Below are positions 1-38,769 of a stretch of DNA of 38,769 nucleotides, in pieces (position 1 is the stretch's first letter; every line of letters begins with the position of its first letter). This DNA is from a virus (taxonomy: Duplodnaviria; Caudoviricetes). The notes below the pieces were generated by a model, which saw nothing but the letters and a program-made list of their open reading frames with translations, did not search any database and was not told where the DNA came from. The DNA is taken from the IMG/VR virus record IMGVR_UViG_3300036802_000314, positions 1 to 38,769 of that record, one strand, 5' to 3'. The position numbers and the translations under genes were made by a program.

Positions 1-1191
1 TCACATTTTGACCACATTGCCCATGAGATTACTGAATTTCTGAGCTGCGCCTCTACGCATTGTTTTTGTAATATGAAGGTAGATTAATCTTGTAGTCTTG
101 TCGTCCTTATGGCCGAGTCTCTCCATTGTTTCCTCTAATGTCGCCCCAGCTTCCGCTAAGAGCGTTGTGTGGGTGTGACGTAAGGAATGGGGAGTTAATT
201 CACTGCCGAGCTCTGTGAACGACAACAGTCGCTTCATACGAGCTTCTGGGTTCTTTTGAACATCAGGATATCCAGGGAATTTACTTCCGAGATTAGGGAA
301 TACAAAGTCTCCATCATAATAATATTTTTTGCGATACTTCATTTTATAAATATTCAAGAGGGCACGTTGGTTCTCAAATATTTTTTTTAAGTAATCATCA
401 AACTCAACCTTACGTATGCTGGCTTTAGTTTTGGGAGGTACCAACTCATACAAGACTGTATTATTACTTGCAGAATGATAAGTTTTTGTAATTGATATGG
501 TCTTCTCTTCTAAATCAATATCTTTCCATTTTAGAGCCGTAGCTTCTCCGATCCTTAGTCCTGTATAAGATAAGACTGTAAATAGGTTAAAATCTTTGTC
601 TATTCCATTTTCTTTAGCAATCTGTAAAAAATGAGCCAGTTGATCTTTTTCCATGAATTTTGGCAAAGATTCCCCATTCTCTATTTCTTCTACGGTTATT
701 TTTTTTCGGGGAACTTTAGCGTATCTTGTCGGGTCAACCTTTAACTCTCTCATCTCAATAGCCCATTGAAATATCATTTTCGCAGTGGCGTGGATGCTTA
801 TGATTGTTTCGTTTGCTAGTCCTTTATCCTTCAAATTAATTAATATTTTTTGATAGTTTAATCTTGTGATCTTACTGAGTGGCGTTGCGCCAAAATAAGA
901 GTTTAGTTTATTAATTCTCGTCCTTCTTACTTTCACGCTACCAAGAGATACCTCACCAGTAGAGGCATAGAATTCTAACCACTTTGCTGCATAGTCACGG
1001 AAATTAAGCTTTGTTTCTTTTGTGTAGATACCGTCAGCCACGTCATTCTCAATTTTTCCTGCCGCAAGTTCGGCTTCCCTTTTAGTTTGGAAGCCACCTT
1101 TCGATTCCTGCTCCCTTTCATTGGTTACAGGATTACGTCCAACATCTACGGTATAAGACCAAGTCTTTCCCCGCTTACGTATATAAGCCAT
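1..1191 (-). CDS. int: Tyrosine integrase with N-terminal arm-binding domain
   Basis: MAYIRKRGKTWSYTV..GGFQTKREA arm domain; catalytic motifs GLRIGE, HSLRHT, LGH, and Y in IYLH. Confidence 0.95.
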   Translation of the reverse strand: MAYIRKRGKTWSYTVDVGRNPVTNEREQESKGGFQTKREAELAAGKIENDVADGIYTKETKLNFRDYAAKWLEFYASTGEVSLGSVKVRRTRINKLNSYFGATPLSKITRLNYQKILINLKDKGLANETIISIHATAKMIFQWAIEMRELKVDPTRYAKVPRKKITVEEIENGESLPKFMEKDQLAHFLQIAKENGIDKDFNLFTVLSYTGLRIGEATALKWKDIDLEEKTISITKTYHSASNNTVLYELVPPKTKASIRKVEFDDYLKKIFENQRALLNIYKMKYRKKYYYDGDFVFPNLGSKFPGYPDVQKNPEARMKRLLSFTELGSELTPHSLRHTHTTLLAEAGATLEETMERLGHKDDKTTRLIYLHITKTMRRGAAQKFSNLMGNVVKM

Positions 1192-1222
1192 AAGTTCAGC
1201 CCCCCATCAAGTCATAAGTCTA

Positions 1223-1627
1223 TTAATAGAATTCATGAAATAATTCTGGAATGCCACATCGATTCAAAAATTGATTGCTAGTCTCCCATATTTCAGGAAG
1301 TTCTTTACCGATAAGGAGATTAACAGCAAATTTATTAGCTTCTCGTTCAATTTTGTCAACAGAATATAGCGTGTTTTTTCGCAAAAATGGGGTATTAATA
1401 TCAGGGTGCAAAAAGTGATGTCCTATTTCATGACTAACTGCAAATAAAACTAACGATTCATCTAATCGTTCATTGATATGAATTTGAGGTATACGGGAAA
1501 GTTTCACATAGTAACCCCATATATTTACTCCCAAATCTTCATAAAAAATATCAATCCCCAACAAAGCGGCAATCTTCAAGGGATTATTAGTTGCATGCGT
1601 TTTAATGATCCTTTGGACAATGTCCAT
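1223..1627 (-). CDS. ImmA/IrrE-family metallopeptidase (anti-repressor protease)
   Basis: HEIGH zinc motif and EREANKFA; GGAGG SD before ATG at 1627; lies between int and repressor. Confidence 0.88.
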   Translation of the reverse strand: MDIVQRIIKTHATNNPLKIAALLGIDIFYEDLGVNIWGYYVKLSRIPQIHINERLDESLVLFAVSHEIGHHFLHPDINTPFLRKNTLYSVDKIEREANKFAVNLLIGKELPEIWETSNQFLNRCGIPELFHEFY

Positions 1628-1646
1628 TAAGAATACCTCCGAAGAT

Positions 1647-2051
1647 TCAGCGATGTTTTTTTGGAGTGAATTTATTTTTAGCCATTTGACGTGATGTGCG
1701 TAAAGCATTCTCAAGTGATATTTTAAGTAGTTGTCTGTCTTCCTCATCCATAGGTTCACCCATAAATGCGAGAGAAGTGTCACTTTCAAGTTCGGCCATC
1801 ATATTTTCGAGTTTTGTAGCGATATCTTTTTCCTCTTTCGATGTGAGACCATTCATATCGGCATCGGAAAAAATTTTATCTATATCAACTTGATAGACTT
1901 GTGCCAACTTTTTAATTGTCTCCAGCCCAGGCTTTCTGTTTTCGTTCTCATAATGAGAGTAGGTTTGTTTGCTGATCCCCAATTTTTTAGCCACTTCTTC
2001 CTGGGTCCATCCTTCTATTTTCCTTAGGTCGCGCAACTTTTGACCGTACAA
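1647..2051 (-). CDS. CI/ImmR-like XRE-family repressor
   Basis: HTH TQEEVAKKLGISKQTYSHYENENRKP; GGGAGG SD places the probable TTG start at 2051. Confidence 0.9.
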   Translation of the reverse strand: MYGQKLRDLRKIEGWTQEEVAKKLGISKQTYSHYENENRKPGLETIKKLAQVYQVDIDKIFSDADMNGLTSKEEKDIATKLENMMAELESDTSLAFMGEPMDEEDRQLLKISLENALRTSRQMAKNKFTPKKHR

Positions 2052-2084
2052 ATTAATTCCTCCCATATAGTTCTAGTTACATAC

Positions 2085-2113
2085 ATAATATGTGTAAACA
2101 GAAAAAATGTCAA
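2085..2113 (-). promoter_or_regulatory. Leftward sigma-A promoter for the repressor operon
   Basis: TTGACA-17bp-TATTAT on the minus strand. Confidence 0.7.
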
Positions 2114-2433
2114 CATATAAGCGACAAAATGCGTAAATAAATAGTAATATACGGGTTGACATCGCCTAAATGTTGTTTTATTGTTAAGTCAACGCCTAGG
2201 CGACAAAGAATCGAGGTGATAACACTGAATAATAATATTATTGCTAAAAAGCGTAGAAAATTGAAAAAGACTCAAGAGGTAATGGCAAAAGATTTGAAGA
2301 TATCCAGACAGCACTATAATGCTGTGGAAAACTTCAAGAAATCACCATCGGTTGAACTGGCGAAAGGTTTAGCCGAAAGACTTGATTTAGATTGGACCAT
2401 TTTTTTTGGACATGTAGTCAACAAACAGGCGAC
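2109..2433. promoter_or_regulatory. Four repressor operators, consensus GTCAACnnnnAGGCGAC
   Basis: Copies at 2109-2125, 2161-2177 (inverted, degenerate), 2188-2204 and 2417-2433; they overlap both divergent promoters. Confidence 0.75.
2156..2184 (+). promoter_or_regulatory. Rightward early lytic sigma-A promoter
   Basis: TTGACA (2156-2161)-17bp-TATTGT (2179-2184). Confidence 0.7.
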
Positions 2434-2449
2434 TAATGAGGAGGGATAA
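2216..2449 (+). CDS. Cro-like XRE HTH regulator
   Basis: TQEVMAKDLKISRQHYNAVENFKKSPS HTH; divergent from CI; start uncertain (GTG 2216 or CTG 2225). Confidence 0.85.
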   Translation: MITLNNNIIAKKRRKLKKTQEVMAKDLKISRQHYNAVENFKKSPSVELAKGLAERLDLDWTIFFGHVVNKQATNEEG

Positions 2450-2560
2450 CCTTGACAGTTAAAGATAAACAGAAAATGAAAGAGGATTTATTCCGGGATA
2501 TTATAAAGGATCTAATACAAAGCGAAGGGCGCACTCATGCTTCAAAAGGAGGTACCCAAG

Positions 2561-2806
2561 ATGGTGAAGCGTCACAAAATACTAGTCGCTGAAGAATTAC
2601 CGGATGTTTGTACACCGCAAATATGTGCTGACTTCTTGGGGGTATCACGAAATAGAATTTATGAATATTGTCAGCTATCCCCTGAAGTAAATGGTATTCC
2701 AAGTTATACGATCGGTGGTAGTAGGAAGATTGATAAAGCAGATTTACTTCTTTGGAAAGAGGCACAGCGGAAGTCTGGATTACAAAGATTTGCAGTATCT
2801 GGATAA
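2561..2806 (+). CDS. Excisionase-like HTH protein
   Basis: LPDVCTPQICADFLGVSRNRIYE..IGGSRKIDK pattern; AAGGAGG SD. Confidence 0.75.
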   Translation: MVKRHKILVAEELPDVCTPQICADFLGVSRNRIYEYCQLSPEVNGIPSYTIGGSRKIDKADLLLWKEAQRKSGLQRFAVSG

Positions 2807-2895
2807 CAGTATGTTCAAATTTCTAGATCGTATACTTCTTGGGTCAAAGAGGGTACAGCTGCGAGCCACTAACTATACAAAGGAGATAGGATACA

Positions 2896-3180
2896 TTGAA
2901 AATGACAATCAACATAATGCGGAATGTGTGTGGATTATATCTAGCGCTTCGTGATCAGGCAGAAGCTGAGGGGTTAACCCAAGCGGCTGAAAATGCCACT
3001 AAGGGATATCGTTTCTATCGCGAGTTGCTGAATCAAGCATACGAAAAACGGCCATCCGGGGTAGGAGCCGGACAGCCGTCACTTAGTTGGAAAATAACAA
3101 TTAAGACAAGAATACCACTGCCAGGAGGTGTTGGCAATGGCAAAGAGAGTGCGATCAGCGGAGCGGACGGAACTCCGTAA
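2896..3180 (+). CDS. Hypothetical phage protein
   Basis: ORF with AAGGAG SD in the early operon. Confidence 0.55.
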   Translation: MKMTINIMRNVCGLYLALRDQAEAEGLTQAAENATKGYRFYRELLNQAYEKRPSGVGAGQPSLSWKITIKTRIPLPGGVGNGKESAISGADGTP

Positions 3181-3358
3181 GAAGCTTCGTGATCTTTATC
3201 TCGATCAATCGGCTTATCTTTTAACTCACATTAAACCATCTACGGCGATCAATTTTAAGATCGACAAAGCAAAAGCCGCACTAGCCAAGGTGGACCGTAG
3301 ATCTATTCATAAAGATACTCCACAGCGTCCACGGGTTCGGAAAGCGAGGAAGCTATGA
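3137..3358 (+). CDS. Hypothetical basic protein
   Basis: AGGAGG SD; stop overlaps the next start. Confidence 0.6.
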   Translation: MAKRVRSAERTELRKKLRDLYLDQSAYLLTHIKPSTAINFKIDKAKAALAKVDRRSIHKDTPQRPRVRKARKL

Positions 3359-3759
3359 AGGATGAAGAATTAGACTGGCACATCGAACAAAGCAATAAAA
3401 TGCGGGATCAGGCGAAGGCATACGACGAAAACGCACCAGGTGCAATGGTTGAGATCGTTCGGCTCTTAACGGCAGCTTATGAGCTTATGGGTCGGATCTC
3501 CGCTCAGATGGACGGAGACTATGAAAAAGTCTATACCCTACGTCAGAACACATTCACGTTAGCCAAATCTCAGGCAAAGAAGGGCGATAAGATCCTGACT
3601 GCTGAACTGGCCACAATGGAACTTCGTAATCTTGAGGCTGAAGCCTACGAACAGAAAATGTTCTGGCGTAATGAAAGGGAATCCGTAAAAGAAAAAATAT
3701 ACGAACTTAGAATGCGTGTACGAATTGATATGCAAACAGGAGGTATGGCTAATGGGTAG
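3355..3759 (+). CDS. Hypothetical helical/coiled-coil protein
   Basis: ATGA-coupled 134-aa ORF. Confidence 0.7.
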   Translation: MKDEELDWHIEQSNKMRDQAKAYDENAPGAMVEIVRLLTAAYELMGRISAQMDGDYEKVYTLRQNTFTLAKSQAKKGDKILTAELATMELRNLEAEAYEQKMFWRNERESVKEKIYELRMRVRIDMQTGGMANG

Positions 3760-4135
3760 CTTTGATTTTCGCCCGGTTCCCAAACCGGAACATAAGCGTG
3801 TTAAGCGTAAGCAGGGCCAGGAGACAGCCATTACAGCTAAGGTAGACAAAGAGATATACCGTCGGGCAAGCGAGGAAGGGTATACCGTCTGTGAGCATTG
3901 CGGCTGCAGCGTTCCAAGATTTCGATTTGAACGGTGCCATATGCTTAATGCATCTCAATACGGAACAGGCCGGGCTCCATGGAATGTGGTTATCTTGTGT
4001 GGTCCCCGTAATGATAACGGCAGCTGCCATCATTGGGCAGATGAAACCATTGAAGGGCGAGACTGGAAGGCGCGGAAGCAGGCAGAACTTTATCTTTACT
4101 ACACGGCCGGAGATGGTCGGCAATATTGGAAATAA
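3752..4135 (+). CDS. HNH-like zinc-binding endonuclease
   Basis: CEHC...ERCH...NVVILC...CHHWAD; AGGAGG SD. Confidence 0.7.
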   Translation: MGSFDFRPVPKPEHKRVKRKQGQETAITAKVDKEIYRRASEEGYTVCEHCGCSVPRFRFERCHMLNASQYGTGRAPWNVVILCGPRNDNGSCHHWADETIEGRDWKARKQAELYLYYTAGDGRQYWK

Positions 4136-4148
4136 GGGCATGCATTTT

Positions 4149-4246
4149 GTCCGGCGGACGTCCTATGGACATCCATCGGATAACAACGGGACAACGCACG
4201 GAGGTCCGCAGGATGTCCAAGCGCTGTCCGTGCATGTCCAAGCGGG
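4149..4246 (+). repeat. Iteron array 1: nine ~11-bp units, consensus GTCCnnnGGAC, upstream of the initiator gene
   Basis: gtccggcggac gtcctatggac atccatcggat aacaacgggac aacgcacggag gtccgcaggat gtccaagcgct gtccgtgcat gtccaagcggg. Confidence 0.8.
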
Positions 4247-4265
4247 GAGCAGGTGAACAGCATAA

Positions 4266-5420
4266 ATGTTATGGATTAAGAGCTACCAGGCGACCGACAG
4301 AGACCCCAAAACACGTAAGTTTTGCCGTGCAACCGGCTTGGACACTCCGACAGCGGTAGGGTCCCTGCACATGTTTTGGTGGTGGGCGCTGGATTGGGCA
4401 CCTTCAGGGGACATCACTCAGTTTGAACCTATAGACATTGCCGAGGCAGTGAGTTTTAAGGGCGAACCAGAGGTTCTATTTTCAGCCTTGCTGGAAGCGG
4501 GTTATGTGGCAAAAACCATGGACGGGCATGAGATTGTCAACTGGCATGAGATTGGCGGCCAGATCATCGAAGCCCGGAAAAAGGACGCACTTCGGAAGGC
4601 AGAGGCCCGGAAGAAGCGTGATGAAAAAAAGCCGCGTCCGCCGGATGTCCATGAGAAGTCCGGCGGACAAGAACCGGACAACCCCGGACAAGGACCGGAA
4701 GTCCGTTCTATAGAGAAAGAATTAGATTTAGATAAAGATTTAGATTTAGAAGTAAAAGAAGATTTAAATATAAACGGTCATGCAGATCAAAATGCAGATC
4801 AAAATAAAAATCAAAATCAAGACCAAGACCAAGATCCGAAAAATGAACTGACCGCCGAAAAATCAGTAGCGCCGAAAGAGCCCGAAAAACCCGAAAACCC
4901 GGGTAAAAAGGGTCTGAAAGGGCGGAAAAAGCCCGAATATCCGCCCGAAAGCCCGTATTTCAAAATGGCAGAGTATTTTAAAGAGCAGATTGACAAAATG
5001 GCTGCTGCAGAAGGGCTCGCGAATTTGACCATACGCACGAACATCCAATCATGGGCTGACACGTTCAGGCTGCTGGTTGAAGTGGACGAGCAGAACGATT
5101 TCCGGCTGATCCAGGACGTGATTGATTGGGTAGTTAAAGATCCGTTCTGGAAGTTGAACTGTCAAAGCGCCAAAACGCTGCGGGAGAAATTCCCAACGTT
5201 TGCTCTGGCGACAAAAGAGGCGCAGAAGAAAGCTGCTACAGCTAAAAAGGGTTCCGGCGGCGCGGGCGGGGGCCGGGGAGGATACGGCCATCAGAAGCAG
5301 GTTATCGAGATTGTCCAGCAAGATCCGGAAGCTGGAAAGGTCAGTGATGAAGAATTTGCTGAAATGATGGCCAAGGCTGCTGAGATCAAGGCAAGCAAAC
5401 AGGGGGCGGTCGGAAAATGA
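4266..5420 (+). CDS. Phage replication initiator (replisome organiser type)
   Basis: N-terminal WIK..GSLHMFWWWA winged-helix-like domain; internal iterons and AT-rich tract; C-terminal DPFWKLNCQSAKTLREKF domain. Confidence 0.82.
   Translation: MLWIKSYQATDRDPKTRKFCRATGLDTPTAVGSLHMFWWWALDWAPSGDITQFEPIDIAEAVSFKGEPEVLFSALLEAGYVAKTMDGHEIVNWHEIGGQIIEARKKDALRKAEARKKRDEKKPRPPDVHEKSGGQEPDNPGQGPEVRSIEKELDLDKDLDLEVKEDLNINGHADQNADQNKNQNQDQDQDPKNELTAEKSVAPKEPEKPENPGKKGLKGRKKPEYPPESPYFKMAEYFKEQIDKMAAAEGLANLTIRTNIQSWADTFRLLVEVDEQNDFRLIQDVIDWVVKDPFWKLNCQSAKTLREKFPTFALATKEAQKKAATAKKGSGGAGGGRGGYGHQKQVIEIVQQDPEAGKVSDEEFAEMMAKAAEIKASKQGAVGK
4636..4835 (+). repeat. Probable replication origin: iteron array 2 plus AT-rich unwinding tract
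   Basis: 11-bp GTCCnnnGGAY/..CCGGAC units at 4636-4704, followed by TTAGAT repeats and TGCAGATCAAAA x2. Confidence 0.75.
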
Positions 5421-6079
5421 GCTACCTTCTGAGATCGCCAGGGATGCACCACTGTTCATGTGGCTGGGAAGGCAAGCCGCAGCGTGACAAGAAGGCCATG
5501 AAGCCAGTCGATAAATGCCCCATGTGTTCTCGGGTTACAGCACTCATACCTTTACGGGAAATACCTGGATTCTGCTTCTGTTGTGCTTCCACAAGCGGGA
5601 AGCTGCAAATTATAGATCATACGATGGTACGTGAATGCCGCATATGTGGCGCAAAACTCAATTTACACACGGTAAAGCCGTGGATATGGGAGGTCAAAGG
5701 GATGGAACAAGCAGTAAATAAGCTTAAAACGGAAATGGAAGCGTCGAAGAACCCCTATGTGAAAGTGGTTGGAGAACTTCTGCTCAAGGTGTTGGAGATC
5801 AATCCTGCTGCAGCTGAGAAGGTACTGGCTGATGGTAAGACCATTGCGGGAGCGTTAACTGCAATGAAAACTGAAGCTTCCAAGAACAAATTTGATGGCA
5901 TGGCAATGATGACGGATGAAGAGGGGTATGCCATTGCGTTGAAGTATTTCGGATTTACCGCAACAATTCCCGCTCCTGCAGTAGCACTGGCTCCGGCAGC
6001 TCCTGTACTGCCACCCGCTCCGGTGGCATCACCGCCAACGCTTGGTATTTCTGTTGATGATCTGTTTGGTGATCTGTAA
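5417..6079 (+). CDS. Cys-rich zinc-ribbon domain fused in frame to a PcfK-like (AcrIIA9-family-like) domain; internal start at 5702
   Basis: CSC/CPMC/CFCC/CRIC N-terminal half; GKTIAGALTAMKTEASKNK..MTDEEGYAIALKYFG; directly upstream of the PcfJ-like gene. Confidence 0.65.
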   Translation: MSYLLRSPGMHHCSCGWEGKPQRDKKAMKPVDKCPMCSRVTALIPLREIPGFCFCCASTSGKLQIIDHTMVRECRICGAKLNLHTVKPWIWEVKGMEQAVNKLKTEMEASKNPYVKVVGELLLKVLEINPAAAEKVLADGKTIAGALTAMKTEASKNKFDGMAMMTDEEGYAIALKYFGFTATIPAPAVALAPAAPVLPPAPVASPPTLGISVDDLFGDL

Positions 6080-6094
6080 AGGGGGAGCGGGAGA

Positions 6095-7660
6095 ATGAAT
6101 GTAGCATCAGAAGCGCACACGGCCCATTTCGGACCGATCAGCAAAGAAATGATTGATTATGTCGAAAACAAAGTCCTGCTTCATAGTCGCTATTTATTCA
6201 CTCAAACTGTTATGCGTGTTCAATATGCTTATTGTACTCATTGCAATCAGCACCATCGTCCGGAAGAAACGTTAAAGCATTGTCAGAAAGCGGTTTGTCC
6301 TCATTGTAGTTCTCAATGCACGGTAAAGAAGAGTCATGTTGGCCGCAAATACTTGCAGGACAAGGCCTATGTTGTTTTCTATGAGAAATCAATTATTGAT
6401 CCTCGAGTAATGACTGCAGTCGGGTTTTACGTTAGGCGGGACTATAGCGGCGATTACAAGAACGTTACAACCTACTATAAGGCATCCTGCAGCTATGTGT
6501 TCAAGGAGAATGGTGAAAGCACCATGTACTATACAGGCTATTACAGTGACACGCAGTGGTATAAGCGGGAGAACATTACTTCTGAGTATCCCTTATACAA
6601 AAACGGAGTTCCGTGTTATTGCTCTCTGGAGAGCATTAAGGCAGCGGTTAAGGGGACACCAATGCAATATAGCACCTGGGAAAACTATTGGGACGGCAGC
6701 GGAAGCGATATGACCAAGTTTTTCGGATTGTATTCAAAGTATCCATGCATTGAATACCTTACAAAGCTGAAATACGAATATTTTGTCTGGGCAAAGCTTT
6801 ATGACATGCGTACTTACGATGCCATCAAATGGAGTGGAAAAACCATAGAAGAGGTATTACGGCTCCGCAAAAAGGATCTAAAGCAGTTCATCAGCAATAA
6901 ATCGACTATTCTGGAGCGGGACGAAATAGGGGCGCTCACGTTAAGGCTATACCAGTTGACTCTGAAAGACAGCAATCGTCCCAATTTTGAAGAACTGAAG
7001 CGTATTGCAACGAATGTGTATCCGTATTTTTCCCAAATGAAACCAATGTTTAAATTTCAAAATGTAAGGGCGTGCGCTAGATACATCGAGAAGCAGTTCA
7101 GCAAAAATCGTCGTGTCTTCTATGACAAAACCAGTGTCGTGACCATGTGGAAGGATTACATGGAAGAGTGTAAGACATTGGAGTTTGACTTAAAACGGTT
7201 GGAAATCGTGTTTCCCCACAATCTCGCTACCGCACATGAGAGCACTATGTCTCAGGTCAAAATCCAAATGTCGGAAATTGAAAAGCGGCGAATTGCCCAA
7301 CGGGCGCAGGAGCTGGAAGTTTATCGCTTTGCTTGGAGAGATTACATCATTCGTCCTGCTCAATCGGGTCAAGAGATTATTGACGAGGGAAAGATTCTGA
7401 GCCACTGTGTTGGCGGTTATGCGCAGCGTCATGCGAAAGGGGAAACAAGTATCCTGATGATTCGCAAATACGCTGATCAGGATACACCATTCTTCACATT
7501 GGAACTGAAGGATGGACAAGTAAAGCAAGTGTACGGTTATAAAAACCTTCGCATGAGTGGAGATTTGATAGAACTCATAGATGCTTTTAAAGCTGAAAAG
7601 CTCGTTAAGGGTAAGAGAAAGACCAAAAATTCAAATAAACCGCAGGGGGTAGCAGTATGA
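6095..7660 (+). CDS. PcfJ-like domain protein
   Basis: N-terminal CTHC/CPHC; C-terminal WKDY..FPHNLATAHE..EGKILSHCVGGY..PFFTLE..QVYGYKN. Confidence 0.85.
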   Translation: MNVASEAHTAHFGPISKEMIDYVENKVLLHSRYLFTQTVMRVQYAYCTHCNQHHRPEETLKHCQKAVCPHCSSQCTVKKSHVGRKYLQDKAYVVFYEKSIIDPRVMTAVGFYVRRDYSGDYKNVTTYYKASCSYVFKENGESTMYYTGYYSDTQWYKRENITSEYPLYKNGVPCYCSLESIKAAVKGTPMQYSTWENYWDGSGSDMTKFFGLYSKYPCIEYLTKLKYEYFVWAKLYDMRTYDAIKWSGKTIEEVLRLRKKDLKQFISNKSTILERDEIGALTLRLYQLTLKDSNRPNFEELKRIATNVYPYFSQMKPMFKFQNVRACARYIEKQFSKNRRVFYDKTSVVTMWKDYMEECKTLEFDLKRLEIVFPHNLATAHESTMSQVKIQMSEIEKRRIAQRAQELEVYRFAWRDYIIRPAQSGQEIIDEGKILSHCVGGYAQRHAKGETSILMIRKYADQDTPFFTLELKDGQVKQVYGYKNLRMSGDLIELIDAFKAEKLVKGKRKTKNSNKPQGVAV

Positions 7661-8658
7661 CGCAATTATCTTTGAGAACACCGGAAGTCATTGCCATTGA
7701 GATTATTAGTATTCGGGACCACGTTCAGCGGACGGCCATTCATGGGGCTATCGAAATCGGCCGTAAGCTGACAGAGGCCAAGAAGATGTTGCCACATGGA
7801 GCATTTGGGGATTGGTTGGCTGATCATGTGGGATTCTCTCAATCGCAGGCCAATAACATGATGGCCATCTTTGACGGCTATGGTTCGCAGCAGCTTGACA
7901 TGTTCGGAGAGAATTTGAAATCCCAAACGTTTGAGAATTTGACACCGACTCAAGCACTGGCCTTGCTGGGCGTACCCGAAGAGGAGCGGGAGGCATTTGT
8001 GGTTGATCAAAAGGTTGAAGAGATGTCCACCCGGGAGCTGCAGGAGGCAGTAAAAGAGCGGAAGCAGGCTATTAAGGAGAAGGAAGCAGCCGAAAAAGCT
8101 GCTGCCAAGGCTGAGAAGGCAGCGGAACAGGAGCGGAAGGCCCGGGAGAAGCTGGAGATCCAACAGAAGGACCACTCTGTCATTGTACAGCGCCTGCAGG
8201 AACAGCTGGACGCCGCACAAGCCGCTTCCGCTTCCGGTGATGATGGAGCAGCTGCGGAAGCAGAGGCAGCAGCCGAACAGCTCAGGGCAAGCTTGTCTAA
8301 ATCGGACGAGCAGCTGATTGAATCGCATAAGCGCATTAAGGAGCTGGAAGCAGAAATCAAGGCGAAGCCAGTAGAAGTGGCAACGGCAACCGAGACTATC
8401 TATGCTACACCGCCAGAAGTACAGGAGGAGCTGGATCAGCTGCGCAAGAAAGCCGCTTCCAACACCGTGCAGGATGTTGCCTTGTTTAAAGTACATGTAA
8501 AGACTGCAGGCGACGGATTTAACGCAGCTCTGAATGTGATCAACAGTATCAAGGTCAAGGATGTCGAAACTGCGGAAAAGTGCATCAATGTTCTGAAAGG
8601 GACTCTTGATCGTATGCAAAAAATGCTTATTGCCGTAACACGGCCAGAACCTGAATAA
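7657..8658 (+). CDS. DUF3102-domain protein with coiled coil
   Basis: IEIGRKLTEAKKMLPHGAFGDWL..FSQSQANNMM signature; MSTRELQEAVK; long coiled coil. Confidence 0.85.
   Translation: MTQLSLRTPEVIAIEIISIRDHVQRTAIHGAIEIGRKLTEAKKMLPHGAFGDWLADHVGFSQSQANNMMAIFDGYGSQQLDMFGENLKSQTFENLTPTQALALLGVPEEEREAFVVDQKVEEMSTRELQEAVKERKQAIKEKEAAEKAAAKAEKAAEQERKAREKLEIQQKDHSVIVQRLQEQLDAAQAASASGDDGAAAEAEAAAEQLRASLSKSDEQLIESHKRIKELEAEIKAKPVEVATATETIYATPPEVQEELDQLRKKAASNTVQDVALFKVHVKTAGDGFNAALNVINSIKVKDVETAEKCINVLKGTLDRMQKMLIAVTRPEPE
7918..7940. repeat. Dispersed palindrome copy 1 (inside the DUF3102 gene)
   Basis: AAATCCCAAACGTTTGAGAATTT. Confidence 0.7.
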
Positions 8659-8948
8659 TGTTCTTTTTCTTTGGTATCAATGATCCCGAGGTAATCGCCA
8701 TTGAGAGCCTCTTAGGCGAGAGCATTCAGATAATGAGGCAATACCATTGCTATCAAACACATGTGGGGCAAATAGCTCATTATTACGCACTGACCGTTGA
8801 TTCACTGTATGACTTATCCATTGCTGAGGATTCGAATTATAGCCGTATATTTGCTCGTTATGATCGTACCATCATGGAGCGGGACAATGACTATTTCCGT
8901 GGGGCTGAAAATTCGCCCCTGAATCGCATATTTCGCAAAGAGATTTAA
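8658..8948 (+). CDS. Hypothetical protein, MFFFF N-terminus (1 of 3)
   Basis: TAATG-coupled to the DUF3102 gene. Confidence 0.6.
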   Translation: MFFFFGINDPEVIAIESLLGESIQIMRQYHCYQTHVGQIAHYYALTVDSLYDLSIAEDSNYSRIFARYDRTIMERDNDYFRGAENSPLNRIFRKEI

Positions 8949-8954
8949 GAAAGG

Positions 8955-9287
8955 GTGAATAACATGAATTGGGATAAGTTTATCAAGGATCTCCGAGAGT
9001 CGAACGATTTGGCCAAAGCGGCAGCCGAAGCTATTCCAGACGGCGGAAGTGCAAATTTAGATTCAGTGTTCCTCTGTATTCCGCGCCAGTCTGAAAGAAA
9101 GGTGTTGGAAGCCATCCGAAAAGCCGGGCTCTATTGCCGTTCTAAACGGCGTTGGATTGGAGAGGGTTATATGATCAACCCGGACAGTGGAGGGCAAGCA
9201 GATAAGCGCTGCAAAGCTGTGACGGTCATGTATAAGGAATTGGCTGGGCGTGGTTGGGATGTTCTCACTTACCGTAAGGTAGATTAG
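8955..9287 (+). CDS. Hypothetical phage protein (DGGSANLD motif)
   Basis: 110-aa ORF with SD. Confidence 0.65.
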   Translation: MNNMNWDKFIKDLRESNDLAKAAAEAIPDGGSANLDSVFLCIPRQSERKVLEAIRKAGLYCRSKRRWIGEGYMINPDSGGQADKRCKAVTVMYKELAGRGWDVLTYRKVD

Positions 9288-9295
9288 GAGGAGCG

Positions 9296-9592
9296 ATGTT
9301 CTTCTTTTTTGATCCACCAGCTCCATCGGTTTCCAAAGACAAGTACCGTCCAGGCGTGGTTTGCCAGATCATTCGTAATGATATGCGACATGAAATCATG
9401 CCGGAGCTTTATCCGGACAAGATAGGCCGGGAAGTCATGATTACGGAATCGGCTACCGATCCAGTTGGCTGGGTATGGGGGTATGAGATTCAAATAGGCA
9501 GAAGGCCGACAAGTACTCAACCCTACCGGACAGACTGGCTTAAGCCTTTGAGCTCAAAGCAGGCGGCACTAGTCCTGCGGCTTGCGAAGTAG
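9296..9592 (+). CDS. Hypothetical protein, MFFFF N-terminus (2 of 3)
   Basis: AGGAGG SD; 98 aa. Confidence 0.7.
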   Translation: MFFFFDPPAPSVSKDKYRPGVVCQIIRNDMRHEIMPELYPDKIGREVMITESATDPVGWVWGYEIQIGRRPTSTQPYRTDWLKPLSSKQAALVLRLAK

Positions 9593-9604
9593 AGGAGGAG
9601 GCCA

Positions 9605-9766
9605 ATGTTCTTTTTCTTCCAAGAGGAGCGGCCACCATGTGAAATCATAGATTACAGAGTCATATATAACCGTTTGAAGGACAAGCCAGCGGGAAAATGG
9701 ACGCGGGAGCTTCATCAGTTCTCCGTCCTCTGCCTTTGGCGAGAAAATGATCCTAGGGAGGTATAA
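9605..9766 (+). CDS. 53-aa hypothetical protein, MFFFF N-terminus (3 of 3; not in the ORF track)
   Basis: GAGGAGG SD; MFFFFQEERPPCEIIDYRVIYNRLKDKPAGKWTRELHQFSVLCLWRENDPREV; fills the gap before yopX. Confidence 0.65.
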   Translation: MFFFFQEERPPCEIIDYRVIYNRLKDKPAGKWTRELHQFSVLCLWRENDPREV

Positions 9767-9771
9767 CCAGT

Positions 9772-10182
9772 ATGAGCAGATCTATTAAGTTTCGCGGTAA
9801 GTCGAAAGAAACAGGCCAATGGGTGTATGGAGGTCTGGTGCAGGTGAGCAGCGCCGGATCTCTGGCAATAGCCACTTTAGACAATAAAGGGCACCTTAAG
9901 CTGCATGAAATTATCAAGGGGACTGAGGGACAATACAGCGGCTTAAATGACCGGAACGACCACGAAATCTATGACACAGATATATGCAACGCCGAAGAAA
10001 TGCTATTTCCCCTTTCTGGTACTCGGACAGGGATCGTGAAGTATCATGATGGTTCGTTTCTGCTTGAAAATATGGATGGCAAGGACGGAGACTACCTGTT
10101 TAGTGAAACGGCTGAAACTACGGTCATAGGAAACATTCACGACAACCCGGAATTGCTCGGGGGAGAGGCGGCGAATGCATGA
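9772..10182 (+). CDS. YopX-family protein
   Basis: IKFRG..WVYG..GQYSGLNDRNDHEIYDTDI..VIGNIHDNPELL. Confidence 0.9.
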   Translation: MSRSIKFRGKSKETGQWVYGGLVQVSSAGSLAIATLDNKGHLKLHEIIKGTEGQYSGLNDRNDHEIYDTDICNAEEMLFPLSGTRTGIVKYHDGSFLLENMDGKDGDYLFSETAETTVIGNIHDNPELLGGEAANA

Positions 10183-10679
10183 CACCAGAACGGATAGAAG
10201 AGATCAAACCCTATTTCACGAATGAGCAATTAGATGAATTGAGTCGTGAGTATCGGACGATGCCTACAGATGGCGAAGGATATGCCATTGAACCGGAGTA
10301 CGAAGGGATGGTAGCACGTGGCTATATTGTAAAGCTAATATCTGATGTGAAAATCGCTCGGACTGCCCTAGAAGAGGCAGAGCGTAAGCATGGCGATACA
10401 GGTAATGCACTTGAAATAAAACGCATGCTTTTGGAAAAGGCAAATTACGAAGCTGGACGTCAACGAGTATTCAAGGAATCGGCAGAGAGGAAGCTGGCAG
10501 AGGCACAGCAGACCATAGCCCAGCAACAGGGAGCATTGGAATTCTACGCTTTAGAGGATAACAACAACTGGTGGATTGGCGGTCTGGATGAAGTAATGCC
10601 ATCAGAAGTGATGAAAGATGGCGGAGCTAAGGCACGTGCAGCCCGAGGAAATAAGGAAGGACCGGAACATCATGAATAA
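10179..10679 (+). CDS. Hypothetical coiled-coil phage protein
   Basis: ATGA-coupled; ALEFYA...DGGAKARA C-terminal motif. Confidence 0.7.
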   Translation: MTPERIEEIKPYFTNEQLDELSREYRTMPTDGEGYAIEPEYEGMVARGYIVKLISDVKIARTALEEAERKHGDTGNALEIKRMLLEKANYEAGRQRVFKESAERKLAEAQQTIAQQQGALEFYALEDNNNWWIGGLDEVMPSEVMKDGGAKARAARGNKEGPEHHE

Positions 10680-10869
10680 CTGGCATTTTGCAAATAAGGA
10701 CAAAGCAGCAGAACGGGCATCCGGTGGACAGGGAGAGATTAAGAGATCTCAGCTCACGCCGGAAGAGCTAGAAGAGATCCGGCAGAAGTACCCGACTCCT
10801 ATTGGAGCAAAGAAGCCGGTACCCATATTTGAATATAACAGGAGCGGGAGGGCTAAAAGTGAAGGTTAA
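10672..10869 (+). CDS. Hypothetical protein
   Basis: MNNWHFA..QLTPEELEEIRQKYP; overlaps neighbours. Confidence 0.6.
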   Translation: MNNWHFANKDKAAERASGGQGEIKRSQLTPEELEEIRQKYPTPIGAKKPVPIFEYNRSGRAKSEG

Positions 10870-11194
10870 GGAAGTCCAGGCTGCATTAAAGTCGGGTAAG
10901 CGATTTTTCAAAGATTGGAAGCTTAAAGATCCGGTTGAAGTGATAGCCTGGGGAAATGCATGGGTCAGATATAAATCGCCTATCATGACCCATTGGATAT
11001 CAACCAACATACGGACGTTTGCTATGGGCATAGATGGAGTATATAAGCAAGAAGGGGAGTGTTCTTCTGGGGGCGGTGGTACAAATGGAATTATATCCAA
11101 GGGTGACGGTTGCGGAGAAGGATACGGCAAGAGAGAAGCTGGAAGAGTACCCCGAAATGGTCCGAAAAATAAGAGTCTACGGAAACAAGAATAG
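10859..11194 (+). CDS. Hypothetical protein
   Basis: GGGAGG SD with GTG start; 3' end overlaps the next gene by ~110 bp. Confidence 0.45.
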   Translation: MKVKEVQAALKSGKRFFKDWKLKDPVEVIAWGNAWVRYKSPIMTHWISTNIRTFAMGIDGVYKQEGECSSGGGGTNGIISKGDGCGEGYGKREAGRVPRNGPKNKSLRKQE

Positions 11195-11444
11195 TTTGAC
11201 GGTGCTAGAAGCCAAAGAGCTGGAAGATTGCAGATGGAAGGTCAGAGAGATTGATGCTGCATTTGAACTTATCTTAGATGATGAGGTAGCGGCTATCATT
11301 AAGCACCGGTATGTAAATGCCCGTAAACATAAGCTGACCATTCTGAGATATACAGCGAGTAGCAGCAAGGCAACCATAAATAGGCGAATTGATGTTGGAG
11401 TGGAGACTATTGCCGAGCACTTGAAGCTGGCCGGAATCATTTGA
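11085..11444 (+). CDS. ArpU/RinA-like late transcriptional activator
   Basis: IDAAFELILDDEVAAIIKHRYV..SKATINRRIDVGVETIAEHL sigma-region-4-like HTH; located at the end of the early region. Confidence 0.75.
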   Translation: MELYPRVTVAEKDTAREKLEEYPEMVRKIRVYGNKNSLTVLEAKELEDCRWKVREIDAAFELILDDEVAAIIKHRYVNARKHKLTILRYTASSSKATINRRIDVGVETIAEHLKLAGII

Positions 11445-11492
11445 AATTCTGTGTGTAGTTGACGCATATAGCGAAGGAAGGAGAAAGGATAA

Positions 11493-11666
11493 GTGGAAAC
11501 CAAAGAACCGTTGATTTGTGGCTTTTGTGAGAAGGAAATAAAGAAAACAAAGGGTAAAACGATATTCTATAGCAACTACTTGACAGAGTATTTTTGCGAC
11601 CTTAACTGCTTGGATAGTAGATACTCTGACTACATGGGTACAGACCACATTCATATTACTGAATAG
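11493..11666 (+). CDS. 57-aa zinc-finger protein (TRASH/MYM-like CxxC...FCxxxC; not in the ORF track)
   Basis: GTG start after AAGGA; METKEPLICGFCEKEI...EYFCDLNCLDS. Confidence 0.6.
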   Translation: METKEPLICGFCEKEIKKTKGKTIFYSNYLTEYFCDLNCLDSRYSDYMGTDHIHITE

Positions 11667-11700
11667 TACGAAGACATGGTGCAGGAAGGGATATGAACCT

Positions 11701-11811
11701 ATGCGTAAATTAATCTGCAAATTGCTAGGACATAAGATCGTCAACAAGAAAGGTCACTGGTACAGCTATTGTCTGCGCTGCGGTAAGGATAAGGTGTGGG
11801 GTCATGATTGA
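11701..11811 (+). CDS. 36-aa DUF1660-like prophage protein (not in the ORF track)
   Basis: MRKLICKLLGHK...YCLRCGK pattern. Confidence 0.65.
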   Translation: MRKLICKLLGHKIVNKKGHWYSYCLRCGKDKVWGHD

Positions 11812-11827
11812 ACATGCTGCGAAATTC

Positions 11828-11871
11828 TGAGACTAAATTGAGACTAAGTTGAGACTAAAATGAGACAAGAA
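11828..11871 (+). promoter_or_regulatory. Four 11-bp tandem repeats TGAGACWARDW; probable late-activator binding site
   Basis: TGAGACTAAAT TGAGACTAAGT TGAGACTAAAA TGAGACAAGAA, downstream of the ArpU-like gene and upstream of the packaging genes. Confidence 0.7.
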
Positions 11872-12263
11872 TGGATTTACAGTAGGGACATAGGACGGAA
11901 CAACGTCCGGGTGTCCCTGCTGCCCCTTATCGCTGGCAGGACTCGTCAGAGCTGAATCAGTGATGATGCCCGTTGCAATAGCAGCAGATACCATAGGGGC
12001 GGAACTGTAAGCACAAGTAGCCAGTAGCAGTTATAGCGGCGGCCTGATGCGGGGGAAGAGAGTTTAATATCACTCTCGACGCGCTCCGCCCGGGCGCGTT
12101 ATGAGCATAGGGGATATGTTACGGCGAATACCGGACGTCACCATGCAAATACGGGCATTACATTATGAATTGAGTAAGGCGCTGCAAAGAGAGTAACAAT
12201 CCACCCAAGCCGTGTGAGAGTCGCGGTTAGCAGCCCTTTACTGAGTGCATAATGCTCAGGGAT

Positions 12264-12285
12264 AATCCCAAGCGTTTGGTAATTT
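12264..12285. repeat. Dispersed palindrome copy 2
   Basis: AATCCCAAGCGTTTGGTAATTT. Confidence 0.75.
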
Positions 12286-12298
12286 AATATGCAGGAGC

Positions 12299-12323
12299 GG
12301 GTCGCTGAAAAGCGGCTCTTTTT
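12299..12323 (+). terminator. Intrinsic terminator
   Basis: GGGTCGCT-GAAA-AGCGGCTC-TTTTT. Confidence 0.75.
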
Positions 12324-12343
12324 ATTGTCATCAATAAGAAAGG

Positions 12344-12715
12344 GTGATTCTGGTGGAGATAGCTGCAGAGCTTAAAGATCTTGAAATGACCTGTGAAGAA
12401 GTTGCGATCACTCTCGCAAGACCGTATAGGCTAAACAAGAAGGAGCAGCGCTTGCTCGCTTATCTTCTGGATGATAGCAAAAGCAAGAACATCGGAGATA
12501 TTTGTAGGGCGCTTAAGACCACAGCCTGGACGCTGCTCAGTAAGACAAAGCCTGAGCTTGAGAGGAAGATTGATGCAGTTGGTAGTGAAGCATGGAAACG
12601 TGATCTGGAGGCGGCTCTTCAATCCAGTTCAGTGTCTAAGCATGAAGTGAGTCAATGGGTACAGATGTTTTCGAAAGAAGAAAACAATTGCGCGAAAGGT
12701 GGGCGGAAACCATAG
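12344..12715 (+). CDS. Hypothetical protein with possible HTH
   Basis: LNKKEQRLLAYL..NIGDICRALKTT; precedes cos. Confidence 0.6.
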   Translation: MILVEIAAELKDLEMTCEEVAITLARPYRLNKKEQRLLAYLLDDSKSKNIGDICRALKTTAWTLLSKTKPELERKIDAVGSEAWKRDLEAALQSSSVSKHEVSQWVQMFSKEENNCAKGGRKP

Positions 12716-12948
12716 CAACGGTTAATCACAAGGAGTTCGAATTAACCATTGTGAAAACAGCATCGGTTGGTTGCACGGAACTTTCTTATCCTATGAAAGT
12801 CCATGGTGAGCATAACCTTGATGCGTGGGTCTATCAGATGCATCGGGATGCAGTCATGCGTGAAGCCTTTTCTGTCTTCAGAATCCCTGAGGAACTACTC
12901 AAAATCAAGCAAAACTATCCTTTTGGGTCCTTCCCGGGGCGGGGGTAG
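12655..12948 (+). CDS. Possible small hypothetical protein running into cos
   Basis: ORF fills the gap; start uncertain. Confidence 0.3.
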   Translation: MGTDVFERRKQLRERWAETIATVNHKEFELTIVKTASVGCTELSYPMKVHGEHNLDAWVYQMHRDAVMREAFSVFRIPEELLKIKQNYPFGSFPGRG

Positions 12949-13134
12949 GGTGCGGGTGCGTGTGAGCCCGATCTTTGACTATTTTTTATTGAAAAAAATC
13001 ACTGTGCACTGTGCATCTTGAGGGGGTGTTTTTGGCTTGGATTCCATAGTAAAAATGATTGATAAAACCTTATGTATCAGCGCATCGTACACATCTGAAC
13101 TGTTTGGGGTCCACCGGAACACACTTGCACAGTG
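12925..13134 (+). other. Lambda-like cos site (cosQ, cosN and candidate cosB repeats)
   Basis: GGGTCCT at 12925 matches lambda cosQ; CGGG-N10-CCCG dyad at 12953-12970; CACTGTGCA at 13000 and 13007, inverted at 13126. Confidence 0.65.
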
Positions 13135-13570
13135 GGTCAAGTTGGGAATGCCTAAAGCTGCCAATGGTTGGTACCCTCTAAAAGAGTGTTTTGATTGGGT
13201 GCAGAACTATCGCGGAACCTCAGATTCCGAGGATGAAGATGAAACCACACCAAAGACGACAGCGGGGAAGAAGCTTCACTATGAAGCCAAATTAAAGGAG
13301 CAGCAAGCGGAAGCGGCAGAGCTGAAGAATGCTATTTCCAAGGGTGAATATATCCCTCGGGAAGAAGTTGTCAGTGAACTTCAACGTTTCTTTACAACGT
13401 TGAAGCGATCTATGACTGGCTACAGCCGCCGGATTGCAATGGAGATTGCACCATTCGTTGATCCGGATCAGGTGCGCGTCATTGAACAAAGCATCAATGA
13501 CACGACAAATGCAGTCCTTCTGCAAATGTCCGTCAGGGGTGTTTACAGTGCCAGAAAAGGCAAAAAGTAA
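13037..13570 (+). CDS. terS: Terminase small subunit (Nu1-like)
   Basis: ELFGVHRNTLAQWVKLGMP..YPLKECFDW winged HTH, then coiled coil and GEYIP. Confidence 0.88.
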   Translation: MDSIVKMIDKTLCISASYTSELFGVHRNTLAQWVKLGMPKAANGWYPLKECFDWVQNYRGTSDSEDEDETTPKTTAGKKLHYEAKLKEQQAEAAELKNAISKGEYIPREEVVSELQRFFTTLKRSMTGYSRRIAMEIAPFVDPDQVRVIEQSINDTTNAVLLQMSVRGVYSARKGKK

Positions 13571-15368
13571 ATGGCCGGATTGGCTGGCATCAGCCTTCCA
13601 GGTTCTTCGACCACCTGAAAAGTTAACAGTTTCTGAATGGGCTGATCGGTACAGAGTTTTAGACAGCAAAAGTGCTGCTGAACCGGGGCAATGGTCCACT
13701 GATCGGACACCATATCTTCGCGGAATCATGGATTCTTTTACAGATCCTCGCGTGGAGGAAATTATTTTTCTTAAACCTACGCAGGTCGGAGGGACTGAAT
13801 GCCTAAATAACATGTTGGGTTACGTGGTTGCTCAGGACCCTAACCCGGCCCTTGTCGTTTATCCGCATATTGAATTAGCCAAATTCACATCAGAGAATAG
13901 GCTGCAGCCAATGATGGAGCTGAGTCCGGCCCTGCAGGAAAGATTCCACAGCAATCAGAGTAAGGATCTGGAGTTGCAGTTTGATGGGATGTACGCCGTT
14001 ATCGCTGGGGCGAACAGCCCTGCATCCCTTTCCAGTAGGCCAATTCGGTTTTTATTCATGGATGAGGTGGATAAGTACCCGCGAACTTCAGGTAAAGAAG
14101 CTGATCCGAGATCGCTTGCTCGCGAGCGGACGAAGACCTTCCCCTTCAATAAAAAAATCATGCAGACCTCGACGCCAACATTGCGCAATGGTCCGATCTG
14201 GCAAGCTTGGGAAGGTGCAGACGTCAAGCTTCAATACTACGTCCCCTGTCCGCACTGCGGTCAGTTTCACACGTTCAAGTTCAAGCAAATTAGGTTTGAC
14301 AAGGCGCTTGAACCGGAGGATATCAAGGCTACCGCCTATTATGAATGTGAAAGCTGTAATGGGATTATACGTGATGCACACAAGCCAACCATGTTGCGTG
14401 CTGGCGAATGGCGAACACCGGAAGGTTCTACCATAAGAAAGCGAAAAACTGGATTTTGGATGAATGCAATATATAGCCCATGGGTTAGATTCGGAGACGT
14501 TGCTTCTGAATTCATTACATCCAAACGAGTTCCTGAAGAGCTGATGAACTTTATTAATAGCTGGCTGGCGGAGCCTTGGGAAAACACTCAAATCAAACTG
14601 AATAGCGATAAGGTGCTGGACAAAACTAGCGGATATGACGAAGGGATTGTTCCAGACAGGACTATTTTGCTGACCGGAGGTGTGGATGTTCAAAAGGATC
14701 GTTTTTATTATTCGATCCGTGCTTGGGGTGAGGGCATGACGAGTCACAATATCCGACATGGTGTCGTTGAAACATGGCCACAAGTCGAGGACGTGATGAA
14801 CATTTCTTACTGCAGCCGGGACGGAACGGAGTATTTCGTTAACCTTTGTGCGGTTGACTCGGGTTATAACGCCGATGACACCTATGATTTTTGTGTAAAA
14901 AATAGCGAATGGGCCGTTTCTATCAAGGGTTCAAACAATCCATTGCCAGCAAAGTACAAGCTGACAAAGATTGACCGGGAGGAAAAGGGGATGTATGGAA
15001 TATCCCTGTACCTGGTGGATGGCGGATATTATAAAGATTTCATTTCGAATCGTTTGGTCCGCAAGCCAGATGAAACTGGTGGGTGGTTTGTATATGAAGA
15101 TTGTGATTTGGAATATGCGGAGCAAGTCACCGCTGAGGAAAAGGTCAAGGAGAAGCGGGGGCGTGTTGAAGTAGAGGTGTGGCGCCCGAAAACAGCCCAT
15201 GCCGATAACCACTATCTTGACTGCGAAGTGTACGCTGCTTTTGCTGCTGATTGTTTGGGTATCAGGTATATGCGGTATGAAGAGCCGGAAGAAGCGCCCA
15301 AGCCTCAGACAGAGAAGCCGACAGAGAGTAAAAAGTCTTGGCTACAAGGGGGTGATTCGTGGTTATGA
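13548..15368 (+). CDS. terL: Terminase large subunit (lambda gpA family)
   Basis: TVSEWAD, KPTQVGGTE, DEVDKY, STPT, CPHC, GVDVQ, NHYLDC; probable GTG start at 13548. Confidence 0.95.
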   Translation: MPEKAKSKWPDWLASAFQVLRPPEKLTVSEWADRYRVLDSKSAAEPGQWSTDRTPYLRGIMDSFTDPRVEEIIFLKPTQVGGTECLNNMLGYVVAQDPNPALVVYPHIELAKFTSENRLQPMMELSPALQERFHSNQSKDLELQFDGMYAVIAGANSPASLSSRPIRFLFMDEVDKYPRTSGKEADPRSLARERTKTFPFNKKIMQTSTPTLRNGPIWQAWEGADVKLQYYVPCPHCGQFHTFKFKQIRFDKALEPEDIKATAYYECESCNGIIRDAHKPTMLRAGEWRTPEGSTIRKRKTGFWMNAIYSPWVRFGDVASEFITSKRVPEELMNFINSWLAEPWENTQIKLNSDKVLDKTSGYDEGIVPDRTILLTGGVDVQKDRFYYSIRAWGEGMTSHNIRHGVVETWPQVEDVMNISYCSRDGTEYFVNLCAVDSGYNADDTYDFCVKNSEWAVSIKGSNNPLPAKYKLTKIDREEKGMYGISLYLVDGGYYKDFISNRLVRKPDETGGWFVYEDCDLEYAEQVTAEEKVKEKRGRVEVEVWRPKTAHADNHYLDCEVYAAFAADCLGIRYMRYEEPEEAPKPQTEKPTESKKSWLQGGDSWL

Positions 15369-15592
15369 CGGAAGAAGAACGTTTAGCTTTACTCCGTGAA
15401 CAGCTGGTAGAAGTGCGAAAGGCAATCAGCGCTATACTCGGTGGTGCACAGGAATATCGTATTGGCACCCGCAGTATTAAGCGGCCGGATCTTGGGCTGC
15501 TTTATGAAGAGCAGACAAGGCTAGAAAAGGAAATTAGCGCCATTGAAGGCGGCGGCGGTATTTTCCGTGTCGCTTATTTTGAAGGGAGGTGA
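15359..15592 (+). CDS. Head-tail joining protein (gpW-like)
   Basis: GAQEYRIGTRSIKRPDL; between terL and portal. Confidence 0.75.
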   Translation: MVMTEEERLALLREQLVEVRKAISAILGGAQEYRIGTRSIKRPDLGLLYEEQTRLEKEISAIEGGGGIFRVAYFEGR

Positions 15593-17109
15593 ACAAACTG
15601 AACTGGTTAGACCGATCTATTGCGACGGTAAGCCCGCGGTGGGCCTATAAGCGTTTGGCTTGGCGTAATGGGATGAGCGTATTTGATGCAGGGGGTCGCG
15701 GGCGGCTCAATCAAGGCTGGAATCCTTCGGCGTCACCGAACGAGCAGCAGAAGCGGGGAGAACGTGCTTTAATCCGCGCAAGAGCACAGGATTTAGAACA
15801 CAATAGCGATATTGCCGGGGGAATTCTGCAGGCGTTTCAGCGTAATGTGACCGGGACCGGGATCATGCTGCAGGCTAAAGTCCCTCATACTGTTTTGGGG
15901 AACACTCAAGGCGAGATCAATCGGAACATTGAAGATCTTTGGAAGGAATATTGTAAGGCGGAAAACATTGATATCACAGGGACTCAATCGCTGGAAGAGA
16001 TGGCCGATATGATAATTCGGCGCTTTTATGTTGATGGCGGAATCTGTATCGTCAAAGTTTATGTCAAGGACAGTGAGTATCCATTTAAATTGCAAATCCG
16101 ATCGGTTGACGAGCTGAATTCATTAGTTCAACCAAGTGAGGGTAAACGAATTGTAGAGGGAATTGAGCTAGACGACTACAATCGTCCAGTAGCTTATCAC
16201 TTCAAAAAGGTATCGGATGGCTATTTTATGAACCCAGCAGAAACGGTTCGTATTCCGGCCAAGGATGTAATTTTTCTTTTCGAGAAGACCGATCCGCGGC
16301 AAGTGAGGGAAATATCCAAGCTCGTTACAGCATTACCGCGGATCAAGGATGCTAATCAATTTATTGAAGCGGTATCTATTAAAGAGCGTGTGCTTGCCTG
16401 CATGTCCGTATTTATTAAGAAGAGTACACCGCAGAGCGGCTTGGGTCGTGGTGTTCGGAGCGGAGGCGGACAAGAGATTGATTACAGTGGAGTGTCGCTT
16501 TCTCCTGGAATGATTGGAGAGCTGAATCCAGGTGACGAGGTACAGACGGTCATACCAACAGGTCAAGCATCCAATACCAAGGAATTTATTACGACGCTGG
16601 TCCGCATGATTGCCGCCGGTCTTGGATTAAGTTATGAATCGGTGTCGAGGGATTTGTCACAAGTTAATTATTCTTCAGCCCGGCAGGGACTGATTGAAGA
16701 TCGTAAGCTGTATAAAAAGTTGCAGAAAATGATTATTGATCGTGTGCTGCGGCCTGTATATTTGGAGTTTTTGGAGTCCATGTACCTGAAAGGGAAGGTT
16801 GATCTACCGGGATATACCAAGGACAAGAGCATCTACACCGCTCATGTTTGGGTTCCGCCGGGCAGCACCTGGATTGATCCCAAAAAGGAAGCGGACGCCA
16901 ATAAGACGGCGCTTGACTCTAACCAGGATACGCTTGCCCGTATTTGTGCGGAGCGGGGTGAGGATTGGCGGGATGTGGTGGTACAGCGTGCCGCAGAGAT
17001 TAATCTTATTAATGAGCTGATCGGGGAACGGTCAGGAAAGGAGGAACAACCTAATGAGAAAGAGAGTCCGGACGACGATGAAGAAGAGTCTTCCGACGAC
17101 GCTGCATAG
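15589..17109 (+). CDS. Portal protein, lambda family
   Basis: IRARAQDLEHN, GIELDDYNRPVAYH, DLSQVNYSSAR, WIDPKKE. Confidence 0.95.
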   Translation: MNKLNWLDRSIATVSPRWAYKRLAWRNGMSVFDAGGRGRLNQGWNPSASPNEQQKRGERALIRARAQDLEHNSDIAGGILQAFQRNVTGTGIMLQAKVPHTVLGNTQGEINRNIEDLWKEYCKAENIDITGTQSLEEMADMIIRRFYVDGGICIVKVYVKDSEYPFKLQIRSVDELNSLVQPSEGKRIVEGIELDDYNRPVAYHFKKVSDGYFMNPAETVRIPAKDVIFLFEKTDPRQVREISKLVTALPRIKDANQFIEAVSIKERVLACMSVFIKKSTPQSGLGRGVRSGGGQEIDYSGVSLSPGMIGELNPGDEVQTVIPTGQASNTKEFITTLVRMIAAGLGLSYESVSRDLSQVNYSSARQGLIEDRKLYKKLQKMIIDRVLRPVYLEFLESMYLKGKVDLPGYTKDKSIYTAHVWVPPGSTWIDPKKEADANKTALDSNQDTLARICAERGEDWRDVVVQRAAEINLINELIGERSGKEEQPNEKESPDDDEEESSDDAA

Positions 17110-19105
17110 AGCTGCTGGACCGCCTGAGAATCAGTTATCTCGTACGCTGACCTTCAGCAAAGATAGCATTAATGAAGAAGATCGTACTGCAGAGCTTTCG
17201 TTCTCGTCGGAAGCACCATATGAACGCTATTTCGGTAGTGAAATTTTAAGCCATGACCCCGGAGCGATTGACCTACAGAGGTTAACCGATGTCGGGGTTT
17301 TGTTATTTGCACATGGCCGTAATTCTAGATACGGCAATATGCCGATTGGAGTTATTCAAAAGGTATGGGTGGACGACAACGAACGAAAGGCAAGGGCATT
17401 AGTCCAGTTTGATGATGATGAGGACAGTGACAAGGTGTTCCAGAAAGTAAAAAAAGGGATCATCAAGGGAGTATCTGTAGGGTACGAAGTGTCTTCATGG
17501 GAGGAAGTTAAAGCCGGAAAGATATCTGCCAATGGCCGCCATGCTGGGCCTGCTTATGTGGCGCTTAAGTGGCAACCATTTGAAATCAGTATTGAACCAA
17601 CTCCGGCAGATCCGTCCGTTGGTGTTGGGCGTAGTTATAACCAAAATGAGAGCGAGGATGAAGGAATGAAGGGACTTAAAATGCTGGCTTTGGCCGCACA
17701 GGGATTAATGTATGCACCAGATGGTGGAGCAGGAATTGGCGGCGGCGCTGGAACGCCTACACCACCAGAGGGAGAGGGGCAACGAGGAGCTGCTGCACCG
17801 CCTGGAATTGACCCAGCAGTATCTGCACAACAAGGGGCGACAGCAGAACGGTCCCGGGTCACAGAAATCAATTCTCTATGCCGTAACTTCGGTATGGACG
17901 CAACACCATATATTGAAGACGGTAGCACCGTGGACAAAGTGAAGGATGCGATTCTTCAGAAACAGATCGCGGACAAAGCGCCACAGCGGTCAGCCATTCA
18001 GGTAGGAGCGGAAGATCAAGATAAGTTCCGGGCAGCCGCAACGGATGCGTTGCTGTTGCGGGCGGCGCGTACAGTTTCAAAGCCAGCAGCGGGGGCAATG
18101 GAGCTACGTGGTTTGCGCTTGCGTGACCTGGCCGTCGAATGCTTGATTCGTGCTGGTGAATCTGGAGCACATCTGCTGCGTGATGAAGAACTGCTGAAGC
18201 GTGCGCTGAGCCCAGATACTACTTTCCAAGGCATTATTTCCAATGCCGCCAATAAAACACTGTCTCAGTCGTACCAAGAAGCCCCAACCACATTCCAGTA
18301 TTGGACCGGGAAGGGTAGCAACTCCGATTTCAAGGCAGCAGAACATTACCGCATTTCCGAAGCTGGGAACTTGGAGCTGAAACCGCAAAATGGAGTTATC
18401 CCTTATGATACAGCGATGCAAGACGAAAAGGTCACAAAAGCAGTGCTGACATACTCCAAACGGTGGGGCTTTACCCGGGAAGCGTTTATTAATGATGATT
18501 TGAGCATGTTGTCCCGGGTGCCTGCTGCTTACGTAATTGCGGCTAAGCGTGGTGTAAACAAACTTGTTTATCAGCTGTTGGCATCCAATCCACTGATTTT
18601 TGATAACAAGAACCTATTCCATGCAGATCATAATAACTTGGGAACGGCAAGCGTGATTAATACTGTCTCTATGAGTGAAGCCCGAACAAAAATGCGTACA
18701 CAGAAGGATCAGCGGGGCATTTCTACACTCAATATCGCTCCAAAGTATTTACTTTCTCCAGCAGAGTTGGAGACTGCAGCCGTACAATACTTGCGTTCTG
18801 AAGCTGATCCGGCGGGAGCTCATAGCGGTGTGGTTAACGTATTCCGGAATTCGTATGAGGTGATTGTGGATGCGGAGCTGGATCAATATTCTTCTACCGC
18901 CTGGTATCTAGCTGCTGATGCGAACATTGCGGATACTGTGGAGGTAACTTATCTACGTGGTCAAGAGGAACCGACCCTAGAAACAGACATTCCTTTTGAT
19001 CGGTTGGGTATGGATTTCCGTATCTATTTTGATTACGGTGTAACGCTACTGGATTCACGTGGTTTGTTTAAAAATGCTGGCGTAGCACCAGGAGGTGGAG
19101 AATAA
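17054..19105 (+). CDS. Fused prohead protease / scaffold / major capsid protein
   Basis: HK97-type protease (LFAH, GVSVGY, EISIEPTPADPSVG) followed by capsid domain (FTREAFINDDL, LFHADHNN). Confidence 0.9.
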   Translation: MRKRVRTTMKKSLPTTLHRAAGPPENQLSRTLTFSKDSINEEDRTAELSFSSEAPYERYFGSEILSHDPGAIDLQRLTDVGVLLFAHGRNSRYGNMPIGVIQKVWVDDNERKARALVQFDDDEDSDKVFQKVKKGIIKGVSVGYEVSSWEEVKAGKISANGRHAGPAYVALKWQPFEISIEPTPADPSVGVGRSYNQNESEDEGMKGLKMLALAAQGLMYAPDGGAGIGGGAGTPTPPEGEGQRGAAAPPGIDPAVSAQQGATAERSRVTEINSLCRNFGMDATPYIEDGSTVDKVKDAILQKQIADKAPQRSAIQVGAEDQDKFRAAATDALLLRAARTVSKPAAGAMELRGLRLRDLAVECLIRAGESGAHLLRDEELLKRALSPDTTFQGIISNAANKTLSQSYQEAPTTFQYWTGKGSNSDFKAAEHYRISEAGNLELKPQNGVIPYDTAMQDEKVTKAVLTYSKRWGFTREAFINDDLSMLSRVPAAYVIAAKRGVNKLVYQLLASNPLIFDNKNLFHADHNNLGTASVINTVSMSEARTKMRTQKDQRGISTLNIAPKYLLSPAELETAAVQYLRSEADPAGAHSGVVNVFRNSYEVIVDAELDQYSSTAWYLAADANIADTVEVTYLRGQEEPTLETDIPFDRLGMDFRIYFDYGVTLLDSRGLFKNAGVAPGGGE

Positions 19106-19308
19106 TGTTAATTTTAAAGGAACCGCTAAACCATGGGGGCAGATTGTTTGAGGTAGGTGAAAATGTTAGGGGACGTTTACCTTTGGAGCTCACTCAGCAG
19201 CTACAAGAAATGGGGCATCTGGAAGAGCGGGAGGAAGAAAAATCGGAGGACGAAGGAGATACTTTGTCTGATGATTCAAAATCACAGCGCGGGTCTAAAC
19301 GTGGTTAG
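19105..19308 (+). CDS. Small head-associated hypothetical protein
   Basis: TAATG-coupled to the capsid gene. Confidence 0.6.
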   Translation: MLILKEPLNHGGRLFEVGENVRGRLPLELTQQLQEMGHLEEREEEKSEDEGDTLSDDSKSQRGSKRG

Positions 19309-19615
19309 CTTCAAAGATTTCGTTTTCCAAGATATCGGCGTGTTTCTTAACGAAGAAGAATTTGCAGACAAATTTGTAATCGACAAAAAAGAAGTTACTG
19401 CTGTGCTTGATCAAGCCATCGACAGTGATCACCCCCTGGCCTATGCCGAGGGGGTATCTTTGGTTACACATGTGCTATATGTGAGTGAGGCGGAATTAGG
19501 GTACATCCCAGAGTCTAACGAGTGGATGGTTATTAACGACCAGCGGTATCGCGTGGATCGCGTAGGTGACGATATGGGAATGCTTACGATCTCTTTGGAG
19601 GCGAATGTCACATGA
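19301..19615 (+). CDS. Head closure / head-tail connector
   Basis: FLNEEEFAD..INDQRYRV..DDMGMLTISLEAN; synteny. Confidence 0.7.
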   Translation: MVSFKDFVFQDIGVFLNEEEFADKFVIDKKEVTAVLDQAIDSDHPLAYAEGVSLVTHVLYVSEAELGYIPESNEWMVINDQRYRVDRVGDDMGMLTISLEANVT

Positions 19616-20181
19616 TTGATGTCCAGGCAGAGGCAAGAGGCATCCGAGAGGCACTAAGAAGGGTGGGGTCATTGGATACGGATGTACGCAAGTCCTTTTA
19701 TTCGGCGCTCAACCGTACCTCTCAACGTCTAAAAACTGAGTCTGGCCGCAAAGCAAAGGAAACGTACATCGTGAAGTCCAAGGCGGTTACAGATCAGGTG
19801 GTGCTCAAGCGGGGCAGCGTCAGTAATCTATCCAGCGAACTCCGCTGGAAAGGCAGTAACATTCCTCTGATGCAGTTTAAAACAAATCCTAAGGTAGTTT
19901 CCTCCAAACGTCCACGTGCCTTAAAAGCTGCGGTTAAGCGTGCAGGAGGTAACAAGAAAGTGGATGGTGCGTTTCTTGCTCGTATGAGAAACGGGCATAT
20001 CGGAGTCTTTCGACGCAGCGCACGTCGCCGCCTACCCGTGGAGGAATTATATGGCCCGGCAGTACCAATCATGCTCAATAATCCAGAAGTCACCGAGCAC
20101 CTGGAGAGTGTGGCCATTGAAGAAATGGACAAACGACTCGAGCATGAGCTTAACCGCCGTTTAGGAGGTGGAACGTCATGA
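19612..20181 (+). CDS. Minor tail protein (gpZ-like)
   Basis: ALNRT...GAFLARMRNGHIGVFRR..LPVEELYGPAVP. Confidence 0.8.
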   Translation: MIDVQAEARGIREALRRVGSLDTDVRKSFYSALNRTSQRLKTESGRKAKETYIVKSKAVTDQVVLKRGSVSNLSSELRWKGSNIPLMQFKTNPKVVSSKRPRALKAAVKRAGGNKKVDGAFLARMRNGHIGVFRRSARRRLPVEELYGPAVPIMLNNPEVTEHLESVAIEEMDKRLEHELNRRLGGGTS

Positions 20182-20612
20182 CGCCAGTTATGTTGATGAT
20201 GGCAATCAAAGATTTTTTGGGAAAAGAGTTGGCTGACGATGCTGTGACCATTCCAGCGGTGCATCTTGGTGCATTGCCGAGCAAGACTGCAGAAAACCGG
20301 AATGATCCAGTATTCCCTCTTATTATTGTTCGTCCCATGGAGGGTGATAGTGACGATAAAGAAAGCCGAGCTCAAGTTAAATTATTGTTTGGGACACAAT
20401 CCGATGATGATTCTGGTTTTGTTGATGTGCTGAACCTTATGGAACGGGTACGCATTTTGCTGATGAGGCAACGGATCATAGATAAAAAATTCCGGATTGA
20501 ATCAAATTGGAAGTGGCAGTTTTTAGAGGATCAGCCGGAACCACAATGGATTTGTCAGGCGATAACGACTTGGACACTTCCGCAAATTAGACAGGAGGTT
20601 AAGCACTTATGA
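20178..20612 (+). CDS. Tail terminator/completion protein
   Basis: FPLIIVRP motif; synteny before sheath. Confidence 0.65.
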   Translation: MTPVMLMMAIKDFLGKELADDAVTIPAVHLGALPSKTAENRNDPVFPLIIVRPMEGDSDDKESRAQVKLLFGTQSDDDSGFVDVLNLMERVRILLMRQRIIDKKFRIESNWKWQFLEDQPEPQWICQAITTWTLPQIRQEVKHL

Positions 20613-20899
20613 GTAATACAAAAGAAACGAAGGCTACTGAGGTTGTGGTTGTGGAGATCCCCGCCCGCATTTACCTGGGACCGAATTTACCAGGTGGACG
20701 TCTATTGCAATCGACGGTATTCAGCGAAGAAATCCCATTTCATTTGAAGGCATTGCTTGATGAACAGCCGGATGTTGCAGCTTTGATTGTTCCAATTGAT
20801 GAAATGGCTGACGTTCAAGTGCGAATTATGCAAAAAGGAACGCCTGATCATGTAGCTTATCAGGCAATTTTGAGAGGAGGCGTTGTTGGTGGCATTTAA
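20609..20899 (+). CDS. Hypothetical tail-associated protein
   Basis: IYLGPNLPGG; coupled ORF. Confidence 0.65.
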   Translation: MSNTKETKATEVVVVEIPARIYLGPNLPGGRLLQSTVFSEEIPFHLKALLDEQPDVAALIVPIDEMADVQVRIMQKGTPDHVAYQAILRGGVVGGI

Positions 20900-22337
20900 A
20901 CACGGTGTTTCAATTATCGAACAACCTACGTCAGTACTCGCACCAGTGCAGGCAACGAGCGGTATTCCGTTTGTGGTGGGTACTGCACCAATGCATTTGG
21001 CAACAGCCCCTGTGGCGGCTAATACACCTGTGCTTGTTTATACGTATGCCGAAGCAGTGGCTGCACTTGGTTATTCGGATGATTGGTCGAAATATACACT
21101 ATGTGAAGCAATTTATTCGCATTTTGTATTGTACGGTATGTCTCCAATGATCTTGGTTAATGTACTGGACCCGACATTAACTGCTCATAAAACAGCAGTC
21201 GTGCCGGTAGCCGTGCCGGTAAGTAATCGGGTTGCTACTTTAGCTGTGGATGGGGTTATCCTGTCGTCCGTGGTTGTTAAATCTAGTGACGGAGCAACGA
21301 CCTACTCAGCAGCTACCGATTACACTGCAGCTTTTAACGATGCAGGCCAGGTTGTCATTACAACAAAAGGGACACTTCTTGCTTCTGTATCGTCTCTACA
21401 GGTGGGATATAGCAAGTTAAATCCGGCAGCTGTCACATCGTCCGATATTATCGGTGGTACAACATCATCCGGTGCATATACGGGCTTTGAGTTGGTAAAT
21501 CAAGTGTTCTCACGTTTTGGTATATTGCCTGATCTGCTGTTAGCCCCAGGATGGTCACATACGCCTACGGTTGCAGCTGTCATGAAGGCAAAAGCAGGGA
21601 ATATCAACGGTAACTTCAAAGCTATGGCTTTGACTGACCTTGATGCAGCTCAGTCCTATACAGATATTGGAGCTTGGAAATCGACCAATAACTACACGGG
21701 CGAGTTTCAAATTCCAACGTATCCCAAATTAACATTAGGGGATAAGGTCTTTCACTATTCGACGCAACTGGCCGGATTAATAGCGGCTACTGACACAGCA
21801 AACGGTGGTATCCCTTTTGTATCACCATCTAATAAATCGCTTCAAGCGGATGGAACCGTTTTGGCCAACGGAGCAGATCTGTATTTAGGGCATGACCAAG
21901 CTAGCTACCTCAACAGTTTAGGCATTATGACAGCCTTAAACCTTGGAGTGAGTGGCTGGAAGTCTTGGGGGAATAACACTGGGGCTTTCCCGGGAAAAAC
22001 AGACCCTAAAGATAGCTTTATTCCGATCCGCCGAATGTTCAACTGGATTGGAAATAGCATTGTTTTGACTTACATGCAAAAGGTTGATGATCCGATGGAT
22101 AAGCGGCTTATCGCTGCTGTTACAGATTCGATAAATATCTGGCTGAATGGTCTTACGGCGTCCAGCGCACTGCTTGGAGGTCGCGTTGAGTTTCTAGAAT
22201 CTGAAAATCCGGTAACGAGCTTGATGTCCGGCAAAATTGCCTTTCACGTCTATCTTACGCCTCCAGGTCCAGCACAGGAAATTTCGTTCTTGCTTGAATA
22301 CGACACAACTTACCTAGCTGCAATGTACGCAGCGTAG
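20889..22337 (+). CDS. Tail sheath protein
   Basis: FKHGV, VVGTAP, LLAPGWS, SPSNK, WGN..FIPIRR. Confidence 0.92.
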   Translation: MAFKHGVSIIEQPTSVLAPVQATSGIPFVVGTAPMHLATAPVAANTPVLVYTYAEAVAALGYSDDWSKYTLCEAIYSHFVLYGMSPMILVNVLDPTLTAHKTAVVPVAVPVSNRVATLAVDGVILSSVVVKSSDGATTYSAATDYTAAFNDAGQVVITTKGTLLASVSSLQVGYSKLNPAAVTSSDIIGGTTSSGAYTGFELVNQVFSRFGILPDLLLAPGWSHTPTVAAVMKAKAGNINGNFKAMALTDLDAAQSYTDIGAWKSTNNYTGEFQIPTYPKLTLGDKVFHYSTQLAGLIAATDTANGGIPFVSPSNKSLQADGTVLANGADLYLGHDQASYLNSLGIMTALNLGVSGWKSWGNNTGAFPGKTDPKDSFIPIRRMFNWIGNSIVLTYMQKVDDPMDKRLIAAVTDSINIWLNGLTASSALLGGRVEFLESENPVTSLMSGKIAFHVYLTPPGPAQEISFLLEYDTTYLAAMYAA

Positions 22338-22352
22338 AAAGGAGAGAATTAC

Positions 22353-22871
22353 ATGCCGAAAAGATCAGAACGGGTTATTGATTATTCAGTGTTTTTAAAT
22401 GGTTCAGAATACTTGGGTACGGCTACGGCTGACCTCCCTGAAATTGCGTTTTTATCTGAAACTACTAAAGGTGCTGGGATTGCGGGTGAAATTGATGCTC
22501 CCTCCCCGGGGCAGACCAGTGCAATGACGCTTACGCTGAACTGGAACACTGTGGAGAAGGCATCTCTAAAGCTTCTTGCTCCTGTGGTTCACGCTCTTGA
22601 CCTCCGCGCATCTATTCAGAAATTTGATACTGGAACGAACGAGTATATGGAATCCGCACTCAAAGTCACCATTCGCGGACGCCCTCTTAGTGGTGGGTTA
22701 GGCGGTCTTGAGGCTGCAACAGCAATGAGTTCGACAACTGCGTTTTCAGTGAATTATCTCAAAGTCTTCATTGATGGTGAGGAAATCATTGAAATTGATA
22801 AGTTGGCTTACATTTACAAAGTACTTGGTGTAGATTATCTAGCCAAAACTAGAGCTAATCTGGCATTGTAA
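22353..22871 (+). CDS. Tail tube protein (P2 FII-like)
   Basis: LPEI..GAGIAGEID..EIIEIDKL..GVDYL. Confidence 0.88.
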   Translation: MPKRSERVIDYSVFLNGSEYLGTATADLPEIAFLSETTKGAGIAGEIDAPSPGQTSAMTLTLNWNTVEKASLKLLAPVVHALDLRASIQKFDTGTNEYMESALKVTIRGRPLSGGLGGLEAATAMSSTTAFSVNYLKVFIDGEEIIEIDKLAYIYKVLGVDYLAKTRANLAL

Positions 22872-22877
22872 ATTATT

Positions 22878-22899
22878 AATCCCAAACGCTTGGGAATTT
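22878..22899. repeat. Dispersed palindrome copy 3
   Basis: AATCCCAAACGCTTGGGAATTT, intergenic before the chaperone RBS. Confidence 0.75.
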
Positions 22900-22914
22900 G
22901 AGGAGGAACATGGA

Positions 22915-23223
22915 ATGTCTGAGGAAACGCAAGGCTTGGCAGAGGTTTATTCCTTTGCGAAGCCTTTTACATTTGAAGGGCAAGAGATAAAGGAAGTAAC
23001 GCTAAATTTTGATGATTTAGAAGGAAACGACATCATCGCTTGTGATCGGCAGTATCGCGCGGAACAGAGAGGCGGAATATCCATTGCTCCTGAAATGGAT
23101 AAAGCATACCTGGCATATGTAGTTGCTAAAGCAGCGGGAGTTCACGTTGACTTGATTCGTGCAGCCAAGGCTAAAGACTTTACTGCATTGACATTGAGGG
23201 CAAGAAATTTTTTGTTGCTGTAG
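22915..23223 (+). CDS. Tail assembly chaperone (gpE/gp41-like)
   Basis: Between tube and tape measure; ends NFLL. Confidence 0.85.
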   Translation: MSEETQGLAEVYSFAKPFTFEGQEIKEVTLNFDDLEGNDIIACDRQYRAEQRGGISIAPEMDKAYLAYVVAKAAGVHVDLIRAAKAKDFTALTLRARNFLLL

Positions 23224-23372
23224 GCTGTGGAGACAGTAAGGTGATTAAAGACCTTGCTGTCTCTCTAGCCATGGTTACCTATACTCCGGTCTCTTACTTT
23301 TTGAGCTTGCCTCTCGATGAACTCATAGATTCGGTGGACAGGGTAGTTCGATTACGGAAGGGGAGAACATAG
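22915..23372 (+). CDS. -1 frameshift-extended chaperone (E+E' analogue)
   Basis: Slippery AAATTTTTTG at 23205-23214; -1 frame open to TAG at 23372, 3 nt before the tape measure start. Confidence 0.8.
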
Positions 23373-23375
23373 AAC

Positions 23376-26324
23376 GTGGCAGGAAGAAGTAGAGAATATG
23401 ATATCGCCTTTCGGCTAAACGGACTCATGGACCCTTCATTCCGTCAATCCATGGGCAATGCTGAACGTCATATCGAGGAACTGGAACGCGCATTAAGGGA
23501 AATGTCTCGGCGAGGAGATTTGGACGATGTAAGGCGTGATGCAGATCGAGCAGATGATTCTTTACGAGATTTGAGGGACAGTGCTGGTGGCTTTGGTGAT
23601 ACACTCCGACAAGTTGGTGAGTACACCGGAGCCTTCGCATTAATTCAAGGTGCTGCTGGCGGTATGCAAAATATCGTTGGAACCATAGCTGATCAGTCTG
23701 ACGCTATGGCTCAGCTCCAGGCTGCAACTGGTGTAACTGCCGAAGAAATGCTTGCTATGAAGGATAGCGCTGAATCCCTTTATAATGATCGTCTTGGCGA
23801 GGATTTCAACGATCTGGGTGCTGCTCTTGCAACAGTTCGGCAGGTAACGCAAGCTACAGGCGCTGAGTTAGAAAGTACGACTAAAAACGCCATTGTGTTT
23901 AGAGATGTGTTTGGCGAGGATATTACCCAAAGCATCAAGGCATCAGATACAATGATGAAAAACTTCGGTGTAACCTCAGAGCAAGCTTACAACCTCTTGG
24001 CTCAAGGAGCGCAGAATGGACTTAATAAGTCGGATGAACTGATTGATACTGCTAATGAATACAGCGTGTACTTTAAAACCTTGGGTTACGATGCTGAGGA
24101 GATGTTTGATCAATTCGCAGCTGGACTTGACGCAGGCGCTTTTAATCTAGATAAAGTTGGGGATGCAGTCAAAGAATTTGGTATCCGGGTTAAGGATGGT
24201 AGTGAAAGTACTCAAACGGCTATGGCCATGTTGTTTGCTCCGGATGATATCGAAGAATTTACTCAAAAGCTAACAAAGGGATCTACGAAATCAGCCGAGT
24301 ACATGGAATTGCTGAAGCATGTATCTAAAGACACCGCTGCTGAATTAGTCAAGAACTTAAAAGCAGGCGGCACTAAATCTGCAAAGGCTTATGAAGCATT
24401 GCAAGGAATCATGGGTCAAGGTATTGATATTTTAGATGGAATTGCTGATGGATCAGTCAAAGGTAAAGACGCCATGCAACAAGTTATTGATAAGCTTGGT
24501 GAGATTGAAGACCCAATTCAAAAGAGCACGATCGGTGTTGCATTGTTCGGTACTCAGTTTGAGGATATGGAAGCTGGTGTTATAGCTGCATTAGGCACTG
24601 CCCGTGAACAGTTTGATATGACTAAAGCGACGATGGAGGAAGTGGCCAAGGTCAAATACGATACCTTGAGCAAGGACTTTCAAGCGGTAGGACGTCAGTT
24701 AATGACCGAGCTCGTAATACCAATTGGTGAGGATTTAATGCCAGCACTTCAAGGATTTGCTGACTGGATGGGCGATAATACTGATCTATTAAAGGCTATA
24801 GCGTTAGTAGCCCCAGCTGCGTTGATAGGAAAGTCAGTATCCAAGATCGTCAAGGGTTTTGGTTCGATTACGTCAGCAGCTGGAGGAGCTGGAGGGGCTG
24901 CAGGAGGTTTTACAAGAGCGTTGGCGCTGTTGACTAATCCTGTTGGTATTGCAATAACAGGAGTATCCGCCCTTACATTGGGGGTTATGGCATATAAGAA
25001 GCATCAGGAGAAGGCGCGTCAAGAACTGATTCACATGGGCGACACATTGAAGGAGTCAGGGGAACAGTTTGAGGAATCGAATAACAAGGCTCAGTTAACA
25101 AACGATTTGATATGGCAATACGAGGATTTGGGTCGGAAAATAGCGGCTAACTCCACTAGTTCGGGTAACTTGGCAGCTAACTCTGAGAAGCTTGCTGACC
25201 AGCAACAAAGGCAAAAAGATGTTGTCCAGAAATTACAAGAATTATACCCCAATACACTTAGTAATTATGACGTGGAAAACGGAAAGATCGAGACTAAACT
25301 TGGTTTACTTAAACAGGAGTCAGATGCAGAGGTTGCTCTTAAAAAGCTACGTTTAGAGAAGGACGTAGCTGCGGGAATAGAAAAGCTACCTGATATAGAA
25401 AGTGAGATTCGTTCACTCCAAGAACAGGTTTCAGCGGCTCAGGATAGAAAAGATGCTCTTGAAGCTGCTATACCATCACTAAAAGGATACGCTGTTGAAT
25501 ACGAGCGCCTTATGATGGCTCCTGGTGGCGAGGAAAAACAAAAGCAGTTAGATGCGCTGGTTCAGAAAGTCAAGGAAGCGGGGGAATCAATTGATCTCCT
25601 TATAGATGACAGCAGACAATTGGATATGTTGAACGGTATTATTGGGGATTTGGATTCTGAAAAAGTCAACTTGTTAAGTAGCCTTGTGACCAACAGTGAG
25701 GATCTTCAAAAAACCAATGAGGGTTATCAGGCACTATATGATAAGCAACGAGAACTCATTGAGATGGACTTGGGGGGGACATTAGGAGAATACGCTCAAA
25801 AATTTGGAAGTCTAGCAGATGAAGGAAAAGCAAAATTTAACGAATCAATTACAGTGGCAAAGAACCTTAACGATCAAATGAATTTGATCCCTTCAGAGAA
25901 AAAAATAAACATCGAATTTTTGTATAAACATACTGGTCAATACATGCCAGAAGTATCGAAAAAAGTAACCGATATAACAAACTCACTGTTGCCGAAACAA
26001 TTCCGTATGGATCAATATGCAGAAGGCGGTATAGCAACAAAGCCTAGTATTTTTGCTGAGGCTGGTCCAGAAATCGCAATCCCAATTAACAATAAGCCTC
26101 GCTCTCGCTCATTGTTAGACATGGCGAATGATCTTATGGGTTACACCAAAAACGAGAACCGTGAAGGGGATATTATAATCCATAATGCACCTGTTATTAC
26201 GCTTCCAGGGGCAGATCCTTCGGTTATGAAATTAGTGAAAGAGGCTTTAAAGCAGTCAGAAGACAATTTAGAGCGCAAGCTTAAGGAAATCATTGAACAA
26301 CAAAGGCGGGTGAGTTTTCAATGA
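23376..26324 (+). CDS. Tape measure protein
   Basis: 982 aa, helical; GAFNLDKVGDAVKEF, ALFGTQFED; C-terminal YAEGG..AEAGPE. Confidence 0.92.
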   Translation: MAGRSREYDIAFRLNGLMDPSFRQSMGNAERHIEELERALREMSRRGDLDDVRRDADRADDSLRDLRDSAGGFGDTLRQVGEYTGAFALIQGAAGGMQNIVGTIADQSDAMAQLQAATGVTAEEMLAMKDSAESLYNDRLGEDFNDLGAALATVRQVTQATGAELESTTKNAIVFRDVFGEDITQSIKASDTMMKNFGVTSEQAYNLLAQGAQNGLNKSDELIDTANEYSVYFKTLGYDAEEMFDQFAAGLDAGAFNLDKVGDAVKEFGIRVKDGSESTQTAMAMLFAPDDIEEFTQKLTKGSTKSAEYMELLKHVSKDTAAELVKNLKAGGTKSAKAYEALQGIMGQGIDILDGIADGSVKGKDAMQQVIDKLGEIEDPIQKSTIGVALFGTQFEDMEAGVIAALGTAREQFDMTKATMEEVAKVKYDTLSKDFQAVGRQLMTELVIPIGEDLMPALQGFADWMGDNTDLLKAIALVAPAALIGKSVSKIVKGFGSITSAAGGAGGAAGGFTRALALLTNPVGIAITGVSALTLGVMAYKKHQEKARQELIHMGDTLKESGEQFEESNNKAQLTNDLIWQYEDLGRKIAANSTSSGNLAANSEKLADQQQRQKDVVQKLQELYPNTLSNYDVENGKIETKLGLLKQESDAEVALKKLRLEKDVAAGIEKLPDIESEIRSLQEQVSAAQDRKDALEAAIPSLKGYAVEYERLMMAPGGEEKQKQLDALVQKVKEAGESIDLLIDDSRQLDMLNGIIGDLDSEKVNLLSSLVTNSEDLQKTNEGYQALYDKQRELIEMDLGGTLGEYAQKFGSLADEGKAKFNESITVAKNLNDQMNLIPSEKKINIEFLYKHTGQYMPEVSKKVTDITNSLLPKQFRMDQYAEGGIATKPSIFAEAGPEIAIPINNKPRSRSLLDMANDLMGYTKNENREGDIIIHNAPVITLPGADPSVMKLVKEALKQSEDNLERKLKEIIEQQRRVSFQ

Positions 26325-26530
26325 CCACCACATATAGAACAGTTCAAGGCGATACCTGGGATGGTATCGCCTTTAAGTTGTACAAGAGTGAGCAGCTAAT
26401 GACATTGCTTATTAATGCAAACCCAGACCATGCAGGAACCGTTGTGTTTTCAGGAAATGTAATTCTAGTTGTACCGGATAAGCCGCTGGACGCCTCTGAG
26501 ACGCTTCCGCCGTGGCGCAGGGAGGAATAA
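26321..26530 (+). CDS. Tail protein X (LysM-like)
   Basis: YRTVQGDTWDGIA..LINANP..LPPW. Confidence 0.9.
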   Translation: MTTTYRTVQGDTWDGIAFKLYKSEQLMTLLINANPDHAGTVVFSGNVILVVPDKPLDASETLPPWRREE

Positions 26531-26531
26531 T

Positions 26532-27563
26532 ATGGAGCTGATGCAAGACGCCCGCAGGGCGGTTCTAGTGTTATCATACAACGGCAAAGACGTTACAAAG
26601 GATATCGCCGAAGCATTAACTGATTTTCAGTTTAACGATGCGGCTCCAGGCACGCTTGATAATCTCTCTATCACACTGGAAGACAGGGAACGGAACTGGC
26701 AAGGTCCTTGGTCACCGACAGAAGGGGATCGTATCAAAGGGGAAATTCGTACAATCAACTGGGATGGCCCGGGCGAGATTAAAAAGCTTCCCCTTGGCTC
26801 ATTTGAAGTTGACTCTTTTGATTTTAAGGGACCACCGGATACGGTATCTATTAAAGCTATATCATTGCCTGTCAGTTCGGATATTCGGCAGGAAAAACGC
26901 TCGAAGTCTTGGGAGAAGGTGACGCTAAAAACGGTTGCCGGGGAGATTTCCAAACGAGCTGGAATGAAGCTACTTTATGAGGGGTTAGACAATCCCTCCT
27001 ATGACAGATTGGAACAGTCCCAACTATCTGACCTTGCTTTTCTATTGGAAACAGCGACTAAGGAAGGTATCGCTATTAAAGTTTCCAACGGAACTCTCGT
27101 ACTCTTCGACGAGTCCGCATATGAAAAAAAATCTGCGATTACCACAATTAAACGTGGAGAGGCGAACGTAAAAGGTTATGGATTTACATGGGGTGTAGCT
27201 TATACAGCGTATCGCGCGTGTGAAGTGTCTTATACAGACAGTAAGTCTAAAAAGACTGTAAAGGTGACCTATACACCGCCGGGAGCTCCCAAAAGTGGAC
27301 CTGTACTAAAGATCAACGAGCAGGCAGATTCTCAAGCAGCAGCACTCAAGTTAGGTCGAAAAAGACTGCGAGAGAAGAACAAAGAGGCGGGAAGAGGGAC
27401 ATTAAGCCTTATGGGTGATATCCGTATGGCTGCGGGACTGACGATCAATATAAAAGGTTGGGGACGATTTGATGGTAAATATATTATCGTATCTGCCAAT
27501 CATGTCATAGGCGGTAGCGGGTTCACAACTGATTTGGAAATCAGAAAGGTATTGGGGTGGTAG
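26532..27563 (+). CDS. Baseplate hub (P2 gpD / late control D family)
   Basis: DNLSITLED, LGSFEVD, QSQLSDLAFL, GRFDGKY. Confidence 0.88.
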   Translation: MELMQDARRAVLVLSYNGKDVTKDIAEALTDFQFNDAAPGTLDNLSITLEDRERNWQGPWSPTEGDRIKGEIRTINWDGPGEIKKLPLGSFEVDSFDFKGPPDTVSIKAISLPVSSDIRQEKRSKSWEKVTLKTVAGEISKRAGMKLLYEGLDNPSYDRLEQSQLSDLAFLLETATKEGIAIKVSNGTLVLFDESAYEKKSAITTIKRGEANVKGYGFTWGVAYTAYRACEVSYTDSKSKKTVKVTYTPPGAPKSGPVLKINEQADSQAAALKLGRKRLREKNKEAGRGTLSLMGDIRMAAGLTINIKGWGRFDGKYIIVSANHVIGGSGFTTDLEIRKVLGW

Positions 27564-27564
27564 C

Positions 27565-27951
27565 ATGATTGTGATCGGTCAAGTATCAACGTCAGATAAA
27601 ACGGTGGGCAGTGTGAGGGTAGTCTTTCCAGATCGTGACGACTTGGTATCTGGCGAACTTCCTGTTATTACGCGCGGAGGCTGGGGGCGAGGAAACGCCG
27701 TACCACAGCCTGGAGAAACTGTACTATGTGTCTTTTTGAATAACAGTCGTAGTTCAGGTTATTGTCTAGGCACTTATTATGGATCTGAGGATAAGCTACC
27801 CGGGACAGCTGATCAGCATGGTATATGGTTTGAAGACGGCAGTTATGTTTACTATGACCGTGCAACTAAGACCCTTAATCTCAAAGCAGCCAGCGGCGTA
27901 CAGATTGACGGAAATCTGAAGGTAACCGGCACGATAACGAGTGGAGGATAA
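27565..27951 (+). CDS. Baseplate spike (gpV-like)
   Basis: VRVVFPDRDDLVS..PQPGETVLCVF..FEDGSYVYYD. Confidence 0.85.
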   Translation: MIVIGQVSTSDKTVGSVRVVFPDRDDLVSGELPVITRGGWGRGNAVPQPGETVLCVFLNNSRSSGYCLGTYYGSEDKLPGTADQHGIWFEDGSYVYYDRATKTLNLKAASGVQIDGNLKVTGTITSGG

Positions 27952-27975
27952 GGCATGGGAAGCCAAGATTATGTA

Positions 27976-28374
27976 ATGTCTAAGATTGGCAGTCTTGGTC
28001 CGGTTGTTTTTGTTGTTTCGGAAGGGGCTACTCGAACGATTGACGAGTTCACTCGTAATACTGCCGGACGTTGGGCACAGCATGATATCATCGGTAAAAA
28101 GCCTAAAAAGGAGTGGCTAGGACCGGGAATTGACTCGGTGTCGTTTTCGGTGCAGTTAGATGCGAGACTCGGACTGAATCCCCGAAAAGAGCTGGACAGA
28201 CTGACTGAGTTGGGTAGGGCAGGCAAGGCGCTACCGTTGATTATTGGACGTAAGGGTGTAGGAACTGGGCTCTGGATAATTACGGACATGTCTCAAGCTT
28301 GGGAGACCATGGACAATATTGGGAATGTCCTCACGTCGAATGTGAATATTACGCTGGAGGAGTATGTGAAATGA
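27976..28374 (+). CDS. P2 gpU-like tail protein
   Basis: IGSLGPVVF..WAQHDIIGKKP..GPG..ITLEEY. Confidence 0.85.
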   Translation: MSKIGSLGPVVFVVSEGATRTIDEFTRNTAGRWAQHDIIGKKPKKEWLGPGIDSVSFSVQLDARLGLNPRKELDRLTELGRAGKALPLIIGRKGVGTGLWIITDMSQAWETMDNIGNVLTSNVNITLEEYVK

Positions 28375-28703
28375 TCTATACCGTTGATATGACTCAGCCA
28401 TCGACAATCAATTTTGCGCCAGAGAGCAAAGCGGAGGAAGTGGCTCAGAACATCCGAACAATATTAACCACTCCGCTCGGTAGCGCACCGCTTGCCCGTG
28501 ACATCGGTCTGGATTACTCCATTATTGACGAACCTGGACCGATTGCCGAGGCAAGGACTGCAGCGGAGGTAACTACGGCAGTAGCAATGCAGGAACCGCG
28601 TGCGCAAATTGTAGAGGTATCCTTTAATGGGGTGTTGTCAGATGCCTTGACAGGACGCTTAAAGCCTGTGATCAAGTTTACACTGGCAGAAGGAGTGGAG
28701 TGA
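28371..28703 (+). CDS. Baseplate wedge gpW/gp25-like protein
   Basis: QNIRTILTTPLGSAPLARDIG..EPR. Confidence 0.88.
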   Translation: MIYTVDMTQPSTINFAPESKAEEVAQNIRTILTTPLGSAPLARDIGLDYSIIDEPGPIAEARTAAEVTTAVAMQEPRAQIVEVSFNGVLSDALTGRLKPVIKFTLAEGVE

Positions 28704-28704
28704 C

Positions 28705-29835
28705 TTGGTACAATATGTAGATTTGCCAGATATTCAGTTCGCTGCTGAAGATGCAGCAGACATACAACAAAATATTATTACCGTGTACGAGGGCATAACT
28801 GACCGTACACTTAAGCCTGCCGATCCGGTAAGGCTTTTTTTGTCTTCGCTAGCCGCCGTTATTGTTCAGCAGCGAGTGCTTATCAACCGGACAGCCAAGG
28901 GTAATTTGTTGCGTTATGCTTCTGGCGTATTACTAGATCAAAAGGCGGCGGATTATGGATTGGAGCGATTGGATGCAGCTGCAGCGATTACGACGATACA
29001 GTTTACGTTATCAATTCCGTTGTCTTCAGCTACATCTATACCGGTGGGAACAAGAATAGGACCACAGGGCGGTGAAGGATCTATTTACTTCATCACTACT
29101 GAGTATTTGGAGATCCCTGCCGGAGTAACAAGGGGAGTAGTTACAGCGGAGTGCTCAGAAAGCGGGATTGCTGGGAATGGATTTTTGCCAGGACAGATTA
29201 ACGTCTTAATGGACCCTAGACCATTTGTACAGTCTGTCACCAATTTGACCACTAGTAGCGGTGGCGCGGCGGAAGAGGTGGACGCTGCCTTTAAGGAGCG
29301 AATACGTGCAGCTCCAGATTCCTATAGTACAGCAGGTGCGCAAGGGTCTTATGAGTTTTGGGCAAAATCTACGTCCTCAGCAATATTGGACGTTCACGCT
29401 TTTTCACCTAGAGATAATGAAGTTGAGGTAGTGCCATTACTTATCGGTGGGCAGATTCCTGGACAAGACGTACTTGACGCGGTTGCTGATGTGCTCAATG
29501 ACCGTTATATCAGACCTCTAACGGATAAAGTTTCTGTTAGGGCTCCGACGGCAGTGACTTACAATACGACTGCTATGTATTACATCAATCGAAGTCGAGC
29601 GGCAGAGGTGACAAGCATACAGTCAGCAGTAGTGGCGGCTGTTGATGCGTACCATGTATGGCAGCGTTCTAAGCTCGGGCGACACATTAATCCATCGGAG
29701 TTAATTGCTCGAATTATGGCAGCTGGAGCTATGCGTGTTGTCGTTACTGCACCGGTTTATAAGGAGCTGACGGCCGTACAGGTCGCACAGGAGGGTACTG
29801 CAACAATTTCCTATGGGGGGCTGGTGGATGATTAA
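28705..29835 (+). CDS. Baseplate J protein
   Basis: GGAAEEVDAAFKERI..STAGAQGSYEFWA..RPLTDKV. Confidence 0.92.
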   Translation: MVQYVDLPDIQFAAEDAADIQQNIITVYEGITDRTLKPADPVRLFLSSLAAVIVQQRVLINRTAKGNLLRYASGVLLDQKAADYGLERLDAAAAITTIQFTLSIPLSSATSIPVGTRIGPQGGEGSIYFITTEYLEIPAGVTRGVVTAECSESGIAGNGFLPGQINVLMDPRPFVQSVTNLTTSSGGAAEEVDAAFKERIRAAPDSYSTAGAQGSYEFWAKSTSSAILDVHAFSPRDNEVEVVPLLIGGQIPGQDVLDAVADVLNDRYIRPLTDKVSVRAPTAVTYNTTAMYYINRSRAAEVTSIQSAVVAAVDAYHVWQRSKLGRHINPSELIARIMAAGAMRVVVTAPVYKELTAVQVAQEGTATISYGGLVDD

Positions 29836-30694
29836 TTTAAAATCCGCGAGTCTTCTTGATATTTTACCGCCATCTCTAAGTTCAGACCCAGCAATGACCG
29901 CAGCAGCAACAGCTTTGGATGCTCAGCTCCAGGAAACCACTGTTCTAATTTCTATCCTAGATATTTTAGGGAGATCAGCTGAGTGGTCTGACACTGAAGC
30001 GGATGAATTGGCCTGGCAATACAATACGCCTTACTATGATCCCGATTTATTTTTGGAGCAAAGGCGACGCTTGGTCAAAAACTCAATTCCTCTACACCGT
30101 CATAAGGGTACTCCAGGAGCTCTTGAAAATGTTCTCTCCATCATCTTCAAAAATGCCCAGGTAGTAGAGTGGTTTGAATACGGGGGAGCACCGGGACACT
30201 TTAAGGTATCAATCCAAGAGATTATAAATTTGGATGTATACAGTAAGGCGATTGCCGCAATCAACTCGGTTAAAAATGTGCGGAGTGTCTTGGACACCAT
30301 CGAAACCGTATTTGAGTATAGCCGTGGTTTGGAAATCTCGAACGGTTACTCAACACTCAGTTACCCATATCAGGCATTTGCAAGCCAAACGCTTTATGCA
30401 GGAGTTCCGTACAACGGTCCAGCCGTTGTCAATGTCCCAACAGCACCAGTATATAACAGCGGAACAATAGAGGAGACCAGTACTTTCACTCGAACCCTGC
30501 AAGCATCTTATCCAATTACTGGACTTATCTATGTTGGTAGCAGCGGGGTTATAATCCCACCTATGATTAGACCGGACGATCAGGCAGCGAACTACAGTAG
30601 CGGAGAAGAATTTAGCAGTTCCTATCAGACAAAGCTGCAGGAGACTTACAAGCTTGTAGGTACAATTTATTCAGGAGGGGAGTTGATTAAATAA
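29828..30694 (+). CDS. Baseplate gpI-like protein with a repeated C-terminal extension
   Basis: LAWQ..HRHKGT..EWFEYGGAPGHF..KNVRS. Confidence 0.85.
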   Translation: MINLKSASLLDILPPSLSSDPAMTAAATALDAQLQETTVLISILDILGRSAEWSDTEADELAWQYNTPYYDPDLFLEQRRRLVKNSIPLHRHKGTPGALENVLSIIFKNAQVVEWFEYGGAPGHFKVSIQEIINLDVYSKAIAAINSVKNVRSVLDTIETVFEYSRGLEISNGYSTLSYPYQAFASQTLYAGVPYNGPAVVNVPTAPVYNSGTIEETSTFTRTLQASYPITGLIYVGSSGVIIPPMIRPDDQAANYSSGEEFSSSYQTKLQETYKLVGTIYSGGELIK

Positions 30695-30991
30695 ATGGCA
30701 CTGACAACAGTAGCTTTAACTAAAACAAAAGCTTGGTTTCAGAATATGATCTCGCATGGAACTTATACAATTGGGAATGTAACGACAAATATGCCTATTC
30801 ATTCCTTATCGTTGACAGGGGACGTTATCACATTGCGATTTCTTCTGGCTGACAACGTGAGTGGTAATATTACACGTTTTCGAGTGATCGACAAAGACGG
30901 AGAGATTTTCGATGATCAGCCGGATTCGATTCAGAAACCTGCCATCAATGGTCTTTTAATAACTTTTAAGTACACAATTTCGAAAGTATAG
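30695..30991 (+). CDS. Small tail/baseplate-associated protein
   Basis: 98-aa beta-rich ORF between gpI and the fibre. Confidence 0.65.
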   Translation: MALTTVALTKTKAWFQNMISHGTYTIGNVTTNMPIHSLSLTGDVITLRFLLADNVSGNITRFRVIDKDGEIFDDQPDSIQKPAINGLLITFKYTISKV

Positions 30992-31006
30992 GGGGACTGT
31001 TCATAA

Positions 31007-34000
31007 ATGACCATATATAGCAAAACAGCTTGGAAAGACCATATCGTAGACAGTGGCGGGCAAGTAGTCCAGCAGGGTACGCCTTTAAGCGCTGGAAACC
31101 TTTTGAAGCTGGAAGAGGGCCTGGCCAATGCGACAGCGTTAACGGCTGGAGAACTAGGAGCGGCTAACGCTCACAGCGGCGTTTTACAGCACATTTCTGC
31201 GATTAACCCGGCCTTTATTGGGATTTCGGCCGAGCATTTACCGGGGCAGGTATACGTACCGAACCCCGCACAGCAGCTTAATAACACCTCATTCCCTGGT
31301 TCTATTAATGGGCTGCGTATGGGGCCTATAGACGCGCTGATCGCGGGGCATAGGTTACGGGTAGTCAATTACGGGAACTTGGAACTAGGCGTATTATTCT
31401 ACCTTCCCGAGCCGCCTACCGAAGGAACCCGCGACGACCTTGTTTTTTTAGAAGCCTGGCGGGATCAAACGACGCAGGAATGGAAAAGCCGTATTCGTAC
31501 TGTAGCTGGCGTAGACTTTACCTCTACCCCAAATACGGACGGATTCACTTATCCTATAAACACAGCAAAAGGCGCCGTAGCACAGGCCCAAGGGGGAAAT
31601 ACCGAACCGCTCAATTACCCTATAGGAAACTTTTACACAGACCCTATACACAAATGGGGCGGTTTTTACGGCGTGAACCAACGAAAAGGAGCGCAGCCAG
31701 CCGGCAAAAAGGTTTATCTGGAAGACGTAGGCCTGTTCATGGCAGGAGAGGGCGACACTGCAAGTAAAACTGCACTAAAAACCTACGACGGCTACGTATA
31801 TGCAATCCCGTTATTTAAAGTTAACCGGAGGAATACAGGTGGTTATAGTGTGAATAATCCGAATGGAGCTAGAGTTTACAAACCCGTAGGCATTATAACG
31901 GATGCGGACGGAATAGCACCACAAGCGACTGAAACAGTTACTTTATCCAGCGGGTATACCATGGGCGAAATTAAGGCGGGGGATCGCCTGGTTGATAGTT
32001 TCGGTAACTTATATTTTGAGGTTGTCACGGTTCTTTCTTCTACGTCCCTATCTGTTAAAAACCTAAGATCGGTTACGGTCATAGGATCAATAAGCCCGCT
32101 TAGTTTACCGACTTTACGACCAGACAACCTATACGCTAACATCATCGACGAACGCGACATAACCGACCTACGGCACAAGACGTACCTGGTAGCACCGTGC
32201 TATGAACAGCTACTGATAGACGGTACAGACCAAATCCTTCGCGGTGCGTCCCAGGTTGATCGTAAAAAGGCAATGCGGAAAACTTACGTAGGTGTACGAA
32301 AAACACCTCTGGATGCTAATCATTTATTTTATGCGTCATTTGATGGTACAGTAACAGCCGAGATCGGTGGGCCTACCAGCGTAAAGGCTGTCTACGCACC
32401 TAGCGCTACGGGTGCAGGTAAAGTTATGCAAGAAGCCGATAAACTTGTAACCACGGTATCCGGTCCGAAGGTTACGGTAGAAGCCTTTTTCCGTACATCG
32501 GAATTATTCCGGGTTATCGGCGGAGCCAACCCTCGAACCATTTTCAAAATGATCTATGATGCTGGTACACTTGCAAACTTCAATTTGGCTAAACATCCAA
32601 CGTTAGCCAACGCGTTTTATGTTTTGGGTAGTGTTGTTACTGTAGCCATACCAAATACAGGTTTTACACACCTTAGATTCACCTATAACGCAGACACACA
32701 CCTGCTTTCGTTTTACGTTAACGGGACTTTAGCTGCCTCATATACTGCGGCATCAACTATTAATAACATTGCCGAAGTATGGGCTGGCGAGATTGTGAAC
32801 TGGGGTTACCTAGGCGTCATGTCTGACTTTGCTGTAAGTAACATTGACCGGGGCGCGACCTTTGCCACACTTCCTGCTGACTTTATCGCAGGGTATGCGG
32901 ATATTACAGCCGCCTTAAGCGACCAGCGCCGGATCAATAGTGATGCTCAAACTTCCCAGAAATCGTATGCAGCAGCCAAAGTGAAGAACCAGCCGCAAGA
33001 GCGCTGCATAACAGTTACAAAGGGAACCGGCACGAATACGGCAACCTGGGAAGCTGGGGACAAGATCAAGGTAAAAGGTCTAGCAGGCGAGATTATCAGC
33101 GGGGTGATTGATAGCGATACGGCCTTAGCAACTATTCGACCTAACCCTAATGGCTCCAACTACGCAGGTTCGCCAGTAACCGTTTATGTTGACGATGTTA
33201 GTAAACTGTCAGTGGGCGATAAGTTCACAGCACCGTCCATAGGAAATGCAGTACAAACTATATCAGCCATTGATACGACAGCAAAAACAGTCACTTTTGA
33301 TAACCCGTCGGGATGGGTAATTAGTACCGCAATCACTCCCACAACGATTTATGAAATAACAGCCAGCAGCTCCAGCCCTGTAGTTCGTGCAATCATTGCC
33401 GGTTCTTCGACTCCTGTACCCGGAACTTGGACAGCCCTTGGAACGAACGAAGCCGAAATAACTCTGGTAACCCCACCTGTTGGACTAGTCTCCCAGGATA
33501 TCATTATTGAGTACAGTCTTAACATGCCAGCGGGCCAGGGATCGTTGTATCAGGTGTACACGAAGATCCTGGAAGGGGAAGCGAACGGTAAGCGGCTAAT
33601 CCCTGCCGTGACTGCCGTAGTAGATGACTTTGTGGGCAAAGTCGCAGGAAGTACAATTACATGCCCGAATAAGGCTTATAGCGCATTAAATGGTACGACG
33701 TCTACACCATCCGCACCGGGTACAGAATTTACCCAAGCCGAATACGACGCGGTTAAGCTGACGGATAATTCGCTAAAAACGGTAACTACAACAGTTAATG
33801 GGCAGCAGGCGGCCGTTATCGCATCCTTTGATGTGGTTCGTCTGTTTGAGGACAAGTATGGAAAGATTCCGGGAGCTTATAGCCTAAGCGAGAAAATCGC
33901 CTGGATTAAATCCAACATTGCAGCCATCGGGGGCGCTGCAATAGGAACTGCAGCAGGTCCCGATGGCTCAAAGCATTCCCTGGGAGCCTGGGCCGTAACT

Positions 34001-34849
34001 AATGCCGCATTTATGTACGCAAACAGTGCCACACCTAGCGGGGTATCTACTATCGTCTGGGAAGTGTCTAACGGCAGCCAGTCTAATTTTATTGACGCTA
34101 ACGGCTTTTTCCACCTAATTTACTATACTGACGCTTCAAACGGTGTAACCGCGTCAACGGTAAGCCTTGATTATGTATACGCATATCTGCGGCTGGTTAG
34201 CCGGGCAGGGTATGAGCTGCTGGTCCCCGAAAATAATCGCCGGGACGCAGGCCTAGGCGGGGCGTTGTACGTCCGCAGACAGACCCGTGAAGTGGAAAGC
34301 CTGTTTTCTGGGAACGACGAAGATAACGGTATTATGGTTATCGGGGATTATGTACCTACGCAGGAAATCGCAACGGCCACATTGAGCGATACACAGGACG
34401 TATTGATAGGGATGCAGGGCTTTGTCACAACGGCAGGAACAAACCGGGCATACGATACCGGCGGTACGATTCGGCTGGCGAATGCAATTTCCCGGGTGCT
34501 AGGTCCAGGGGATGATTTGAATTACAAGGTCGATCCGCAAACGTTAGTAAGTACAGCAGCCTATGACCGGAGTGCAGCTGCCGGAGTCCTTCGGTACTGG
34601 TATCCTGATCTTCCTTATGGGTGGGGTGCAAGTATCGCAGTCTTTTCGGCTGGAGTTCCTACCTGGGCCACGAATATTGCGGAATTTCTTATCGGGATGC
34701 CTTCCTTGGTAATCTTAAATGGTGAATTGTTGATAATGATTCGATGCAGAAAACGTAGCAGTATGTCCGATATCGGGCTGGGTGGTGACGGTGGAGCAGG
34801 TTTTGTAAGGTACTTCCGGCTGCCGGGCCGCCCACTAATCAAAAACTAA
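31007..34849 (+). CDS. Tail fibre / receptor-binding protein with a LamG/ConA-like segment
   Basis: WKDHIVD..QQGTPLSAGNL N-terminus; RDDLVFLEAW; FTHLRFTY..FYVNG; 1280 aa. Confidence 0.8.
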   Translation: MTIYSKTAWKDHIVDSGGQVVQQGTPLSAGNLLKLEEGLANATALTAGELGAANAHSGVLQHISAINPAFIGISAEHLPGQVYVPNPAQQLNNTSFPGSINGLRMGPIDALIAGHRLRVVNYGNLELGVLFYLPEPPTEGTRDDLVFLEAWRDQTTQEWKSRIRTVAGVDFTSTPNTDGFTYPINTAKGAVAQAQGGNTEPLNYPIGNFYTDPIHKWGGFYGVNQRKGAQPAGKKVYLEDVGLFMAGEGDTASKTALKTYDGYVYAIPLFKVNRRNTGGYSVNNPNGARVYKPVGIITDADGIAPQATETVTLSSGYTMGEIKAGDRLVDSFGNLYFEVVTVLSSTSLSVKNLRSVTVIGSISPLSLPTLRPDNLYANIIDERDITDLRHKTYLVAPCYEQLLIDGTDQILRGASQVDRKKAMRKTYVGVRKTPLDANHLFYASFDGTVTAEIGGPTSVKAVYAPSATGAGKVMQEADKLVTTVSGPKVTVEAFFRTSELFRVIGGANPRTIFKMIYDAGTLANFNLAKHPTLANAFYVLGSVVTVAIPNTGFTHLRFTYNADTHLLSFYVNGTLAASYTAASTINNIAEVWAGEIVNWGYLGVMSDFAVSNIDRGATFATLPADFIAGYADITAALSDQRRINSDAQTSQKSYAAAKVKNQPQERCITVTKGTGTNTATWEAGDKIKVKGLAGEIISGVIDSDTALATIRPNPNGSNYAGSPVTVYVDDVSKLSVGDKFTAPSIGNAVQTISAIDTTAKTVTFDNPSGWVISTAITPTTIYEITASSSSPVVRAIIAGSSTPVPGTWTALGTNEAEITLVTPPVGLVSQDIIIEYSLNMPAGQGSLYQVYTKILEGEANGKRLIPAVTAVVDDFVGKVAGSTITCPNKAYSALNGTTSTPSAPGTEFTQAEYDAVKLTDNSLKTVTTTVNGQQAAVIASFDVVRLFEDKYGKIPGAYSLSEKIAWIKSNIAAIGGAAIGTAAGPDGSKHSLGAWAVTNAAFMYANSATPSGVSTIVWEVSNGSQSNFIDANGFFHLIYYTDASNGVTASTVSLDYVYAYLRLVSRAGYELLVPENNRRDAGLGGALYVRRQTREVESLFSGNDEDNGIMVIGDYVPTQEIATATLSDTQDVLIGMQGFVTTAGTNRAYDTGGTIRLANAISRVLGPGDDLNYKVDPQTLVSTAAYDRSAAAGVLRYWYPDLPYGWGASIAVFSAGVPTWATNIAEFLIGMPSLVILNGELLIMIRCRKRSSMSDIGLGGDGGAGFVRYFRLPGRPLIKN

Positions 34850-34862
34850 GGAGGATTACCGT

Positions 34863-35669
34863 ATGGATAACGTTACATTTAGCCGAACCGATCACACTGT
34901 TACCGGGCTTAATCGTCCGGCTGGTCCTTTTGAATATTTTTTAGCCTTGCCCTTCCCGATCACAGTCACGAAGTCAATAGCTGGGGTTAACGGGGAGAAA
35001 CAGAAGACAGACGAAAAGGGACAGCTGATATACAAAGGCGACCTGGCTGCAGACGATAACGGACTGGAAACGTACAACGAAGTTACTACCGCCCGAGTCG
35101 CTACAGCCTGGAATGAAGTAAGCCAGGACTATAAGCTAGTCAACGAAGACGGCAGCACGACGCCGATTACGAACAAGGCAAAGGTCGCCACAGCCTGGGA
35201 CGATCTACAGCCAGTTATGGTTCCGAACGTTGTCTACAATAGTGTATCTTTTGCAGAGCAGCCCAGCCTGTTCACCTTCGACGAGCTGAACGCCGCGAAG
35301 TGTGCGAGTTTAGAGAAAGCCTACAAAGGAAAGCTGCTGCTTTATTATGACGAAGACTTTAGCCTGGAAAACTTCGCGGTAGACCTGGCAGAGCATGCCG
35401 CTAACATGGGGGACGGTGTAATTGCCCTTCATCCCCGCGGCAAATGCAGAACAGTTAAACTGCCGCTAGGGGAAAGCGTGGATAAGGTTCAGCTGTACCT
35501 GGAAGCCCAGGACGGGATAAGCGTCGAAGTGGGGGCCACTGCAGGTAGCTTAACTGCCGTCGTAGATGGAGCTGCGCAGCTGCCAAATGCAGCAGACGCG
35601 TTGTATATACGCTTTACTAACACCACAGACAGTTATAAAGAGGTCTACGCCTTTGGAATTTTGGGATAA
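34863..35669 (+). CDS. Tail-fibre-associated protein
   Basis: 268 aa directly after the fibre; AGGAGG SD. Confidence 0.6.
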   Translation: MDNVTFSRTDHTVTGLNRPAGPFEYFLALPFPITVTKSIAGVNGEKQKTDEKGQLIYKGDLAADDNGLETYNEVTTARVATAWNEVSQDYKLVNEDGSTTPITNKAKVATAWDDLQPVMVPNVVYNSVSFAEQPSLFTFDELNAAKCASLEKAYKGKLLLYYDEDFSLENFAVDLAEHAANMGDGVIALHPRGKCRTVKLPLGESVDKVQLYLEAQDGISVEVGATAGSLTAVVDGAAQLPNAADALYIRFTNTTDSYKEVYAFGILG

Positions 35670-35685
35670 AGCAAGCATTACAGAT

Positions 35686-35740
35686 AGCGCCACATGGGCG
35701 TTTTTATTTTGCCCTCATAGCTGTTACGGGGGCTATTTAT
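35686..35740 (+). terminator. Tandem hairpins / weak terminator before the lysis cassette
   Basis: AGCGCC-ACATG-GGCGTT-TTTATTT, then GCCCTC..GGGGGC. Confidence 0.45.
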
Positions 35741-35755
35741 TGAGGGGGAGATAAG

Positions 35756-36055
35756 GTGGAGCCTACAACAATCATAGCAATGATTGCGGCAATAAGTGGG
35801 GTTGTTTTGGGGTGGACGGGGAAAACCCAGGCATTTAAAAAAGAAGTTGCTCAAGAGGCTGGCAACGGCGCATCACTGCGTACTGACGTTGAATACATCA
35901 AGCGTGGTGTGGATGATATGCGGCTGGAACAACGAGCACAAGGTCAGAGGTTCGATGTTCTCGCTGAACGTGTGACACGTATTGAAGAAGCTTCTAAATC
36001 TTATCACAAACGTCTGGATCGATTCGAAGAAAATAGAAGGGGGGATTTATCGTAA
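35756..36055 (+). CDS. Lysis-cassette membrane protein (one TM plus coiled coil)
   Basis: N-terminal TM; DVEYIKRGVDD..ERVTRIEE..HKRLD. Confidence 0.75.
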   Translation: MEPTTIIAMIAAISGVVLGWTGKTQAFKKEVAQEAGNGASLRTDVEYIKRGVDDMRLEQRAQGQRFDVLAERVTRIEEASKSYHKRLDRFEENRRGDLS

Positions 36056-36333
36056 TGGAATGGAATGCAGTAGCAAATTTTATTAAACCGGAATTATTAA
36101 TCGTCGTGGCAGTCTGCTGGATCTTCGGGTATATGCTTAAGCAAACACCGCGAGTGCCGGACTGGACAATCATTTACGCGGTCACTTTAGTTGCAATTAT
36201 CTTAGTCGTACTGATTACTGGCTTTAACGTGGATAGTGTACTTCAAGCGATATTATGTAGTGCAGTAGCTGTGTACGGCAATCAGTTGGTTAAGCAAACC
36301 AAAAAAGGCACTGATGAAAATAAATCTGCATAG
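36055..36333 (+). CDS. Holin
   Basis: Three hydrophobic segments; PELLIVV..VPDWTI..YGNQLVKQ. Confidence 0.85.
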   Translation: MEWNAVANFIKPELLIVVAVCWIFGYMLKQTPRVPDWTIIYAVTLVAIILVVLITGFNVDSVLQAILCSAVAVYGNQLVKQTKKGTDENKSA

Positions 36334-36344
36334 GAGGATGGGAA

Positions 36345-36971
36345 ATGAATCGTAAAATATCACGAGTGGGAATCGACCTTATCAAATCATTCGAGGGCTG
36401 CCGCCTGAAGGCGTACAAGCCCGTACCCACAGAAACCTATTATACAATCGGATGGGGCCACTATGGCCCTGATGTCAAAGAAGGGATGTCCATCACGCAG
36501 GTGAAGGCTGACAGTATGTTAGTTTCCGATCTAGCAAAGTACGAATCGTATGTTAATGATCCAGACTATGTGCCGGTTACAGCCCAGCTTAATCAGAATC
36601 AATTTGATGCTCTGGTGAGCTTCTGCTACAACTGCGGCAACGGTAGCTTAAAAAAGCTTTGTGTTGGTCGGACGATAACGGAGATCGCTCAAAACATCAC
36701 TAAGTACAACAAGGGTGGAGGTAACATACTGGCGGGGTTGGTGCGTCGTCGCAAGGCTGAGTTGGATCTATTCAATAAGACCGTAGAGGCGGTCAAGGAG
36801 GACGAGAAATTGGAACTGACTACTTATCAGTGGGGCACGTTACGTGTTCAGGTTAAGGCATTGCTAGACGAAGGGAAGATCAATGACACATCTTGGTTAA
36901 ATAAGATTGATAAAAAGACGCTGACAGTATCAGAACTTACATGGCTGACGTTTACAGTTGCTAAAAAATAA
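36345..36971 (+). CDS. Endolysin, GH24 lysozyme
   Basis: IKSFEGCRLKAY..TIGWGH..NQFDALVSFCYNCG..GLVRRRKAE. Confidence 0.93.
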   Translation: MNRKISRVGIDLIKSFEGCRLKAYKPVPTETYYTIGWGHYGPDVKEGMSITQVKADSMLVSDLAKYESYVNDPDYVPVTAQLNQNQFDALVSFCYNCGNGSLKKLCVGRTITEIAQNITKYNKGGGNILAGLVRRRKAELDLFNKTVEAVKEDEKLELTTYQWGTLRVQVKALLDEGKINDTSWLNKIDKKTLTVSELTWLTFTVAKK

Positions 36972-36987
36972 GAAACAGGAGACTATC

Positions 36988-37010
36988 AAATCTCAAGCGT
37001 TTGGAATTTT
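36988..37010. repeat. Dispersed palindrome copy 4
   Basis: AAATCTCAAGCGTTTGGAATTTT, abutting the terminator. Confidence 0.7.
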
Positions 37011-37039
37011 GCCCACTGGCTTCGGCTGGTGGGCTTTTT
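37011..37039 (+). terminator. Late operon terminator (possibly bidirectional)
   Basis: GCCCACTGGC-TTCG-GCTGGTGGGC-TTTTT. Confidence 0.9.
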
Positions 37040-37108
37040 GTGTTTTCAAGGAACAATGTATGTTAAGCCATTATTGGCCGCAATGCCATGCGGCCATGGG
37101 TTTATCTT

Positions 37109-37192
37109 TCAACGCTTCTTTGCTTTGACCAGCGCTACCAGAGACACGACCAGCGCCGACACAATGACTATCCAGGTGATTACGTTCAGCAT
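37109..37192 (-). CDS. 27-aa single-TM peptide (not in the ORF track)
   Basis: AAGGAGG SD; MLNVITWIVIVSALVVSLVALVKAKKR. Confidence 0.65.
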   Translation of the reverse strand: MLNVITWIVIVSALVVSLVALVKAKKR

Positions 37193-37228
37193 ATAGTTTC
37201 CTCCTTTAGAGGGGCCGTAGCCCCTGCG

Positions 37229-37348
37229 TTACTTAAAGAAAATCTTTGAAACTGATGGTGACTGTTCGAGATCAAAAAGCTCATCCTCTGTCACCCAAAT
37301 TTGATTTGATCCACCAAAATTCCAGAGAACTATAGCTAATCTCGCCAT
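37229..37348 (-). CDS. 39-aa peptide (not in the ORF track)
   Basis: AGGAGG SD; MARLAIVLWNFGGSNQIWVTEDELFDLEQSPSVSKIFFK. Confidence 0.6.
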   Translation of the reverse strand: MARLAIVLWNFGGSNQIWVTEDELFDLEQSPSVSKIFFK

Positions 37349-37383
37349 TTTCTTATTTCCTCCTGTGTATGCCCGCTGGCTAA

Positions 37384-37600
37384 TTGTATCGTTCAAACCG
37401 TTTATGTTATGATTGGGTGGAGAGCAAGGGGTGCAACCCTTACTCTCCGGGAACCTATTTACGTTTGCGTGGTCCGCGGCGTTTTTTGGTTCCTTTCTTT
37501 TTGTCCTTCAGCAGCAGCGTTGCGGTAATGAGTTGAATGATTGCTGTAAGGAGCGTAACCCAATCTTTCATGTGCCTTGTTCACCTCCTTTCTTATCTTA
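37384..37600 (+). ncRNA. Candidate antisense antitoxin RNA and its promoter; 3' end unknown
   Basis: TTGTAT-18bp-TATGAT with extended TGn -10 (37405-37413), firing into a 12-bp hairpin (37419-37448) and antisense across the toxin-like ORF. Confidence 0.5.
37455..37571 (-). CDS. 38-aa type I toxin-like peptide (TM plus polybasic tail; not in the ORF track)
   Basis: AAGGAGGTGA SD; MKDWVTLLTAIIQLITATLLLKDKKKGTKKRRGPRKRK. Confidence 0.75.
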   Translation of the reverse strand: MKDWVTLLTAIIQLITATLLLKDKKKGTKKRRGPRKRK

Positions 37601-37656
37601 ATTATATACTGGTACCAGTATATTGTCAACGTATTTATATACTGGTAACAGTATAT
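37601..37656. promoter_or_regulatory. Consensus leftward promoter with two 20-bp palindromic operators
   Basis: Minus-strand TTGACA (37629-37624)-17bp-TATAAT (37606-37601); ATATACTGGTACCAGTATAT at 37604-37623 and ATATACTGGTAACAGTATAT at 37637-37656. Confidence 0.85.
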
Positions 37657-37692
37657 TTTTTGTGGTATCCTATATCAAAGGGGTGATAACCT

Positions 37693-37899
37693 ATGGAACA
37701 GCAAGGTAAGGCATCAACACGCGCAAAGGATAAGTACAACGCCGCAAATTATGATCAAGTAAAGCTTTGGGTTAGAAAAGGCGACAGAGAAAGGATTGAC
37801 GCTGTTGCTAAACAACTTGATAAGAGTCGCAACGCCTTCATTTTGGAAGCGATAGAAGAAAAGATAGCAAGAGAATGTACAGAGCCGCCACAGGAGTAG
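37693..37899 (+). CDS. Ribbon-helix-helix (Arc-like) regulator
   Basis: KYNAANYDQVKLWVRKGDRERIDAVAKQLDKSRNAFILEAI. Confidence 0.85.
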   Translation: MEQQGKASTRAKDKYNAANYDQVKLWVRKGDRERIDAVAKQLDKSRNAFILEAIEEKIARECTEPPQE

Positions 37900-37918
37900 T
37901 CCTGAACGGCTCTTTTTT
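37881..37918 (+). terminator. Intrinsic terminator
   Basis: AGAGCCG..CAGGA-GTAG-TCCTG..CGGCTCT followed by a T tract. Confidence 0.7.
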
Positions 37919-37932
37919 GTCATAAAAAACCA

Positions 37933-37976
37933 TTGATTAAAAATCCAATAAGCGCATATAATACAAACAAATGTTC
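37933..37976 (+). promoter_or_regulatory. Promoter with a LexA/DinR SOS box
   Basis: TTGATT-18bp-TATAAT followed by AAAC-AAAT-GTTC (one mismatch to GAAC-N4-GTTC). Confidence 0.6.
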
Positions 37977-37995
37977 TTATTTTTGGAGGATGATT

Positions 37996-38304
37996 ATGCT
38001 TAGTGATACTGCACGTAAATTATTAATGATCATGACCCACTCAGCAAATCATCACGCTCATATGCCAAGTTTACCGGAGTTAGAACGGCTCAGTGGACGT
38101 ATGCCAGTCCCTATAAAAGCAGCTTTACGGGAACTGGTACAGGAAAACTATATCGAGTGGAATCCAAACATGCCACCTGAGACAGCGATCATAATAGAGG
38201 GATGGGAACGCCCTGACCCACGGTTAAAAAGACATGAGTCAGTGCCGCAGGATATACAGTGGGGCATTAATGGTAGCAACATCGAATACTGGACTAAGTA
38301 CTAG
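37996..38304 (+). CDS. Winged-HTH protein resembling a LexA DNA-binding domain
   Basis: MLSDTARKLLMI..MPSLPELERLSGR..IKAALRELVQENYI; GGAGG SD. Confidence 0.7.
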   Translation: MLSDTARKLLMIMTHSANHHAHMPSLPELERLSGRMPVPIKAALRELVQENYIEWNPNMPPETAIIIEGWERPDPRLKRHESVPQDIQWGINGSNIEYWTKY

Positions 38305-38356
38305 GAGGGTTACGACTGGATTAAAATAGAGGATGTATTAGATGTGAGTACATAGT

Positions 38357-38380
38357 AAATTACCAAGCGTTTGGGAATAT
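38357..38380. repeat. Dispersed palindrome copy 5
   Basis: AAATTACCAAGCGTTTGGGAATAT, abutting the terminator. Confidence 0.75.
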
Positions 38381-38383
38381 GAC

Positions 38384-38422
38384 AAAGCCCTACTAACCTT
38401 TAGTTGGTTGGTAGGGCTTTAT
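38384..38422. terminator. Bidirectional terminator
   Basis: AAAGCCCTACTAACC..GGTTGGTAGGGCTTT. Confidence 0.8.
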
Positions 38423-38442
38423 TGTTTATTGCAACAATATAA

Positions 38443-38769
38443 CTACAAGTATTTAGAGTTTTTTGATAAATCAGATATTAGTTCAGTTGATGTTCGAGGC
38501 TGAGCTGTAATCTTATTTGTAATACTTGTTTCAATATTATTTACCTTATTTGAAAGGTTTTCTATATATTCAAGAAGTGTAGCAAAGGCCAAAGTGAAAA
38601 TGCCTGATATTCCGCCTGCCACCCACATGGTCAACATATATCCCCATGCAAAATTTTTATCCTCCCACGAATACTCTGGTTTTGGTGCAAATATATTGCC
38701 TGCAATAATTCCTCCGATAAAAGCAACTCCAATTGTTATGTACGCTACCCACCTCAAGGCTTTAATCAA
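38443..38769 (-). CDS. Two-TM membrane protein (phage cargo or host flank; may start beyond the window)
   Basis: Two hydrophobic helices and a short coiled coil; AT-rich. Confidence 0.6.
   Translation of the reverse strand: MIKALRWVAYITIGVAFIGGIIAGNIFAPKPEYSWEDKNFAWGYMLTMWVAGGISGIFTLAFATLLEYIENLSNKVNNIETSITNKITAQPRTSTELISDLSKNSKYL

What the first reader, a model, noticed from the sequence alone, without database searches (positions are those of the whole stretch)
11875..12323. Candidate ~450-nt pseudoknotted RNA at the head of the late transcript
Seen: ~500 bp with no ORF >=60 aa in an otherwise gene-dense phage, starting right after the TGAGAC repeats and ending at a terminator. Nested 5' domain: TTACAGT 11877-83/ACTGTAA 12004-10 encloses AGGGACAT 11884-91/GTGTCCCT 11911-18 (with GGACG/CGTCC inside) and GCCCCT 11922-27/AGGGGC 11995-12000, extended by TATCGCTG/CAGCAGATA. 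A loop segment ATGCCCGT-TGCA (11966-77) pairs far downstream with TGCA..ACGGGCAT (12144-58), i.e. a pseudoknot or alternative fold. Further stems: GAGAGT/ACTCTC (12058-77), GACGCGCTC/GGGCGCGTT (12078-100), AGTAAGGCGCTGC/GCAGCCCTTTACT (12173-242) enclosing GCCGTG/CGCGGT, and CTGAG/CTCAG. Many G-U pairs favour the + strand and RNA-level selection. Known: large prophage-associated ncRNAs exist (GOLLD, ROOL), as do cis-acting antitermination RNAs (HK022 put, Bacillus EAR). Inference: either a stand-alone abundant phage RNA of a class I cannot name, or an antiterminator needed to read through the 12299 terminator into the ~25 kb virion operon.
Basis: partly seen in the sequence, partly recalled or inferred. 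Interest (0 to 1): 0.82.

Follow-up and report, generated by a model that had tools for sequence, protein, structure and literature searches.

The report
Phage late-gene antiterminator RNA with off-switch
This gene-free stretch at the head of a prophage's late genes holds a conserved RNA fold that is a divergent relative of the bacterial EAR RNA; it likely lets RNA polymerase run through stop signals into the virion genes, and an extra conserved helix is predicted to switch it off unless transcription starts at the late promoter.

Summary
Real and conserved, but not one 450-nt RNA of a new class. It is the late-promoter leader of a likely Paenibacillus myovirus prophage: activator repeats, a −10-like hexamer (11878-83), an EAR-related core (11909-12077), variable 3′ modules and a terminator (12299). 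The window misses Rfam, but compact phage homologs hit RF01735 epsC/EAR (17 of 17 loci, 44-107 bits), and models built from them rank 11908 first in the window. A helix P0 (11882-91/11911-20) excludes EAR P1, and its 5′ strand lies upstream of the predicted start. P1 is predicted in 3 of 92 read-through versus 76 of 92 late-start transcripts. Best model: a cis antiterminator active only when transcribed from the late promoter. Start site, expression and function are untested; full-length folding disfavours the EAR fold here. No paper on phage EAR was found in ten searches. This scan reported the same kind before on other DNA (e1-3439194, e1-9518244, e1-5353015).

The parts
11085..11444 (+). 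Putative late-gene activator (119 aa from ATG 11085; longest ORF starts 11034)
   Evidence: phrog_21810, unknown function. 41 of 58 ORFs upstream of homologs share it and 17 of 58 hit phrog_248 'transcriptional activator'. A profile of its relatives finds the ArpU-family protein of L269 at E 1.8e-4. The window protein itself hits no ArpU/RinA model.
11828..11866 (+). Four TGAGAC hexamers at 11-bp period; inferred activator sites
   Evidence: in-register arrays of at least four sequence types in homologs; such repeats are Ltr binding sites in PMC3753634
11878..11883 (+). TACAGT, inferred -10 element; predicted start about 11889-11891
   Evidence: 11 nt after the last repeat across a variable spacer. 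TA(A/C/T)AGT at this distance in 81 of 92 phage elements versus 1 of 59 eps-type EARs. Start site not mapped.
11882..11920 (+). P0, predicted anti-EAR helix 11882-91/11911-20, enclosing hairpin P0a 11893-97/11904-08
   Evidence: 96.8% of 714 cells paired (P0 and P0a together); pair 11887-11915 covaries in 8 of 51 sequences and is not part of EAR P1. Upstream duplex <= -10 kcal/mol in 86 of 92 phage versus 3 of 59 eps EARs.
11909..11940 (+). EAR pseudoknot (11909-11/11924-26) and P1 (11916-20/11936-40)
   Evidence: G-C to C-G swap in 2 of 51; P1 compensatory changes in 5 and 7 sequences; matches SS_cons_1 of the published epsC alignment; bridge hits
11942..12053 (+). EAR P2 (11942-45/12050-53 and 11946-54/12040-47) closing a three-way junction
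11958..12007 (+). K-turn-like arm in place of EAR P3 (11958-61/12004-07, tandem G.A, 11968-71/11997-12000)
   Evidence: First helix 92 of 92 cells paired with U-G, U-A and C-G variants. Motif in 22 of 92 elements. K-turn label from recalled consensus, not from a call.
12011..12037 (+). Arm in place of EAR P4
   Evidence: 87 of 92 cells paired, no compensatory change
12058..12077 (+). EAR P5 hairpin
   Evidence: 4 of 6 pairs with two-sided changes
12078..12156 (+). Phage-specific 3' domain: hairpin 12080-98 whose loop (12088-92) pairs with 12152-56; variable arm 12104-47
   Evidence: Found in 48 of 92 elements; the inner four pairs are intact in all 48, with 12 and 3 C-G to U-A swaps at two positions
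12161..12260 (+). Accessory long hairpin; exchangeable slot that holds a tRNA T-arm-like hairpin in close relatives
   Evidence: z -3.03; 5 of 92 elements; 3 of 301 genomes; replaced in L069 and L054
12299..12325 (+). Predicted intrinsic terminator between the leader and the late genes
   Evidence: a terminator is predicted within about 600 nt in 64 of 91 elements versus 23 of 89 in the next window downstream (own heuristic)
13037..36971 (+). Late operon, terS to endolysin (about 24 kb), ending at a predicted terminator at 37011

Best explanation
The element is a divergent phage copy of the EAR RNA fold that likely acts in cis as a processive antiterminator for the 24-kb late operon, and it is predicted to be active only in transcripts that start at the inferred late promoter. 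Steps: (1) Inferred: the activator binds the repeats and RNA polymerase starts near 11890. (2) Predicted: that transcript lacks the 5' strand of P0, folds the EAR pseudoknot and P1 as it is made, then P2, the junction arms and P5. (3) Inferred by homology: EAR modifies the polymerase so that it reads through 12299 into the virion and lysis genes. (4) Predicted: early transcripts reading through from upstream include 11882-89, form P0, lose P1 and the pseudoknot, and stop at 12299. The leader thus works as an insulator that depends on the start site. Shown: conservation, covariation, homology to RF01735, gene context. My odds: EAR homolog 0.92; antiterminator of late genes 0.75; P0 as read-through off-switch 0.55.
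For: Homology: 17 of 17 phage loci tested pass the RF01735 cut-off; 4 of 13 in an earlier set. An HMM of 21 Rfam-passing phage EAR cores gives 11909-54 as top window hit, E 2.9e-4. CM R1 gives 11908 as top hit, E 0.011, and finds 20 of 21 divergent homologs. Structure. Promoter geometry. One repeat array only and no + strand promoter match between 12325 and terS, so late expression would need read-through. Terminators follow the RNA (64 of 91) but rarely precede the promoter (8 of 90 in 300 nt). Switch: P1 predicted in 3 of 92 read-through, 76 of 92 late-start and 43 of 70 eps-type read-through transcripts. In the 30 new elements found with a pattern that contains neither P0 nor the promoter the counts are 2 and 23 of 30. 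P0 is kept across 26 different 7-mers of its 5' strand. EAR antiterminates distal and heterologous terminators (PMC7858274).
Against: The window fails RF01735 even at E<=1 per genome, and an HMM of 59 eps-type EARs misses it. The invariant P3/P4 junction letters of EAR are absent here. At full length P1 is predicted in only 5 of 22 k-turn-type and 14 of 51 canonical phage elements versus 43 of 59 eps EARs; pseudoknots and k-turns are not scored. No start site or transcript is shown. In RinA phages the mapped 5' end lies over 155 bp from the binding region (PMC3152322), so promoter geometry varies. Tail-only loci keep P0 but have no predicted leader terminator. Internal late-operon terminators are not above chance. 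Homologs are related, so counts are not independent events.
Confidence: 0.58

Rival explanations
1. An EAR-type antiterminator, but P0 is part of the late transcript (start further upstream) and is opened by a protein, ligand or pause, in the manner of lambda Q loading or a riboswitch.
For: P0 and P1 both covary and exclude each other whichever start is used; the start is unmapped; RinA promoter geometry is unusual.
Against: TAnAGT sits at a fixed 11 nt from the last repeat across a free spacer and keeps the T, A and final T of a -10 box in all 59 elements; no other conserved -10 candidate; the P0 strand coincides with the predicted -8 to +2 region in most elements.
Confidence: 0.2
2. A stand-alone, trans-acting phage RNA (11890-12325), GOLLD/ROOL-like or a decoy for a host EAR cofactor; late genes are made another way.
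For: Bounded by promoter and terminator; carries extra domains; tRNAs or T-arm motifs follow in 41 of 92 elements; terminated leaders would accumulate.
Against: The 3' half is not conserved; in tail-only loci the core runs into the first gene with no predicted terminator; no second repeat array before terS; EAR-type elements are reported to act in cis; no GOLLD or ROOL hit.
Confidence: 0.12
3. In this lineage EAR has decayed or changed function; the expanded arm refolds with the P1 loop.
For: Junction letters lost; energy model favours the alternative fold by 5.8-14.6 kcal/mol; no Rfam score.
Against: P1, the pseudoknot and outer P2 pair in 100% of cells in 23 k-turn-type homologs and the new arm covaries; the alternative helices are broken in many of them.
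Confidence: 0.1

Closest known systems
EAR (eps-associated RNA; Rfam RF01735 epsC; Irnov and Winkler 2010, not read; Weinberg 2010, PMC2864571)
   Same: 5' pseudoknot, P1, long P2 closing a three-way junction, terminal P5 hairpin; sits ahead of a long operon; phage homologs reach 107 bits.
   Different: Promoter-proximal in a phage late leader rather than inside polysaccharide operons; preceded by P0 and P0a; P3/P4 replaced by a k-turn-like arm in this window; extra 3' pseudoknot domain; usually a terminator close behind.
HK022 put RNA
   Same: Phage-encoded, promoter-proximal, RNA-only processive antiterminator (PMC8632103).
   Different: About 65-nt double hairpin in an E. coli phage; no sequence or structural homology seen; no start-site switch mentioned in the passages read.
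Tn916 canT with terminator T1 (PMC11658703)
   Same: Cis RNA antiterminator paired with an insulating terminator in a Gram-positive mobile element.
   Different: There the switch is excision, which places canT upstream of T1; here it would be RNA folding set by the start site. No homology tested.
Ltr late activators (RinA, ArpU, LtrC; PMC3753634, PMC3152322)
   Same: Small activator gene, direct repeats, single late promoter upstream of terS; phage EARs also follow true ArpU (L269) and RinA (L271) genes.
   Different: In RinA phages a terminator lies between rinA and terS and the activator is reported sufficient; no antiterminator RNA in the passages read.
Lambda pR'-tR' with Q (recalled)
   Same: Late promoter, leader, terminator, then virion genes.
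   Different: Lambda uses a constitutive promoter and a protein antiterminator; here an activated promoter and a likely RNA antiterminator.

Membership tests
EAR / RF01735 epsC | Score at or above 42 bits with RF01735 | tested here: not met
   No hit in the window; met by 17 of 17 and 4 of 13 homolog loci
EAR / RF01735 epsC | Detectable homology through bridging members | tested here: met
   E 2.9e-4; E 0.011; 20 of 21; an eps-only HMM fails
EAR / RF01735 epsC | Pseudoknot of the first nucleotides with the P1 loop | tested here: met
   3 of 4 pairs; two-sided swap in 2 of 51
EAR / RF01735 epsC | P1 hairpin with conserved loop | tested here: met
   5-6 bp instead of 7; compensatory changes
EAR / RF01735 epsC | P2 starting at CUCG, and P5 hairpin | tested here: met
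EAR / RF01735 epsC | Canonical P3/P4 arms with the conserved junction letters | tested here: not met
   Replaced in the window; present in 51 of 92 phage elements. The three-way topology is kept.
EAR / RF01735 epsC | Location in a polysaccharide operon | tested here: not met
   Phage late leader; eps context seen for chromosomal hits
EAR / RF01735 epsC | Processive antitermination in cis | not testable with these tools
   Needs reporter or in vitro transcription
GOLLD / ROOL large RNAs | Rfam model match and a conserved multi-domain body of several hundred nt | tested here: not met
   conserved core about 170 nt
HK022 put | About 65-nt double hairpin | tested here: not met
   Different architecture
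Ltr-activated late promoter | Activator gene followed by direct repeats upstream of terS | tested here: met
   family assignment of the window protein is indirect
Ltr-activated late promoter | Activator binding and mapped start | not testable with these tools
   Only assembled RNA contigs were available

The most novel reading that the evidence does not exclude
Bacillota temperate phages and tail-only elements use an EAR RNA as a start-site-gated antiterminator. The same DNA gives an inactive RNA in read-through transcripts and an active one from the late promoter, because the promoter's own -8 to +2 bases form the inhibitory strand. The window's form, with the P3/P4 arms swapped for a k-turn arm, would show that the pseudoknot, P1, P2 and P5 are the polymerase-binding core. 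Phage origin of the eps EAR is not excluded.
Probability: 0.45. Interest if true: 0.86.

Novelty: new variant of a known kind. Interest (0 to 1): 0.7.

Why it matters
In 2021 only put and EAR were listed as other RNA-based processive antiterminators (PMC8191782), and EAR's mechanism was still open (PMC8632103). Dozens of phage variants show which parts of EAR can change, which makes its mechanism testable. They would add RNA-only antitermination to late control in Gram-positive phages, where the Ltr activator was reported sufficient. A switch set by the transcription start site is a simple way to tell read-through from true initiation and could serve as a portable insulator. All of this rests on function that is not yet tested.

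Tried and rejected
Rfam on the window: nothing at gathering, four chance hits at E<=10. ARAGORN: none. GenBank phage collection: no match for the window element, its activator, or a canonical phage EAR. Relatives of terS in viral contigs: none. A pattern on the 12161-12260 module gave 2 true of 36 hits; its metagenome scan gave 2 unrelated hits. RNA data, searched with homolog L160: only assembled contigs with small shares, which cannot show start, strand or level. Tree of 80 EAR cores (21 phage, 59 eps): groups cluster (3 changes versus 18.7 shuffled) but there are few columns and the bootstrap did not settle, so no direction of transfer is claimed. RF01735 in 151 genomes of the class: 27 had hits; the 30 loci read had no phage context and mostly polysaccharide-operon neighbours; one further hit was phage-type (L237). 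Recalled resemblances to c-di-AMP, SAM and cobalamin riboswitches, T-box and ribozymes were dropped: no Rfam support and the motifs are not conserved. Rows left out of counts: L073, L094 (5' end lost), L083 (CRISPR spacer), L117, L136, L283 (chance), L284/L288 (contig edge); L164 and L275 were moved to the eps set. The automatic -10 pick was wrong for L250 and L287.

Full report
Setting. The window is a provirus record with integrase at 1-1191, replication genes, and a late operon from terS (13037) through portal, head, contractile tail, holin and endolysin to 36971. Named relatives of the 11085-11444 protein are mostly from Paenibacillus, as are most true genome hits of the RNA, so the host is likely Paenibacillus. 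The finding lies between that gene and terS.

Observation. The gap without ORFs, the repeats, the terminator and the + strand folding signal (z -4.13) are real. Rfam and ARAGORN find nothing relevant.

Homologs. Pattern scans and genome searches gave 92 distinct phage-type elements after de-duplication. Of 58 upstream ORFs from the first set, 41 share phrog_21810 with the window gene and 17 hit a 'transcriptional activator' family. Of 101 downstream ORFs, 19 are integrase-family, 12 HNH, 6 tail sheath, 4 tail terminator and several terS. Elements also follow true ArpU and RinA genes (L269, L271); L269 has a terminase named from a Bacillus sp.. Some lead straight into tail genes rather than terS (L135, L089, L250, L287), which argues against a role in DNA packaging.

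Identity. Compact homologs hit RF01735 epsC, which is EAR (PMC2864571): 4 of 13 loci above the cut-off and 17 of 17 (44-107 bits). The window does not. The link is transitive. An HMM of 21 Rfam-passing phage cores ranks 11909-54 first in 38.8 kb (E 2.9e-4), while one of 59 eps-type EARs misses it. CM R1 ranks 11908 first (17.5 bits, E 0.011) and finds 20 of 21 divergent homologs. I call it a divergent EAR homolog, not a formal RF01735 member.

Structure. In 51 distinct 5' domains, EAR P1 and the published pseudoknot are kept with compensatory changes. In 23 close homologs my model (pseudoknot, P1, P2, k-turn-like arm, P4-like arm, P5, P6, second pseudoknot) pairs in 96.2% of cells with 12 covarying pairs, 0 of 500 shuffles as high. 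Both structures were drawn from these sequences, and related sequences inflate such scores. The second pseudoknot is in 48 of 92 elements with its inner four pairs intact in all 48. The 12161-12260 hairpin is in 5 of 92; a tRNA T-arm motif follows in 41 of 92.

Promoter. Repeat arrays of at least four sequence types stay in register and, in most of 59 elements, end 11 nt before a TAnAGT-like hexamer across a free spacer. TA(A/C/T)AGT is at this distance in 81 of 92 phage elements and 1 of 59 eps EARs. I read it as the -10 box, giving a start near 11890. Direct repeats after the activator gene are the binding sites in related systems (PMC3753634); TP901-1 Alt binds at -76 to -32 (PMC3152322), against -62 to -24 here. 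The start is inferred, not mapped.

The switch. P0 pairs 11882-91 with 11911-20, which EAR needs for its pseudoknot and P1. P0 and P0a pair in 96.8% of cells, and one P0 pair that is not in P1 covaries in 8 of 51 sequences. Its 5' strand has 26 different 7-mers among 61 distinct pairs, and cognate duplexes average -12.8 against -8.3 kcal/mol when swapped. A duplex of -10 or better exists upstream in 86 of 92 phage and 3 of 59 eps EARs (the target window can include part of P0a). Folding just past P1 gives P1 in 3 of 92 read-through and 76 of 92 late-start transcripts, and in 43 of 70 eps EARs, which were folded with their upstream flank. My early patterns selected for P0, but the 30 new elements from a pattern without P0 or promoter give 2 and 23 of 30. 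Late-start transcripts cannot form P0 by construction. Terminators are predicted after 64 of 91 elements, in 23 of 89 windows further on, and in 8 of 90 stretches before the promoter (own heuristic). The window has one repeat array.

Against. At full length the energy model does not give the EAR fold for most phage elements (P1 in 5 of 22 and 14 of 51) but does for 43 of 59 eps EARs. In the window the gap is 5.8 kcal/mol with P1 enforced and 14.6 for my full model. The model scores no pseudoknots or k-turns and ignores folding order, but the phage P1 is shorter and an alternative or later refolded state is not excluded. Tail-only loci keep P0 without a predicted leader terminator. The EAR junction letters are lost here. 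No expression evidence was obtained.

Mechanism. Most likely the activator starts late transcription at about 11890; the RNA folds EAR and modifies polymerase to pass 12299 and the long operon; early read-through RNA forms P0 and stops at 12299. EAR function comes from secondary sources: it antiterminates distal and heterologous terminators (PMC7858274), appears to act alone though a host cofactor is not excluded (PMC8191782; PMC11658703), and its mechanism is untested (PMC8632103).

Literature seen. Passages only: PMC3753634, PMC3152322, PMC7858274, PMC8632103, PMC8191782, PMC11658703, PMC2965217. PMC2864571: passages, supplement hits and the epsC alignment (file 5, parts 165-166); its files S1, S3 and S7 could not be read, so gene contexts of the seed members are unseen. 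PMC10690425: listing and supplement rows; no epsC or RF01735 in the files searched (files 1, 2 and 4 not searched), but three 58-64-nt Paenibacillaceae phage candidates could be pieces of this element and their alignments were unreadable. Irnov and Winkler 2010 and Goodson and Winkler 2018 were not held. Ten searches showed no paper on EAR in phages. The lambda comparison, the k-turn consensus and the name DUF722 for PF05263 (on homolog P0006) are recalled.

Earlier scan notes. After reaching this reading I found three notes on other genomes with the same EAR assignment, one also naming an off helix. They are not independent evidence. What this window adds is the expanded, Rfam-invisible form with the replaced arm, and the controls against eps EARs.

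Verdict. New variant of a known kind; interest 0.70.

Noticed in passing
window 7923, 12268, 22882, 36994, 38363: A near-palindrome (CAARCGYTTGG) at five sites, mostly intergenic; 8 strand matches against 0.11 expected; also in 16 of 92 element loci, the window's included. Looks like a protein-binding site; factor unknown.
   Followed up: partly
window 12161-12260; L069, L054, L086, L115: The slot after the conserved core holds either this long hairpin, a shrunken tRNA-like hairpin (acceptor plus T arm) or a full tRNA (L129). These could be processing signals for the leader.
   Followed up: partly
L083 (G013:C1:1507084-1507120): A CRISPR spacer matches the EAR P1 region of this element (36 of 37 nt by BLAST).
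   Followed up: partly
L135, L089, L231-L234, L250, L287: EAR with P0 sits directly ahead of tail terminator and sheath genes, with no terS in between in the stretch read and no predicted leader terminator; possibly tailocin-like elements.
   Followed up: partly
L056, L121, L073, L094: Minimal or damaged copies: L056 ends in a T run right after P5; L121 has lost the 3' half; L073 and L094 have lost the promoter end.
   Followed up: no
window 35686-35710: Terminator-like hairpin just before the lysis genes; a candidate second target of antitermination, not above chance on its own.
   Followed up: no
window 11445-11827: About 380 bp with two small ORFs (57 and 36 aa) separate the activator gene from the repeats; in most homologs the gap is 30-90 nt to the -10 box. 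11445-11590 folds with z -2.99.
   Followed up: no
window 12928-12960: G/C-rich tract just before terS, also seen in L004; possible packaging-site signature (recalled, untested).
   Followed up: no
PMC3152322: RinA needs sequences over 155 bp upstream of the mapped terS 5' end, with a terminator in between; a leader with read-through and processing could explain this. Lead only.
   Followed up: no
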